From assembly GCA_036172245.1 (NCBI GenBank), contig JAYWIR010000026.1, positions 620,001 through 684,000 on the forward strand: a stretch of DNA of 64,000 bases, read 5' to 3'. Below the pieces are notes generated by a model. It worked only from the letters and a program-made list of their open reading frames with translations. It did not search any database and had not been told where the DNA came from. This document shows, piece after piece, positions 1 through 64,000 of the stretch (the stretch's first letter is position 1; each line of letters starts with the position of its first letter). The DNA comes from Raillietiella orientalis (lineage: Eukaryota). Both the position numbers and the translations under genes were made by a program.

Positions 1-416
1 CCCTGCGTCCAGCCGCTAACCTGGCTCCACTTTGCTGCGTACGCGGGATTGTGACGTGCTGGAGCAACGTCAGAAGACCGAGCCACAACAGGGATGCCGT
101 CGTACTTGCAGTCCGCTACCTGCGGATTGTGACCAGATGGCCCCACCTGGGAATTATACGGACGGACCTCGAGGGCATCCTGCGAAGGATGGACCCTCCT
201 CCCAGTGGTCAGTGATCCCTCCCCAACCCTCCCAAATCTTTTTGTTTTTATGTTTTATTTTTCTTTTTGTTTTTTCCCCCACCCCCTTCCGCTGCCGAGG
301 AGAGTCGCGCCGGTCTGCGTACCGGCGACCCGGCAAGTCCAGTTGAGTTGGCCGTAGTGGGGCCTCGTACCACGAATCAAAGAGAATGTTTAATAAACGC
401 CCCGGCGTGACCGGAT
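1..416 (+). mobile_element. 3' end of an L1/Tx1-like non-LTR retrotransposon (ORF2 C-terminus 3-215, 3' UTR, terminal motif)
   Basis: Frame from base 3 reads LRPAANLAPLCCVRGIV...RWPHL...LEGILRRM, matching the ORF2 C-terminus at 24517-25191. It is followed by a T-rich UTR and AATAAACGCCCCGGCGTGACCGGAT at 392-416. Confidence 0.9.
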
Positions 417-1736
417 GGCAACTAGCAACTTGGCGTCCGCATTCACTATTGTTATTGGACTCCAGTTGTTCATGCTCCTCAGATCTCCTCCCTTAGGGAG
501 GAGCCGCACCTTTGCCGAACGAAACGAGGCGGGAACGTCACCTGTTTCGCGTATCAGCAAGGTGAGTTGCTGTACCAGGGGGGTGAGCTCAGCCGCGAAA
601 GTTTGATAAAACTCCGCGGGCAGGCCGACCTCCCCTGGAGCCTTTCGCCTCTTGAGCTTTCCGATGGCCGAGAGTATCTCGTCCATCGTGAAAGGCTCGT
701 CGAGGGTCTTTCTCTGCTCCTCCCGGATCGCTGGAGCGCTTTCCGGAAGCAGGAGTCGTGAGACGTTCCTCTCCGGAGGTGCCCTGGTAAACAGGGAGGA
801 GTAGTAACTCCGCAGCAGTCCGCGGATTTGGGCAGGTGCCGAGTGCTCCTGGCCCTGATCCTCCAGTAAGCTGCCCGATCCGGACTGCCAGGCTTGCCTC
901 TCGGCTCCTGCTTTGTATTCCGCCAGCCTGCGGATGTCGGGGGTCCTGGCGTAACGGCGAGCCTGCAGGTAGGCTCGTTCGTTACGGACCCTGGTCCCAA
1001 AACACGTAGGTAGAAGGTGAAAAGGGAACTGGTCGCAGAACTCGTAAACGGACCTTTTGAAGCAGTCCCAATCCTGGAGTGTCTGCATCCTGAAGCTTTG
1101 TCTGAACGTGTGGAGATGTTCCGTAGCGTCCGGGAGCTTAAGCCAGTCCCCTGGGAGACGCCACGCTGACGAGGAGGGGCCCCTGCGGCGCGGATGGATC
1201 TCAAGGACTAGCGGGCGATGGTCAGACAGCTCGCACAGAAACTTGCCGCGCCTGCCTACGCAAGGGCACAGGTACTCGTCAAGAAACACGTGCTCAATGC
1301 TGTCTTCCATCAACGGTGCACTGGCCAACAAATTACAGGTGTGCACCGCCATGCACACTTCGTTGGCCAGGTCACGCTCGGGATTCTGCCCATCTGGTTT
1401 CAGGCGAACGTTGAAATCGCCTGCAACCAAATGGGCATTCCGCACGCCTGCTTCGGTCAGCCAGTCTCGGCGGAGGGCAAAGAAAAACTCTTTCCTTGCC
1501 CTCCTAGTCATCAGGTCCGCGCCGCTCGGTGCGTACACGTTCGTGACGATCAGATCGATCGAGTCGGACCACCTGAGAGTCAGCTGGCCGACACGACCGT
1601 GATCGTCGAACCACATGCCCCGAACCGCGGCGTCGACGGCTGGCAGAAGCAGGGAGGCGACACCGCAACTTTTCGCTCTCCCACACGTTTACCATAGCCG
1701 CCCTCCGGAGATCCGTTCGATCTCCCGCGCTCGTAC
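417..1736 (-). mobile_element. Element A, downstream part: ORF2 APE endonuclease to start of RT (interrupted on both sides)
   Basis: ORF 390..1616(-) has NVYAP, GDFN, SDH, KAPGEVGLPAEFY and NWSPITIVNADAK. It continues the reading that stops at 7757. Confidence 0.93.
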
Positions 1737-1848
1737 AGTGCAGACGTGTTTCCGCGTCTTTCCGCGCCAACGATCGGGCAACTTTGTGCCTGCGTTTTTG
1801 CTCGCACTTGTGTGTTCCTGTGCAATCTGCCAAGTAGCATAGTGCAAC

Positions 1849-3528
1849 ATGGCCAGTACACAGGATAGTGTGGAGCAGCAAGCCACTGGATGCACTTCAG
1901 CTGCACTTGAAGTGGCCGCATCCTCCGTAATGGTTTCCTCGCCCCCGGTGAGGAGTTACGCCGTCGTTACCTCCCAAAGACCAGGACCCTGCGATGCGGA
2001 GTTCCAGGCATATGTGTCATCAGGATACATGCCTGCACTCCGTTATAATGTCAGTGGGCCACTTAACGGGAGAATCGGTCGTGAGCTCAATGATGAGCTC
2101 GTCCGGATAGGCGTTCGCGAGGAGGAACTCCTTGCCATAATGCCTGCTGGCAGGATGGAATATACGAAGATTCGGTGCAAGAACGCAGCACTTGTGCAGC
2201 GCCTTCTCCATACGCCGTTGACCATCAATGGCAAGGAAGTCCTACCTACCGCGATGGACGACTCTTTTGTCGTTCAATTGTGCGACATCGAACCGGAAAT
2301 CTCCGACCGCGATGTCGTAAGTGTGCTGGCGAAGTTCGCCACCGTGCACGCTCTGTGGAGGAGGCCAAATCCTCTAAAGGATTTCCCCTCTGTCCACATT
2401 GGACAAGCCTCCGCGAGGATCACCGTCGCGAACAGGCGGGTTGTGCCTGAGCAGCTGCAGGTGAACGGCACGGTCGTTCACCTGTGGTTCATAGGCCAGA
2501 CTCGCGCGTGCGAGCAGTGCGGCAAGGATGGGCACCGAATTAAAGAGTGCCCCTCTCCAAGATGCCGCTATTGCAAAGATTTCGGGCACGAAATCAAGAA
2601 GTGCCCGGTACTTGCAAGAAAAAGAGCCGCAGCGGAAATTCGTCGGGTTCAAGAGACCACTGCACGAAAAGCCGCAGCGGCAAATAAAAAACGTCGTCTG
2701 CAAAAACTCGAAAAAAACCACGAGCGATCCGCGGATAAAAAGAAAGCATCCCCGCCCGCAACGCCCCGAAAGGGGAAAGTCACGGCGGGGAAGCCAATTA
2801 AAAAGGGGCGCGAGGGTTTGACGCGTGCCGTGCCTTCCCTCTCTGCCGAACTCGCAGGCACCTTTCCGAACCTGGAACCAGGAAATCTCCGTAACACCCT
2901 GGAGGGAAAGGTAGGAAAACAGGAAGATCGCAACAGTGCGAAGACTTCTTGCCCCGTTCCGTTGTCCCTTCCGAGTTCCGGACAGCCCCACTGCAGCGCA
3001 GGCCCCACTGCAAAGGCTACAAAAGCCGTAAAAAGCAGCGTCGCGACGAGCAAAAGCACGCTGCATGCAGTCGCCCCATCGCCGACTCGGCAGGAGAGGA
3101 GCAATCTCCCGACTGTCAAGAAGGTGACTCCGTTGCCGCCTTTTAAAGGCGTAGCGAAAGCAACGCCCCCAGAGAACGCAGCGAAAATCCCGGAGGTTTC
3201 CGCAACTACTGTCGCGGAAGCTTCCGAAAATCGCGAAGGCGAATGGAAGGTTGTGGAGAGGAGGAAAGAAAAATCTCCAAACAAAGCTCCGCAACCTCCA
3301 TCCCTGAGCTCTTCCAAAGGAAAAAGCAGTCGCGCGAATACGAAAACACGCGCGGCTTGTGACTCTTCCAAGGAAAAAGCCAACGCCTTCAACGCGTGCA
3401 AGTCCGCTTCTGTGACCGCCGAGAAGACCATTCCGGTGCAATCGGACCGATGCAAGCGCACGTCGATCGTGCGAGCATCAGACTTCGCAAAGGAGTCCGA
3501 TAACGTGCCAGGCCCCCCCCCCCATTCA

Positions 3529-3559
<31 letters not shown>

Positions 3560-3833
3560 AAGTGTGTGTGTGTGTGTGTGTGTCGACGCTGAACGACGCG
3601 TTACTCGCGTGGAAGCGATCGCCCGCAGGGCTGAAGCCCTGAGACGTGACACACTCGTCGCGAAACGGCGATTGCTCACCCCGGAACCCACAGGTTCTGC
3701 ACCCGGGGAGGAGCACTCGATTACGTGCAGCACAGTTGAGGCCGGTGGCGACTGCGCCCTCCAGCTTGTCGTGCTACTTACTGTCCGCTCGCCAAGTGAG
3801 GCGAGCACCACGGCCTTGCTTTCCCAGCCGTGA
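1849..3833 (+). pseudogene. ORF1 of element B (gag-like, two CCHC zinc knuckles), frameshifted by a low-complexity insert at about 3510-3583
   Basis: CEQCGKDGHRIKEC and CRYCKDFGHEIKKC. The C-terminus continues in ORF 3564..3833, homologous to 31141..31740. Confidence 0.9.
3513..3583. repeat. Compound low-complexity tract: C-run, T-run, A-run, (GT)n
   Basis: Directly visible, and absent at the homologous position of the relative near 31490. Confidence 0.95.
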
Positions 3834-6800
3834 TGAGGGCAATCGCGTCTCCTCGTCGTGTTGTTGGGACGTCTTGAAACTTCAACGGGCTCCAACACGA
3901 GGAGAAGAGGCGACTAGTGGCTGACACTCTGCGCGCCTTCTACTTGACGCTCCTGCAGGAGATTCACAGCATCTCCGAAGAGCAGGCTGCCGAAATCGAA
4001 CGGCGCGCGGGCGGAACGCTACTTTATAGGTGCGGCGTTGCACGTACGTGCGGCGTCGCTTTCCTCGTGCGAGGAACTTTGGCGGGAGCGGTGCGCAGCG
4101 TTCGTTTCGACACGGACGGCCGAGTGGGACAGCTTGTACTCAAGTGGTCCGACTCGATCGACCTTGTCGTAACCAACGTGTACGCGCCGAGCGGTGCTGG
4201 ACGATGGGCCGAAAGGATTGAGGTCTTCGGTACCCTTCAAGGCCAGTGGCTCACTCGATCTCACCCTACTGTGGCCCATCTCATTGCGGGGGACTTTAAC
4301 GTCCACCTGCTTTCCGAGAATATATCCCACAAAAGGGAAAAGTTGCTAGCGGAAGAGATGTGCGCGTCCGTGCACGCGTGCAACTTGTTCGCTAGCGACC
4401 CTGTTATGGCAGCAACGCCGGACCACGTATACCTTGATGAACACTTGCTCTGTCGAGTGGGTCGGAGAGGTCCCGTGCTGTCCGTGCTTTCAGACCACAA
4501 CAGGCTCGAGTTCGAGTTGCTCCCGCCAGGCAAGGGGCCTCCAAACTGTTTTTGGAGGATGCCGGCAGACTGGCTAAGCCACCCGGAGGCGGCTGAGCAT
4601 CTTCGCCAGTACCTCCTCGGCTGTGCCATAAGTGAGCTCGAGGACTGGGACGATCTGAAAAGATCGGTCCGCGAGTTCTGCTGCCGGTTTCCCTTGCACC
4701 AGCTTCCGCGCGACTTCGGAGAGGGCGTAGCCAACAGCAGAGATTTTCTGCAGGCCCGCTCCTTTTCCAGGCGCGCGGACGTTGGTCGATTATCCGAGTA
4801 CAAGGCCAAGGCCGAGCGCCAGGTCTGGCAGTCAGGGGCGACAGTTCTGCTCGACGACCAGGACCGCGAATGCTCGGCTCCAGCCGACGTGCGACGGATA
4901 GTCAGGCGCTATTACTCTTCTCTGTATGCAGAGGCACCGACGGAACGCAGCCTCTCCCGGCTGCTTCTGCCGATTGATGCACCTGTTGTAGACGAGGTGG
5001 ACCGCGCGCGTCTTGATGAGCCCTTCACGGCAGAGGAAATTTCCTCGGCCATCTCTTGGCTCCAAAGACGAAAAGCACCAGGCGAAGATGGGCTCCCTGC
5101 GGAATTCTTTTAGTGTTTTGCGGCGGAGCTCATCTTCCTGGTGCTCCAACTGTCGTCGCTGATGCGAGACTCGGGCGATGTCCCCGCCTCGTTTCGATCA
5201 GCGAAGGTGCGTCTACTGCCGAAAGGCGGAGATTTGCGCCAACTGAACAACTGGCGTCCGATCACATTAGTGAATTCAGTCGTCAAGTTGTTCTCGAAAC
5301 TTTGGGTGGCGCGGATGGGTAGGATCGCAAAATCCTTGGTAAGTCCGGAGCAGACGTACGCTGTTCCTGGGCGGTCCATGGACGCGAATCTCTTGTTCAT
5401 CCGCACATGGCTGCAATTGCAGCATCGTGTGGCGGTGGATCGTCGGGCGGAAGCGACGCCTTCGATCTCTCACCGACGGAGGCGCGGGACGCAAAGGGAG
5501 ACACCGGGAGCCTTGGCGGTTGCAGTCGATCTGCACAAAGCTTTCGATTGCGTGAACCAAAAGCGTCTTCTTGAGCTTTTGGAACGTCTGGGTCTTCCGG
5601 CATCCCTGTTGGCGTACTTGCGCTCCTGCTGGCGCCACGCGATTACATCCATTGTTTTCAGTGGCTGTCGCGTGTACGGCGTGCCGGTACGACGAGGAAT
5701 TAGGCAGGGTGACAGCTTAAGCCCGCTGCTTTTCAGCATCTATTTTGAATTGGTGCTGGAGGCTTACAGGCTGACGCTAGCCAACCTGCCGAGCTCCTGT
5801 CCAGGTACGCCTGCCGTGGCAGCCTATGCCGACGACCTGCTTCTCCTGTTGCCCATGTCCACCCCGACAGCGTCGCTTGAAGATTTCTTTGAGTTTATCC
5901 GTCGTGGTGCGGGCGTGAGCGTTAACAGGAGTAAGTGTATGGTTGTTCCGGTTGGTGCGACGTGGGAGGGGCAGTCCGACTGGATCGACCTGGGGATCCC
6001 CACGGGCAGGTACCTCAGGTACCTTGGCGTGCCGTTGGGCGACTTCTGCGTCTCAGAAGCGTGGTCGGACTGCCTTCGGAAGGCAGAGCGTGCACTTAGC
6101 CCGTTTTCAGGAGGCGAGTTCGTCTTGCCTGAACGGGCCTGCATCTGGAACACCTTCGTTGCCCCCCTCCTCCGCCCCCTGTTTTTTGTTTGTCCACCCC
6201 CCCAGGAAGTCAAAGTCTGGGCGCAGCGCCTTCTACGCAAAGCGTTGTGGGGCGCTGCAAGATCCCGTGTTAGACTTAAAGACTTGGTGGCGCCGCGTCA
6301 GGATGCAGGCTTGGGCATCCTCGACTTAAACAGCATCGAACTTCAGGTGCAGTTTCGCATGCTGCGGCTCTGTGCCAAGCTGTGGTGTACGCCGTGGTGC
6401 TTACCCGCACGCCTTATACTGAGGCGCTGCACGGGAAGCGAGGGACTGCTTTCGTTGCTACCCCACTTTCGGCACACCAGAATAGGGTTTGGCTTCCCGC
6501 TGAGGCAGCTGTTCTCACTGCTGGAAGCCCAAAGCTGGATCTCCTGCCGCCCCATGAACATTAATGCATGGCGGCAGGAATCTTTTTCATCGTGGGCAGC
6601 TTCCGAAGGAACGCGCCCGGAAGATCTTCGACGCCTGCGACTTCTCCTCAGTCATCAAATGGACGAAGTCATGCAGGACAAGAAGTTGTCGGATCGTCTG
6701 TCCGCCACACCACTCGCCGTAGCGCTGTCTGCCCTCAGGGCAAGCAACGACGGTTGCCTACCGGCGGAATGGGAGTTCTCCTGCAAAATAGCGGGAGTCA

Positions 6801-7405
6801 GTAAGCTCCTCGGCAGCTGGACGACAAAGGAGCTGGTGCAAGCCGCCACACCTCGGAATCGGGCGAATGGACTGCTTCGGTGGAGCGAACATTTAAGTGT
6901 GCCCCCCGGAGAGATAGTGGTTCCCCCCGTTTGTTTGGACAGCTCCGTGTTCCCCCTTAAGTGGAAACAAGATGTGCTCCTCTTTTTACATTGTGCATTT
7001 CACTGTAATAGGCAGCGAAGCATCGTTTCCGGGGGAGCTGCTTTGCCAAACTGTTTAAGGTGCGGAGAGATCGAGTCTTTTCCGCACCTTTTGCTGGACT
7101 GCGGTGACCTCCGGGAACTGTGGCGAAGGCTCACTTCGGCCATCATGCCACAAGGAGGCACTGCCATTGATGTGCTGCGGCGCTTCGTCAGCAGAAATGG
7201 ACTTTCGGTTGGCGCGATTGTCGCAACCATATGTTGCGTTCGCACCATCGTGAAGGCCCGCTACGCCCTGGAGTTGTCAACGCAGCGAAGGCAGGCTCAC
7301 CTGCTTGCAGCTCAATTCATGGAGAAGGCTTCAAGGTGGTCTCATCTTCGTGACAAGGTGAATGAGGACATCACCGGCATACATCGCCGGTTTACACACC
7401 TTTGA
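3833..7405 (+). pseudogene. ORF2 of element B (APE endonuclease, reverse transcriptase, C-terminal CCHC finger) with two in-frame stops
   Basis: One frame from ATG 3833 to TGA 7405 with stops only at 3875 and 5111. Motifs LQEIH, NVYAP, GDFN, SDH, DLHKAFD, GIRQGDSLSPLLF, YADD, YLGVP, CLRCGEIESFPHLLLDC. Confidence 0.96.
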
Positions 7406-7756
7406 GAACGGCGTAATCCGGTGACCCCTGCGACCTCTCGCCCACCCATAGCCCGTCCCCGTTCGCTCGGTAAAATTTCCGGTGCCCATGCTTTTATCCC
7501 CGTGTCTTCCAGAGCGATCCCAAAGACCCTTATCCCGTCCTCCTTATTCATTGTTTTTATTTTATTTTGGTTTCTTTGTGTTTCCCGCCCCCCCACACCG
7601 TTCAAGAAACTGTTACTCTGGCCTGCGTGCCAGCAATATTCTCTTCATTCTTGTTCTGTCGTCGGTTGGGAGTTTGGTTCCCAACTGGTTTATTTTAAAT
7701 AATTGTTTTGTGTTTATGTTACACGGAATAAACGCCCCGGCGTGACCGGGTGAGAA

Positions 7757-8515
7757 ATCTCTTGCGCTTGTTCTGCATAGATCACGTGGATCTCCTGCAG
7801 CAGCGCAAGGTCGAAGGACTCCAGAAGGGCGGCCATGTCGCGTCTCCTGCCGGCGTCTTTCATGCCGTTCACGTTCCAAACGGCGATGCGCAGACGACGG
7901 CGGGAGGAACTTCCCGGCATTACTGCTGGGAAGATTAAGGTGTGGGGGAGCCCGCCTCTTGCGAGGCGGGCGGGATGTCCATCAAGGTTTCGGCTTTCTC
8001 AGGCACCTGAGGCACCTGATCGGCCTCCACCCCCTCCATCCCCTCCGTGTCGGAGATTGGTAGTCTCTCAGGCGACGGGTCCAGCGAGTTTCCCACGCTC
8101 TTGGCACCCTCGCTTCCGGAAGCCATCTCTTCCCCTTCGACGCGAGAGACGATCTTCCTCGGCTTTGGGGACTTACGTCCAGCCTTCTTGCGGGGCGCCG
8201 TGGAAACGGAGGCTGCGCTTCCAGCCTCCACCTCGGGGCCGGAAGTGGGGGACTCCTGAGGGAACGTCGGACGCCTTACGGCCTTCTTACTAGCTTTGGT
8301 GGGGGCTGGCTGCAGCGAGGCAGCCAGCTCCTCCGCCGCTCGCGCGAAGGCTACGTCATCGATGGTGGTGTCCATGACGGACGACGCCACTGGCTCGCTC
8401 CCCTCGCTGTTGACAGAGTCAACAGAGGGGAGCTACCGACGACCAAGGTTGGTCGTCGGTAGCGGCGAGTTCTTCCTGGCAGCGTTCGATAACATCGAAA
8501 CGGGTTCCATGACGA
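7757..8515 (-). mobile_element. Element A, upstream part: ORF1 C-terminus and ORF2 start
   Basis: ORF 7714..7920(-) reads MPGSSSRRRLRIAVWNVNG...LLQEIHVIYAEQAQEI. ORF 7935..8390(-) DDVAFARAAEELAASL matches the ORF1 segment at about 26730. Confidence 0.9.
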
Positions 8516-8519
8516 CGCT

Positions 8520-10400
8520 GGACGGACGTGTTCTGTGTTGCTCCTCGAGCGCGATTCCTTCTGTCTTCTTTGGGTGTGGTGTGCCCGAGTGCGTCCACTA
8601 AGATGTCCACGGCGCCCGTGCAGGAGAAGATGGATGTGGAGGCTGCAGCCGGCAATGGACTTTCTACCCCAGATTCCCTGCCCGCCTCTGATGCTTGTGT
8701 TTCGCCACCAGCGAGAAGCTTCGCCGCCGTCGTTCAGGTCGCGGCAGCCAACGGAGCACCGCCCGACGAAGTGGAGCTGGAAGCATATGCAACCCATGGC
8801 TACAAGCGTGCTCTCTGCTATGCAGTGAGTGCTCCTATCTCCGACGGGGTCGTAGATATTCTCTGAGATGAGCTTTTGCGCGTCGGGGTCCGACAGGACG
8901 ACCTCCTGGCCGTCATGCCGGTTTACAAGTTTGGACACTGGGAGGTGCACTGCAAAGAGGCATCCCTAGTGCAGCGCCTTCTCCGCATCCCGCTAAACAT
9001 ACGCGGGAAGGAGGTCGTCCCGTCGGCCATGGACCAGTCGTTTGTGGTCCGATTGTCCGCCGTTTAGGTGGACACGCCCGATCGCGTGCTCATCGGTGCA
9101 CTTAGTGCATTCGCCACGGTGCACGCACTGTGGAGAGCAGACAGTCCGATAAAAAGGATTGCTTACCTCCACAGCGGACTTGCCATGGCGCGTGTCACTA
9201 TGGCGGATAGGAGGCAAATGCCTCCGCACTTGCAGGTGGGCGATGCGATCGTCCACCTTAAATTTGCCGGTCAGCGACCGGCTTTCGGCATTTGCGGCGC
9301 AGAGGGCCACCGTCCGTGGACGTGCCCTTCTCGCAACTGCCGCTATTGGTAGCAGCTCGGCACTTCCATTAAAGGGTGCGCTGAGCTAAAGAAAGAACGG
9401 CAGGCGAAAATCCGCCAACAATCGACCCTGTTCGCGCCGAAAAGATTCCCCGTTGTGCCACGGGGGATCTTTTCCGGGCTCGAAGAGCGGGGCCTCATCG
9501 AGTGGCAGTCCCGCAAAAACGGCGCTGTCGCTCCAGGGAAGCCACCATCCCAGACTGCTGCGCAGACGGGAAAGAAGCCACGTCGCCCTGGGGGCAAATC
9601 TCCCCCTTCGAAGCAGCCCAAGAGCGCGGACACGCACTTAACGAAGGCTCCTGGACCGTCCGCGTCCGTTTCCGGATCCGGCGGAACACCTGCGGAACCG
9701 TGCGAGGGCACGCCCGGGACTGCCTCTGAACGGCCGTCCCCCTCAAAGGCCGCGGAGAACACGCCTTCCACGCCGAAGGCACGGGCAGCGAAGGCTGCAA
9801 TAGCGCATCGCGCGACGGTGGCAATGACCGTCGTTTCGCCCGTACCGGCCAAGGAGCAGGTGCAGCGCGTAACGGGGACGGTGCCGTCTCCCGTCGCGAG
9901 AGGGCAACCCGAGCCGGCATCTCCGGACAAACAATTGAGGAAGGCGTCGGCATCCCAGGAGGGCATCCCCGACGCGCGCTGGACTCGCGTTGCCATGACG
10001 CCCACAAAGGGGAAGAAGGTTGACCCTTCAATATTCCCCATCCTTAAGGTATGTGGGAGACAGAAGCGAAGCACGCCGAAGGTGCCTACCCAGGTACGCA
10101 CTACGGCTGCGTGCTCTGTCTCTGTCGCATCGCGCGAGAGGGCGGCTGCGGAAGCCAAAGCTCCGGAAGCGGCGTCTGCGTTGGCGACTGCGGCGTCCCA
10201 CGCGCGGTCAGGGCAAGCCGCCACCTGCCGCAAAAACAAGAGAGAGGCGAAACGCCAGTCTCGTTCTCGGCATTCGGACTCCGAGGTGGAGTCCGATTGC
10301 AAGCAAAGAGTGCGCGCACCCCGGGGTAACCCGCAAGCGCGCCTGTTGCCGAAGGCGGTTCCGGCCCCCGCACGGAGCCCGAGGCGATGATCCTCGGCTC
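8520..10400 (+). mobile_element. Element C: 5' UTR and degraded ORF1, ORF2 missing
   Basis: ATG 8603. LVQRLLRIPLNIRGKEVVPSAMD, FATVHALWR and knuckle remnant GICGAEGHRPWTC are homologous to ORF1 of B. Several in-frame stops. Confidence 0.9.
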
Positions 10401-11500
10401 CAGGAGCTCATGTCAAACTGTTGGTCAAAGACGCAAGCAAGGATGTCAGTGGACAGGCACCAGAGGACCAATTGGATCGGTTAGTATTATATGGTACGGT
10501 GACCTGTTTTCTACAAGAAAATGACAGTCTGGAACTACTTAAAAGAAAGAAGACTAGTCTAGAAATACTATGCCAGCTAACAGTAGCCTCGCTGGAAGTA
10601 AAAGAGAGTAAAGTAATAAGTAAAAGTAATGGAGACAGCTCTGAATGTCATGTTGGGAAGAAAGACCTATCGAATCGAGCATATAAGATAGCCAAGGCAA
10701 TATGCTGGAAGACCGAAAGAATAATTGATTTTTTCACCATCAGTGACAACAACAGAGCATGAGAGCAGGCGGTCGCCCAACAGCTAATGACATTGTGGCT
10801 CAAAGCCGAAAACAGTAGCACCGGGAGCAAAAGGGGTGGAAATTTGTTTCTACCACCGCCGGGAACAGCACCACGACAGAAACGACTAATCAACAATATG
10901 GTCGAACTGGTGAAGATGTGGACAAGTACGAAAAATACGCACTTGTACAGCAACAATAGCGTGGAGAGAGGCAATCTGGATGTTGAGAGCGAGCGGATTA
11001 GCGAGACTCTCACTTTCAACGAGCAGGAAGAGAATAGCAAACAGGCGTGCCAAAGTTTTACTAGAATTGTTCTATCGACCCACAAAGTCGCCCTTGAGCA
11101 CAACAAAGTTTGCGTTTTCTGCCTGTATAGAGAGATGCATCCGGAAGCCCAGTTGAACCCTGCGGAGATGTTGCAAATTGGCACAAATATTGATGCCTAT
11201 GGGGCAGCCTTGGCTGCAAAACATAAGGAAGAACACGCCAAAAATGGAAACATAGATCGAGAGACAGTTGTTGAGACTTTGAAGACACAGCTTTGGGATT
11301 CTCCTGTCAAGGGGTGGCACAGAGTGAACAGTGAGAGCGACAGGTATCAGCGCGCATGTACAGAAGTTGAGACAGTCGCCACTATGATGGGAGATAATAT
11401 GCGTAGAGAGCATATAGTGAACAGTGGCACACTACACCAACAGATTTACCTACTATCACAATTGCGCAGCGTAGAAATCTTTGCAGTAAATGAGGAAGAC
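10391..11500 (+). pseudogene. Orphan intronless reading frame of about 370 codons with one internal stop; unknown product, candidate captured viral gene
   Basis: ORFs 10421..10762 and 10787..11557 share a frame. The sequence is more A-rich and lower in GC than the flanking retroelement DNA and has no retroelement motifs. Confidence 0.6.
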
Positions 11501-12650
11501 TGCCTGCGGACTGGACTACCTGGCTCCAGGAGTCCGTTTCCGCATGGGCGAAAATAAACGGCTCCAGCGAAGAGGACTTCTCCTCCCTCCGTAGAGGAAG
11601 GCACGCTGGTCAGCCACTCCAGGAGATCATATGCAACCCACGGAAACTTCTGTGGGCGTCCTTCACCCTCCTGCCCCCATGCTGCCCTCCCTCAGGGAAG
11701 TTCGGGACAGCCAACATGAGGCATCGAGGGAAGTGTCCTGCTTCATCGGAGGCAGGAATAAACTATTGAAGGCGTGGACGTCAAGGGAACTAGCGGACGC
11801 TAGTACAGCCCCCGTCCCGCCGAACGGACTTTTACGCTGGAGCGCGCTGCTCGACATACCTACGGAGAAAGTGAAGTTGCCCCCAGAGTCTTGGGTCAAA
11901 GGCACCCTTCCCCTGCAGTGGCAGGAGACGGCGTTGCTGCTGCTCCATTGGGGAATATTAAGCAGAGCATGCCTGTCTCACTAGACATCGGGGAGTGTGG
12001 ATGCCAACTGCACAGAGTGCGGGGAACGGGAGACCTTCCCCCACCTGATTCTGGAGTGTGTCGCCCTCCGAGAGATATAGGACCGACTCTGGTCGATCCT
12101 GAACATTCCGGTGGGCGACCCGAAAAACATATTCACACGCCCCCTGATGCGGGACGCCTTGCCAGCTTCCGGGTGTGTAACAGTACTTTATTGCATACGG
12201 GGAATCCTGGACTAATAGACCGCGTCAAGGAGAGAACGCAAAAGACGGAGTGCCATGCACTGGGCAGCCATTTCCTTGGAGAAGGCCTGCCTTTGGCACC
12301 GACTTCGAAAACATTCGGCGGCACTTGTTCGCATCCGAAACCGGATGCAGAGGCCTCCTCTCGGCGTACCGTGATCCCCCCCCTTTCCCCTCCCCTCCCA
12401 AACACATTGCCCCTCCCCAGTAGTTTTTCTTTTTTTGTTTTCTTTTTGGTTTTCCCGCCCCTGAGCCAGTGTGGAAGACCTAATCGGCCTGCGGGTCGCT
12501 AAGGACAACTGCCATAACAACGACAAACACAAATATGATGACCAAAAAGACCAACATTATGAACGAAAAAGTCTATATTTTGGAATTTTTTCTTTACTTA
12601 TGATTGCGAAAAAATTTTAATAATAAAAGCCCAGGCTCACTCGGATCAAC
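11500..12650 (+). mobile_element. 5'-truncated retrotransposon 3' fragment (ORF2 C-terminal region plus 3' UTR)
   Basis: WLQESV, LLRWSALL and PLQWQETALLLLHWG, plus a zinc-finger remnant. Degenerate terminal motif AATAAAAGCCCAGGCTCACTCGGAT at 12622-12646. Confidence 0.88.
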
Positions 12651-12651
12651 A

Positions 12652-12995
12652 ACCTGCGCTGGTGCTAAGCATTCCCAGCCATCGGCGTCCTTCAACCTAG
12701 TCGACCCGGATTGCTAGGTGTATCTTTCGGTCCCAGCTCTTGCTTACGCCAGTCGTCGGACGTCCTTTGCTGGAGTAGAGACGGACCAGTTTGTGAGGGA
12801 TTCACTAAGCAGAGCTAGACCCTCTGCTACCTCAATCCCTCGCAAAAAGCCGGAGGAAGACGGTTCATAAAGAACTGGTCGGACTGAGCTCTTCATTTCG
12901 TCCCAGTCAGAGAGCGTCCGAAGTTGGAATTCTCGCTGAAGCGCGCGATGTTCCGCTGCTCCTGAGAGGCTCGGCCAGTCCTCCGGCAGGAGCCA
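12652..12995 (-). mobile_element. ORF2 fragment (end of endonuclease and linker)
   Basis: Reverse strand encodes a WLLPEDWPSL...DWDEMKSSVR-like segment. The duplicate at 57371-57720 is contiguous with a longer minus-strand ORF2. Confidence 0.85.
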
Positions 12996-13199
12996 CGTTT
13001 CAGAGGGTGGACCTCTGCATTTTGTGATTTTTGTTGACTTTTGTGATTACTTTCCAGCATTCGGACCTAAGAAACCAATTGCGTCGAGGCGGTGTGCTGC
13101 TATGGCGTGTAGTGCGGTTTTCTGAACAGAGTTTGAGTGAAAGCCTAATCGTGGGTGAGCCCGGCACGGGGTGAAATATCAACAGAAGATGAATGGTAG

Positions 13200-14340
13200 T
13201 TACAAGCATTCCGGGAAGGGAAATGCAGTAAATGGAAAACTTTTCGTATTCTTATGAAAAGGGTTCTTGGAAATCGATACTCTCTTTACAAATCTTTCTT
13301 TTCCAGCCAACTCACCAACGCAGATACCATGAAAAGTGCAAGATGGGCGTGTTTCTTGCATGCGTAAGAGGTCAAGGAGAGGGGTATGAATAGCGGTTAT
13401 GGAGAATGCAGGATGAATGATGTATGTGCATTCGTGAAGGAAGAATGGTTGGTGCATTGGTATTGCATGGATATTTTCAGGGACTTACAGGTTCTGTAAG
13501 TGAAGTAGTAAGTTTGGATGAGGATCATGGCTAATTTACAAAGATCTGCTAGAAATGGATTGAGATGAGCTTTGCGTATTGCAGAGTGTAAGAATTTCGA
13601 CACATCTGCCTGGTGATGTGGTCACATGCCACTGAATCTCAGAGGCATACCCTTTGAATGATGCATATCCAGGATTCCAAAAGTAAAAGGAGGGACATGA
13701 GGTCACTGTTTTCCTTTTATAGGTATGTAGAATGGTAAGGGGGATCAATGTTGGATGCTTCAGCAAGCTTGCTTTAAAAGTGACAATGCTGGATTGCAAA
13801 AACGAAGAGCAGATGATGGGAATGCAGATCGGCAGATTTGGATTGATTTTAGATTATGATGAAAGCTAAGGCAATGAAGATGTTCATCGAAAGGGCATTG
13901 GAGGAGTCGACTTAGTTAATGCCAATGGTTTTCGATAGTGATTCGATTCTGGTTACAAGTCTGCACCTTTGTGCAGGGATAGTAAAAGTTTTGGGAAGTA
14001 AAGTTTGCATGGACGGTTGATAATGGATCCAGTAAGACAGGATATCTGGTAGAGGGTGGAGGAATGGAGCATGGACAGCGAAGAGGAGATTGTGTTTACC
14101 ATGAATTTTCTGTTTCGTGGACCGGTGTGGAGGCAGAGAAGTATGTAGAAAACGGGATTTGAAGAGCGTGATTAAATGGCAGATGGCAACTCTGGAAAAG
14201 AGAAGGACCAAAAGCCAACATGTGGGTACTATGTGTGGAATAGAATCAGTTACTTGATTGTCAAAGTTTCGGTGTTCCCACTCGACAAGGTTTGTTTCTT
14301 TGCAGTCATCTGTTTATGGTACTCATTTAGGTTGTTGTAG
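13200..14340 (-). mobile_element. Possible highly decayed Penelope-like element fragment (RT end and GIY-YIG-like)
   Basis: A DDIFI-like motif is recoverable with one frameshift near 13880, and PSCTFHGICVGE...FVKR near 13290-13350 resembles CxxCxxxYVGET..F..R. Weak evidence. Confidence 0.3.
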
Positions 14341-15589
14341 TCAAAGGGTCCACTAGAATCGAGTTGAGTGGGCACGAATCGGTGCCTCATGCTGCAGAGC
14401 ATTTTCGAAATAGAATTCCTCTTCTAGCTAAGGTGGTAGATTGTCGGATCCACAGAGACGGCATCGATCTGGATTCCAAGGAAGGGGCTAGCTCGTTAGT
14501 GCAATACGTCTTTCGACGCATTGACCATGCGATTCGTGCTGGGAAGTGGTACGAGAAGAAAAGCAATGGCGGTGAACCATTTCGTATTGTAAGTGGATTG
14601 AATAATCAGTGTCCGTGTTCCTGAATATGGGATGCAGTTCTGGCAATAACCGGGAACAACGAAGTGGAACGTTCGGAAGGGCTCCTGTGTGCAGTCTTTG
14701 AGAGCCAAAGTTGAACTCATTTTTGACTTCCGGTTGATTAATAGCGCTGCAAAGCAGAAGTCGAAATTCCGATCCATTCAGCGGATCATGCACAAGAGGA
14801 AAATCGCCTGCGCGTTCATCAAGGACAGCGTGGAAGCTTTCTTCTCTTTTGCGGCATTTGGGAACACGAGAACGTGGAAGAGTGCGTCGTGATTCCTGTC
14901 CAACGAGTTCCAGTCCAACTCGGAAAGGGACAGACTGTTCTCTGGGATGCCAACTACAGTGATGCCAGAACCCACTGAACCCCATAACCTCACTCACCAA
15001 CGCAAACAGTTGAGGGATGGGTGAACGATAGATTTCACTGCGTCCGCGAGGAGAAATCCAAGTGCATGCGGCTCGAGCGAACAACATTGACGTCTTCGTT
15101 CTGATCGAGCAGCTCTCGAAATGCAGGCAACGGATATGGGAGCCTCCGGTTTGTATTTTGAATGGAGCGCAGGGAAAACCGGAATGTTTTGGGACGCTTC
15201 CTGCCTTGAACTCCGTCATGAATCCAAGCCTGAGGCGCTGACCGTTGTGTTCACCCTCATCGGCATCGGGCAAGCTCCTATTCTTTCAAGGCCCCTCCGA
15301 CAAAACGAAGGGCTGCTCACGAATCTTTCAAGGAATGTTCCCTGCAGAGCGCTTGTCGTTACGCTAGATGTTCAAAGATCTGTGCCAGAGGAGCCCTCAT
15401 TTGAACTGCTTGACTCTTACAGCAGAGATTTCGCTCGCAGACGATGGAAGTGGTGGGCGCTCACATAAGCAGGAAGTGCGCGTGTACACACTTTTCGAAT
15501 GCATGGGGGAGAGAGTTTTTAGTAAAGGATCACGAAAATTTGCTGGTTCTCACTGAAGGAAGAAAGGAGTTACGGACGGTAAAGTATTG

Positions 15590-16600
15590 TATATGTAAGG
15601 TGGTTCGTTCCCAAACGTTCACATGGGAGCCAGAGGGCAACACAGTCCACGAGCAAGGGTGGGAAGGATTCGTGTTCCCTGCACTTGCGACCGTCTCCGG
15701 GCTCGCCCTCCCCAGCGTCCAGTGGTGTCGACGCGCGTTGCAGGGGACACCCTAGCGCAACAGCAGAAGTGACGACTTCTGCCACTCCAGGGGGCGGGCG
15801 CTACCGCTCGTGAGCACAAAGGGTCACTCTGGGCCTGCAATGGTTGTCTTCGAAGGAAACCTTGGAAGGAACCTCTTCCTTGCTTCGATTTCCACGCACA
15901 CAGAGGTGTTCTCAGACGGTGTTTTGCTCCATCTCAGACCTGAGGCCTAAAAAGGGGGCCGTCGTCGCAGTTCTTTCATTCAGTTTCTTCAACAAGCAAC
16001 CGCTTAGGGAGATACCGTCATTGACGGTACCACTGAGCATTCTGCTATGTTCACAGTCTGCGTAAATGCTAAATTTACGTGCAAGCGGGAACATCCTTCC
16101 TTACCCCCTTCAAACACACAGTTTCTTTAGAATGGTATATATACATGTCTCGCACTGCAGTGTTTTTGCGCCGGTCTTTTAACCGGGCTCGTATCCAATT
16201 TCCTTCACGTGTTCACTTGCCAGGTGGCGTGCCTTTGACCTGATAGCGCGACCGTTGACCGCATTTGGCGCAGATATGGCCACTGTCGCGTAGAACGCTT
16301 CGTCCTGCTGCTGCAGGTGTGTTTACGTGCCTAACCATATTTTATGAGGCATTGGATGGCTCATCTCTTTCGCAGCACTAGACTGTTTCACTCTGATGTA
16401 GCTCTCTGCATTGACCGGCACTGCCCGTTCTTTACTAGATGCAAGGGTGGAGGGTGTAACGTTCGCCGAGTTTTAGTGACGCAAACAGTAGAAAAACTGC
16501 CTCCAGATACACTTTAGTAGTTTGCACCTTGTCAGTCTCAACCTAAAACTTACGCTTTCCAGTAATGCGGTTTGGGGCCATCGTAGTGGTCAGCCTTTGG
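15590..16600 (-). mobile_element. Decayed ORF2 3' region remnant
   Basis: Reverse strand GVPCNARRHHWTLG matches GLPCNARRHHWTWG at about 24790, and upstream parts resemble 24050-24700. Confidence 0.8.
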
Positions 16601-16749
16601 TGCAACGACCGAGCATCACTTTGGAGGACTCAGTCGTGATAAGGATCTCGAAACCAAGGTCGAGGAACCACAAGCTACAGAAGAATGCTTCAGAAAACGA
16701 AATCGAAAATGTCTTTTTTTCTTAAAGCCTGCATAACGAATCATGGCAA

Positions 16750-17620
16750 GGCTTATACATAGTGCACGAAATGAACAGTAACAATCCTCGAATATCTATG
16801 CAATCGTACACACAATATACCAAACCGCATGCACAACTCATGAATCCATTTCATCATTCACACCTCATTTCCAATTTGTGCGATTTGAGGCCACCGTTCG
16901 CATGTTGGTGAAATGATGAATAGTACAGTGAATTACGTTTACAGAGGCATACATTCGGGCTATCCACGTAGCACCAGTCAGATGCAGCATCTCGTGCTGA
17001 ATATGTGATTCCCATACACACAGAAACTCCGGTTCTTGAATTTACGAAACACAGGGGATCTGTTTTGCTGCCAAGTCGGCTGATTCCACATTCCTTCAGA
17101 ATCACCATAATTTTTCATATTCGCAAAATCTTCCTCCTATCCGGGATTTGTCGCAACAACATAATTATTCTACATATATAGTCTCCACCTATTTCAGAAT
17201 TCAACACATTCGACTCTTTTTGATCAGAAATAGTTTCCGTAAGTGGTTGCAAAGTTATCCTCACACCGTACATACTCAAACAGACTCGACATTCCAGTCA
17301 GATTCCATAATCCAAGCAACGTACTCATCGTGCGCTTATGCAAATTGGTATCATACACAAAGCAACCGACATAATAACCTTCACTGCCAACAAGCCTCAG
17401 CTCTTGACGAACAGCATAAGCACCCTCCATGAAACCGAAATCCCTAAGCCGAATACACGCACCAGAACGCAACACCTTCTTAATCCAGGAGGAACCACGT
17501 CCAAAATTGCCACGATCAATAACGCGCCTCCTCAAAGAATTACGCTTACAATGATTACCAGGAGAATGCAATGCACCACGTCTACGACGCTCTTTACGTA
17601 AACAAACATTCCTAAGATCA
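16750..17620 (-). pseudogene. cap: Endogenous CRESS DNA virus capsid gene remnant
   Basis: Arg-rich N-terminus (RKERRRRG..KRNSLRRR). SSLFEYVR (copy 2: SSMFEYVKLYGVRI) resembles the LFxxYRIxGVKI capsid motif; also DWCYVDSPNV. Divergent from the adjacent rep. Confidence 0.7.
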
Positions 17621-17770
17621 GCACAATGAGGTGCACGTGTTGCAACAGGCATCCTCACACCGCAACCTCTTGTATCCTAATGCATTGCAAAATGAAGGGA
17701 ACAAACAGAATACGAACCCCCTGACCTTCACATTCCTCCAATTTGACACCGACTACGCAAAAACCACATC

Positions 17771-17806
17771 GAAAGAGCAGAGGGTGACCCCGACCTCGGC
17801 ACTTTC
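17771..17806. promoter_or_regulatory. Putative rolling-circle replication origin stem-loop
   Basis: GAAAGAGCAGAGG-10 nt-CCTCGGCACTTTC (11 of 13 paired), lying between the cap and rep starts and 45 nt before the rep ATG. Confidence 0.65.
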
Positions 17807-17850
17807 AAAACCGTACCAAAATAAAAACACCCGCACCAAAGAGTTCCAAC

Positions 17851-18760
17851 ATGCCGTACCCAAAGTGCACGCGACGGTGCTTCACCTCAAACAACTGGAC
17901 AGCCGCAGAAGAAACGCAGGAAAGGTCACTTCGAAAAGGGAAGCACGCAATCCTCGGTGAAGAAGGAAGCTCAACAGCAACCCCATATCTCCAGGGATGC
18001 TTCCAAATAGCAATACCCTCCACGATACCTCAGCCAAAAGGCATCCAACGTTTCTCAAGAGCTCCCGTGCAAACCTCTAAACGAAATCCTCAACGCAAAA
18101 AGACCGCAATGCGAAAGGGGCCACCGAGAAACGAAAAACCTCCTATTATAAAAGATCAAGTACATCCATTACAAACACAAAGGAACACAATGCATTTCAG
18201 ATCTTCACATACAGAAAAGAGGGAAAAAACAGAAAAAGGGTTTTGCGAAAACGAATCACAAACATTCGATAATCAGAATGGCTTCGACATCGACAGCATT
18301 AGACTCGGACAAACCTACCCCGCGAGCAATCCAATAATCCTCAAAAGATAACAAGTACGGCGAAATACCCCACAAAGACCTCATGCAAAGAGAACCCGAC
18401 TACCGAGATACACATTGGTACACCGACTACCAAGGCAACTGGGGAAAAACCACAGAAGCTAAACATATCAAATGCTACGCACCGTACTTAACCAATCCCA
18501 AAAAGAGAGGCGGCGCCCACACGCGGAAAAGAGTGACCCTCAACATGCTGGACCTTACATGACCACAGCAACTACGGAATTATGGAAAGCCGGAAAAAGG
18601 CAACGCTGAGCTCCACGAAAATCCCAAGGTCACCTTAAATTATACGATCCACCTCGCTTCATCATCTTCCTCAACAAGGAATCCAACCACGAGAAAATCT
18701 CAACCGACCGCTGCATCATCCCTTATTCCACTGAAGACCTATTGGAACCAATGCCACCGA
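17851..18760 (+). pseudogene. rep: Endogenous CRESS DNA virus Rep remnant (HUH endonuclease plus SF3 helicase)
   Basis: Motif I CFTSNN, motif II ILGEE...TPYLQG, Walker A HWYTDYQGNWGKT, and motif C region YDPPRFIIFLNKE...KISTDR. Frameshifted. Confidence 0.9.
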
Positions 18761-19559
18761 AGAAAGGCATTTCCCACGCTAAAGCGCTAAGCATTAATGC
18801 GTTCCACCAAAACCATGCTGCCGAATTCTTCCCTTCTTTGTCCATGAAAATCTCGAACCAATTTTCCATTCAGTCTTTCTAAACAAGATGCCGGTGAGGA
18901 TGCCCCTTGCTCCTGAAGCAATGTTCTGTTGCACCTCCTGACTTTCAGGTAGCACTACTGTTTCAACATGCCCCTGCCATCCACACCATCCAGTTCATTC
19001 TTCATTTTTGCAACACGGAAAAAAGGACAGATTCCAGTCGCTCACAGCACACATAGGATGCACACGCCTGAACTGTTTTGTGCTTTGACAAGGCATATGC
19101 ATGCTCAAGACAACACGAAAAAATGCAGGTGGTCATCAACATAGGACTGCAGCAAGTGAGTTTATCATCTGAACAGCAGTTCTCCTGCAACACCATGCAG
19201 TTCACTATTAGGGAGACTTTCCGACGAGGAGATTGTGAGCACCAAGCATACTGATGTTTCCAGTCCCAATGACAAGACACCATGCTGTTTTCTAAAGTTT
19301 CCTAAGAAGCTGACACACTTGAATTCTTGTCAAAACACTTTTTCTCTGTATGTTTCATCCTGCATACGAAGCGTTTTATGCGGATTAAAAATGTAAATGC
19401 ATCAATAAAAAACTTCGTACGCCAAGATTGTTCGAAAGAATTCATTCATGTTCGAGCATTCAGTGAACACAGCTTTTCATTGAGCAACACTGCAGTGCTA
19501 CACACCCGAGCTGCATAAATTACCATGAGCAAATCCTGATCAAAATAAGATGAAGACCA

Positions 19560-20480
19560 ATTATAAAGATACGGACCAAAGCCCTCCTCAGAACTGCCCT
19601 GTGAAGCACAGCGAGGTCACGAGTCCGATTGAAAGACTTGTGCGCTAAACTCAGGGACGGTGTTTTGGGCCTACTGACGATGGAGCGCATACAACAGATC
19701 AACTTTAGGAAGCTAGCCCTTGCGGCTAGCTTATGGTTGACGTCATGGTGCGAAACCGCACGGCTACTCGCCAGAAGAGCGATGGGTTGCAACGATTTCA
19801 CGTCGATTCTCGTGGCATACGAGCGCAGCCTCAACCACATCTGTGGCTTTCATCTGCGCCAGATGTTCGCCATGATGAGGGAGAATTCCTGGATCCCCTG
19901 CCGCCCCGCGAACTGCACTGCCTGGCTTCAGGAGTCAGTTTACGCGTGGGCCAAGATCGATGGCTCGAGCGAGGCGGAGTACAACTGTCTCTGTCGAGGA
20001 CCCAACGCTCGACAGCCCCTGCAGGAGATAATCAACAACCCACGGAAATTGCTGTGGGCTTCTTTGACCCCCCTTGCCTCCGTGCTGTCCTGCCTTCAGA
20101 ACATCGGGAACGGCAACGAACGAGCATTGTGGAAAGTGTCCTGCCTCATACGAGGCAGGACAAATCCATTGAAGGCGTGGACGACTCAGGAGTTAACGGA
20201 CGCTGCAACCGCGAGCGTCCCGTCTAAAGGAATTGTGCGCTGGGGCGAGCTACTCGGCATACCTCCGGAGGAGTTGGACCCCAGCGTGCTGGGATTCTTG
20301 CACCCTGTCCCTGGAGTGGCAGCAGACAGCCCTGCTAGTGTTCCATTGGGGACTCCTTTGCAGAGCACACCTCTTCCATTGGACTTCAGGGACTGTGGAT
20401 GCCCATTGAGCAGGGTGCGGGAAACGAGACCTTCCTCCACCTCATCCTGCTCTGCACGCCCGTACAAATGGAGGGTCGAA
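19560..20480 (+). mobile_element. ORF2 post-RT fragment
   Basis: ORF 19629..20516 has RDGVLGLL, SWIPCRP, WLQESV and AWTTQEL, homologous to B ORF2. Confidence 0.9.
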
Positions 20481-20549
20481 ATATCATTCCCTACATGGTG
20501 GACCGTTCCATTCTGATCCACATAACGGAAATGGAAAAATCCGCGGCCA

Positions 20550-23500
20550 TTCATTGCACGTGGCGCAAGCACAACGCTTTCGGGATAACAGCTTCGTCGC
20601 CGCACGCGTGACCCTTCGCGAGGGGTGCGAACTTATCCACAAACTCCAGCTCCGCACCGACTTTCTCGATGTGTGGTATGTGGGGAAGCCGAAATTTTGC
20701 GCCATATGTAAGAAGTTCGGGCATCTCAAAAAGAGATGCCCGGACGCATTATGCCCCACGTGCGGCGCTAAGGACCACACCAAAGTGGTGTGCCCGATGA
20801 ACGTCGCACCACTGCCGTCGGAATCTTCCCAGAATATTAAGAAGAAAGCGGCTAAAATAAATCGAAATATAATCGCGGAAAGACCGCCCACCAAAAAAGT
20901 CGTGCAGCAAGCAGCGGACTCATTAAAAGAGAATCCGAAACAGACTGTCGACGAGGAAGGCTGGCAGCTGGTCTCCCGCAAAATTAAATTTATTAAAAAA
21001 ACCGCGCCCGCCCCTGCGACGATCTCAGGCCAAAGCCGCGCCTCGGGAGGTCATCAACGAATGCCGCGTGAGAATTCGGCGCGTCCCGGAGATCGTCAAC
21101 CGCTCCGCTACGAAATCGATATGCAATGACGTCACTCCCGCTGAACCCGCTGTCGGACATGCGCCGACGCCGCGACCAAGTCGCGAATCGAGCGTAAGCA
21201 GCGAAGACGGAGCTTTCAGGAAAGCGACGGAAGAACTGGTGGCCATGTTCCAGCAGCCACCCAAGGCCGAGGAAAAGGCCTTGTGCTCCACGGCTAATTC
21301 ATAAAAACCAGAGACTAGCGAGTCCGAAGCCGAAGCCGGCAACGCACCTTCCGTCGATCTTCGAAAGTGCCGGGCAGGTCGTAAGGAAGGCAACCTGCGA
21401 AGCACCGCTCCTTCTCAGGCGGAGGAGGGAATGGTCTCGGCAGACGAGGAGGAGAAGTCCGCGAGGTCTCGCGACTCCTCGCCGGAAGCGGTCTTGCCTA
21501 AGCAAGATACACCGCCCTTGATCGACGCACAGCCTCCATGCGAGGCTCAAGCCGTCGAAATTAATGCACTTCTCCCGCCTCCTGAACAGGAAGCGGCAAT
21601 CACCCCATCATTATAAATACACCGTCGCGTGGACTCTCCTCTCGCCGGCGCTTGCGCGTAATCAGTTGGAACGTCAACGGGCTGCGCGAAGTCGGAAAGA
21701 GGAGAGCAATAGCCGCCATCTTGCGAGATTTCGATCTGGCACTTCTGCAGAAGACGCACGTGCTCCATGCGGAAGAGGCCCAGGAAATTGAAACGATCGC
21801 AGGAGGGCGGCTCACATGGCGAAACGGACAACACCACACCCGCGGTGTGGCGTTTTTTATCAAGCCAGCCGTCGATCAGGCGCTGCGCGACGTGCAGTTC
21901 GATAGGGAAGGTCAAATCGGACAGCTTGTGATCAAGTGGTCCGACGCGATCGACCTCGTGATTACCAACTTGTACGCGCCAGACGATAGCCACAGCTCCG
22001 CCGAACGCACTGCGTTCTTCGAAGGTCTGCGGGAGATTGGCTGGCCGAAACGGACATAAGAAGGGCACACCTGATTTCCGGGGACTTTAACGTCCGCCTG
22101 CTGGCACGTGCGCCCGGATCACGAGCACAACTGGTCAACGAAATGTGCGCAGCAATGCAAGCGCGCAACTTGTTGGCCAGTGACGATGGGATGGAGACAA
22201 GGATAGACCACGTGTTCCTCCACCATCACCTGTGCACGCGGGTGGAAAATCGAGGAACATTGCTTTCCGCGTTGTCCGACCGCCCTCGACTTGTGCTCGA
22301 GATGCATCCGAGAGAAAGAGGCCCACCCTCTCAAACGTGACGTTTGCCAGGGGACTGGTTGCGCCTCCCAAGAGCAGCTGACCACCTACGCGAATTCCTG
22401 CGAGGATTCCATCTTGAGACGCTCGCGGACTGGGACATAATGAAGAGTTCAGTCCGCGAGTTCTGCGACCAGTTCCCCTTAAACCGTCTTCCCTCAGGTT
22501 TCGGAGAAGGAATCAGGAATGAAGGCGCGTTCCTACACGCCCGTACTCACTCCAGGAATTCCTACGTCCGAAGCCTGGCGGAATATAAAGCTCGGGCTGA
22601 GAGACAGGCCTGGCAATCCGGCTCTGCGAGCTTACTGGACGCTCAAGGCCATGAGTGCTCAGCCCCAGCACAGGTGAGCCGCATCTAGCGGAATTTCCAC
22701 TCCGCTTTATACGCGCGGCGAACCACAGAGCGTGCCTTTGCGTAGCGATTGATGCCGCAGGACGCCCCCGCGATGAAGCAGGAGGATCGAGAACAAATAC
22801 AGGAGCCTTTCTCGATGACGGAGATCATCTCTGCCATCGGAAAACTCAAAAAACGGAAGGTGCCAGGGGAAGACGGCCTGCCCGCGGAGTTTTACCAACT
22901 CTTCGCGGCGGAGCTGGCCCCCCTGGTGCACAAACTATGCACGCTGATCCGAGAACAAGGGGAAGTTCCCATGTCGTTCCGGTCAGCCAAAGTACGTCTT
23001 CTTCCTAAACAAGGAGACACCCGCAACGTAGGCAACTGGCGTCCCATCACCATAGTGAATGCGGACGCAAATTTGCTTGCCAAACTTTGGGCTGAGCGAC
23101 TGGGACGGGTGGCGGAATCCGTTGTGAGTCCGGAGCAGACGTACGCTGTTCCAGGACGATCCATGGAGGCCAACCTGTTCCTCCACAGCACATGGTGGCA
23201 GTTGCTACAAAGCGAAGTCCAGGGAGGTCAAGAGAATGCTGGATTCTCCTCTGACCAGGGAGGGGACGCCCTTCATGGAAGAGCCGCGCCAGGAGCCCTT
23301 GCGGTCGCAGTCGATCTGCGTAAAGCATTCGACTGCGTCGACCAGAAACTCCTCCTGGAGCTCCTGGAACGTTTGGGATTCCCGGCAGTCTTCCGGGCTT
23401 ACCTACGCTCCTGCTGGCGCTTCGCGTTGATCAACATTTCCTTCAGCGGCCGGCACGTCTACGGCATACCGGTGCGCAACGGAATAAGGCAAGGCAATAG

Positions 23501-25437
23501 CATGAGTCCCCTGCTCCTTAGCAGCTACTTCGAGTTGGTGCTGAGAGCGTAAAGGGCAACTTTGTTAACCTTGCCGAGGTCGTCTCCCGGCACGTCTGCC
23601 ATGTCGGCCTATGCCGACGAACTTCTGTTCCTGCTTCCCGGGTCCCATCGGCATCGGCGATCGAGGAGTTCTTCGACCTGCAAAGTCGGGGAACCGGGCT
23701 TGAGGTGAACAGGGCAAAGTCGTCCATCAGGCCAATCGGTGCGGCGTGGGCAGGGCAGCCGGACTGGGTCCGTTTGGGGATCCCCACGGTACGGTACTTC
23801 AAGTACCTCGGTGTACCGATGGGTGATTATCTCCCTTCGGATGCGTGGTCCAGCTGCCTTCAAAAGGTAGAGACGGCGATCGGCCCGTTCCAAGGCCGCA
23901 GGTTTTTCCTACCGGAACGGGCCGCGGTGGGAAACGCATTCGCGGCGCCCCTCCTCCGTTCCCTGCTTTTTGTTTGTCCCCCCACCACAGAAACTAAAAA
24001 GCGGACGAAGGACCTCCTAAGGATTGCCCTGTGGGGTAATGGGAGGGCCCGAGTCCGGCTTGAGGACTTGAGCGCTCCGCGTCGGGACGGCGGTCTCGGC
24101 CTCCTGACGCTACAGCGGCTGGAGCTCCAGCTCCAGTTTCGGTTACTCGCCCTAGTGGCGGAATATTGGAGTAGCAGTTGGTGCGAGCCCGCACGTCTCC
24201 TCGTCGAGCAGGCTACAGGCGAGGTGGGACTGTCATCCTTCCTTGCTCTCCGTCGTCGCCGCCAAGTTGTCACTGCGGGTTGCAGCTACGGAGCGTGGCT
24301 GACCTGATAAGGAAGAACGCAGGAAGGCTCTGCTGTCGCACCGTTAACGGACCTGCATGGCTGCAGGAAACGGTTCAGACGTGGGCAAGGAGCAACCAGC
24401 AACGCACCCAAGAAATGCAGACACAATTCTTCCCCCGTAATGACCGCCTGACGCTCCGGGAGGTCCTGGAGAACCCCCAAAAACCAGCGTGAGCAAGAAA
24501 AACTCCCCTCGCTGCAATGCTGTTTCCGCTCGCGGAACATTCAAACGGCAACACTGCTGCGAAATGGGATGTTTACGTAAAAATCTCCGGTACGGAGAGA
24601 AAGATCGGGGAATGGAAAACGGGAATTCTCTGCGATACCGCGGCCCGGACTACCACCCCTATTGGGCTTTTGCGCTGGGGCGAGCTGCTATATGTTCCGC
24701 GGGAACAATTAAAGTGGCCCCAGGTGCTGATGAACACCTCCACTTTCCCCTTAAAATGGCAGGAGTCGGCGCTATTGTTGCTGCATTGGGGACTCCCCTG
24801 CAACGCCCGCCGACACCATTGGACCTGGGGAGCGGAGAGTCCTAATTGTGCGAGGTGTGGAGAACAGGAATCCCTCACTCACGTCCTTTTGGATTGTGTG
24901 GCTCTTCGGCCCCTTTGGAACCGTTTTGCCGCGGCAATCGGTAACCCCTGTGGCAACCCCAGAGACGCAATTAGATCCCTCTTCCTTTGCGATGCCCTCC
25001 GGCCCTCGGCCTCGTTAGCAGCTCTGTGCTGCTTTCGCGGGATCGTCGCTGCATGGAGCAAGGCAACGGGAGGACCTCGCGATAAGGGTGCCGTCCAGTG
25101 CGCAGCCGAATTTATGCGGACGGCGACAGGATGGACCCATCTGGATTCAAATATCCAAAAACAGCTTGCCGGCATCCTGCAAAGGATGTAACGGCCCCAC
25201 AGCAGACTGTGATCCCTTCCCGTGCCCCCCAGATCTTGATTTTATATATTTCCTTTTTTTGTTTTATTTTTTGTTTTGTCCTTGGCCCCTCTGCTGTCGT
25301 GGTGGACCGTACCGGAATACGAACCGGTGACCCGGCAGGCTTAATTTTGTATACCAGTGCGTGGCCGGACCACCTGGTCAGCCACCAACGTTTGTTTTAT
25401 TCCAAAGAATAAACGCCCCGGCGCAACTGGGTGAAAA
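20550..25437 (+). mobile_element. Element D: 5'-truncated copy (partial ORF1 with knuckles, decayed full ORF2, 3' UTR)
   Basis: CAICKKFGHLKKRC and CPTCGAKDHTKVVC; SWNVNGL, NLYAP, DLRKAFD, GIRQGNSMSP, YLGVP, CARCGEQESLTHVLLDC. Terminal motif at 25408-25432. Confidence 0.93.
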
Positions 25438-25439
25438 AC

Positions 25440-27930
25440 GAGCGAGAGCGGACGGGTTTTTGCTTCGCTCTTGAACGTTTGTGGTTTTATTTTTTTTCTT
25501 TTTTTTCTTGGTGTGCCAGTGCATTCGGTGGTGGCTAGGCAGCAATGCCTGGGACCACCACCAATCTTAAGGAGGGGGCGACGTCTATGTCTCCCCCTGA
25601 ATCAATGGATGTGGGAGCAACCGCCCCCACAGAAGCGACACCCTTGTTAGGGAGAAGCTGGAGTTCCGTGGCTGCGGCGCCAACGCAAGCGGCTGCGGCT
25701 GAGTTAAAAGCCTACCTGGAGGAGGGGTACAATCCCCCTCTACTCTACAAGGTAGGCAACCTTTACTCCTTTGAGAGTGCACGCGCTTTCTCGAAAGCGA
25801 TGCACTCCCTCAAAGTACTACAGGAGGAGTTCTTGGCGATGACCATCAGGAGTGGTGGACAGTACGTTGAGGTGATTTGCAAAGAAGCAAGTCTTGCCCA
25901 GCGTCTGCTCCGTACACCTGTTCCTTTGGGGAATCGCCGGCTCCTCCCCATCACGGAGGATAGATCTATCGTGATCCACCTCCTCGGAATCACCTTCCGG
26001 ATGGCCGAAGAGGCTGCCCGAAATGAATTAATTAAATTTGGAACCGTCCACGCGTTGTGAAAAAGCCGACTCCGTTTTGGGAGTACGATCTGCTGAATTG
26101 CGGTATGGCTTCCGCGCGCATCACGGTCCGCGAGGGTTGCTCCCTACCTAACAAGCTGCAGGTCAACGGCGAACCCGTTGACATCTGGTATGTCGGTAAG
26201 CCGCATTTCTGCGGGCATTGCAGCACTTCAGGTCACCTGAAAAAAAGGTGCCCCCACTTGCAGTGCAAGCCATGCAAGCAACCCGGGCACACTTCCAGTG
26301 TGCCCTCAAAATGAAGTCCGCGTCGCGTTTGCACGGAATGCGAAGAAGCGCGCGGCGAAAAAAAGAAGAGTTCAGGCAGCCCGAGAGAGAGCCGCCGCTC
26401 GAAAAACAACTATCGTGCCCCAGGTGAAGGTCAGCTCCGAGATCTTGGAAAACTCGGACAAGGTAGAGAACGGCCAGGAACCTGAATGGCAGGTAGTAAA
26501 ATCCAAGAGGCAGAAAAGCTTCAAGGAACCAAAAAAAAATGTCGCGAAACGCAGCGAGAATTTGCCGCGTCGCGAAAAGATCAAACGCTGCTCTGTCGTC
26601 ATCAAGCGCATTCCTGCGGTCGAACAGAGCGCCAAAACCGAACTCGTCGCTGCCGACTCAACCGTCCGGCAATGTAAACACGAAGGCTATCGATCTTGCG
26701 GTGGCGTCCGTCTTCGCACGGATGCTCGATGACGTCGCCTTTGAGCGAGCGGCGGAGCTCGCTGCGTCCCTACGTCCCCTTAAGGTCGTGAAAAAGGCCT
26801 TAAGACGTCGGAACCCCAAGAAGTCGGAGGATACGGACTGTGCCGCGGAGGGAGAAAGCATAGCCAGCGGCATCGCGGTCCCCCCCAGAAGCCCAGTCAA
26901 ACTTTCGCGGCGGAGCTTACTCCCCTGGTACATTAGCTCACCCTTGCTGATTCGCGAGACAGGTGACGTTCCCACTTCGTTTCGTACAGCAAAGGTGCGG
27001 TTCCTCCCTAATGGAGGAGGCCTGAGGAGCATTAGCAACTGGCGTCCCGTCACAATAGTGAATGTGGACGCCAAGTTGGTAGCTAAGGTTTGGGCAGAGC
27101 GGCTGGGACGGGTTGCCAACGCTTTCATCAGTCTGGAGCAGACATATGCTGTTCCTGGGCGGAGCATGGAGGCGAACCTGTTCCACGCTTCCACATGGTT
27201 AGAGCTCCAACAAGAAGCTTATTGAACAACCGGAATTCCGGTGCGTACGTCGGTGAGACGGCATGGACGGGTGGGGAAGGGAGCCCTTGCGGTCGCTGTC
27301 GACTTGTGTAAAGCATTCGACAGCGTCGACCAGAATCTCCTGCTGGAGCTTCTGGAACGCTTGGGCTTCCCGGCCTCTTTGTTGGCCTACTTGCGCACCA
27401 GCTGGACAGATGCGCTCATTAACGTCTTTTTCAGCGGCCATACCGTGTACCTGAAGTCCCTGGGCGACCCGTTGGTGAATTCTGCCTTTCAGAAGCCTGG
27501 TCAGGTCGTCTCCAAAAGTTAGAACTGGCAATTGGCCCGTTTCTGTAAGGGAACTTCCTTCTGCCGGAACAGGTACCGGTGTGGAACGCGTTCGCAGCCC
27601 CAAACCTCCGCCCCCTACTTTTTGTTTGCCCCGTCCACGTAGTAATAAAGAGGACGAAGGACCTCCTCCGCATCGCCCTTTGGCGCAAGGGCAGGTTCCT
27701 AGTCCCGTTGAAGGTCTTGTGCGCTACGCGTCGGGACCAGGTTTCGGCGAAGGATTCAGAAATGACGGCGCGTACCTACACTCCCGTCCTCACTCCAAGA
27801 ATTCCGACGTCCGACGCCTGGCGGAATAGAAAGCTTGGGCTGCGAGACAGACCTGGCAGTCCGGGTCGACCAACTTTCTGGACTTCCAGGACCAAGAGCG
27901 CTCAGCCGCAATACAGGCTCTTCAACCGGG
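25440..27930 (+). mobile_element. Internally deleted and rearranged copy: 5' UTR and ORF1 fused at about 26900 to RT pieces
   Basis: ATG 25545, CGHCSTSGHLKKRC, then a jump to NWRPVTIVNVDAK, DLCKAFD and WNAFAAP. Confidence 0.88.
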
Positions 27931-28029
27931 TAAGCCTGCGCTTTTATTATGACACTTTCATGATAGAGTTTTGTCACTTGTACTGAGTTTATAGTCAAAA
28001 CGATGTGTTCTTAATATATAGGGGTACCT

Positions 28030-28600
28030 GTCCTTACCGACCACAGGGCGGTAAAATCCTCTCTACAGGCGAAGGGCTTGAGAAAACCAGAAGAAAAACA
28101 AAAACGCATGGGAGTACAATAGTTTGTGTAGGGGAGTGAACGAGAAAAATAACGGCACGCAAAGAACAGCACTCTGCATCCGGCTTTGGATACGGACCTA
28201 TTTGGGCAGTATTTTTCTTAACCGGCGTCATCGTGAAGCATTCTCTATTGAGAGGACTGCCCAGTGGATAGTTTTCCGACTCCTGCGACCAGTTCTTGAC
28301 GCGGTAGCCTCATCCAGGATTACGGTTATGCAGCAGAGAACTGCAACAGATGCGTGGGCTGGCAGGTCGTCCCGCATCAGGAGGCGACGAAAAATCTTTT
28401 TAGAGTCGCCCAACGGAAGCTTTAGGGTACACGACAGTCGATCCCATATGAGGCAGAGGGCAATGCACCCCATGATTAAATACGGGATGGTCTCGCTTTC
28501 CCAGCACTCTCCACTACTGGCATCCATTCTCCCGAATGTAGAGACAGCCGTCCTCTGCATGAAAATCCTCAATGGAGCAAAGCAACGCCTTCTCCTGCCA
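28030..28600 (-). mobile_element. ORF2 C-terminus and 3' UTR fragment
   Basis: ORF 28228..28674(-) is homologous to 11980-12350 (CWESETIPYLIMGC, VLCCITVIL). Confidence 0.85.
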
Positions 28601-28609
28601 ATGCAAACG

Positions 28610-30062
28610 GAGGGAGCCGTTGTCCCATTCTCGCGAGAGAAAAATGGCGGAAGCGTGCGTGGGGTTCCTTTCAACGATCATGAACTGGTGGGCCAACTTG
28701 TAGTCAAGTGGTCCGAGTCCATCGTTCTGGTGGTAACGAACTGGTGGCGCCCAGTGGCTCTAGCTACCTCGATGAAAGAATTGCACTCTTCGAGGACCTA
28801 CGGAGATGTGCCAGCTATGAACGACTTCTTTCCTTGGTGCCTGGCATGCATCGCAGAAAACAGGGATTTCGCAGTCCTTTGAGGCAACTTGCCAAACTGC
28901 TCGAAACCAATTCCTGGATTTCCTGCCGCCCAATGGAATACAATTCTAGGCAGTAAGAATCCGTTGATACTTGTGCTGCACTCCTAGGAATGAGCCGCGA
29001 TGATAATCACACCCTGCTTCAATTTCAACTTTGGCCGCTGCAAGATGTGATGCAGGACGAGGTGAACATTTCCACCCTGGCCGCCACGCCCCCTGCCGAA
29101 GCATTGTCTGCCCTCGAGGTTCGAGAGGACAGTAGCCAACCGGCAAGGTGGGAGTTCTGCACCATCGCGGGAAGAACGAGATCCCTCGGCGAACGGGACA
29201 CGAGCGACCTGGCGGATGCCCCACTCCTCGTGCTACAGAAAAGGGACTACTTCGGTGGAGAGAAGCTATTGGTGTTGCCCCCGAGGAACTGATAGTCCCT
29301 CCCTACTGTTTGGACGGTTCGGTGTTTCCCCTTGCATGGAAGCAAGACATCTTGCTCATCTTGCACCGTGGCTTGCGCCATAACGAGCGGTGATACCGAG
29401 TTTCCGGTGGGATGGCTTATCCCTAGTGTGCCAGGCGCGGGGCGACGGAGTCGTTCCCGCACCTTGTTTTGGACTGCGGAACCCTCCAGGAACTCTGGTG
29501 GAGGTTCACAAGTGCTGCGACGGTTTTTCCAAGCGCAAGGACTTTCGACGGCTGCGATGATTTCCACAGTTGGTTGCATCCGCGCCATCGTCACGGTCCG
29601 AGACGTGCTGGAGAACACTGGTCAGCGATGCTGTCACCAAAAAGGCAGCCGACTTTATCAGGGTGGCAGCTGGGTGGCGACACTTGAGTGAAAACGCAAC
29701 GGAGGAGCTTACCGGCATTTATCGCCGGATGAACAACGGTTTCCAACGACGAACCCGGTGATCCACCTCCATTCCCTTTTAACTGCATTTTTCTTCTTGC
29801 GCCCCTCCTCCCATTCACTCTGTAGTGCTTTTGGTGCTATCGTCCTTTGATTTTCCTGGTGACTGAGGAGCGTCACCAAAGTTCCCTGGCCCATTTTTCT
29901 TTTTTGTTTCTAGTCCCCTCCTCCCCCAGTCGTTCAAGTTCTTCCGTTTTCCTGGCCTGTGTGCCAGTAGTGCATCTCTGTTGTAGGTTTTCGTAGTCGT
30001 TGGCTGGAAACAACTGTTTCCAGCTAGTTTATATCAACAAACGTCCCGGCGTGACCGGATAA
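28610..30062 (+). mobile_element. Deleted copy: endonuclease piece joined to ORF2 3' region and 3' UTR (B-like)
   Basis: GQLVVKWSESI, SWISCRPM and FPLAWKQDILL. Terminal motif at 30036-30060. Confidence 0.88.
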
Positions 30063-30067
30063 TAAAT

Positions 30068-32509
30068 TTTAACGTTAGCCTGAAACCAGATGGGCCGAAT
30101 CACGAGCGAGACCTGGTCAACGAGGTGTGCATGGCAGTGCACACCTGTAATTTGTTGGCCAATGAACCGGGGATGGAAGACAGCATCGACCACGTGTTCC
30201 TTGATCAGCACCTGTGCCCTAGCGTGGGCAGGCGCGGCAAGTTACCGTGTGAGCTGTCCGACCATCGCCCGACAGTTCTCGAGTTTCATCCGCGCGACAG
30301 GGACCCCCCCTCGTCAGCGTGGCGCCTCCCAGGGGACTGGCTGAAGCTCCCGGACGCGGCGGAACAACTCCGCGCGTTCATACGGAACTTCAGGCTGCGG
30401 ACACTTCTGGACTGAGACCGCTTCAAACGGTCGGTCCAGGAGTTCTGCCACCAGTTCCCTCTGCACCGCCTACCTCCGGAATTTGGGGATGGGGTACGTA
30501 AAGATAGGTCGTATCTACAGGCACGACGTTACGCCAGAACCCCCGACATCCGCAGGCCGGCGAATACAAAGCGGAAGCCTAGAGGCAAGCCTTGCGTTCC
30601 GGATCGGCCAGCTTGCTGGAAGATCGGGGCCTCAAAGCCAGCAGCCATGAGCCAAGAGCAGCCTCTCAAAAACAGGTAAACGCGACAAAAACCGCGAAAA
30701 ATCATGGCCTCCTCTGCCACAAAGCCCCGAAAGAGAAGTCGCGCAGCAGGAAAACCAATTAAGAAAGGGAACCGGGGCTCCCCGGTAGCCCCCGCTGCCG
30801 AAAACGAAATTTCCGTTCCGGGAAAGGGGTCAACGAAGCCCGATAAACCTTGCAACAATGCGAATGCATGAGCAGAGAATCGCCATAATGTGGGAACCGT
30901 CACGTTGTTCATTTCGGGAGCTTATATGGCCACCCCTAAAAAGGCTGGTAGCCCGGCGACAAAAGCCATTAACACCGGCGGCGGTCGCATCACAACACAC
31001 CGCAAACAGTCGCATCCTCCTTAACGCGGCAGTCGAAGAGCAATCTCGCAAATTCCGCCGAGGCGGCTCCATGGCCGCCTTTTGCGGGTGCAGCGAAACC
31101 TGTATGCAAAGCGACTGGGGCATAAATCCCGGAGGCGTACGTGACGAAAGTCGTGGAACCCTCCGAAGGAACGGACGTGTGGAAGGTTGTGGAGAAAGGG
31201 AGAAAAGTGAAATCACCCAAAAATTCTTCGCAACCATATTCCAAGAGCATCTGCAAGGCAACGAACAGTCGGGGGATGAAGAATACTCGCGCCAAAGTTC
31301 CCTCTGCCGTAGCAAAATCCACCGCCGTTATCGCGCAAAGCGCGAAAGCTGCGATCGCCGGGAACGATGCCCTGGTGACCGCCAAAAAGGGGGTGACCGC
31401 GTTTCCATCCGCGATCCCTTCCGAATCGACGCGGCAGGTGAGTCGCGAAGCGTTCCCGCGTCAATCAGACTCCGGAACGGAGTTTGATATCACCGCCGCA
31501 CGTCGGATCACCCTCGCAGAGGCGGTAGCGCGCCGGGCTAATGCCCTCACACGCGCAGTGCAGGCCGCGAAGGAGCGAGAGCTCACCCCGGAGCGTCAGA
31601 TGACGTTACCCGAAGATGAGTACTCGATTTCGTGCAGCACCTTGGAGGGCGGTGGGGACCGTGATCTCCAGCCAGTAGCCCTGCTTACTGTCCGCTCGCC
31701 AGTAAAAGCGGGCAAAAAGCCGCCGCCTTCCCAGCATTAATGTGGGGAATCGCTTCTTCTCGTCGTCTGTCCGTCGCGTGTTGGAACGTGAACGGACTGC
31801 AGAACGGCGGCAAGATGCGATTGGTAGCGAACGCCCTGCGCCCCTTTGACCTCGCGCTCCTGCAGGAGATTCACGTAATCTCCGACGAGCAGGCTGCCGA
31901 AATCGAAGAGCGCGCAGGCGGAACTCGCTACTTTGGCGGTGCGGCGACCCACACACGTACGGCGTCGCGTCCCTCGCAAAAGGAAAAATGGCGGAAGCGG
32001 TGCGTGGTGTTCGTTTCGACGACGACGGATGGGTGGACTAACTGGTTTCAAGTGGGCCGAGTCCATCGACCTCGTCACGAGCATCTACGCGCTGATTGAC
32101 TCTGCCTACCTCGAAGAACTGTACTCTTCGAGGAAGAGAAGAGCCACTGGCTCAACATCTGCTCCCAAGTGCCGCACCTCGTCACGAGGGGACTTCAACG
32201 TTCGCCTGCTTTCTTACTACTGGAGCTACCCGGTGGAGCGATCGCTGACTCTCGAGATGTGCGCGCTAGTGCACGCGAACAACCTGCTCACCAGAGAACC
32301 TGGGGAGATCAGCAGATCACGTCTTTCTCGTTCAGTGCCCGTATTCCCGTGAAAGGAGAGCAGCATAAGTGGAATTTGTATTTTGCGATTGACGATTACC
32401 CCAGTTTGAAGCTGGAGTTTGTCACCTGACATCGGGTCTCCTGTTAAAGTCTGGAGAATGCTTGTGGACTGCCTTAAAAGTAAGCGCCCCAGCGTAACCG
32501 GGTAAAAAA
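30068..32509 (+). mobile_element. Mosaic: A-like endonuclease fragment (to about 30630), B-like ORF1 C-terminal half, ORF2 start, then terminal motif
   Basis: CMAVHTCNLL...SDHRP; ORF 31141..31740 is homologous to the B ORF1 end; MWGIASSRRLSVACWNVNG; motif at 32479-32503. Confidence 0.88.
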
Positions 32510-32510
32510 T

Positions 32511-33070
32511 TTCAAAGTGCGGACGTTTTTCTGTGCCTCTACGTCGCCGCTTTGACGGTTCCCTTAGGTGTTGAGTGTTGTATAATATTAATCCGCTAGA
32601 AGCCATGGAGATGGGTTAAGTAGCTGTTCCCGCTATGACTGCGGCGGAACAGACGACCGCATCCACTTTCTCTTCCTTGCTACCGAGGTTTTACAAATGT
32701 TGCTGCGGCCGTAGCAATTCGACGAGGACTACGCACAGACGTGGAATTGCGGATGTATGTTAATGCTACAAGCCTGTACTACGCTGTAATGTGATCGGGG
32801 TTCTCTCAAGTCGCGACTGATAGAACGACGTATAGAACGCTCAACGATCAGCTAACCCATGTAGGCGTGGAAGAGGCACGGCACTTGTGCAATCGTTGCT
32901 TCGCTTCCCATTGTCAATTCTTGGAAAGGTCTTTCCTACCAAAATGGACGATTTCCGTGATCCAACTTTCAGACATCGTGCCATAAATCCCTCATTCCGA
33001 AATTATGAAGGTGTTGGCGGAATCCGTGCAGTCCACTCACTGTGGAGAAAACCGAGCAGAACTTTCTTCA
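32511..33070 (+). mobile_element. Decayed 5' UTR and ORF1 N-terminal remnant
   Basis: LNDQLTHVGVEE, LVQSLLRFPLSILGK and AVHSLWRKP match the ORF1 N-terminus of B. Confidence 0.75.
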
Positions 33071-33289
33071 ATTGCTGACTCAAGTTTAAACGCACTGATA
33101 TAAATCTCGTCCCTCACAGAGAAGTGAGGTTTATAACTCATTTAATGAGTTATATGTCACGAACCAACACTTGAAAATTGAATGACTTATACTGAAGCTC
33201 TTATCAGTTACGCATCAAAATCAGTATGATAATGTTCAGGAAGGTCTTAAGCCCACACATTACATGGGCAGCCCCGACAAACAAATGCA

Positions 33290-33830
33290 TGTAAATACAA
33301 AGAACAAAGAATGTTAAACAAAAGAGGCATTTTGGGGAAAACGAACCGCAACTCAAGGAAAAACATAAAAACATTCATTACCGACAGTACCAGACTGGGA
33401 TAATGAAACTCTACAAACTCTATGATACTAAAGACTCGAATTATGGCAAGGAAACCTACAAATACAGAGACAAACTACAGAAGCATTCATTTGTTCACGG
33501 ACTACCAAGGAAACTCCAGAAAAAAGACTATAGCAAACCACATCTATATCAAGTTCGACGCACTGTACTTGACAAACTGCAAACAAAGCGAAGCAACATA
33601 CATGCAGAATGGAGAGATCATTACAACATAGCTCACCAAAGATAATCAAGACCACATCAACTACGGGGTCATCGTGAGCTTAAAAAATGGCATACACTGC
33701 TCTATCAAATACCAAGTTTACGAGAACTTAAACGATCCATCTCACGTTATCATAATTGATCAAACATTGATCCCAACTATAAGAAAATGTCAAACGATCG
33801 CAGGATCATCGATTCCATCAATGACAAAAA
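33290..33830 (+). pseudogene. rep: Endogenous CRESS Rep fragment (SF3 helicase half)
   Basis: RSIHLFTDYQGNSRK, ALYLTNCK...NGEI, NYGVIVSLKNG.HCSIKY, DPSHVII and KMSNDRR. Confidence 0.88.
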
Positions 33831-34309
33831 CAAAACATTAACTATTTAATTGATGCCAACTCACACACAATGATATCATTTAAAAATGTGGATCTCTGAT
33901 TCCTTTGAATACAAAATATCTTCTGAATACTCTGAATGGAGAAAAATTTGCTTTCAGTTTATTTTTCTGTATATTCACAGTACTTTTTGGTCCATGCTTC
34001 TGCCACATGAAAGCCGATCACATGCTGATCGTAGGGAAGCATGTGATCAGATGACCCAAAAGAGCATACACGTTAGTCTCCGTCTACTTTTCAGTTTCCA
34101 GCCAAGAACAATAAGGACGATCAGGCTTTACAGGATTACTCTCTCCAGTAACAGCCTTCTCGTTCTGAATACAAGGTCTCAGATGCAGATACAGCTCTGT
34201 TTTTTAACTTCTAAAACATAGGTGACCTGTTCTGTTGCCAAGGTGCTTCTAAATACGTCCAGAATCTCCATTCTTAATATTCGTAAAATCTTCGTCTCTT
34301 GGATTTGTC

Positions 34310-35410
34310 ATAACATAATTCTTATAATTATACTCTCCAGCTATTTGAAAATTTAATACATGAGACTCATTCTGATTAGTTAGATCAGTGGTCATTGCCG
34401 GCAATACCACTACTCTCATACAGCCCATGGACCAGCAAGTCATTTTAAACTTCAAACACCTGTACAGAAAAACTATGTTGCAAAAATCCTTTGAAATTAC
34501 CAGACACAGAACTGACTCTTAAAGAATTAAGGAAGGAACATGGCAGCATCTTTTTTGCTTGAGGATCATAGATAAGGCGTGGAAAGAAGTTTCCCTTGAA
34601 ACAATGATTTGTGCTTGGAAAAATCTCTGGCCTGATTGCTTTTCAGTCAAAATAGGTTGTGAAGAAGAATCATAAATGAAATTGTCTCTGAGTAAAGCTA
34701 TGGGATTACAGGTGAATAATGAGGATGTAGAAGAGTTAATAGATATCGCACTACCGAACTCAGCATATAACTTCAATGTCTTCAAGATCAAAAACAAAAA
34801 GTGGAAGAAATTTTGTTATAAGAAAATGGCGTCAAGGGATGGATACATTTCTAATTCTGATCTTAAAAAATTGTTCTCGGTTTGGGCCAGAACACAAGCT
34901 ATTGTGGAAAAATGCCATCCTCAAACAGTGATTACCAGGTGCATCAACTTATTTGAAGACAATGTTAGGTCACTTCAAAAACATCCAAAAAAGTCAACGC
35001 CAAAGAACATTAGAAAATTCTCCTCCGGAGAATAACGAAAACGTAAATTAACATCCTCCATTCCAGCTAAGAAACGAAAAGGAGACGCATAACAATAGGA
35101 GCATCACATATTTCCATCTTTATGACTTTTATGATAAAAAACTAATTTTCATTTATTTTATTTGTCATAATTAAAATTAATAACTAATAAGAACGTTTAA
35201 TTTCTCGAGGTTTGGGAACGTTCTATGTTATGAGCATTAAAATTTTAAAAAAAGATGAAATAAAAAACCCATTGAAATTTTTTGGACATGGGAACGAATT
35301 ATTTCCCTCTTTATTTTTTCTTATGTAAAATATTGATTCAGACTTCGAGCAAGTCAAAGTACGAACAGGTTTCTGTAACGAATTGAATACTCAACACAAA
35401 GCACCATGTA
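34310..35410 (+). mobile_element. Tigger/pogo-like DNA transposon remnant (DDE_1 transposase C-terminal half and right end)
   Basis: NTTTLIQPMDQQVILNFKHLY and IIDKAWKEVSLETMICAWKNLWPDC. Ends in a Tigger-like terminus ...GCACCATG followed by TA. Confidence 0.85.
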
Positions 35411-37189
35411 AATCAAACAAACTCTTTGATGATGCTCCTTCCTTCGACATTGCCAATGATGTGATAATGTCTCCAAAATTAGTGAATACGCTTGAAGTAC
35501 ACTGCAACATCGGAAAATCCTCGCTCTCCAAAGAGGCACAAAACTTAAGTATTTAAGATTTGCTTTGGGAAAGTCGAAACAACTGGAACAGAACTCCTCG
35601 CCGTTCAGACAATACCAACAGATCTCAGGAACTAAAAATACGGCTGGTCAAAGAGATCACTTCAACCTGTTTCAGACACGAAGGAGTGCAGCTACCATTC
35701 GAGCCGCAGTGATATGGGGATGAGCATTTCCTCGATTCACACCTCATGCTTCACCTCGTTAATCCTTTTGCAAGCCTATCCTCACCCGTGTATTTTGGCC
35801 TCAACCACCTGAACAAGAATTCCAAATATCTCTGACGCCCAAAGTCTAACCAGTTCCCTTCCTGGTGATGTGTACATATATGTGTGTATTAGTGCTCTAT
35901 ATTTAGTTAAGCTATTTCGTGGTAGTTGTGATAGGTGATTTCGTAAGTGCTAGCGTCACGAGCGCGCAGTAATTCATCAAAACGAGTAGACCATCTAGTT
36001 CTCGTCCGTATCCAGCCTTCTCACCACCTGCAAGCCGCACACGACAAAGCCACAGACGTGCATTTAGGAACCAGCCACCCAGAGCTACACCTCCACCACC
36101 AAATCCCCCATTAATCATGGATCCAGTAATTGGATGGCGAAACCCAATGACAATCTCAGTCAGATTCAGACCCACTTCAGCAGTGGGTCTGTCCTACAGC
36201 ATATAATGGGTATAAATTTGGATCTTGGTCCAGTAACTAATGACCGGAGAGATGACAACTTATTCGCATATCTATATTTGGCTGCCCGAGGTGAGAGCAC
36301 TTTGCAGGAACCCATAAATGCTTCAGCATCATGTTGGAATGCCAATTTTGGACATAATTTTCGAGATTTCCGAAGGAAGGCTCCTCGCAACTTCCATTTC
36401 AAGTTCCAGCGCTCAAAATGAGCGCAGAAACTCCTGCTACATTGCAAAACACGATATCCAATCTGCAAAACCATTACTCCTACATTAGTACCATCTTGTC
36501 AGTAACCAGATGCAGCGTCTTTTATCAAATCCGCAGAAAACACTTTTCGTTAAGGAAAAAACAACAACACGCAGAAGCTTCAACTGCAAACAAAGGCTAT
36601 CATCCTAACACCCAAGATTCTCCTGGAGTACATACTCCGATGAGTACGCCATCCTCCTATTCAAGCATACCATCCAACGCTCCCGTTTCTGATGAATTCC
36701 ATGGACTGTTCGCTCCCATCTCACGTAAACAAAACATCACGCCAACATGCGCACCACCAATCACCATTAGAGGATTGTAAACTTTCAGTACACATGACTA
36801 TTGCAGAAATCAATTTACGTAGGACAAGAAATGGAGGCGACAGTCAAGCGAAAAAGTAGCCTACATCAAGCTCCCACGATGCCAAACACCGAAAATACAC
36901 GAAAGACCAGGCATCAGGATGAACAAACCAAGTCTACTGAAAATACAGGAATTCCTTCATACGCAGCACAGGCATATTACAAAGTGCAGACCATAATTGT
37001 CAAAGCAGCCTTACAGTAAGTACTCAATTGAACTCTCATTTCCTGAAAGTACATTGATTCACCTTCAGGAAACAACTCATGGAAGCAAAATGAAAACCAC
37101 GCACCACACAAGAGGCAAGCTCCATTAAAAAACACACAAAAACATCTGCGATACCGACGTAGGAAAATTCTTTTCACCGAACGAAGCAG

Positions 37190-38000
37190 ATCATGGAAAA
37201 AAGATCGCAGTGCTTCCCATTCTACTCGCCCACGATAATCAATTGGGATGCAAACGATGTGGGGAAGCTCATACCCTTGAAAACAGTCCCTGCACTACAA
37301 AACCAGCAACACCCAAAGGCAGCGAACGAACCTTCTATGAATACCTACCACGGCCGCCAAACATCACGCTCAAACGACACGTGAAAGCATTACAGCAAAC
37401 AAACAAATGCTAACAATATCCCCTAAACACATTAAAAGACACGCTCTCTGATTCGGTGTTTTGTGAAACCACAATGAAAAACACTGAGCCTGCAGAATTG
37501 CCTATACCAACCACACAACTTGAAACTGAAGTTCTCAAACAAAGGACGAAATCACAATCATTCTTCTCGATGCGTGTGCTTCGGTCAACTCACGACTACC
37601 ACGAAAACATTGGCAACTCAACCTATTCAACATTCTCAAGCACCAACCTCACCCACGCAACATTGATTGGTGGGCACACCGAAGGCAAGTCTGGAAAAAC
37701 AACTACAGCCAAACACCTTTTCCTCAACGCTGACGCCATTTACATGACAAATTGTAAAAAAGCAGACGCTGCCCACCTATACAACGGTGAAAACATTGTA
37801 ATCATAGTCTCCACAAGAGACAATAAGGACGCAGTCGAATATGGACTCAACGAAACCATTAAAAATGGAATCATGATGGATCAGACCACTACACTTACTA
37901 GGCATGTACCTGATGCAACTTACCACGAGGAATTCACCTTATGTCGTATACGTGCAATCAAAGCAAACCAACATCCTTCCAGCATCATTCAAAACAGCAG
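37190..38000 (+). pseudogene. rep: Endogenous CRESS Rep remnant
   Basis: EGKSGKTTTAKHLFLNADAIYMTNCKKADAAHLYNGENIVII..TRDNKDAVEYGLNETIKNG in ORF 37456..38064. The N-terminal part is very decayed. Confidence 0.85.
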
Positions 38001-40861
38001 CTCAAACATCTATTTGAACAAAGAAACACCACCTTCCACCCTCTGGATTTCTGCACATGGTTAGGAACTACTAGTCTATTGAAATGTTTGCAACCAAACT
38101 GTGAGATGGCTGCAATTTCATTCCTTCCCAGACTTGCATGGTATCATTTCTGACTTTCCACATTGTTAACACTCCCTTATTTCATCTGAGATGATTTCCA
38201 GAAACACTACCTGGAAGCAATTTCAAAGAGAAAACTGTAGCCTTCACCAAGAACAGACATCACCAAGAATGTCACTTCTCATTGAAGCACACCTGATGAA
38301 CACTTGGAAATCGTTTTTCATGAATACATTACTTGGTAGCAATGTAAGATGCAACATACCAGAATGAGACAAAAACCAACTGGGATCAGAACACACAAAT
38401 TACCATACAATTCTATGAGAGGATTGCGGTAATTTCACATTAAGCCTACAAAGTTTTCCCATCCATGCAATGGTCAATTGACAGATTGCACTAGAACACA
38501 CAAACCAAAACGAACTTCCGAATTTTGAAACCCAGAATCCATTCATTGATCACATTGCCATCACTTCCTTACAAACTGGGATAGTTCCCCCTCACTCAAG
38601 AAAATGACATGATTTCACATTAGCAGCTATCAGCCAATAGGTAGCAATGTTGGAAATCTTTCTGCTTGCTCCACAATGAATAGAGTACATCTACATTAGA
38701 TTTTATGCTACTTTCAAAAATAGAGACAATGGATCAAAACGAATTCGAACCATTCAACCATTCACCACAAATGATTTCCACAGCAGTGTTTCCATGGAAC
38801 TTGTAACAACCAAACTTGTCTTCAGGGACCTGCATAGCTGGAAAGGAAGCTGAAATCATTGCAACATGTCAAATTCGGCTTCTGAAAAAACTTCTGAGCA
38901 ACAGAAGTAAACAAAAGGTAGCTCTTCACAAAAACAAATCGGAAACCGAAAAAAGTTTTGCGACTTGTGCAACACAAATCTAGGTGGGAACAAACTGTCT
39001 CCACAACAGGTCAACAGAAATGCATGCAAAGAGCACCTACAAAACAACACATGCAAACTTGGAATTCCCAATCTAACCTCTTTTTTTCTCCCTTCTTGTT
39101 CAGATATTCCACAGACATGCAATCATGTCTTCAGTGCTTCGTTTATGCAGTCCTGAGTGAGCAATCACCGTTTTTCGCGCGCCCTTAACCTTAGGGCACC
39201 CACAATCAAAAAGGAGGCATACGAATCGGAAGTTTCACGTGCCACAAAAAATCGACATGGAAGAAAATTCTAAGAGCAGGCTTTCCTTTCTCTGCAGCTG
39301 GGAATTCATCTCACAAAATCTACCCTTCATTCCACGAGAATCGCGAGCAGCGCCCCAGGCTTTGATACATGCTAGGTTAGGTCATTTTCACAGGTCGTCT
39401 CGGTTCGCCCCCGATGCAAGCAGCTTGATGACAGCACAAACAGCCCGTGGACAGTTGGGCGATTCTTTGCTGGGCGAAGACCAACAGAAGGCACCACGCT
39501 ATGAAGTTCCCTTCAGGAAGTCACCCACCTCTTGACCACCCCCCATCGAACGCGGGCACTCGGACATTTCCAGCGACATGGAACACGAAGAAAGGAAATC
39601 CACACATACTTACTGCTTGCTGCATTTTTCAATGTGCTGTCCGAACGTTCCTTCACACTTGAAAGCGACAGCCTCCACGATCCCATGCCACTCTCCAACT
39701 TTCCTGTTCTCGTTTTTGCTTCTTTTTTTTTTTTAACCACCGTCCGCAACTGATAGGCGCGCTCGTTTGCCTGCAGTTTCAGCATCAGCATGGAATTTCC
39801 GCTGGGGATTTGCTGGAGAGAAAACACAAACTGTCACCCAAACTGCAAGGGCTTGCAAGAACATGCATCCCTGCATAGCACCCCTGCAAATGCGCAGGAA
39901 AGCGTGTGAACTTCCTTCAATCAGTGACAGACAGGGTTGCCAACACAAGTGAATGCAATCCAGCTGGATCCTCACGGCAAACTCGACATTTTCCAAAAAA
40001 CAATCTCCACTTTTCCACCTAAGAATTTATCGTTACTATTATCATCTTTGTGATTCATAACACACATTTAGTATTTTATGTGCAAAAAATAGTTTTAATG
40101 TATAACTCACTCAAAATAACAGGTCCTTTGGATCATTCTCATCAGAGAAATCGTGCTGCGATTATCAGATGCTTGGAGTTTGATTCTCAGCTTGTCCACT
40201 TCCAGTTTTGTAGGCAGCCAAGTTTTCTGTTTCCCTTGAGACTTCGGGTGGCAATTTTCAACCCATGCAGCACTTTTCAACGCGATTTAGAGCTTTCCTT
40301 CTTGTGAGAATTGCCTCGAAAATTGTTTTTTTCCAGCTATTTGTCGGATGGAATTTGGAGATTCTGAATTCGTAGTATCAATCAACCTTTGACAGCACGA
40401 AGAGTATGAAATAAAAAAAAAGTTGGATGCATAAACTTCTCGGTCGTCGTGTCTTCCAAACAGCCAGATCATCCGAGGTCTTCATGCAATCGGCATTACT
40501 TTGCTCAAATGATTTGTTTGGCTTACGCATGTCAGCTAATACGGGTCGGAGGATTAGGAGGAATGAGTGTTTTTTTCCATCAGAAAGCAAAATTTTCAAA
40601 GAGGATGTTTTATAATCTCTTTTGTTTGTAATTGGTGTTTTAAGCCTAACACTGAGTTCTACCTACTGATTCAGAATTTTTTTTACTGAGGTCTCAATCG
40701 AGTTTGGCACTTGCATACAATATTTCCAGGATGGAGCTCATCGCTCATGGCAGCAAATGGAGCTTGTTAATCATTTCACAATGAGATGGAAGGGGAAAAC
40801 CATGGATTCTTGTCACTAGGAAGCCAAGATTAGTGGAAGGCAATCTGAGGCTGCTAAGACA

Positions 40862-41754
40862 GTCAATTGGAGATACACTCAACGGATTATTATTGTCTGC
40901 TCTGGGCATTGAGCCCGCAGTGTAGCACACACGCCATCGTATGTGTCAGTCAAGACAGATGCATTAAAGACGCCAATCTCTTTCATATTTTGAATGCTTA
41001 ATCCATGGCTACCATTCCCCCAACAGAAACAGGAGGTGATTCAGAGGTGTGGCTCTGCTTGTGGACAGTGCACTGTTCACATGGCACATTCGGAATGAGC
41101 ATCCGTCCACAGACGCTACAATCGATTCCAAGTTGGCACCGTATGCCATTAGCACTGTGCTGAACCGTGGGTGCTGCAGCGTGAACGCGCTCCGCCGGAT
41201 GGACTGAACATCCGCCTTGACAGAATGTCCCTGAGATTCTCCCAAAGCGGATGTTCAATAAGGGACAGTTGCTTAATTTTCGTAATCTCTTAATCACAGT
41301 TTGCAAAATGCATGTACATTTGATTCGCCACGGGTTCACCTATTGAGTCCTCATCTCAACTTGGGTCTGCAGGAATGAAACGAAGCAGTGGCCTCACTTG
41401 GAAAATACCGACCATCTCTGCCTGGATTGCACGGAAAACACCTTGGAATTTTGTCCTCATGGAGGATCCTTTCCTGTTTCTGTACCGTTTGCTGACTATT
41501 TTGCCGGTATAGCAGATTTCACTGCAGAATTCATGGAGGAAGGTAGTAGTTCAGTAAGCATGGGTAATCGAAAAGAATGCTATGCAATTACCGAGTTTTT
41601 GCAATGCATCTATAATGGTTACCTGTTAGTCATGCCTCATTTATCAAGAGAATTGTATAAAAAAGTATCTATCCTAAAGAAAAATCTGAAAAAAGTAGAG
41701 CAAACTTGTTATACTATTTCATATATGGCTCGGAACTCCCCAGCTGCATTTTAG
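40862..41754 (+). pseudogene. Translin-family (TRAX-like) gene remnant, probably intron-containing
   Basis: DYFAGIADFTAEFM...EFLQCIYNGY...KKVSILKKNLKKVEQTCYTI matches the TRAX C-terminus. GLQE*NEAV at 41364 matches GLQEYVEAV, and a possible upstream exon reads EIHSTDYYCLLWALSP. Confidence 0.7.
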
Positions 41755-41905
41755 TTAATGCTTGTAAAACAGAATTAGAATAATTCTCTCAGACTTTTCT
41801 AGGTTTCAACTATACCTACTTTAAACTCCTCCCATCTTTTTGATTACAGATTATATAAATGGATATTTTTTTTCCAGAACATTAGGATTAGGTGTGTTTG
41901 TAAAA

Positions 41906-41926
41906 ATATATATATATATATATATA
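41906..41926. repeat. (TA)n microsatellite
   Basis: Directly visible. Confidence 0.95.
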
Positions 41927-44900
41927 CATGTTTATCTAACGAAATTCTAATCTGGACTGATTTCAAACGTACTTTCAGGTTGTGGTGATGTACATAAGTT
42001 TATGGCTTATGGAGATTTTCATTAACATAAGATCAAAGCGATCCTATCACAAGACGAAACTAATTAAAAAGCATTGTGCCTTTTTGATAAATTCATACAT
42101 TTTTCAAGTATCCCTGTATACATTAAGAAACCAAGAAAATATTGCAAGAGTTGAATGAATGAATTCTAAATTCTATGTGAAAACCCAAATCGAACATCCG
42201 CACTCGTTTCCCTCAGGGTGTGTAACCTTTATGCAATTTCCACGTACAAGAAGAGCACCTGTACAACGGGATATGTCTACAAGAATATGCTCATTATTTG
42301 TAACTGACTTACAAATTACATAAGAAACGCCTTTAGTATAATGCATTATTTTGGCAGACACTTCCACTGTAGGTTGTCATCTGGTGACAAACAAACTCTG
42401 CATCCAAACGAACAAATTTCAACACTTGAAGTGATTCCCTTCGGAATGAGCTTTGCAGTAGTATGAGCCTTATGCACTTTCTGTTACCATTTCCTGGTCC
42501 TGGCTTGGAATTATTTATTCGCACCAGCAGCATCTGCTTATGCAATGAATGATCATACTTCCAGGTTCCTGCAACACGTATCTATGATCATTTGCCTTCA
42601 CTTCAGTTGTCAAAGTTTGTTTTAGCAGTTTTCCACTTGTTAAATCAAACAGCAGGGCAAACGAATGCCTCTCCCAGCCTTGGTTTCTTCACTTTGTGTT
42701 AAGGGAAATTCCTTAAATTTGAGAATACTCAAAGGCAATCTTTGTATAGCTGGGCTGAATCCAAGATGGAAATAAAGTTCGTTACTCAGTTTACTCAAAA
42801 GAGCGCAAATGCTAATTATCCATTCATTGAGGTAGTTAAATACTCGAGTTGTCTGCTGTTTGGTTAACCAAATTCTTCACAGCAGTTTCTGGTGAGTGCT
42901 TCCCTATTGACTACAACACTCCTGTGCAAACAAGGTTAAGGGATATAGTGGTTCAAGCAGTGAAGTGACGACCATACAGAACACAAGTGGTAACACTGCT
43001 ATGAAATAAAAGATGCGGTATCCAAAATCCGAGATCTGAACGGAACACCTTTTTTTTTCGAATGCGTATTTTAAACCGATCCCTATTCAAAACCCTCACA
43101 ATCACGGTTCTTTGAATACTGCTGGCAAGCTTTTCCATCTACAAGCATGAATGAGTACCGCGATAGCTTGCAGGAAACAGCTTCATTCTAGGTGTTGCAG
43201 CAAAATTCTGGAGCACGCAAGACGGTTACGGACGTGCTGTGACAGCAGGAATACGTTATCAATATCACCATCTTTTGAGAACGTCCATCATCTACCTGAA
43301 CAACCAGCATCGCGGCCTGTTTTCCAAAAACCGAAAGCAACAAGCAGCAAGGAGTCATTCCCAGCTTATGCTCAGTGATGACGTCAACATGAGCCTCTCA
43401 TGCAAGCTGAATCTGTTTCATACTACAACTGTGGCGCCAGCGACATGTCCTTCATCATGAAGGTTCACAGATACCACCTTGAACTTTGACTGCTTTCAGA
43501 AACGGGAAAATGGAAGATCAGGCAAGGAAACGGTACCACGTTCGAAGTCTGCGTTTCTCCCTCTCCCAATCAATGAAAATTAAATAGAATGAAACTTTCG
43601 GTGCTGTTTCTTCTGGGAACGATTTGTAAGTTTTGGAGACCTTTGCAAGGAGAGCAGGAAGGCGGCAGTTCACCAAACACAAGTGAACGCAGAATCGGGC
43701 AAACAGAAACCCACAAAATGAAGAGATAAATACTTAGGCTCTGACTTTACAATAAAAATCATTAGCAGTGACGATTCTGACTATTATACACATATGTCAG
43801 CCTATGCACACGTGCACTCCAGGCTTTGCAGCAGTTCAACTTGACATGAATAGGTGACAGCACTAACCAATCGGTAGGACTAGATTCTCATCAATACGAA
43901 GAATCTTGTCTTTTCTGCGAAAGAATTTGGTTGCACTTTGGATCGCTTATTTGTTTTCAACATTTTGTTCCCCGTTCGGCGGGAGGTTCGAGGTGGAGAA
44001 TTCAGGACTGCCAATTAGCCAAAATTGCTACCACATCTGCGAGAAAACGCAGAAAACGAACCCAAATAAAGACTCATTTCATCCATACAGATCTTCATCA
44101 CTTTCTTCCTCTTGTGCTACTTTATCCTTCTGTCACGGCTGAGCTCCAAATACATTACCCTCGTCGGCCAGCCTCACCGCTTGCCGACCCTCTTTTCCGG
44201 ACGCGAGTCATCTGTCGTTTTGCACAAAGATTCGCGCAGAAGGTTTTCTACAGCTTCCCATCAGAAAAGGAACGCTCACCTCTTCTCCCAACTCTACGGA
44301 CGTGGGGAACGTCTTCGGCCCACATAACGACAGGAATTCCCATGCACCGTGAAATTATATTCGCATTCCTTCCATCATCATCTACGAATTGCACCTAACG
44401 TCACCGAGTATCCATCCGTCTACCGAGCTGTCTACAAACTAGGGTGCACTCCCAACTTCGCTGAACAGTTGAAAGCACTGAATTTCAAAAGGGAAAAGTC
44501 CATTCCCCTTCGCTCCGTGGTCAAACCAGAAAAACGTGTGTTTGCAACGAAGCGAGTCACGCAGGATTCCCATAAGAATGAATCATTGAGAAATGACACC
44601 AGGGTGAGACCGGCTTGAAACCAATACGCTCCTCTCTGACGTTTTCTTCTCTGTGCACCGCCTGTCTGCACAGCATCCCCATCCGAATGCTCTACCTTTC
44701 CATCCCACGGATCCAAAGCGTGAATTCCCGGCAGCAGCTAATGCATAATCGAACAACGGAAATCATCTTTCTATGAGTAGAGGAGGTGAGGATGGTTGCG
44801 TGGACGGCTTCCAACGATCCGCCTCTCCTAGTTCGCCCCTTGAGAGAGCAAAATCGCATGGGCGATTCACAAGCGGATCTTTTCCTTCGAGACAGGAGGT

Positions 44901-45599
44901 GAAAGAAGGGCTTGGCAAAGTGAGGAGGATAACCTACGACGTTCGGTTCTGTTGAGAAGGAAAGCATAGTCTCATTGACGGATATGGTGAGCGCGTGGAC
45001 AGTGAACTGCAAGCAATGCCAATACGAAAAGCTAAAGTCTTGTGTGCAGAAGATTGGAGCAGACTTGTGGATGGAACCAGCAATCTGTTGAGAGAGCGTG
45101 GACAGCCCGCGAACAACTCGGATGCGCGCCTACCTTCCGAGCATCTTCAAATCTGATTCTCCAAGCAGGACGAACCGGGAAACACGATCCCAAATGTTTT
45201 CTACTTACCAGATTCTAGGCAAATACTGTACCTGAGGACGCGCATGTCCAAATACATGGAGCTGTTGGACGAGGGATACAGGGACTGCTGATAGAAAACT
45301 GCAGATTGCTACAACAAACAAAAAGCATTACGATCCCTTCCAAGCGTACGGAAAGAGAAAACTAGAAGGCCTTGCAATCCACTTGCAAATCTTCACGTGA
45401 GCAGTCGATAAACACGGAAACCCAGAAGGGACTGAAATCTCGTAACGAGGAGAGCGCCCTTCCCCTTTGCGGCATTTGGGAACACGAGAACGTGGAAGGA
45501 AGAGCACGTCGTGATTCCTGTCCAACGAGTCCCAGTCCAACTCGGAAAGGGACAGAATGTTCGTACCTTCCTTAAGTACATTCCTGCTTTCCAGTTATC

Positions 45600-46700
45600 T
45601 CCATAGATCTGCTGGCCTTTTCAAGATTGGCTGCTGCATCTCGTCCGTTGTTGGCGCATTCCGACCACTGCAGGTGGTTTTTACGTTCGAGCTTTCGATA
45701 CCCCGGAATTGTGCAGACATTCCGTGGATGGCTGCATTTGTTGCAGAGTGCAGTTGGACATGCATCCACCGTCTGTCTGAGATTGCTGCGTACAAGACAA
45801 AAGTGAGGACTGCTTCCTACGCATGACTGGAAAGTCGTGCGAGTAGGTCTCCAGTGGCGTGATGCCAGCAATCCGGGTAGTGGCGTATGGTTTGATCTTG
45901 ACAAGCGCCTCACCCGAGGTGTTCCCGAGCAAGTATCCCGTTTGCTTCGATCTCCACGCACGCAGAGGGTTTCTCGGACGGTGTTTTGGTCCATCTGACA
46001 GCTGAAGCGAAGAAGCGGGCGGCGTCGCAGCTCTTTCATTCATTTTCTTCAGCAGGCAACCGCTTAGGGAGTTACCGTCTACGACAGGACCATCGAGCAT
46101 TCTGGTATGATCGCAGTCTGCGTAAATGGTCAGTTTACGTGCAAGCGGGAATATCCTTACCCCCTTCAAACACACAGTTTCTTCATAATGATACACATAC
46201 ACGTCTCGCACTGCAGTGCTTTCGCACCCCTTTCGGGATGACTTCGGGCTTTTAACCGAGGCTCGTTTCCAATTTCTTTCATTCACGTTCTCAATTCCTA
46301 GGTGACGTGGCTTTGTCCTCAGAACGCGACCGTTGACCGCATTTGGCGCAGCTACGGCCACCGTCGCGTAGAACGCTGCGTCCTGCTGCTGCAGGCCTGT
46401 TTCCAGGCCCAACCATATGGTATGAGGCTTTGGCTGGCTCATCTCTTTCGCAGCACTGGGCTGTTCCGCTCTGCGCGTGCGTCTGATGAAGCCCTCTGCA
46501 TTGAACAGGCACTGCCCATTCTTTACTACATGGAAGAGTAGAGGACGTAAAGTTCACCGAGGTTTAGTGACGAAAACACTAGAAGAACCGCCCTCAGATA
46601 CACTTTAGTAGTTTGCCAGCCTCAACCTAAATACTACGCTTCCCAGCAATGAGGCTTGGGCCATTGCAGCGGTCAGCCTTTGTGCAACGACCGAGCAACA
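45600..46700 (-). mobile_element. Decayed ORF2 3' region remnant (paralog of 15885-16600)
   Basis: Homology to 15885-16600 and to ORF2 of element D. Confidence 0.75.
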
Positions 46701-46829
46701 CTCTGGAGCACTCGGGCGTGATCAGCATCTCGAAACCAAGGTCCACAGACCACATCCTACTAAAGGATGCTTCACAATACGAAATCCGAAATGCCTTTTT
46801 TTTCTAAAGCCTGCGTGACGAAGTCATGG

Positions 46830-47590
46830 CGAGGCTTATACTTAGTGCACGAAATTCACAGTAGGAATCCTCGACTATGAATTCCATCGTACACTCAAAA
46901 TAGTAAACCGCGTACACAACCCATTTCTTCATTCCCACCTCGTTTATAATTTGTGAAACCGTTCGGACGTTGGCTAAATGATGAACAGTACAGTCAATTA
47001 CGTCTACTGCGGCATACATTCCGGGTGTCGCTGTAGAACCAGTCAGATGAAGCATCTCGTGCTGAATACGTGCATCACATACACACATAACGTCCTGTTC
47101 TTTAATTAACAAAACACAGGTGATCAGTTTTTTTGCTGCCTAGTAAGCTGATTCCACATTCCTTCGGAATCCCCATTTTTCATATTCCCAAAGACTTCCT
47201 CTACTCCGGGATTTGTCGCAGCAACATATCCTCACACCGTACAACTTTACATACTCAAACATACTCGAAATTGCAGTTTGTTTCCGCAATCCAAGCAACG
47301 TACTCACGGTGCGCTTATGCAAATCGGTATCATACACAAATCAACCAACCTAATAAACTTCACAGCCGACAAGCCACAACTCTTGACTGACAGTATCAGC
47401 ACCCTCCGTAAAATCAAAATCCCTACACCTAATAGGCGCACCAGAACACAACACCTTCGCAATCCAAGAGGAAGCACGTCCCAAATTACCACCATCATTA
47501 ACGCCTCCTCACAGAATTTCCCCTACGATAATCATCACGACAATGCAATACACGGCGTCTACGACGAAGTTTACCTAAGAAACATTTCTG
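46830..47590 (-). pseudogene. cap: Endogenous CRESS capsid remnant, copy 2
   Basis: GKLRRRRR..YRRGNSVRRR, SSMFEYVKLYGVRI and C-terminal YCEFRAL. Confidence 0.7.
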
Positions 47591-47610
47591 AGAACAGCAA
47601 AAACCACTTG

Positions 47611-47646
47611 GATAGTGCGCAGGGTGACCCTGACCTCGGCACTTTC
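47611..47646. promoter_or_regulatory. Putative rolling-circle origin stem-loop, copy 2
   Basis: GATAGTGCGCAGG-GTGACCCTGA-CCTCGGCACTTTC (10 of 13 paired). Confidence 0.6.
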
Positions 47647-47690
47647 GAAACCGTAGAAAACCAAACACGCACACACCAAAGAGTCGCAAC

Positions 47691-49070
47691 ATGCTGTACG
47701 CAAAGAGCACGCAGCGGTGCTTCACCTCAAACAGATGGACAACCGCGGAGGAAACACAGGAAAGGTCACTTCGAAAAGCAAAACAAGCAATCCTCGGTAA
47801 AGAGCCAAGCTGAACAGCAACAGCATTCAAGGAACTGAGAAGTGTATTGATAACCAGAGGCAGTTTAGGTGGTGTGCATGAAGGAATGCATAGCAGTAGG
47901 CCAATTTGCAATCGCCGTTAATTATTCCGTCAACGTTATCTTCTTCGATACTTCCATTTGATTGTTTCTTCTCTTATTCTAAGAGAAATGCTGTCTGCTA
48001 CTTCCCAAGTGATTGTATCTTTGGGTCTTATATGTGGTTTTCATAGTAGGAAGAGGAGTAGGTGTACAATTCCTTTGAAGAGTGGGCCTCGCGAACGTAA
48101 ATAAAAGCAAAGATTGGGATGCGGGTGAGCAATCAAATGAAAATTGAGAGTGGAAAGAGAGTGAGTGCGGTAAGGCAAGCAAGCAGAGGAGGACTCTGCA
48201 ATGCCGAGTGGTTGGAATCGAATTGGAAAGCACGCTAATGAATAGGAGGCCAGTAGTTGGGGAAGTTGCGGAAACAGAAAAATGTTAATTTTCTTTACGT
48301 TTTTTACGAAAATTGGGAGCAGGGAAAGATCCGATCATTTAACGGAAAGATCCGATCTTTATTGAAGAATGGTGTTCAGGATGGGTGCTGCTTCGGTGGA
48401 TGCTATGGTATGGTCGAGGGAGGGTCGAACACCGGCAAACGACAAACTTCCTACTATACAAAATCAAGTAGAAGGAACACAATGCATTTCAGATCATCGC
48501 ATACAGAAACGAGGGAAAGAACAGAAAAAGGGTTTTGCGAAAACGAACCACAACCATTCGATAAACAGAATGGCTTCTGAATGGCTTCAACTCCGATAGC
48601 ATCAGACTCGGACAATCCTACTCCACAAGCAATCCACTGATCCTCAAAAGATGATAACTACGGCGAAGAACCCTAAAGACCTCATGCAAAGAGAACCCGA
48701 CCACCGAGATACACATTGGTACACCGACTACCAAGGTAACTGGGGAAAAACCACAGAAGCTAAACATATCAAATGCTACGCACCGTACGTAACCGTACGT
48801 AACCAATCGCAAATAGAGCGGCGCCGACTACATGCGGAAGGGATAGAAAATCATCGTGCTGGACCTCACATGACCACAGCAACTACGGCATTATGCAAAG
48901 CCGGAAAAACGGAACGCTGGGCTCCACGAAAATGTCAACGTCACCTTAAATTATACGATCCACCTCGCTTCATCATCTTCCTCAACAAGGACCCCAACCA
49001 CGAGAAAATCTCAACCGACCGCTGCATCATCCCTTATTCCACTGAAGACCTATTGGAACCAATGCCACCG
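47691..49070 (+). pseudogene. rep: Endogenous CRESS Rep remnant, copy 2, interrupted at about 47826-48430
   Basis: CFTSNRW, HWYTDYQGNWGKTTEAKHI and YDPPRFIIFLNKDPNHEKISTDR. Confidence 0.9.
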
Positions 49071-52000
49071 AAGAAAGGCATTTCCCACGCTAAAGCGCTA
49101 AGCATTAATGCGTTCCACCAAAACCATGCTGCCGAATTCTTCCCTTCTTTGTCCATGAAAATCTCGAACCAATTTTCCATTCAGTCTTTCTAAACAAGAT
49201 GCCGGTGAGGATGCTCCTTGCTCCTGAAGCAATGTTCTGTTGCACCTCCTGACTTTCAGGTAGCACAACTGTTTCAACATGCCCCTGCCATCCACACCAT
49301 CCAGTTCATTCTTCATTTTTGCAACACGGAAAAAAGGACAGATTCCAGTCGTTCACAGCACACATCGGATGCACACGCCTGAACTGTTCTGTGCTTTGAC
49401 AAGGCACATGGATGCTCAAGGCAACAAGAAAAAATGCAGGTGGTCATCAACATAGGACTGCAGCAAGTGAGTTTATCATCTGAACAGCAGTTCTCCTGCA
49501 ACACCATGCAGTTCACTATTAGGGAGACTTTCCGACGAGGAGATTGTGAGCACCAAGCATACTGATGTTTCCAGTCCCAATGACAAGACACCATGCTGTT
49601 TTCTAAAGTTTCCTAAGAAGCTGGCACACTTGAATTCTTGTCAAAACACTTTTTCTTTGTATGTTTCATCGTGCATACGTAGCGTTTTATCCGCATAAAA
49701 AATGAAAATGCTACCCATTTGAATTGTATCTTACTCATCAATAAAAAACTTCGTACGTCAAGATTGTTCGAAAGAATTTATTCATGTTCCAGTATTCAGT
49801 GAACACAGCTTTTCATTGACCAACACTGCAGTGCTACACACCCGAGCTGCATAAATTACCATCAGCAAATCCTGATCAAAATAAGATGAAGACCATTGAT
49901 AGTTAGTTTCCTCACCTTGACATTGGTGTTGGAACATCTCAAATTCTTCAGCAATCATTTAGCCATCTGCAGTAGCATCTCCTGAAGTGACTTGTTCCAC
50001 GTAACTGAGCACTGTGTCTAGCATGATTTGCTGTGACGTGCAATCTAGGTCAGCTCTGACTGGCAGTTAGTTGCCAATTCAGAAGAGCGTTTGGTTTTCT
50101 GTGCTATTGGAACTGTGAACAAAGGAGACAGAGACAAATCAATGCTTCTGAGCATGGACTCTACCCAATTCGTTATTATTTCCCTTTAATATTATTCCTT
50201 GATTCCGAAACAAACAAAACCAAAATTGCACATACGCAAACAAGAGTAATGAATATACAACGATAAATACAATAGTCGTTTCACGGACGGAAAATTAAAG
50301 GGAAAACTATATTAAATGATCTTTTCGAATGTGTCATCAGACCAGACCCATTGAAACCAATTCAAAAAACATATGGCTTCAACAACCGAAATTATCTTGA
50401 GAGCACCAACAAAATTTAAAAACTGTATTCAATTTTCAACTATCATTTATTTCTTCACTCTTTCTTTGCTAGGAGTTTCATCTTAATTTTGCATTCTCTC
50501 TGCAACTCAAACACAGGAAGATAACAAATAACCATACACCAAACACAAACTAACAACAGATTTTCAACATACATGCACAGCAACACCTACAGTGGAAGAC
50601 AAATTGAAAGCAAATTTCAAAGAAAACACCATGAAACTGTGTAACAGTTTCACAGCTTCAGTTTGATAACTGGGAGTTCTGAGAATACACTTCATTACCA
50701 AATGAATCTCATGAAAGATCATTTTGCTTTTATCCAGTTAAAATAGAAGAAACTCCTACTAACTCTGCTTCCAAAGCTCCTCTTCAAACTGCAATAGGTT
50801 TCAACATTAGGACTTGTGAATGATTACGAGCACCCATTGGAACACTAATGAAATTGAGATATAGCTAATTAAGATGATCAAAATTTCATTGGGAATTGAC
50901 ATTGCAAAGAAATGTTTGATCTGCATCATCAGGTCAACCCATCAGAAGGAGCAGTTGGTTGGTATGCCAACATTGCTCATGTCAGTGTACATTCAACGTT
51001 GATTCATGTTTCCCTTCCAAGAAAATGAAAACAAAGTCGATTCCCCTTACAACCTCAGCATCATATCTATTCACACTTCTTCCATAATTCAATTCAATAC
51101 CTCTACTCCTGCTTTATTGTGAGCAACAGAAACAATAAGTATCTTTGACCAATCCTTTGCCCATGGTTCCTAGAAAGAAAATTTTCAACAAAACTAAGTT
51201 CTGAAGCAAAATGAGGTAAGTACATTTCAGATGATTACGATTCTTTCAAAATAGTGTCACTTCACACTAAAACAGACATTTTTGTTCTCCATCAAAAAAC
51301 CATATTTACAGGTACTCACATGGAAATCACCTAACCTAATATCTCAAAAAATAGACATCTACAGGGACAATTCGTGTAGAAGTACCTCACAACCAAGCGA
51401 AACTTGATTACAAAATTTGTTTCATTGCAATTGGTGACAGTCTTATCCCGCATCAACAACCCGCCAATGCAACAAACATCAGAAACAACTCACCACTCCA
51501 ACTGCCAGGAAAGTTCTGCCCCAAGTTCTTCCAAACCGATGGTCCATGTGTCCGAAAGCTCTTCTCCAGGAGTGATCCACAGGAGCAAAATACTTCCCAT
51601 GTTGATGGATCAAAAAAAAATAAGTGGGACGGGGAGGGAGGGTGGAGGGCAAACGAAAAACCAAGGAGGGACCAGCAATGAGCAATAACAAAAACAAATG
51701 AGCAGAACCAACAACCAGGGTGTAAGCAAGATACATCGGCAATACCACAGACAAAACGTAACATCGGTTAGCACTCTGCCAACCGTGCACCAAAGAACAA
51801 AAAAAAAGGGGCTTGGCCACCACATCACAAACACTCCCTGCAAGAATCTCCCAGCCGGCCAGCAAAACAATCAGGCTGCTGAGGGGACACAACCAAAAAA
51901 TCACAAGCAATTTGGCAAACAATGCAAACAAAAATCACCACACAGGAGAACCAAAAGAGAGCAAATCCAAATGCACACCCACCATGGGCATATCACCGAA

Positions 52001-52249
52001 CCCGCAAGGCACTCAGGTGATCAAAACAAAAAACAAAATAAACCACCATGCAAGCTGTGCTTTCACACACAAAAGAACATCGAAAACCCAATCAATCAGG
52101 ACAAACACAGGTAAAATCCGAGAACAAAGTCACACAGCAGACACCACTGCAGAACAAACAAACCACCAGTCAAAAAGAAAAGTTCAATTCAAAAGAGAGG
52201 AAAACCAAAGCAGCAAAGCCTTGAAAACCATCAAAAAAGGAAGACAGGC

Positions 52250-53330
52250 ACCCACAACGATAGCCACTCCTTAGAAGAGAAGGAGGTCGACAAGACTGAT
52301 GGCCTCTGGAGAGCGGACTCCCTTCGACCTGGACAGACCATGGGAAAAATCATTGGAGCACCTCCACCAACGGGAACAATTGCCCTTAACGATACAACCA
52401 TTTCAATGTCACGCATCCAGAAGGGACGGATTTCACTTCCAGGGAGTAGAGCGTACTCACGCGAGAAACCAAACCACTTGGCACGCCAAGTGCAACTCGG
52501 GAGATGGCAAAGAGGAGAAATGAGCGTCACGTTCCAACGCACAGGAGCACCCTCGGGGGGAAGGGTAGACCCCGGAACGATCGTCATGCGTAAAAGAAGA
52601 GAATCCAGGCGATGTTGCAATCAAATTTCGTCGGCCTGCAGAAGCAAATCTTCCAGGGAAACGTGTGACAACACAAAACGAAGCATCGCACGCGGAGAGA
52701 CCGCTGACCACGCCGGCCCACATGCGTCGGGCGAACCCGCCGGCGCAATTTGACCGTCCGGAACTACATCCACACGCTTCAGATCGCTTGCACATCCACG
52801 CTTCAGGGAACGAACAGTGGAATGGGGGAGACGGGAAGTGAGTCCAAGCAAGGTGAAGAAATCTCAACGTTTTCGGGAGCAAGAGGTAGGAAACAAAACT
52901 TCGCCATAGAGCAACAGGCCCGCTCGGCGGTAGCGAGCGCTGAGCTCTTCCTGACGCACGAAGAGGGTTGTGGGGGAAGCAGCGCCTCCACCGTGAAGGG
53001 GTGCGGAAATCTGGAGGTCAAATGTGGCGATGGAAGACCAGGGATCACGCAGCGCTTTCGAAAACTGTCGATTTCATCGCTGGGTAGTCGAACGTAGTGA
53101 CGTCAGTAAACAAATCACTTGGCACTCGAAGTGCAACTCGGTGGATGGGAGAGGGGAGAAATGTGCGTGACGGTGCTACGTCCAGGAGCATCCTCGGGGG
53201 CAAGTGGAGCTCCCGGGGCGATCTTCGTGCTATGCAGAATATATTCGTCGCGATGTGCCTGTGAAAGTTATTTGGCGAACTGAAGCGACTCTTGAAGGGA
53301 AAATTCAAGCTACAGGAACCCTATACATTT
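52250..53330 (-). mobile_element. Probable ancient ORF1-like retroelement remnant
   Basis: GC-richer island whose reverse translation loosely follows the ORF1 pattern. No clean motif. Confidence 0.3.
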
Positions 53331-55399
53331 CAATCCGAAGATCGTTGCCAGTGGACGGGGAGGATGGATCGTTGTGGGGTGCCAAGAAGAGCGGATAGTT
53401 TGCAGAGAAGGGTTTGGCCCGCCAGGAGGAGAGGAACCCTTTTCTTCTAAAGGGAAGTGGGAAGGGCTGCGATGTCCCGCCGTTAGCTTTGTGTCTGCGC
53501 ACTCCAATTGCAAGTGCTGTGGAAGCGAAAGCACTGCGTGGCCCAATGGATGCAAATGGTGGTTCGAAATTCCGAGTTCACTCCCCATGAAAAAATGATT
53601 TCCTAAGAATATGAGCATCTCTGCCTTCCTACATTTGTTTTTCTATCTATTTTTCGTTTTCTCTTTCCCTTTTTTTTCTTTTGGATTTTTTTTCTTTTGT
53701 TCTTTTGATCTCTTTTTTTTTCTTGTTTTTTTTTTCTTGTTTTTCCTTTTGATCTCTTTTTTATCTTTGAGGGATTCCACTTACAACTTTTATTTTTAAT
53801 AAAAATTGCCATTGCCACCTCTTTCGCTTACAACCATGGTAAAATGGGGAGAACACGAGCTTCAGAACAGAGTAACAGACTCAACATTTAAACAAAATGC
53901 AATTCCCACGGGACAACTTTCCCAACCTACACAAAACACATAAATCACGTCGCTGACCGGAGGTTCGAATAATTTTAGCGACTTTCGATCCCCTATGAAA
54001 AAAAAACAGACAAACACTGGGGACCTCCATTTAATAAAGACGGCCATGAATCGGAGACGAAACACAAATCCCCAGAAACACAAATTCTTGGGGAACTCGA
54101 CCGGAAAGAAATTTCCAATTTCGATGAGGACGAGGGGAGATGCAAACAACATCGGGGAGATTCATTTCCGAACGTTTTGCAGGGTAAGCATTGCTCCTGG
54201 AGAGAGCGAAGGGATAGTAAGCCGCTGGAAGGGATGCTTCGATGGATGGATTTACTAAATGGACAGAGCGGTGACACGAGCATTCCCACTGACGGCCACC
54301 GCCTACCTTGACGACCGGGTTGCTGTCCTTTGCCACGCAGCAATGACGGATGAACTCTTTCCCTTCTGCTTCCATTGGTGGATGGACGGTTTTTTTTTTC
54401 GTGTCCTTTTTCTTCTTCTCCGTTTCCTTTTTGCTTTCCTTTCTGCGCTACCTGGAAGTTACATGAGCAACGGATTCGCTTGGGAAACGTGCCCATTGCT
54501 TCCCTTTGCGCAAGGATACAACTTTTTGAGGATAGCGACAGTTAAAATATTCCGATCTAGAGCGTGAACGCGCGGAGAAGAGAAGCACATGAGGGATGTT
54601 CGTTGCGAACGTTTCCTGGGGGATGGATGGATCTCCACAGAGAAGGGCGTGTGCGGAAGACGGTGGTGGGGAGGTTCAATGGATGGTTACAGCAGACGTT
54701 TTTTTTTTTCGTGTCCTTTTTTTTTTGTCTCCCACTTTGTTTTCTCTTTGCAGCACACTTCCATTGCACGCTGTGAATTTTGTCTGTCGTTAATGAGAAA
54801 GTATCTGATTGTGGAATATGTGCTTTCTATGGTTTTTCTTTTCATTTGAGTTTTCAATTGCGCATGATTCTCCGTTTGCTTTTGTAATTGTAAGATGTTA
54901 ATTTCTTTTCCCTCGGAGAATGGTTGTCGTGGCAACGGCGACGTTGATCATTCGGATTTTCCGGAGCTGTTTTTATTGAAGTCGAAAAGGCAGAAAGATT
55001 TCACATGAAAGTCTCCATATGATTTTCGTTATTGCACTCTTTTTTTCCACTTTTGGGTATAATTTGCCGTTAATCGTTGCAGAAACCGGCGAGTTTCTCT
55101 CGAGCACCCATAATGGAGGGGAAAAGGAAACAAAAATTAACGTAAGAAATTCGGAATCGGGAGAAAGCGCTGTTTATAGGGATAGGTATGGATCGGAATG
55201 AATTTCAGTTCTTCCTGTTTTGACCCCTGCATCCTCTTCACGATGCTGACAAGTTTTGCATTGGAGTTTCTCCGGTGCGGTCATTTTTATACACTCTTGA
55301 AAAACATCGTTGTTCAGTGCATGGCATCCCTGCTGTTTGTCTTTCTTCTTTTGGCGTTCCACCGCGTCACTTTTCGGTGAACACTGCAGAAAGCTGCCA

Positions 55400-57720
55400 G
55401 AGACGCGTTGGGGTCAGGGCATCACGTCAGCAGAGGCGCCGTCTATTGGTTTTTGGGTCGCCTGCCGGTAGTTTCAGAAAGGACAAGAGTCGATACGAAA
55501 AATCACGGAAGGCGACGCAGTGCAATACGAGATGCGGGAAGGTTTCCTTTTCACCGCTCTCTGCACAACTTGCAACCAAACTCCCTACTGTCCTGTGGGG
55601 GAGGCGCGCTCTGCATAGCATTCCCCGATGCCGGAAGAATAGAAACGCCGTCTCTTGCCACTCTATTGAAAGTGTGCCGCTGTTGCAATATGCCGTGGTC
55701 ACTCCGCCTCCTCCGGTTGTGTTCCGAGCAGCTCGACCCAGGTGATGAGCTCTTTAGGGGCGACACTCGTGGTCATAGCGTCCATTACCTTCCGAGTTTT
55801 TTACGCCTTCATTTGTTTTTTCCTCTCTCCAACGAGGCAGGACACTTACCGCGATGCTCGTTCGTTTCCGTCTGCAGCGTTTTAGAGGATCTGGGGGGAT
55901 GAAGGAGGGCCAAGGCTATTTGCGTGGGTTGTTTACCATCCATTGCAGGGGCTATCCAGTGTGAGGTTCCTTGTCGGGTGCAGGCGGATTCCACCTCGCT
56001 CGAGCCCTCGATTTTTCTCCATGCACAACCTGACCTCCTGAAGACAGACAGTACAGTTCGCGTGGAGGCAGTAGATTCACGTGTTGTCTTTCATGGGAGC
56101 AACCGTGTGGTGCAGCTGATGGCCGCAATAGCCCAGGCTGCTCTCGTATGCAACGGCGATCGAAGGCAATCCTTCGCTGCCTTTCGCTCGCGAGGGCTCT
56201 TGCGGGTTCGCACCGTGACATAGTCCGCAACTCCACCGCAAGGGCGAGTTTTTGAAACTATGGCTGTCGTTCCATGTACCACAGAGTTAGGAGGCCCAAT
56301 CCTCCATCCCTGCATAAAACGCACAAGTCTTTAAACCGGATACCGGTCCTCGCTGTGCGCCACAGGGCTTTCCTCAGGAGATCGACGATTTGCATTTTTG
56401 TTACGGGTGGGGCGGGGCAAACAAAAGTGTTGGGCAATGGAGGGAGTTTGCAGCCGGAGCAGGAGGTCATCGGCAAAGGCCGACGCGGCAGGCGTGCCGA
56501 AACGCGAGCTCGCCAGAGTTACCAGAGTCTCCCTGTGTGCTCTCAGCGCCAACTCAAAGTAGACTCTGAAGAGCAGGCGGCACAGCCTGCACCCCTGCCT
56601 TATGCCGTGCCGAACCGACGTGGCGCACACGTGCTGGCTGCTGAAACAAATATTAATGAGCGTGTGGCGCCAGCAAAAGCGCAGATTGGCGCGAATGACG
56701 GCTGGAAATCCCATGCGTTTCAAGAGTTTCAGAGGAAGTTCCTGGTCGACGCAGGGGAATGCTTTACGCAAATCGCCCGCGACTGCAAGGGCTCCTCCTC
56801 CTTGGCCTTCCCCTCCTTGGTCAAAGGAAACTCGGGATCCTCTCGACCTGTCTGACCTTCGCGCTATAGCAACTGCCACTATAGTTCGTGAGGGAACCGC
56901 GTAATTGGGCTCCGGACTGAACACAGATTCCGCCACCCGTCCTAGTCGCTCATCCCACAAATTGGCATGCAACTTCCCGTCCGCATTCAGAAGGATGATG
57001 GGCCGCCAGTTGCCTACGTTGCGTAAGTCTCCCCCTTTCGGGAGGAGACGTATTCTAGCCTACAGGGACGAGTTGGGAACGTCCCCTCGTTCGCGGATCA
57101 GCATGGCTAGCTTGAGCACCAGGGGAACCAGCTCTGCCGCGAAGCACTGGTGAAACTCCGCGGGCAGACCGTCTATCCCTGGTGCCTTTCGTTTTTTCTG
57201 CTTTCCGATGGCGGAGATGATCTCCGCCATCGAGAAAGGCTTCTGGAGGTGGTTCCTAATCTCATCCCTCAACGCTGAGGCGCCATCTGGCAGCAACCGC
57301 TGCGCAAAGACGCGCTCGGCTCCTGCTCTCGTGTAAAGTGAGGAGTAAAAAAACACGCTAGATGCGGTTTACCTGCGCTGGGGCTAAGCATTCCCAGCCA
57401 TCGGCGTCCTTCAGCCTAGTCGACCCGGATTGCTAGGTGTATCTTTTGGCTCCAGCTCTTGCTTACGCCAGTCGTCGGACGTCCTTTGCTGGAGTAGAGA
57501 CGGACCAGTTTGTGAGGGATTCACTAAGCAGAGCTAGACCCTCTGCTACCTCAATCCCTCGCAAAAAGCCGGAGGAAGACGGTTCATAAAGAACTGGTCG
57601 GACTGAGCTCTTCATTTCGTCCCAGTCAGAGAGCGTCCGAAGTTGGAATTCTCGCTGAAGCGCGCGATGTTCCGCTGCTCCTGAGAGGCTCGGCCAGTCC
57701 TCCGGCAGGAGCCACGTTTC
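55400..57720 (-). mobile_element. Decayed ORF2 (linker, RT, C-terminal finger)
   Basis: KAPGIDGLPAEF, GDLRKAFP, GIRQG, AFADDLLL and CAESGEKETFPHLVLHC. Confidence 0.92.
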
Positions 57721-60594
57721 AGAGGGTGGACCTCTGCATTTTGTGATTTTTGTTGACTTTTGTGATTACTTTCCAGCATTCGGACCTAAGAAACCAATTG
57801 CGTCGAGGCGGTGTGCTGCTATGGCGTGTAGTGCGGTTTTCTGAACAGAGTTTGAGTGAAAGCCTAATCGTGGGTGAGCCCGGCACGGGGTGAAATATCA
57901 ACAGAAGATGAATGGTAGTTACAAGCATTCCGGGAAGGGAAATGCAGTAAATGGAAAAATTTTCGTATTCTTATGAAAAGGGTTCTTGAAAATCGATACT
58001 CTCTTTACAAATCTTTCTTTTCCAGGCAACTCACCAACGCAGATACCCTAAAAAGTGCAAGATGGGGGTGTTTCTTGCATGCGTAAGAGGTCAAGGAGAA
58101 TGGCGGTTATGGAGAATGCAGGATGAATGATGTATGTGCATTCGTGAAGGAAGAATGGTTGGTGCATTGGTATTGCATGGATATTTTCAGGTTCTTACAG
58201 GTTCTGTAAGTGAAGTAGTAAGTTTGGATGAGGACCATGGCTAATTTACAAAGATCTGCTAGAAATGGATTGAGATGAGCTTTGCGTATTGCAGAGTGTA
58301 AGAATTTCGACACATATGCCTGGTGATGTGGTCACATGCCACTGAATCTCAGAGGCATACCCTTTGAATGATGCATATCCAGGATTCCAAAAGTAAAAGG
58401 AGGGACATGAGGTCACTGTTTTCCTTTTATAGGTATGTAGAATGGTAAGGGGGATCAATGTTGGATGCTTCAGCAAGCTTGCTTTGAAAGTGACAATGCT
58501 GGATTGCAAAAACGAAGAGCAGATGATGGGAATGCAGATCGGCAGATTTGGATTGATTTTAGATTATGATGAAAGCTAAGGCAATGAAGATGTTCATCGA
58601 AAGGGCATTGGAGGAGTCGACTTAGTTAATGCCAATGGTTTTCGATAGTGATTCGATTCTGGTTACAAGTCTGCACCTTTGTGCAGGGATAGTAAAAGTT
58701 TTGGGAACTAAAGTTTGCATGGACGGTTGATAATGGATCCAGTAAAACAGAATATCTGGTAGAGGGTGGAGGAATGGAGCATGGATAGCGAAGAGGAGAT
58801 TGTGTTTACCATGAATTTTCTGTATCGTGGACCGGTGTGGAGCCATAGAAGAATGAACAAAACGGGATGTGAAGAGCGTGATTAGATGGCAGATGGCAAC
58901 TCTGGAAAAGAGAAGGACCAAAAGCCAACATGTGGGTACTATGTGTGAAATAGAATCAGTTACTTGATTGTCAAAGTTTCGGTGTTCCCACTCGACAAGG
59001 TTTGTTTCTTTGCAGTCATCTGTTTATGGTACTCATTTAGGTTGTTGAAGTCAAAGGTTTCACTAGGATCGAGTTGAGTGGGCACGAATCTGTGCCTCAT
59101 GCTGCAGAGCATTTTCGAAATAGAATTCCTCGTCTAGCTAAGGTGGTAGATTGCCGGATCCACAGAGAGGGCATCGATCTGGATTCCAAGGAAGGGGCTA
59201 GCTCGTTAGTGCAATACGTCTTTCGACGCATTGACCATGCGATTCGTGCTGGAAAGTGGTACGAGAAGAAAAGCAATGGCGGTGAACCATTTCGTATTGT
59301 AAGTGGATTGAATAATCAGTGTCCGTGTTCCTGAATATGGGATGCAGTTCTGGCGGTAACTGGGAACAACGAAGTGGAACGTTCGGAAGGGCTCCTGTGT
59401 GCAGTCTTTGAGAGCCAAAGTTGAACTCATTTTTGATTTCTGGTTGATTAATAGCGCTGCAAAGCAGAAGTCGAAATTCCGATCCATTCAGCGGATCATG
59501 CACAAGAGGAAAATCGCCTGCGCGTTCATCAAGGACAGCGTGGAAGCTTTCTTCCCTTTTGCGGCATTTGGGAACACGAGAACGTGGAAGAGTGCGTCGT
59601 GATTCCTGTCCAACGAGTTCCAGTCCAACTCGGAAAGGGACAGACTGTTCTCTGGGATGCCAACTACAGTGATGCCAGAACCCACTGAACCCCATAACCT
59701 CACTCACCAACGCAAACAGTTGAGGGATGGGTGAACGATAGATTTCACTGCGTCCGCGAGGAGAAATCCCAGTGCATGCGGCTCGAGAGAACAACGTTGA
59801 CGTCTTCGTTCTGATCGAGCAGCTCTCGAAATGCAGGCAACGGAGATGGGAGCCTCCGGTTTGTATTTTGAATGGAGCGCAGGGAAAACTGGAATGTTTT
59901 GGGACGCTTCCTGCCTTGAACTCCGTCATGAATCCAAGCCTGAGGCGCTGACCGTTGTGTTCACCCTCATCGACATCGGGCAAGCTCCTATTCTTTCAAG
60001 GCCCCTCCGACAAAACGAAGGGCTGCTCACGAATCTTTCAAGGAATGTTCCCTGCAGGGCGCTTGTCGTTACGCTAGATGTTCAAAGATCTGTGCCAGAG
60101 GAGCCCTCATTTGAACTGCTTAACTCTTACAGCAGAAATTTCGCTCGCAGACGATGGAAGTGGTGGGCGTTCACATAAGCAGGAAGTGCGCGTGTACACA
60201 CTTTTCGAATGCATGGGGGAGAGAGTTTTTAGTAAAGGATCACGAAAATTTGCTGCTTCTCACTGAAGGAAGAAAGGAGTTACGGACGGTAAGGTATTCT
60301 ATATGTAAGGTGGTTCGTTCCCAAACGTTCCCATGGGAGCCAGAGGGCAACACAGTCCACGAGCAAGAGTGGGAAGGATTCGTGTTCCCTGCACTTGCGA
60401 CCGTCTCCGGGCTCGCCCTCCCCAGCGTCCAGTGGTGTCGACGCGCGTGGCAGGGGACACCCTAGCGCAACAGCAGAAGTGACGACTTCTGCCACTCCAG
60501 GGGGCGGGCGCTGCCGCTCATGAGCACAAAGGGTCACTCTGGGCCTGCAATGGTTTTCTTCGAAGGAAACCTTGGAAGGAACCTCTTCCTTGCT
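57371..60594 (+). repeat. Segmental duplication X, copy 2
   Basis: Near-identical to 12652-15884. Confidence 0.97.
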
Positions 60595-60719
60595 CTGTCC
60601 GGAGGGTTTGCAGATGACGGCGCGCTTTTCACCCACAGAGGGTGTCTCGCGCTGTCCCCACATTCCTCCTGCGAAGGAAGAACCTCATCGTCGTTTCCTT
60701 TAGGGATTTCTTGTACGGA

Positions 60720-60778
60720 CGATATTTATTTTATTTTTTTTCCTCCGCAATAAACACCCTGGCGTGACCGGATTAAAA
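60720..60778 (+). mobile_element. Very short element 3' terminus (T-tract, terminal motif, short A tail)
   Basis: AATAAACACCCTGGCGTGACCGGATTAAAA starting at 60749. Confidence 0.7.
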
Positions 60779-61099
60779 TGCATCCTGTGGCAAAGGAAAC
60801 CACACGTGCTCTGCAGAAGACGCGACAAAGTTCCGAGGATGCGGGAGCACATTCATCGATGCTCGCGGCGGAAGGGAGCACCCCCGCGTTCGATGCGATA
60901 ACCCTGGGGCATTCGTCTCACGATTAACGAGCCTACAAGCCACTAAGATCCGGCTCTAAGAAAACAGCAGCAGCAGAAGTTCGCGGGGGATGGACGACCG
61001 GGATTCGGTCCAGCTCCCGAGGGAGTCTGCAGAGGAAGGGAGGGACGGTAAGGAATTTAAGAAGAAAGAAAGAAAGATGAGAACTATGAGTTAACACTT

Positions 61100-61760
61100 T
61101 ATCACGCCGGGGCGTCTATTCTTTAAAAATAAGCATAGAGGTCGGTGGCAAGATGCGTGATCCTGCCACGTTACAGAAAATACAAAAAGAACCTGCCAAG
61201 AACCGGCGAGCAGGCCTGCCGTGGGTCTTTCTGGGAGTGAAGAGACTCTGCGCGGCAAGTCCGCGGCTGCGGTGCCCTCAGGGACTGGTGCAAAGTGCCA
61301 GAGGCGGCCTCCAGGCGGCAGAATCGGCACATTCGAGGGCGCCGCAGTGCCAGGAAGCCCGGGAACGATTCCACCTCCCCGCTTGAAACAGTTTGAGGAC
61401 GCAGCTTTTCCGGGAACCTGCTCTGGTTCTTGATGCCGAAACAGAAGAACGTCCTGTGACTTCCACCGCGACGGGAGCGCCGTTGTGTAGTGTCCACACA
61501 CAAGAGGGGACCGCGAGTCCTCCGGGAGTCAACTAAAGAGCCCCCTCTGCCAGGGAACGAGGACTGTAGGCGTCCACCGTCGTCTTACAACTGCGCTCCT
61601 GTCGCGTCGTACTCTCTCGGCGTCGTTCCTGGAAGCGAAGGAGGCGGCATCTCCGCCGCTCGCGCGAGCGGACGGATGCAAAGCAACGCCTCTGCGCACG
61701 CCTGCATCGATTCGCTCTCCGGCGGATCCTACTGACCTCACCCAATCGTCCACGTGGCGA
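61100..61760 (-). mobile_element. ORF2 3' remnant with 3' UTR and terminal motif
   Basis: LPSRWKSQDVLLF..SNCFKRG, and reverse-strand AATAGACGCCCCGGCGTGA at 61120-61102. Confidence 0.8.
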
Positions 61761-61959
61761 CGATGTCGCCGTTTCTTTCCCCGTTTGCGTTCTCCAATCT
61801 CATGTCTTTGTTGCCTAGGCTGCGGAGATCGCCAGGTGGTTCGATTTCTTCAGCTCTTTCTAACGCCCTTTTTTTTTTTTCTTTTTTTTTCCCCTGTGAC
61901 TTTGCGGCACTCGGGCCATCCTCATCCTTTGGGAGCGCTGTAAGAGAAAACAGGAGCCG

Positions 61960-62300
61960 GTGGATCTTTGTGTCCCTCTCCCCCTCGGCTCCGAGAATCC
62001 ATAGGGAAGTGCCGACGAGATCAGCGGCACACGATGTCTCACCGCCAGCCGCATTTCCAGCAGCTCTTTGCTGCCTCCATGGAATCGTGAAGGGCCTGAA
62101 GAGATGCCAGGGGAGGCCAAGACGACGGGGACGCCATCTTCCTTGCAGTCCTCTTTCCTCAGGATGGCAACGAGATGACCGCATCTGGGAGATCTGCTGC
62201 AGGAACTTGCCGGCATCAGGGGACGCCCCAGAGCGCACAGTGACCCCTTCTCGATCCCATTTTTTTGTACCTTTTTTTTTTATTTCCTTCTATTTCATGT
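61960..62300 (+). mobile_element. ORF2 C-terminus and start of 3' UTR
   Basis: AALCCLHGIV and ELAGI, homologous to 1-215. Confidence 0.75.
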
Positions 62301-62334
62301 TTCCGCAGAATCCACCCCTCATGCAAGAGGAACC

Positions 62335-63200
62335 CTGTTGTGAGGAGCGGCCTACCAGCAGGGTGTGCAAAGGTGCTTGTTGCCAAGGAAACACGTGCCA
62401 AAGCGGTGGCAGAACGTTCGCCTCAGACGAAACCCTCTTGGAGGCCACAGGAACGACGCTGCGAGAGAATAGCGCGAGAGGGGTGCCACCACCCTCTCCG
62501 CCTTCGCGGCGCCGCGCTGTCCACGTGAAGTTTTTAGCCGATCTGCGCAACGGCCTCAGGGAGGATTTCATCTGAGGAGAACGCCCGGCCACCGCTTTCG
62601 GACTTGTAACCTTGGCAACCAGCACCTTTGAGCACCCCGGTGTAGGGATGCGGCTCACAAAAGGAGGGTAGTGGTCATACGGTCCTCAAGGTTGTTCATT
62701 AAGAAAGGGAGGGACGCGGAGGAACATTTCTGCAATGCCTTCGGCGCAACGCACTCTTCGCCCCTGGAGAACCCGCAACCGGATGCTCTCCTCGTCCAAT
62801 ATTTCGCATCGCGTGGCACGGAGGCGCCCAGTGGAACATGGGCAGCGCCCCTGCAGCCACCTGAGGGGGAGGAGGCGCGAGTTCTCCGTCGTGAACCGCA
62901 GCTCGGCATCTCCACGACGGGAAGCGCAGATGGTTAGGAGGCAAAAGGGAAGCATCCTTCCGGCCGGGGTCGAAAGTTTCTCCCAGTAGGACACGGGAAA
63001 CGTGAGAGGAGTGGACCAGAAGAGATGGTCCCCAGGAAAAGTCCGTCGAGGACGGTAGCACCTCTTCATCTCTGCCGAGGGGTTGCCGGGAAGGAGTCCA
63101 CCTCCCGGGGAACGAGTTATCCGGGAGGATCGGGGGTTGTTGCGACGCCAGCGAGCTGACCCGCGGTCCATCCGGTTACTTAGAGGTTTTCCGCCGCCCG
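62335..63200. mobile_element. Two oppositely oriented ORF1-like (zinc knuckle) remnants forming an imperfect inverted repeat
   Basis: Plus strand GCAKVLVAKETRAKAVAERSPQTKPSWRP versus minus strand GCSKVLVAKVTSPKAVAGRSPQMKSSLRP. Knuckle-like after frame repair. Confidence 0.55.
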
Positions 63201-64000
63201 AGTTCTCGCGGGAAGCTTCCCACGCCCAGCCTGTAGACAGGCGCCACGAGTCCCCAAAGCGGCAGGCACTGCTGCGGCGAAGGGCAGGTCAGCGTCGCCA
63301 GTTCACACGGACCTACCACCTCCGTGGTCATTCCGCCGTTCCGGTGGCATGGATAGAGCTTGGTGACGTCACACGTGGAATTGTTGATGCCAGCTTGCGT
63401 TCGAACCGTCTTCTTCCGCCAGGCTTGGGTGTTTGTGGGGCGGTAGGAGACCCACTGGTGTGTGCGCTCTTGCGTGGGTGGCCACTTGCCCGAGCTGGAA
63501 GCCTCAGAAAGCCAGGATCCGGAAGCAGGGTTGTCAGTCCATCTTCGTCTAGCCAGTCTACCCGCAATGGTCTGAGCTGTCCTCGTACTTCACATCCCAG
63601 ACTGAGCCATTTCATCACACCTAGATGATATCGACCGCAAGGGGCTCTTCGGGATGGCAGCCACATTTTGGCGGCAAGGCATCGCCCCTGTCGGAGACCA
63701 CGTGGTGACGGTCTCCGCGCGTGGCACCGGGCGTCGCGGGTTCGAATACTCAACAAGAATCGACGCCGAGAGATGGGGGATGCGTTGCAGGTTCGAGTCT
63801 CTCCCGCGAGATGATGCTGGTCAGCTTCTATTCGTTAGGGTGCAGCGCAGGTCGCGGTTTATCCTGGATACCCCGATGAGTGGCTGGGATTGGGAGTCGA
63901 CAAATCGACAGACGACATTCCGGGATCCTTCCAGGAATCAAGGAGGGGGAGTTCCTTCTCCAGTTGTGCAAAGGAGAGGACATCCTCTCCGTGGGGCGAC

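Follow-up and report, generated by a model that had tools for sequence, protein, structure and literature searches.

The window analyzed here is a 64-kb stretch of DNA from Raillietiella orientalis, and all positions are counted from its first letter. It contains a near full-length L1-like element at positions 1731 to 7755 of the plus strand, comprising ORF1 (1843 to 3642), an APE domain (3878 to 5113), an RT (5114 to 7405) and a 3' UTR (7406 to 7755). ORF1 carries CCHC knuckles, detected as weak matches, and gave no match to Transposase_22, while ORF2 contains in-frame stops. The N-terminal APE of ORF2 was matched by Exo_endo_phos (1.2e-7; 32.2 bits, cutoff 24.5) and is followed by a match to RVT_1 (1.5e-20). 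The zf-RVT family scored 26.2 bits in the copy ending near 25408 (c25408; cutoff 27.5) and 14.9 bits in the near full-length copy (c7727), and PF13966 is present both in relatives from the databases and in the Atlas clusters nearest to this element. Among solved structures, the best relative of the RT was human L1 ORF2p (1.1e-20, versus 6.5e-14 for R2), which was also the best relative of the EN-RT linker (1.1e-9). Relatives found with HMMER are approximately 25% identical, and the relative P0001 is 59% identical. By its features, the nearest Atlas cluster is mostly from Mucoromycota. No Pfam family was matched by the 14 further ORFs of the window.

An earlier note, made from the letters of this DNA, had assigned the family to an L1/Tx1 type. 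The APE, the RT and the proximity to human L1 ORF2p agree with the L1-like part of that assignment. The Tx1 part is unsupported because the four delimited insertions, all into older copies, lie at different sites, namely RT amino acid 60, EN amino acid ~45, EN amino acid 338 and EN amino acid 139, with unrelated flanks.

The 3' end of the near full-length copy carries a short sequence, AATAAACGCCCCGGCGTGACCGG, that is found exactly at 392 and 7727 in the 64-kb window (2 matches, 0.01 expected) and, when up to three mismatches are allowed, also at 25408, 30036 and 60749 (5 matches, 0.00 expected from 100 shuffles). All eight copies of this tag listed in the earlier note were present, including two degenerate ones (12622, 32479) and one on the minus strand that is truncated (61120). 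Two further minus-strand copies were detected, bringing the sample to 10 copies from one 64-kb window: 27948 is a variant identical in type to 12622, and 54977, recovered with a loosened pattern (0.00 expected by chance), reads AATAAA-N7-CCGG-AAAAT-CCGA. The alignment of 12622 with 27948 stays colinear across the junction and on into the flank; these two copies are not independent, and they represent one duplicated composite rather than two insertions.

The terminal module of copy c392 (392 to 421, plus strand) consists of AATAAA at 392 to 397, the GC-rich tag at 398 to 414 and the tail ATGGCAA at 415 to 421, with the flank, an antisense RT copy met at amino acid 60, starting at 422/423. In c7727 the module spans 7727 to 7755 (plus) and its tail is GTGAGA, possibly with one or two additional A residues. 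The variant module c12622 (12622 to 12650, plus) reads AATAAAAGCCCAGGCTCACTCGG with the tail ATCAAC and meets antisense EN sequence at amino acid 338 from 12651 or before; c27948m (27918 to 27948, minus) has the same variant and flank. Module c25408 (25408 to 25438, plus) has the loop CGCAA and a G-U in the 3' arm, and the next element abuts it with its 5' end. Module c30036 (30036 to 30064, plus) has the variant signal AACAAA and the tail ATAATA, and is followed by sense EN sequence at amino acid 139 from 30065 or before. In c32479 (32479 to 32509, plus), which abuts EN-coding sequence ending at amino acid 233, the signal reads AGTAAG, one arm is CCAG and the loop is CGTAA. Copy c60749 (60749 to 60778, plus) has a U-G in the 5' arm; it has no RT match on its own strand nearby, the nearest RT-like fragment lies ~215 nt (60534 to 60748) from its AATAAA, and we estimate its extent at ~245 nt. 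The minus-strand modules are completed by c61120m (61091 to 61120), which breaks off after CGTGA, so that the 3' CCGG is missing, and by a probable module in the divergent copy (54945 to 54977), AATAAA-N7-CCGG-AAAAT-CCGA-ATGATCA.

When copies were ascertained independently of the motif, by tblastn matches to the RT C-terminus, the tag was found in all seven, in constant orientation and 220 to 350 nt downstream of the RT C-terminus. This count leaves out two weak RT C-terminus-like fragments, at 61736 to 62575 (plus) and 60369 to 60533 (minus), in which no 3' UTR remains; no motif was seen between 62400 and 63200. AATAAA, or a variant differing at one or two bases, is present in 10 of the 10 copies. 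Mean pairwise identity of the 23-mer was 0.85 among the six main copies and 0.74 among all 10, versus 0.45 to 0.50 in each upstream 23-nt bin and in the unrelated downstream flank. The description of the UTRs as otherwise poorly alignable was thus borne out, at ~47% identity outside the tag and ~85% within it for the six main copies. Coding DNA of the copies is 65 to 72% identical, and the RTs of tagged elements are ~35 to 63% identical, with the C-terminal third at ~35% at the protein level. The tags of copies 392 and 7727 match at every one of their 23 positions, while the last 61 RT residues of the same two copies are 34% identical. The conserved island measures ~25 to 30 nt, has sharp edges and recurs in at least seven lineages, and the most divergent copy retains CCGG-N5-CCGR in place despite a changed spacer and loop. 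In the duplicated pair 12622/27948, which is ~31% diverged, the 23-mer differs at 3 of 23 positions, as read by eye from the alignment. In these alignments, the 3' end is far more conserved across lineages than the rest of the element, which is the pattern expected of a stringent LINE.

The end of the element could be set independently at four junctions by the older copies that were interrupted. Homology to the flank begins at 422/423, at 7756 to 7758, at 12651 or before and at 30065 or before, placing the element end 6 to 8 nt past the second CCGG and 21 to 24 nt past the 3' end of AATAAA. The near-absence of poly(A) asserted in the earlier note was confirmed at these junctions, where the tails are 6 to 8 nt long with 4 to 6 of these nucleotides A-rich. 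The poly(A) tails of variable length that characterize relaxed L1 elements were absent from all four, and no tandem repeat or homopolymer array was found at the 3' ends of the copies. Among the loose ends listed for sequencing contigs from three DNA runs, two usable ones, each from a single contig, fall at 422 and 7758. At 7758, one contig of run X1 shares the nonhomopolymeric tail GTGAGAAA and has a different flank, and so represents another copy that ends in the same way. The only match of runs X2 and X3 was to a C-run around 7550 to 7594.

At the insertion site of the near full-length element, a 12-bp sequence on the left (1719 to 1730, plus strand; GATCTCCCGCGC) duplicates codons A-(Q/R)-E-I of an interrupted antisense EN copy, and the sequence on the right (7756 to 7767, plus strand; AATCTCTTGCGC) is identical to it at 9 of 12 positions. 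Excision of 1731 to 7755 closes the interrupted frame (AEQA(Q/R)EIER) and leaves the 12-bp duplication. The intact EN sequence of a reference copy has no motif at this position. Since the frame closes on removal of 1731 to 7755 and leaves the duplication, the tag is part of the element and not of its target, and the prospect that the motif would be found at empty sites is contradicted at this locus. That the motif marks 3' junctions was upheld at four sites; that these junctions carry target-site duplications was upheld by a candidate in only one of the nine copies scanned. This duplication is imperfect and was recognized by reading the interrupted frame, whereas a scan of the nine copies for exact words of at least 9 nt returned only words that we presume to be due to chance, including those at c7727, c60749 and c54977m.

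The earlier note had proposed that the template is selected by structure, through a terminal CCGG-C-GNRA-CCGG hairpin with a loop that always fits GNRA and with stem changes compatible with G-U pairing. A C followed by GNRA is present in 7 of the 10 copies, but the three divergent copies have CTCAC, CTTAC and AAAAT instead. Two stem changes, at 25408 and 60749, are indeed G-U compatible, but CCAG at 32479 creates an A-C mismatch, and the mismatch in 12622 and 27948 is A-G. With one outer pair added to the CCGG stem (five pairs), 78% of cells were paired compared with 75.3% in shuffles, and 81 of 500 shuffles equaled this value; the four core pairs of the CCGG-N5-CCGG hairpin show no compensatory change. 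Two overlapping alternative helices do as well or better. The helix ACGC-CCCG-GCGU was 85% paired, a value reached in 6 of 500 shuffles, and includes one CG-to-AU double change, and a slipped 7-bp helix was 77% paired (264 of 500 shuffles as high). The minimum free energy structure of the 109- to 150-nt context contains the CCGG hairpin in one of the seven folded copies that have it complete, and the fold z-scores of the 3' terminal 109 to 150 nt were mostly unremarkable (-0.48, -2.12, -1.66, -1.65, 0.01, 0.27, -1.10 and -0.39). Selection through this hairpin therefore found no support, its pairing being no better than that of shuffles, with no covariation and with rival helices. The stem changes are plain transitions, approximately half of which retain a G-U pair by chance. 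CpG decay as their source was rejected because the ratio of observed to expected CpG is close to 1 (0.94 in the window).

Structural evidence appears better for a hairpin located farther upstream, hairpin A, which has a conserved CUGCGU-type loop and double changes in three of its six pairs. Across seven members chosen by eye, 85.7% of cells were paired, a value that none of 500 shuffles reached, and RNAalifold recovers the hairpin. On the plus strand, it lies at 308 to 328 in c392 (CCGGT / CTGCGT / ACCGG), 7616 to 7636 in c7727 (CTGGC / CTGCGT / GCCAG), 29950 to 29970 in c30036 (CTGGC / CTGTGT / GCCAG), 25309 to 25329 in c25408 and 12482 to 12502 in c12622; on the minus strand, it lies at 28034 to 28054 in c27948m and, with one mismatch, at 61200 to 61220 in c61120m. 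A covariance model of hairpin A retrieved only its seven training sequences at E < 0.1 and no new member, and so lends no independent support. Three copies have a further hairpin, B: at 7664 to 7688 in c7727 (plus strand), it forms a 10-bp stem in both the minimum free energy and centroid structures, and stems of unrelated sequence are found at 30003 to 30024 in c30036 (plus strand; 11 bp) and at 61145 to 61169 in c61120m (minus strand; 10 bp).

Relatives and partners of the tag were also sought. Within the 64-kb window, there was no SINE-like partner and no tRNA gene, and a tRNA-derived head is absent from c60749, the shortest of the tagged copies. Rfam gave no match at the gathering score in the window and none at E ≤ 5 in 7400 to 7800. 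A pattern scan of metagenomes returned 16 loci, which were rejected as chance matches in unrelated DNA, none with RT homology by tblastn; the eight matches of the same kind of scan in genome contigs were prokaryotic and likewise attributed to chance. An RT scan of viral contigs yielded no relative.

The tag, then, lies at the extreme 3' end of the element, of which it forms a part, and is far more conserved than coding and UTR sequence; its distance from the element end is nearly constant and involves neither homopolymer nor repeat. We propose that a module of ~30 nt, running from AAUAAA through CGCCCCGGCGUGACCGG and RU to 4 to 6 A-rich nucleotides, acts as a cis-acting 3' end signal of this L1-like LINE family. 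AAUAAA would set the RNA 3' end ~21 to 24 nt downstream, as the spacing suggests, and the element's own machinery would recognize the GC-rich tag near the RNA end, possibly together with hairpin A. Target-primed reverse transcription would then begin at a fixed nucleotide, so that little or no poly(A) would be copied. We give an even chance to this view, in which a 3' cis-element of the stringent type, as Okada uses the term, works together with an RNA end set by AAUAAA. Of the stringent, structure-based template selection proposed in the earlier note, the stringent part retains its basis in a conserved tag with no A-tail after it, whereas the reading of structure via the terminal hairpin does not.

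A more far-reaching version, which we hold tentatively and with some doubt, is that these copies represent an old, strictly stringent and repeat-free lineage of L1-like elements, in which the ~30-nt tag, perhaps with hairpin A ~65 to 110 nt upstream, positions the RT so that cDNA synthesis always begins at the same nucleotide, next to the poly(A) site. Because the tag is almost invariant while ORF2 has diverged to 35 to 63% identity, the reader would have to be very conserved, and in this version the EN-RT linker, which plays that part in ZfL2, might be the reader, or else a co-opted host 3' end factor. An invariant tag beside a diverged ORF2 C-terminal domain is also what would be seen if a host factor, and not the RT, were the reader.

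It is also conceivable, although in our judgment rather unlikely, that the module is a self-contained signal for 3' end formation and nothing else, in which a U-rich upstream element and AAUAAA are followed by a GC-rich spacer that determines where cleavage takes place. Since no downstream element can travel with a LINE in its flank, a LINE would need a self-contained signal of this kind, and the module would stay conserved because a defined RNA end is required. The short tails would then come from RNA with little or no poly(A), or from an RT that starts at the RNA terminus by cis-preference and reads no sequence. The presence of the AATAAA signal or a close variant in every copy, and its position 21 to 24 nt before the four delimited ends, which is the canonical spacing of a poly(A) site, speak for this explanation, as do upstream U-rich tracts that pair with AAUAAA on folding in several copies. 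An invariant tag alongside an ORF2 C-terminal domain at ~35% identity would likewise suit a host machine as reader. However, the stretch from the poly(A) signal to the cleavage site is here the most conserved DNA of the element, and to our knowledge this stretch is not normally constrained in sequence. Poly(A)-primed reverse transcription should moreover leave A-tails of variable length, yet none are seen at the four delimited junctions.

Two other accounts were weighed against the proposal of a cis-acting 3' end signal. The copies might share the tag through exchange of 3' ends, by template switching or gene conversion, or through common descent with few copies, rather than through selection. 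The identical 23-mers of 392 and 7727 within unalignable UTRs would fit such a history, as would the duplicated composite 12622/27948, but conversion should drag neighboring UTR sequence along, and the island has sharp edges in at least seven lineages. Retention of CCGG-N5-CCGR in place in the most divergent copy, with its spacer and loop changed, also argues against this account, and the few differences (3 of 23) between the 23-mers of the composite after ~31% divergence are suggestive only; we regard it as improbable. That the motif is instead a preferred target sequence in the flank, beside which elements insert, has nothing in its favor and is barely credible, given that removal of 1731 to 7755 with the motif restores the antisense EN frame and leaves the duplication, that the intact EN of the reference copy has no motif there, and that the motif keeps its orientation and distance from the RT C-terminus in all seven copies.

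If the tag directs initiation as proposed, the family would provide an L1-like example of stringent template choice in which both a poly(A) tail and a 3' repeat are absent. This would bear on whether the L1 clade had stringent recognition ancestrally, a question raised by Ohshima (2012; PMC3472496), and would offer a very short and well-delimited RNA element for the biochemistry of template choice and positioning by L1-type ORF2p. Should the more far-reaching version hold, the tag would be a compact template mark, of natural origin, for an enzyme of the L1 type. If the tag is a mere signal for 3' end formation, the finding is an ordinary one. The tag serves as a precise marker with which to annotate 3' junctions, nested insertions and possible nonautonomous partners in this genome.

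R2 elements have no poly(A); their protein binds a structured 3' UTR and thereby initiates target-primed reverse transcription. The present family resembles R2 in lacking poly(A), a point on R2 also cited in the account of Hayashi (2014; PMC4176376), but R2 carries a restriction-like endonuclease and inserts at a single rDNA target, whereas this family has an APE and four differing insertion sites, and its RT matches R2 less well than L1 (6.5e-14 versus 1.1e-20). The stringent LINEs UnaL2, ZfL2-1 and ZfL2-2 of the L2 clade are described as needing a 3' stem-loop that is bound by the EN-RT linker, with a sequence-specific loop and a stem required as structure, read by ORF2 (PMC4176376, which cites Kajikawa and Okada 2002). 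The likeness to these elements, as they are presented there, lies in a 3' terminal cis-element in place of dependence on poly(A). The requirement was shown experimentally for those L2-clade elements, whereas here the family is L1-like and the requirement is one that we infer from sequence; UnaL2 also ends in (TGTAA)n, used for slippage, whereas this family has no repeat. No Rfam family matches here, including any UnaL2-type entry that Rfam may have.

With mammalian L1, the family shares the domain order of APE, linker, RT and, as a putative feature here, C-terminal Cys-rich domain, and also an AATAAA near the 3' end. In the account of Ohshima (2012; PMC3472496), mammalian L1, a relaxed element, depends on a poly(A) tail and leaves one, whereas the copies described here end 6 to 8 nt past the tag; unlike mammalian L1, their ORF1 has CCHC knuckles and no Transposase_22 match. 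Grem-LINE1 of Mucorales is described as having zinc fingers in ORF1, an AP endonuclease, RVT and zf-RVT in ORF2, and a 3' poly(A) signal (bioRxiv 10.1101/706580). This is the same architecture as that found here, where the zf-RVT domain is a candidate, and its copies are reported in that preprint to cluster in gene-poor regions. Grem-LINE1 is not close kin because the HMMER relatives are only ~25% identical.

Stringency within the L1 clade had already been put forward by Ohshima (2012; PMC3472496), where monocot LINE1-1_ZM with ZmSINE2/3 and Chlamydomonas L1-1_CR with SINEX-3_CR are proposed as stringent lineages (see also the review PMC3747384). For the monocot lineage, that paper gives a divergence of 0.144 over the last 45 nt versus 0.570 overall, and a hairpin whose loop and flank are conserved and whose stem covaries. 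As in LINE1-1_ZM and L1-1_CR, the 3' end here is far more conserved than the remainder (identity of 0.85 versus ~0.47), and the monocot hairpin with its conserved loop and covarying stem has a counterpart in hairpin A. L1-1_CR and SINEX-3_CR are described as ending in poly(A) repeats, whereas this family has neither poly(A) nor a 3' repeat. LINE1-1_ZM and L1-1_CR have SINE partners, while the search for a partner here was confined to the window. The motifs are unrelated in sequence, CGAG/UCU in the lineages of Ohshima and CGCCCCGGCGUGACCGG here. Unlike LINE1-1_ZM and L1-1_CR, so far as they are described in these sources, the present family has AAUAAA embedded in the conserved module itself.

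Large parts of the window are filled by nested copies of a non-LTR retrotransposon, with element-protein matches (tblastn, window) at 12-13016, 19584-33057 and 55412-57735. The best-preserved copy (1731-7755) encodes, all on the plus strand, ORF1 (1843-3642, with weak CCHC zinc-knuckle matches), an APE-type endonuclease (EN; 3878-5113; Exo_endo_phos, 1.2e-7) and a reverse transcriptase (RT; 5114-7405; RVT_1, 1.5e-20). The end of ORF1 crosses an A-rich and then a (TG)n-like stretch (~3540-3642; translation ...KKKKKKKVCVCVCV...). ORF2 is broken by two in-frame stops, one shortly before conserved endonuclease sequence begins and one at 5111-5113, and this full-length copy is therefore not intact. 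A zf-RVT match in a sister copy scored 26.2 bits, just below the Pfam cutoff of 27.5, and both RVT_1 and zf-RVT were present in the nearest Atlas clusters. The best solved-structure relative of the RT was human L1 ORF2p (1.1e-20; R2, 6.5e-14), which was also the top solved-structure relative of the EN-RT linker (1.1e-9). Database relatives were few (17 matches, the best 59% identical and the others ~25%). On the strength of domain content, the ORF2p relationship and the Atlas clusters, the family is classed as L1-like, an assignment made by domain matches and solved relatives rather than against named reference LINEs.

Several other features of the window were recorded. An ORF within a LINE copy (26500-27225) weakly matched a Pfam capsid family of filamentous dsRNA viruses below threshold (22.1 bits, cutoff 27; E 1.1e-4), a match that is most likely spurious. 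A 265-amino-acid ORF without a Pfam family occurs in two copies with 96% protein identity (14488-15285 and 59198-59995, both minus strand) plus a short third fragment (45460-45586, minus strand), and appears to represent a separate repeat family of more recent age. Window GC ranges from ~37% to ~62%, the GC-rich parts being the LINE-rich parts; the CpG observed/expected ratio is 1.05 in the full-length element and 0.78 in the AT-richer region 33000-55000.

The extreme 3' end of these elements carries a terminal tag, consisting of AATAAA, a GC-rich CCGG-N5-CCGG stretch and a short tail; copies are named here by the position of their AATAAA. A pattern search of the window found AATAAACGCCCCGGCGTGACCGG exactly at 392 and 7727 and, with up to three mismatches, also at 25408, 30036 and 60749, a total of five matches against 0.00 expected. 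Degenerate tags at 12622 and 32479 and a truncated minus-strand tag at 61120 were also present, confirming all eight copies listed in the earlier note, and two further minus-strand copies were added, at 27948 (of the same variant type as 12622) and at 54977 (AATAAA-N7-CCGG-AAAAT-CCGA). The latter was recovered with a loosened pattern (chance expectation, 0.00) and occupies the expected 3' end position of the minus-strand copy 57735-55412. The listed copies were ascertained via the motif; in a second count, made without using it, the module lay downstream in 7/7 copies whose RT C-terminus was detected by tblastn, a count that excludes two weak RT C-terminus-like fragments whose 3' UTR is lost. 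The sample is ten copies from one 64-kb window, two of which (12622 and 27948) are non-independent, because a gapless colinear alignment (12612-12764 with 27958-27806, opposite strands, 69% identity) continues through the element/flank junction. This alignment extends into an antisense endonuclease fragment, from EN residue ~338 downwards, and the fragment 27743-28797 lies within another copy, between RT residues 397 and 436. The pair goes back either to a single old insertion with subsequent duplication and inversion, or to a composite unit mobilised whole.

Coding DNA of the copies was 65-72% identical, and protein identity to the reference was 47-63% in the RT core and ~35% in the C-terminal third. 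The 3' UTRs, which the earlier note had called poorly alignable outside the tag, were found unalignable, with a mean column identity of 46%. Pairwise identity was 0.45-0.50 in every upstream 23-nt bin, and likewise in unrelated downstream flank, versus 0.85 for the tag in the six main copies and 0.74 in all ten. Copies 392 and 7727 share an identical tag, although their last 61 RT residues are 34% identical.

The full-length copy is embedded in an older antisense copy, whose endonuclease frame it interrupts (...YAEQAQEI on one side, REIERISGG... on the other; uninterrupted sequence, EEQAAEIERRAGG). Excising 1731-7755 restored the host frame, placing the tag within the element rather than its target. 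What remains after excision is a duplication of 12 bp, with GATCTCCCGCGC starting at 1719 and AATCTCTTGCGC at 7756 (9/12 identical). An exact-word scan found no target-site duplication for the other copies, which are old and rearranged. Host-copy homology placed the beginning of the flank at 422/423 after 392, at or before 12651 after 12622, and at or before 30065 after 30036. In DNA run X1, a single contig tracked the element to 7758 and then entered a different flank; another single contig, joining at 422, carried different sequence ahead of it. Elements end 6-8 nt past the second CCGG, and neither a homopolymer nor a microsatellite was found at any 3' end, in agreement with the claim of almost no poly(A). 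The first two tail nucleotides (R, T) are conserved, the T being invariant in 10/10 copies, and the remainder is A-rich.

Several of the delimited insertions lie antisense in older copies of the same family (423-1733 with 7756-7875, 12651-13016 and 60369-60533, all minus strand), and the first 13 kb shows at least three nesting levels. At 32026-32509, endonuclease-coding homology runs to residue 233 (32475) and abuts the terminal ~32 nt of the element, reflecting either an internal deletion that left only the terminal tag or extreme 5' truncation. A head-to-tail junction at 25430-25560, in which the A-rich tail of copy 25408 directly adjoins an apparent 5' UTR (~105 nt) and, from 25545, ORF1 of the next element, suggests that the latter inserted at or beside the A-rich end of the resident.

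The earlier note had proposed that the tag folds as a CCGG-C-GNRA-CCGG hairpin. The CCGG arms are able to pair, but evidence of actual pairing is weak. In the 10-copy alignment, this stem plus one outer pair (five pairs) had 78% of cells paired versus 75.3% in shuffles, a value equalled by 81/500 shuffles, and the four core CCGG pairs contained no double changes. CpG is not depleted in the window (observed/expected, 0.94), and the stem changes are therefore ordinary transitions, about half of which would retain a wobble pair by chance. Two were indeed G-U compatible as claimed (25408 and 60749), but 32479 has A-C and the 12622/27948 pair an A-G mismatch. An overlapping helix, ACGC-CCCG-GCGU, had 85% of cells paired, a value matched by 6/500 shuffles; it also shows a single CG-to-AU double change, carried by the 12622/27948 pair, and as a predicted fold does better than the proposed stem. 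A slipped 7-bp helix, the choice of RNAfold/RNAalifold for some copies, reached 77% (264/500 shuffles as high). Isolated 30-mers folded at -2.3 to -9.8 kcal/mol, with the helix chosen differing among copies; in 109- to 150-nt context the proposed hairpin appeared in the minimum-free-energy fold of one of seven complete copies, and fold z-scores were -0.48, -2.12, -1.66, -1.65, 0.01, 0.27, -1.10 and -0.39. A C+GNRA loop was present in 7/10 copies; the exceptions (CTCAC, CTTAC and AAAAT) contradict GNRA as a general rule. The most divergent copy retains CCGG-N5-CCGA despite an altered spacer and loop, which counts in favour of the arms mattering.

Another hairpin, A, lies ~65-110 nt ahead of AATAAA in most copies (~140 nt in 12622). 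Its loop is conserved (CTGCGT, CTGTGT, CTGCTC or CTGCGG) and its stem variable: CCGGT/ACCGG in copy 392 (310-325) and CTGGC/GCCAG in copies 7727 and 30036 (7618-7633 and 29952-29967), all plus strand. In seven copies selected by eye, 85.7% of cells pair, a level reached by 0/500 shuffles, and three of six pairs show both-side changes. RNAalifold recovered hairpin A unaided; a covariance model trained on the seven sequences found no additional member. Hairpin A appears to be a better-supported structure than the terminal hairpin. A conserved loop on a covarying stem is what classically characterises the tails of stringent LINEs (Ohshima 2012, PMC3472496; Hayashi 2014, PMC4176376). Three copies have a further hairpin, B, with 10- to 11-bp stems of unrelated sequence, and the longer UTRs all open with a U-rich tract and then a C-run; given these components, the 3' UTR appears modular. 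The shared order is U-rich tract (TTTTTGTTTT-like), C-run, hairpin A with its CUGCGU-type loop, the variable-stem hairpin B, U-rich sequence able to pair with AAUAAA, GC tag and short A-rich end (240-421, 7555-7757, 25240-25438, 29900-30066 and 12425-12651, plus strand; 28150-27918 and 55150-54945, minus strand).

Delimited element ends lie 21-24 nt beyond the AATAAA, a spacing that suits a poly(A) site. A-tails are absent from the genomic copies, and therefore reverse transcription did not begin at random within a poly(A) tail. The reading we favour, at about even odds, is that AAUAAA would set the RNA 3' end and that the GC tag beside it would position the enzyme for cDNA synthesis from a fixed nucleotide, perhaps assisted by hairpin A. 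Such a mode would be stringent-type recognition, in which the template is chosen by a specific 3' end. The main rival, less probable but still credible, is that the module serves 3' end formation only and that the RT simply initiates at the end of an RNA with poor or no adenylation. The invariance of the tag, set against rapid evolution of the ORF2 C-terminal domain, would suit a reader supplied by the host or one in a conserved portion of ORF2, for instance the EN-RT linker, which in ZfL2 binds the tail (Hayashi 2014, PMC4176376).

Exchange of 3' ends between lineages, without function, is improbable. Recovery of the host frame on excision contradicts the idea that the motif is an insertion target sequence, a reading with almost no likelihood. 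The structure-based, stringent family envisaged earlier is partly supported: the data show an L1-like family whose terminal tag is conserved and whose copies lack an A-tail, while hairpin-based recognition of that tag is unproven.

The suggested Tx1-type affiliation was not supported, the four delimited insertions lying at different sites and not at the single target that is the hallmark of Tx1. Rfam yielded no matching family. Ohshima (2012, PMC3472496) described a monocot L1 lineage whose last 45 nt diverge by 0.144 versus 0.570 overall, with a hairpin bearing compensatory changes and with SINE partners, and a Chlamydomonas L1 tail common to a SINE; the concept of stringent L1-clade elements is therefore already in print. 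The same paper, and likewise a 2013 review (PMC3747384), proposed stringent recognition as ancestral in plant L1s, and a table in the former gives the 3' repeat as absent in 5/15 green-algal L1 families. Specific to the present family are the embedded AAUAAA, a 3' end with no tail repeat at all, and a tag kept across deep ORF2 divergence.

Follow-up and report, generated by a model that had tools for sequence, protein, structure and literature searches.

A putative capsid-gene fragment of a lebotivirus-like dsRNA virus set between copies of two LINE families in an animal genome

Introduction

Lebotiviruses have an unsegmented dsRNA genome of ~7 kb, in which the capsid ORF is placed 5' and the RdRp ORF 3'. 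According to the available text of the source, the Lebotiviridae are insect-associated (bioRxiv 10.1101/2024.08.27.609913). Toti-like EVEs (ToEVEs) are as a class ordinary and widespread in arthropods: the accessible part of PMC10636211 counts 5686 of them across 593 arthropod genomes out of 1188 and describes one as co-opted, and its supplements list ToEVEs by species, so that the copies described here might be among them. As far as the available text goes, ants carry coat-protein EVEs near Leptopilina boulardi toti-like virus (LbTV) and Shuangao virus (PMC6540820), and isopods carry toti-like EVEs near Artivirus (PMC4573495). In the accessible portions of the respective papers, L1 action is invoked for bornavirus EVEs (EBLN), made from nucleoprotein mRNA and with flanks consistent with L1 (PMC8554740), and R1 LINEs are described as having acquired a viral SF1 helicase (PMC4686597). 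In the literature we searched, which mostly covered journals outside subscription, no paper on the joints between toti-like EVEs and LINEs was found.

Here we analyze a locus at which a viral fragment is joined on both sides to LINE sequence. It lies in a stretch of 64,000 nucleotides, referred to as the window, for which a sequence-only reading had proposed an RNA-virus gene endogenised among retrotransposons. That core idea was upheld, with the capsid gene of a lebotivirus-like dsRNA virus as the likely donor.

Results

The open frame and its limits

Reading frame +2 is open over 10391-11557 with a TGA at 10760-10762 as the sole interruption, and over 10406-11502 the remaining two forward frames carry 23 and 26 stops. 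When the latter segment was shuffled (n = 2000), the best of the six frames always contained at least four stops. Its A content is 34.4%, versus 19.8% upstream and 24.2% downstream. Comparison with a longer copy of the gene in the same genome (C6, see below) places the foreign part at 10406/7-11502, i.e. 366 codons with one stop, and not at 10391-11500 as the sequence-only reading had it. Other features given in that reading agree with our results: the frame is A-rich, has a single internal TGA, is intronless (the ORF being colinear with viral proteins), lies on the same strand as both flanking LINE fragments and ends against a 5'-truncated retroelement, with a sharp edge at 11502/11503 in comparison with 30 copies of that element. 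The following features were assigned:

10406..11502, + strand: endogenous fragment of the capsid/ORF1 gene of a Lebotiviridae-like dsRNA virus, 366 codons, assigned by homology and equivalent to residues 306-671 of the C6 copy
10760..10762, + strand: in-frame stop inside a conserved block, from the ORF reading and alignments with relatives
11111..11260, + strand: CxxC...H...H..NGN..R motif, from an alignment of 15 capsid proteins

The TGA at 10760-10762 would represent damage suffered after integration. Recoding of this codon was rejected, the stop being found in one copy and absent from the paralogs. The fragment is located in a 3.0-Mb contig, has LINE sequence on both sides, contains one stop and covers part of a gene; it thus combines the host-chromosomal flanks and the decay by which a ToEVE is recognized.

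Viral identity of the fragment

The protein encoded in the window is 52% identical over 367 aa to residues 306-671 of the C6 copy, which is ~1450 codons long. An exhaustive phmmer search with the 903-aa open frame of C6 returned 42 proteins at E<=1e-3 among 1.84 billion, many of them 1370-1735 aa long. We looked up 20 of the 42. Ten had an informative name (nine toti-like virus proteins and one Hermetia illucens genome protein); of the other ten, nine were unnamed and one bore an uninformative tag. The named matches include coat or capsid proteins of Nilaparvata lugens toti-like virus 1, Solenopsis midden virus and Totiviridae sp. 2. The window protein itself aligned directly with all three relatives tested (E 2e-11, 7e-11 and 9e-7), the first of which is ORF1 of Linepithema humile toti-like virus 1, a Lebotivirus. 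In the taxonomy, Lebotivirus holds LbTV, Linepithema humile toti-like virus 1, Solenopsis midden virus, Shuangao virus and Hubei toti-like virus 19, and the fragment is homologous to the ORF1/capsid protein of its members. The motif CxxC...H...H..NGN..R is invariant in 15 of 15 aligned capsid proteins, the window included, and is a possible metal site.

An AlphaFold model of the window protein, built on the alignment of its relatives, reached a mean pLDDT of 67.6. A fold search with it gave seven matches at E<=1e-3, all to toti-like or unnamed viral proteins, with the LbTV coat protein on top (9.5e-8) and TM-scores of at most 0.47. This match is not independent of the sequence match, because the model was built from the alignment of the same relatives. 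Foldseek found nothing in the PDB at E<=1e-3, so the capsid label is without confirmation from a solved structure. Several searches came back empty: the PDB by sequence (window protein, E<=10), Pfam for a capsid family (window pieces, genomic paralogs and 25 relatives), a phage tblastn, an IMG/VR scan (two pattern matches, none confirmed) and a word-indexed search of proteins, in which none of 7997 candidates matched the C6 frame. The ESM Atlas returned unnamed fungal clusters only, with a recognition of 1340, below the useful level, and was disregarded.

From these homologies we estimate a probability of about 95% that the fragment is a non-functional endogenous piece of a capsid gene, derived from a lebotivirus-like dsRNA virus that had infected the lineage of this animal. 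The faint resemblance to orthomyxovirus PB2 suggested by the sequence-only reading did not hold up, with no Pfam PB2 family at E<=0.1, no match among PDB sequences at E<=10 and no PB2 among the listed fold matches, and we rejected that candidate. Nor is the ORF an orphan, since it has paralogs in its own genome as well as viral relatives. A match to a host-gene exon or to a domain of a known transposon was looked for and not found.

Public labels for the large ORF are inconsistent, two entries calling it 'RdRp complex'. In Corcyphos virus 2 it is a 760-aa protein, labelled 'poly-capsid', that carries the RdRp domain, and for this reason the labels of that virus look swapped; those of Linepithema humile toti-like virus 1 probably are as well.

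Further viral copies in the same genome

We searched the genome to which the window belongs (210 Mb, 491 contigs). At the DNA level one paralog was found, 68% identical, and protein searches confirmed 6 matches of 9 candidates and 7 of 8. As a lower bound, at least nine capsid loci are present (window, C6, C13, C94, C142, C40, C12, C19 and C5), in two clades, so the search for other genomic copies that had been proposed for the ORF yielded paralogs at eight further loci:

L011:997-5330: C6 copy, clade I, ~1450 codons with stops and a frameshift; 903-aa open frame
L015:3475-8441: C142 copy, clade I, in three separate pieces; 883-aa open frame
L018:2317-3714: C94 copy, listed with clade I and placed in no tree
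L021:2841-4177: C13 copy, clade I, decayed
L031:5919-7277: C12 copy, second clade
L030:5592-6883, minus strand: C40 copy, second clade
L033:4663-5598, minus strand: C19 copy, second clade
L034:4889-5359, minus strand: C5 copy, second clade

The C6, C142, C94 and C13 copies are broken by stops, by shifts of frame or by internal deletions. The C12 and C40 copies form a duplicate pair (98% aa identity) with AT-rich flanks and, in the library used, no LINE nearby. Trees were quick IQ-TREE runs, the first (26 rows) built without the C94 piece and relatives shorter than 900 aa, the second (18 rows) also leaving out 12 relatives that lack the anchor motif. The window, C6, C13 and C142 form one long-branched clade (clade I, SH-aLRT 99), and these four copies showed no supported grouping with any named virus; C12/C40, C19 and C5 form the second (SH-aLRT 97). 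Between the window and C6, pN is 0.30 and pS 0.81, from which we conclude that coding constraint acted before integration and that the two derive from distinct viruses. Their origin as post-integration duplicates was rejected, synonymous sites being saturated. The window fragment is from a divergent viral lineage.

A PF02123 search of the genome gave a single RdRp fragment (1 of 1 candidate):

C26 ~904,100-905,410 (L063:4096-5413; also L036): Lebotivirus-like RdRp fragment, ~1.3 kb, inside a LINE-B-like ORF2 at ~905 kb of the contig

It has 54 protein matches and is 48-49% identical to the RdRps of Solenopsis midden (49%), Corcyphos 2 and Shuangao viruses. It stood on a long branch, in a 14-row clade (SH-aLRT 96) that also held these viruses, of a quick tree that took in 22 of the 54 matches and no outgroup from another family. 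Being a separate locus, it may come from another virus than the window capsid piece. For several of the capsid relatives and RdRp matches the source contigs are equal in length, 6.8-7.2 kb (7035, 6885, 7079, 7220, 6910 and 6766), which suggests that both proteins are encoded on the same contigs. The HSP70 of the host is of animal type, with crustaceans first at 83-86% and insects, molluscs and vertebrates within a few points (among named matches of ordinary length). The host is probably an arthropod and probably not an insect.

Two LINE families flank the fragment

The features adjoining the viral piece are as follows:

8504..10401, + strand: copy of the high-copy LINE family A, 5' part (ORF1); 40 of 143 candidate copies scored
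10340..10341, + strand: site of a 25-nt deletion in family-A ORF1, from a pairwise alignment with one intact copy; the tblastn frame ends at 10342
10387..10392, + strand: ATG-ATC codons of family-A ORF1, of which 'TGA 10388' is an out-of-frame reading
10396..10406, + strand: 11-nt word GGCTCCAGGAG at the 5' joint, equal to LINE-B sequence 11522-11532
11503..12652, + strand: LINE family-B copy, 3' 1.15 kb (post-RT ORF2 and 3' UTR), ending after AATAATAAAA; 40 of 1395 candidates scored
11522..11532, + strand: second copy of the 11-nt word, in native LINE-B 20-30 nt past the 3' joint
12653..15884, no strand assigned: target DNA after the LINE-B 3' end, starting CCTGCG, with a 97.7% duplicate at 57371-60594

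The scored copies of either family match at 82-89%, apart from the window itself. Family-A ORF1 is cut in the window ~40 codons before its stop, and the remaining ~3.9 kb of the family is missing here; in intact copies ORF1 extends 37 codons beyond the position matching 10410. Family-A copies that are intact 3.9 kb past the joint (L051, L056, L061) show no match to the downstream LINE-B, and the two families share 65-68% identity over one ORF2 stretch only. The ORF1 and ORF2 pieces thus belong to two different LINE families and not to one element, and substitution of the viral piece for the ORF2 of a single LINE was rejected on that ground.

The sequence-only reading had put the viral ORF in frame with ORF1, separated from it by a TGA at 10388. 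These letters are part of ATG-ATC inside ORF1, ~44 codons before the true ORF1 stop of intact copies, and the 25-nt deletion at ~10340 shifted the last ~16 ORF1 codons into the viral frame. The in-frame link between ORF1 and virus is therefore accidental, and read-through or fusion with ORF1 was rejected. On the other side, the viral piece is out of frame with LINE-B ORF2.

The duplicate at 57371-60594 has no LINE-B copy, and its empty site reads TTTA^CCTG. Among 25 LINE-B copies with a located 3' end, four have 11-14-nt duplications, all at A^CC; the end of the window copy at TTTA^CCTG agrees with these four, as for a target of the endonuclease type. LINE family B (L065-L093) ends in GTGAAAAA, with CC next in most copies, as in a target-biased LINE.

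Several further observations concern this LINE nest. Segmental duplications link 12652-15884 with 57371-60594 (97.7%) and 3588-8429 with C26 ~8.6-3.8 kb before the window (93%). A perfect 15-bp inverted repeat lies at 8432-8463, near the head-to-head meeting of LINE A with the element upstream, and the 8001-8500 flank is common to several other family-A copies, which suggests a fixed target. An open frame at 26500-27222 (+) has a weak match of its residues 7-53, short of the cut-off (E 1.1e-4), to PF25660, a capsid family of filamentous dsRNA viruses, and matches RT at its end; this is possibly another virus-LINE fusion, possibly chance. A Translin-like frame at 41347-41751 (+; PF01997, E 3e-15), with a degenerate-looking start and in AT-rich DNA, is an exon or a pseudogene.

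The joints

At the 3' joint, identity to 30 LINE-B copies begins abruptly at 11503 with at most 1 nt of overlap. At the 5' joint, the 11-nt word is of the LINE-B type: 24 of 24 family-A readings (some from overlapping loci) differ from it and have a longer C-run. Among 20000 random draws of an A and a B copy, an 11-mer was shared in 0.045%, and the CCTGCG at the viral 3' joint ranks within the top 47 of 2592 LINE-B positions for the B target profile, both tests having been chosen after seeing the sequence. A B-type 11-mer at this joint (~0.0005 by chance) suggests that LINE-B formerly lay on either side of the viral piece. The same letters would also arise if the LINE-A copy had lost one C. 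The 3' joint agrees only partly with the B target site, and the base before CCTGCG in intact LINE-B is C, not A as at the four sites with duplications, which counts against capture by an enzyme of the LINE-B type. No target-site duplication surrounds the viral unit, the 3' flank not recurring at the 5' joint, which is a further point against that mechanism. The viral piece has no poly(A) tail, ending inside the coding sequence.

The RdRp insert gave the cleanest virus-LINE joint among those examined. It splits a LINE-B-like copy into colinear halves (library positions ...1399 / 1397...). The site, A^CC, resembles those that LINE-B itself targets, TGA stands at both ends, and TGACC is in common with a conserved viral motif. 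Its joint is ~100 nt upstream of the window joint position in LINE-B ORF2, and the two loci are 275 kb apart. A recognizable LINE of the library used adjoins four of the nine capsid loci (window, C6, C13, C19), in a LINE-rich genome, which also weighs against such a capture. At C13 and C19 a 5'-truncated LINE immediately follows the viral piece in the same orientation; at C6 it follows the antisense strand, as would be possible with a template of dsRNA. None of seven other EVE loci has a clear flanking repeat, the longest being 5-9 nt, again a point against that mechanism.

Discussion

Proposed capture by a LINE enzyme

The mechanism has to be inferred, because no target-site duplication is present. 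We lean towards a model in which an endonuclease/RT of the LINE-B type copied an internal 1.1-kb stretch of viral plus-strand RNA that came to be flanked by LINE-B. The RT might have left LINE-B RNA at 11503, copied viral RNA and re-entered LINE-B RNA ~30 nt back, in an out-and-back template switch; alternatively, it might have used a nick within a LINE-B copy in the DNA for priming on viral RNA, leaving a ~30-nt duplication. Both routes would fit the joints, although a 30-nt duplication is unusually long. The upstream LINE-B arm would then have been lost, at integration or later, by joining to the neighbouring LINE-A ORF1 via a shared GGCTCC, leaving 11 nt only of upstream LINE-B, after which the viral copy would have decayed to its one stop. 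The RdRp insert would be the intact form of an event of this kind. Both it and the window locus are attached to one LINE family, in one part of its ORF2. This suggests a non-LTR RT and not LTR elements, the ones usually invoked for such viral integration in insects. A template-switch capture, as proposed earlier, is plausible; a simple picture of ORF1, virus and ORF2 of one element is wrong.

Of the alternatives, the one that survives best, though we consider it unlikely, is a one-way switch, the version nearest to the sequence-only reading. Here priming by the LINE-B RT at A^CCTG (12653) would have been followed by synthesis of 1.15 kb of cDNA from LINE-B RNA and a single jump to viral RNA, the cDNA end being joined to LINE-A DNA with loss of the target. 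It is consistent with the canonical LINE-B 3' end and its empty-site duplicate at 57371, with the sharp 3' joint, with the CTCA common to family A and the viral start, and with the 5'-truncated LINEs behind the viral pieces of C13, C19 and C6. However, it would leave the B-type 11-mer at the 5' joint to a chance C loss, and a search of the sequence ahead of the insert, within the window and in the preceding 10 kb, gave no high-identity match to the upstream target DNA it implies.

Still less probable is capture at the DNA level, with viral cDNA made by any RT and end-joined into a break in the LINE nest, and later deletions uniting LINE A, virus and LINE B. Here the LINE neighbours would reflect local density, as the nested LINEs and segmental duplications of the region, the five of nine capsid loci with no LINE of the library at their ends, and the missing target-site duplication and poly(A) would allow; yet both toti-like inserts of C26 join the same LINE family at CC-starting sites ~100 nt apart in ORF2, and the LINE halves around the RdRp insert are colinear.

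That the ORF is a host gene, was domesticated from a virus or is an accessory domain of a transposon is very improbable and for the window copy largely refuted: long open frames do persist at C6 (903 aa) and C142 (883 aa), and the available text of PMC10636211 reports a co-opted toti-like EVE in planthoppers, but the window copy is an internal fragment with one stop, no start context of its own and no Pfam family, is missing from intact LINE-A and LINE-B copies, and was not amplified as part of an element, because its closest DNA paralog is only 68% identical.

Under capture by a LINE-B-type enzyme, the joints probably keep a readable trace of how the enzyme of a jumping gene copied the viral piece. 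They bear on the entry of non-retroviral RNA into germlines and are informative, not decisive. A wider reading, possible but quite tentative, is that in this genome the LINEs targeting LINEs trap RNA viruses time and again, with an RT that hops onto viral dsRNA of either strand and back to its own RNA, so that an undescribed deep lebotivirus-like lineage of a non-insect arthropod would be archived piecewise in LINE coding sequence. If so, out-and-back switching by a germline non-LTR RT would become countable at nucleotide resolution. As for a present role of the window copy, that of a candidate small-RNA template is the sole plausible one.

Comparison with known systems

In a host that is probably no insect, the copies document at least two lebotivirus-like lineages hitherto unsampled, of which one has a long branch and no sequenced relative close to it. 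With the Lebotiviridae (Ghabrivirales, Betatotivirineae) they share a homologous large ORF1/coat protein (1370-1735 aa in full-length relatives), the CxxC-H-H-NGN motif and, in the same genome, an RdRp fragment 48-49% identical to the Solenopsis midden and Shuangao RdRps. Unlike members of that family, they are integrated fragments and no virus, with ~22-26% identity in the window region.

EBLNs have a poly(A) tail and a TSD. The available account of them shares with our locus the copying of non-retroviral RNA into a genome by a LINE enzyme; unlike an EBLN, the window has an internal viral piece with neither poly(A) nor TSD, fused to LINE coding sequence. As in the R1 LINEs with an SF1 helicase, in the accessible description of these, viral coding sequence is fused into a LINE, but the R1 helicase is a stable part of ORF2 across the family, whereas the window holds a single dead chimera, out of frame with ORF2. 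The crustacean toti-like EVEs in the available part of PMC4573495 belong to a different toti-like lineage from the present copies. Like known ToEVEs as described in the available parts of the papers, those copies are capsid- or RdRp-derived fragments with stops and frameshifts, several per genome; in the same parts of those papers, virus-LINE joints are not resolved at the nucleotide level, as they are here.

Follow-up and report, generated by a model that had tools for sequence, protein, structure and literature searches.

Probable remains of a 2.1 kb circular CRESS-type replicon with two opposed genes, integrated and once duplicated in Raillietiella orientalis

Introduction

Most CRESS viruses are known from metagenomes only, without a known host. 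A fossil that keeps about the whole genome length can link its Rep lineage to the carrier organism, perhaps together with an orphan capsid gene. In one survey of 35 organisms, Table 1 lists 302 Rep-like sequences and 3 capsid-like ones (PMC3198968). As far as that table goes, it agrees with the statement, made in an earlier reading of the present locus (the original prediction), that most endogenous CRESS elements retain rep only. Whole-genome CRESS insertions have been published for Entamoeba and Giardia, together with the families Naryaviridae, Nenyaviridae and Vilyaviridae (PMC7493932). In the sections of that paper used here, Kinsella et al. 2020 reported a tandemly repeated integrated element, capsid genes without detectable similarity among related Reps, and exogenous viruses 73-84% nucleotide-identical to the insertions, with the capsid gene identified directly.

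Here we describe a stretch of 64,000 nucleotides from Raillietiella orientalis (the window, 64 kb), for which the original prediction had proposed a whole endogenous CRESS genome present twice. Our analysis suggests that the region probably holds the dead remains of a circular CRESS-type replicon of about 2.1 kb with two opposed genes, which was integrated and once duplicated. The features are listed in Table 1.

Table 1 Features of the four Rep-bearing loci and of the flanks common to copies A and B (positions within the window)
Feature	Position	Strand	Remark
Left flank common to A and B	15885-16749		84.7% identity to 45946-46833; no Pfam match
Copy A minus-strand gene remnant, putative capsid	16750-17676	-	at least 4 frame pieces
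Copy A intergenic region, expected origin site between divergent genes	17677-17850		mostly lost in B
Copy A rep pseudogene, HUH nuclease and superfamily-3 helicase	17851-18882	+	full length, four frames
Right flank common to A and B	18883-19562		96.6% identity to 49191-49895
Fragment C rep helicase half	33407-33846	+	one stop, one frame change; Rep profile
Fragment C 3' intergenic region and part of minus-strand gene	33850-34410	-	cut off at about 34380-34410
Fragment D rep helicase piece	37530-38061	+	Walker A GKSGKT through KNG motif
Copy B minus-strand gene remnant	46834-47560	-	83.4% identity to A; 5' end truncated
Copy B rep N-terminus	47634-47826	+	motif I CFTSNR; ends before motif II
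Copy B foreign insert, G-rich, about 600 bases	47827-48429		replaces A's 17982-18121 (global alignment)
Copy B rep central part and helicase	48430-49193	+	91.6% identity to A

Results

Rep gene remnants at four loci

A profile was built from 101 CRESS Rep proteins, taken from the database matches of fragment D, and was run against the 2315 six-frame pieces of the window. The results showed matches at four plus-strand loci only, copies A and B and fragments C and D, and the similarity to Cressdnaviricota Reps was significant over both the nuclease and the helicase domain. The count of two in the original prediction was thus right for A and B and too low for the window, which contains the Rep fragments C and D besides. 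An exhaustive search of 1.84 billion proteins with the frame of fragment D returned 130 proteins at E<=1e-3 (best 8e-15); among 30 of these matches that were scanned, 27 carried the Pfam domain Viral_Rep and 20 carried RNA_helicase. Pfam models gave zero matches on any Rep piece of the window, and the recognition of Rep here rests on the custom profile. No match was obtained for the B helicase frame and D in a word-indexed search of 5.8 billion proteins, for the B and D helicase frames among PDB sequences, or for D and the A nuclease frame in pattern scans of IMG/VR. The PDB Rep nuclease chain 7kii_A aligned with copy A rep (E 0.48), and motifs I and II were in register. Judged by its sequence, the rep remnant in the window is certainly a real CRESS Rep gene, and with this significant homology the proposal of an endogenous fossil of a Cressdnaviricota-type replicon was upheld.

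Copy A covers profile positions 52-365 in collinear pieces within 17788-18879, namely 17788-18348 (E 2.6e-8, positions 52-196), 18338-18559 (E 3.5e-8, positions 232-281), 18537-18635 (E 0.038, positions 295-317) and 18610-18879 (E 6.6e-5, positions 319-365). Three frame changes separate these frames, which begin at 17788, 18338, 18537 and 18610. The plus-strand rep that had been proposed was recovered as a remnant at 17851-18879, with motif I, Walker A and the helicase end as quoted before, PPRFIIFLN...KISTDR. The HUH motifs I and II had also been claimed; motif I is present (CFTSNN in A, CFTSNR in B), whereas motif II of copy A reads YLQ instead of HLQ, aligned but with a tyrosine at the first histidine of HUH, and in B this region is replaced. 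The tyrosine of motif III is lost in copy A. For Walker A, copies A and B have GNWGKT, D has GKSGKT, and C a degenerate version; the motif C region can be aligned in A, B and C, as can the S.DR arginine finger, and no alignment was found for Walker B in copy A. The motif losses in the nuclease of copy A fit a dead copy of a Rep member and not an active enzyme. Stops and frame changes run throughout the viral copies, all of which are non-functional now.

Fragment C matched the Rep profile in three collinear stretches (E 1.1e-10, 4.1e-10 and 1.1e-3; positions 234-359), and its rep is 67% identical in DNA to A 18413-18720. Fragment D, the most divergent copy, gave a Rep-profile E of 3.5e-26; it lies inside a G-poor tract of about 5 kb (35400-40300), in which no internal repeats were found. 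The closest protein to the A nuclease domain showed 38% identity over 55 aa, and the closest proteins to the D helicase showed 50-52% over 65-66 aa. These identities accord with the unclassified lineage that had been proposed.

One integration, later duplicated with its flanks

A second copy with the same flanks had been predicted. The copy was found at about 46834-49190, 79.6-89.9% identical to A by blastn in four collinear pieces; the two copies share only 0.87 kb of left flank and 0.68 kb of right flank, and the flanks differ outside 15884/19562 in A and 45945/49901 in B. Contrary to the prediction, copy B is not whole, because it lacks 134 bp of the intergenic region (A's 17621-17754) and has 140 bp of rep with motifs II-III (A 17982-18121) swapped for about 600 bp. 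This insert has a GC skew of +0.34 and no similarity elsewhere in the window. The rep N-terminus of B reached a Rep-profile E of 0.18 (positions 52-95) and is 83-85% identical to A 17757-17986, while 48600-49190 gave E 4.9e-13 in two stretches and 48803-48946 gave E 0.0046. The minus-strand remnant of B is more broken than that of A and was detected by tblastn with A pieces (E 5e-31 and 7e-25). Between A and B, divergence varies by segment from 3 to 18%, which sets a minimum age.

Two blastn alignments span the junctions, 15880-17163 against 45942-47228 and 18122-19565 against 48430-49901. Both junctions between virus and flank thus lie inside single alignments, which indicates one integration that was later duplicated, as the original prediction had it.

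A LINE copy, with a duplicate at 57371-60594, ends at 15884, the outer edge of the left flank, and a 5'-truncated LINE reverse-transcriptase sequence begins at about 19566, right of the shared flank. The position of the unit between LINE copies, its many stops and frame changes and the divergence of the copies point to a genuine chromosomal insertion. Contaminating viral DNA or an assembly chimera is hardly credible, since a contaminant would be a single intact genome, while many stops and frame changes disrupt the viral genes here, which occur in four diverged copies that are interrupted by foreign DNA and continuous with LINEs on both sides.

All four Rep copies lie within 33 kb in one orientation, and the 3.7 kb A/B block has differing outer flanks at its two sites. 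Both facts would suit a Rep-bearing mobile element that multiplied in the genome, like the geminivirus-like transposons of truffles described in the part of PMC3198968 used here, in place of infection and segmental duplication. However, terminal inverted repeats are missing from the block (best local score 7-7.5), a target duplication is not visible, the copies are of old date and unequal, at 67% to 97% identity, and fragment C is a permuted fragment and no copy of the A/B block. The left 0.87 kb of the block lacks the composition of the unit and therefore looks like a carried-along flank. From the copies in the window, we regard a mobile element as very improbable and keep to integration followed by duplication for A and B.

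The surrounding chromosome is repeat-rich. A pogo/Tigger-type DDE_1 fragment begins on the plus strand at 34376, at the end of fragment C, and the tract at 50-52 kb has no relatives within the window. A TRAX-like frame in the window is about equidistant from the fly and human proteins, and Rfam and tRNA scans of the window were empty.

A second gene on the minus strand

The divergent arrangement of the original prediction was confirmed by an opposed open frame (17676-17227) upstream of rep in copy A, with minus-strand pieces reaching to about 16750 (17227-17676, 17118-17297, 16981-17136 and 16857-17114). The open frame comprises 150 codons without a stop, a length equalled by 1 of 2000 dinucleotide shuffles, and the plus-strand open run at the same site was equalled by 224 of 2000. 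The longest minus-strand open runs of B (102 codons; 86/2000 shuffles) and C (66/2000) are marginally unusual, and the plus-strand runs there are about as unusual (30/2000 and 55/2000). Counted from the ATG at 17652, the first 50 residues include 14 basic ones (12 Arg and 2 Lys). Given the rare length of the open frame and this basic N-terminus, we consider that the minus-strand gene of copy A was coding. Mismatches between A and C by codon position (16/23/16 on the capsid side, 34/36/25 in rep) gave no clear signal in either gene. Most likely, this second gene encoded a capsid protein with an arginine-rich, putatively DNA-binding N-terminus. Support for the capsid role is indirect and comes from the length of the open frame, the basic N-terminus, the linkage to rep and the G-poor composition that both genes have.

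Capsid (jelly-roll) similarity of the minus-strand gene was not detected in Pfam, NCBIfam, PDB sequences or profile-profile comparison. Scans of its frame with Pfam and NCBIfam returned nothing even at E<=10, and with X at the stops none of 270 candidates scored in a word-indexed search of 5.8 billion proteins. The ESM Atlas, searched over all clusters and named clusters, gave no usable match. Comparison of the gene with 80 related viral contigs and 166 non-Rep ORFs (tblastx, phmmer) gave a best E of 0.12-0.28, and the highest probability that hhalign returned against 63 ORF clusters was 1.7%. The AlphaFold model of the frame was unusable (mean pLDDT 36.9). A 21-residue pattern match in a metagenome locus was rejected as chance, as it lies outside any long frame and is not accompanied by a Rep. 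In a rough census, crude in that circles were doubled and overlapping frames left unfiltered, the 80 related contigs measure 2029-4226 bases; 39 of the 80 have their largest other ORF on the opposite strand, and a basic N-terminus occurs in 39 of the 80.

It is also conceivable, though improbable, that only rep is viral and that the adjoining minus-strand sequence comes from host or repeat DNA with no relation to it, such as a processed pseudogene in decay, which would make this an ordinary rep-only insertion instead of a whole genome. In the portions of PMC3198968 and PMC6372831 used here, insertions are as a rule rep-only, no method found capsid similarity, and the minus-strand unit has a short A-run at its 3' end (16712-16722, T8 on the plus strand). 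The best PDB match of the minus-strand frame was ribosomal protein uL2, collinear from the N-terminus, with E 0.032 and 0.28 in two chains only. Yet the uL2 lead failed all profile tests: Pfam and NCBIfam were empty as stated, an unfiltered profile of 74 archaeal uL2 proteins did not pick up this frame at E<=50 among the 2315 pieces, and reading onward in frame gave no second match. A clearly spurious Cas9 match for the piece of fragment C reached an equal E-value (0.03). Two further points speak against unrelated DNA, namely that the minus-strand sequence accompanies rep, in permuted order, in fragment C at a unit-length offset, and that it has the strand composition of rep, which the duplicated left flank does not.

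Strand composition, gene order and the origin region

The G-poor composition is common to the minus-strand gene and rep. The plus strand is G-poor over both genes irrespective of coding strand, with a GC skew of -0.24 to -0.33, and the skew stops at the left junction. The duplicated left flank, with -0.04 against -0.27 in the adjoining unit, is for this reason taken as not viral. The cumulative GC skew falls to about 19000 and is then flat, and the first ~150 bases of the right flank are still G-poor like the viral unit. One strand bias over both genes that ends at the left junction suggests that both genes came from one molecule. Such a bias delimits the viral segment to about 100 bases without any homology search.

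In fragment C, orientation is unchanged and minus-strand sequence stands downstream of rep, not upstream, so that the order is permuted relative to A. The minus-strand part at 34214-34379 is 73.5% identical to A 17047-17227 by blastn (tblastx E 8.8e-9). In rep, C is offset from A by 15075-15090 bases, and in the minus-strand gene, with unchanged orientation, by 17152-17167; the difference of 2062-2092 bases agrees with a length of 2.1-2.2 kb for unit A. The permuted order and the unit-length offset point to a unit of about 2.1 kb that was circular or concatemeric, and the permuted fragment can be read as internal proof of such an ancestor. The ambisense circular layout of about 2.1 kb thus gains backing that is independent of copy A, as far as sequence arrangement can tell: the genome was presumably a circle, and the same arrangement would also arise from a concatemer or from tandem duplication of the unit. 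No terminal redundancy or end similarity of the unit was found, and nothing in C resembles the last 300 bases of A on its capsid side; the ends of the unit are accordingly placed to about 100-150 bases.

The stem-loop claimed between the two genes was not borne out. Inverted repeats with a 6-nt seed are absent from the intergenic regions of both A and B, the intergenic fold has a z-score of -1.38, with 18 of 200 shuffles folding equally well, and no nonanucleotide match with at most one mismatch has a stem, either in the intergenic region or at the ends. The pattern NANTATTAC occurs nowhere in the window, where chance alone predicts 2.3 occurrences. An origin stem-loop and its nonanucleotide may have been lost through decay or, in B, with the 134 missing bases.

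Discussion

We propose the following course of events for the locus. The Rep of the replicon would have combined an origin-nicking HUH nuclease and a superfamily-3 helicase in one fusion protein. What joined the chromosomal DNA of the germline may have been a replicative form in double-stranded state or a concatemer from rolling-circle replication, and a circle opened between the 3' ends of both genes would give the order of A, with the minus-strand cap, the intergenic region and the plus-strand rep. The insert and its flanks of 0.87 kb and 0.68 kb would then have been copied once to give B, with neutral decay of A and B thereafter. Fragment C, in which the 3' half of rep is followed by the 3' part of cap, could be a break-out from a concatemer or a separate insertion opened elsewhere, and fragment D could be an older or more distant relative.

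More tentatively, and on balance rather unlikely in our view, the copies could represent an unsampled CRESS lineage with an orphan structural protein that this locus trapped repeatedly. The ancestor of A and B, C and D would then have been taken up separately within the 33 kb, in one orientation, by a locus that traps invading ssDNA replicons, comparable to small-RNA-producing clusters, and the uniformly G-poor strand would reflect cytosine deamination that the packaged strand underwent prior to integration. The single orientation of all four copies fits local duplication of one old array too, and not only repeated infection.

The value of the locus is limited in that the capsid assignment has indirect support, all copies are dead and whole-genome CRESS insertions have already been described.

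Compared with the Circoviridae, which are ambisense and of about 2 kb, the unit described here, at about 2.1 kb, likewise has two divergent genes. In the nearest relatives, the nuclease domain matched solved Rep structures of porcine circovirus (7lar, E 9.5e-27); this match is limited to the nuclease (profile positions 11-164) and does not extend to the helicase. In contrast to the Circoviridae, no nonanucleotide, stem-loop or capsid similarity was found in our unit.

With E-values of about 1e-20, the same nuclease domain of the relatives also matched two solved chains of Rep nuclease domains, 2hwt and 6h8o, of which we take 2hwt to be a nanovirus chain. The helicase motifs of the window Reps presumably resemble those of the nanovirus/alphasatellite group. 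The genome of nanoviruses is divided among several circles, about 1 kb in size, with one gene apiece and all in one sense. The present unit differs from Nanoviridae and Alphasatellitidae in that it carries two opposed genes on about 2.1 kb.

Among endogenous elements, the circovirus-like and nanovirus-like Reps of Liu et al. 2011 (PMC3198968) and Dennis et al. 2019 (PMC6372831) are, in the parts of these papers used here, likewise decayed, of Viral_Rep type, situated among transposons of nuclear genomes and outside established families. Those endogenous Reps are overwhelmingly rep-only, whereas our unit has nearly full genome length and includes a second gene and an intergenic region. The insertions of Entamoeba and Giardia differ from the present unit in the closeness of their exogenous relatives: here no close exogenous relative of the Rep pieces was found, the closest being 38-52% identical in short stretches, and no relative of the second gene was found. 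In the same sections of the work on Entamoeba and Giardia, Rep and a second, capsid-side gene were integrated together, as in our unit, the capsid genes without detectable similarity parallel the second gene found here, and the tandem element described there fits the reading of fragment C as part of a concatemer.

Identification of a decayed rep gene

An endogenous CRESS-type replicon of ~2.1 kb lies in the window as two copies (A and B); it is genuine and ancient, and has been duplicated and has decayed. Two further related pieces lie close by, fragment C (parts of both genes) and fragment D (a rep helicase piece). The original prediction that the unit is present twice thus holds for copies A and B but misses these two fragments. 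Stops and frame changes occur throughout copies A and B, on both strands. Direct reading of the plus-strand frames of copy A revealed motif I (CFTSNN), Walker A (GNWGKT) and the Rep helicase end, the last as previously quoted. Weaker matches to pieces of copy A were obtained by tblastn at 33440-33592 and 37681-37776. No Rep piece of the window matched Pfam, two word-indexed protein searches and two IMG/VR scans for Rep pieces came back empty, and a PDB search with the N-terminal frame of copy A gave a weak match to the Rep nuclease chain 7kii_A (E 0.48), with motifs I and II aligned. The Rep question was settled by an exhaustive HMMER search using the 216-residue frame of fragment D, which returned 130 proteins with E-values of 1e-3 or lower (best 8e-15); residues 89-157 of fragment D aligned to positions ~190-260 of proteins ~300 residues long. 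Thirty of the 130 were scanned with Pfam; 27/30 contained Viral_Rep and 20/30 RNA_helicase, and the three with neither were P0001, P0016 and P0026. The nearest of these proteins are encoded on contigs of 1.3-3.9 kb.

A Rep profile was built from 101 of the 130 proteins (270-470 residues; P0001, a tandem double helicase, was left out) and run unfiltered over 2315 six-frame pieces of the window, each of at least 15 residues. Matches below E 1 fell on the plus strand only, at four loci, and those of copy A were collinear across profile positions 52-365. In the profile alignments, motif I is intact, Tyr replaces the first His of motif II and the motif III tyrosine is gone, so the HUH motifs I and II claimed earlier survive for the former but not in canonical form for the latter; Walker A, the KNG region, motif C and the arginine finger are recognisable. 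The collinear profile matches and the damaged motifs thus show a real rep that spans its full length in copy A but is dead, and its identity as Rep is certain.

The best database match to fragment D, P0001, is a 354-residue protein in which two Rep helicase domains stand in tandem and a nuclease domain is lacking. Its label assigns it to a bacterial metagenome bin, its contig measures 3.9 kb, and it may be a further concatemeric or integrated form.

Features located in the window, with the matches on which each assignment rests
Feature	Position	Strand	Evidence
Copy A, minus-strand gene	16750-17676 (150-codon open frame 17227-17676)	-	
Copy A, rep pieces	17788-18348, 18338-18559, 18537-18635, 18610-18879	+	profile E 2.6e-8, 3.5e-8, 0.038, 6.6e-5
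Copy B, rep pieces	47634-47810, 48600-49190, 48803-48946	+	profile E 0.18, 4.9e-13, 0.0046
Fragment C, rep pieces	33407-33628, 33632-33838, 33760-33846	+	profile E 1e-10, 4e-10, 1e-3
Fragment D, rep piece	37530-38061	+	profile E 3.5e-26 (fragment D seeded the profile; score circular)
LINE endonuclease domain	3878-5110		long GC-rich frame
LINE reverse transcriptase domain	5114-7402, 22746-23549, 56331-57056		long GC-rich frames
LINE zf-RVT domain	24493-25188		long GC-rich frame
pogo/Tigger-type DDE_1 transposase remnant	34376-35032	+	Pfam DDE_1 E 3e-6 (fragment 34376-34519)
Translin/TRAX-like open frame, 135 residues	41347-41751	+	C-terminal half of Translin family, E 3e-15

Duplication, decay and probable circular origin of the unit

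A blastn comparison of 15001-20500 with the window aligned 15880-19565 to 45942-49901, as four collinear pieces with 79.6-89.9% identity. Both unit-flank junctions are crossed by single alignments, and copies A and B therefore derive from one integration that was later duplicated, as had been proposed. The common block is limited by 15884 and ~19562, and no terminal inverted repeats of it were found; the flanks, predicted to be the same, are shared inside the block but differ beyond it at both sites. Copy B lacks A's 17621-17754, where the minus-strand frame starts and which also covers most of the intergenic region, and A's 17982-18121 is replaced in B by ~600 unrelated G-rich bases. At the expected origin neither an inverted repeat nor a nonanucleotide was found, folding was not significant, and the stem-loop placed between the divergent genes was not borne out.

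Identity between A and B is 84.7% in the left flank, 83.4% on the putative capsid side, 82.4% in the intergenic region and rep N-terminus, 91.6% in the rep C-terminal part and 96.6% in the right flank. Identity thus climbs from ~83-85% over the left 2.1 kb to 92-97% over the right 1.4 kb (15885-19562 versus 45946-49901), which points to gene conversion at a later time or to a duplication that was mosaic.

Fragment C matches A at 33488-33810 (rep, A 18413-18720, 67% identity) and 34214-34379 (minus-strand gene, A 17047-17227, 73.5% identity), both in the orientation of copy A, and in C rep comes first, with the second gene downstream. The offsets of the two matches differ by 2062-2092 bases, which is the length of unit A (~2.1-2.2 kb, from homology and from composition). 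A circle with differing points of opening, or a rolling-circle concatemer, is a simple explanation of this agreement, and a circular origin of the unit is well supported.

A putative capsid gene on the minus strand

No relative of the minus-strand gene was found via Pfam, NCBIfam, PDB sequences, a word-indexed protein search, ESM Atlas or a metagenome scan, and comparison with 80 related viral contigs, fetched using an alignment of 12 near Reps, gave nothing by tblastx, phmmer or hhalign. The AlphaFold model of the frame was unusable (pLDDT 36.9). Among PDB sequences the frame best matched ribosomal protein uL2 (E 0.032), collinearly from the uL2 N-terminus, a lead that we weighed seriously because this identity would overturn the capsid reading. 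The lead failed on closer testing: the uL2 models of Pfam and NCBIfam are blind to the frame, further in-frame reading adds no match, an unfiltered profile of 74 archaeal uL2 proteins did not list it at E<=50, and the E-value was equalled by a plainly spurious Cas9 match of a fragment C piece.

A former gene on the minus strand is supported by an open run, a basic N-terminus and linkage to rep. On the stop-prone minus strand of copy A, an open run of 150 codons was equalled in 1/2000 dinucleotide shuffles, and the plus-strand run in the same stretch was ordinary (224/2000). Basic residues number 14/50 at the start of the frame versus 3/42 at its end, a basic N-terminus being typical of CRESS capsid proteins, and the gene is linked to rep in copies A, B and fragment C. 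In the shuffle test the open-frame signals of copy B and fragment C were marginal only, and the codon-position test was without power. We regard a capsid gene as the likely but unproven identity of the second gene.

Strand composition

Over both genes, regardless of which one it codes for, the plus strand is poor in G within the unit (GC skew -0.27, -0.33, -0.24), and the cumulative skew declines steadily from ~16800 to ~19000 and is flat outside; the left flank, though duplicated along with the unit, has a skew of -0.04. The bias thus belongs to the molecule that was inserted, which argues that both genes came in together. The four Rep-bearing copies all lie in one orientation, with a strand bias independent of coding strand (16750-19000, 33400-34400, 37414-38061), which could be a mark of the packaged strand and not of the host, for instance one left by deamination of cytosines in the complementary strand. 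The same G-poor plus strand extends over a ~5 kb tract at 35400-40300 that holds fragment D (cumulative GC skew down ~400); the helicase piece is the only thing recognised there, internal repeats are absent from the tract, and its other frames match nothing in Pfam.

Genomic setting

The window is a stretch of eukaryotic chromosome rich in repeats. The transposase remnant adjoins and truncates fragment C, whose end is the transposase start. The Translin/TRAX-like frame, with fly and human TRAX as best PDB matches (~E 1e-9), may be a host exon or processed copy. A weak Pfam match at 26500-27222 (+) to CcFV1_CP, a capsid family of filamentous dsRNA virus (E 1.1e-4, 22.1 bits, under the family cut-off), lies in a GC-rich frame amid LINE sequences and is probably due to chance. 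A LINE-bearing segment of 3.2 kb, 12652-15884, is duplicated at 57371-60594 with 97.7% identity, and its copy left of copy A stops exactly at the block's left edge (15884); this duplication is much younger than that of A and B. CpG observed/expected is 0.41-0.51 in 18880-19560, 38062-39500 and 50000-52000 versus ~1.0 in the LINEs and viral unit A, and CpG depletion is therefore patchy here.

Comparison with known systems

Solved circovirus Rep chains match the nuclease domain of the window Rep's relatives, whereas the helicase has no match to the circovirus helicase. The same nuclease domain also matches two more chains of Rep nuclease domains, 2hwt and 6h8o, which we take to be from nanoviruses. 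Circular ssDNA viruses have left Rep-like insertions that are described as widespread and nearly always rep-only, with 302 Rep-like versus 3 capsid-like in the counts cited (PMC3198968; PMC6372831). For Entamoeba and Giardia, one account describes whole CRESS genomes with both genes, plus a tandem array, and it also states that related CRESS Reps can have capsids without mutual similarity (PMC7493932). Whole-genome CRESS insertions have thus already been described, and the replicon reported here is probably one more case.
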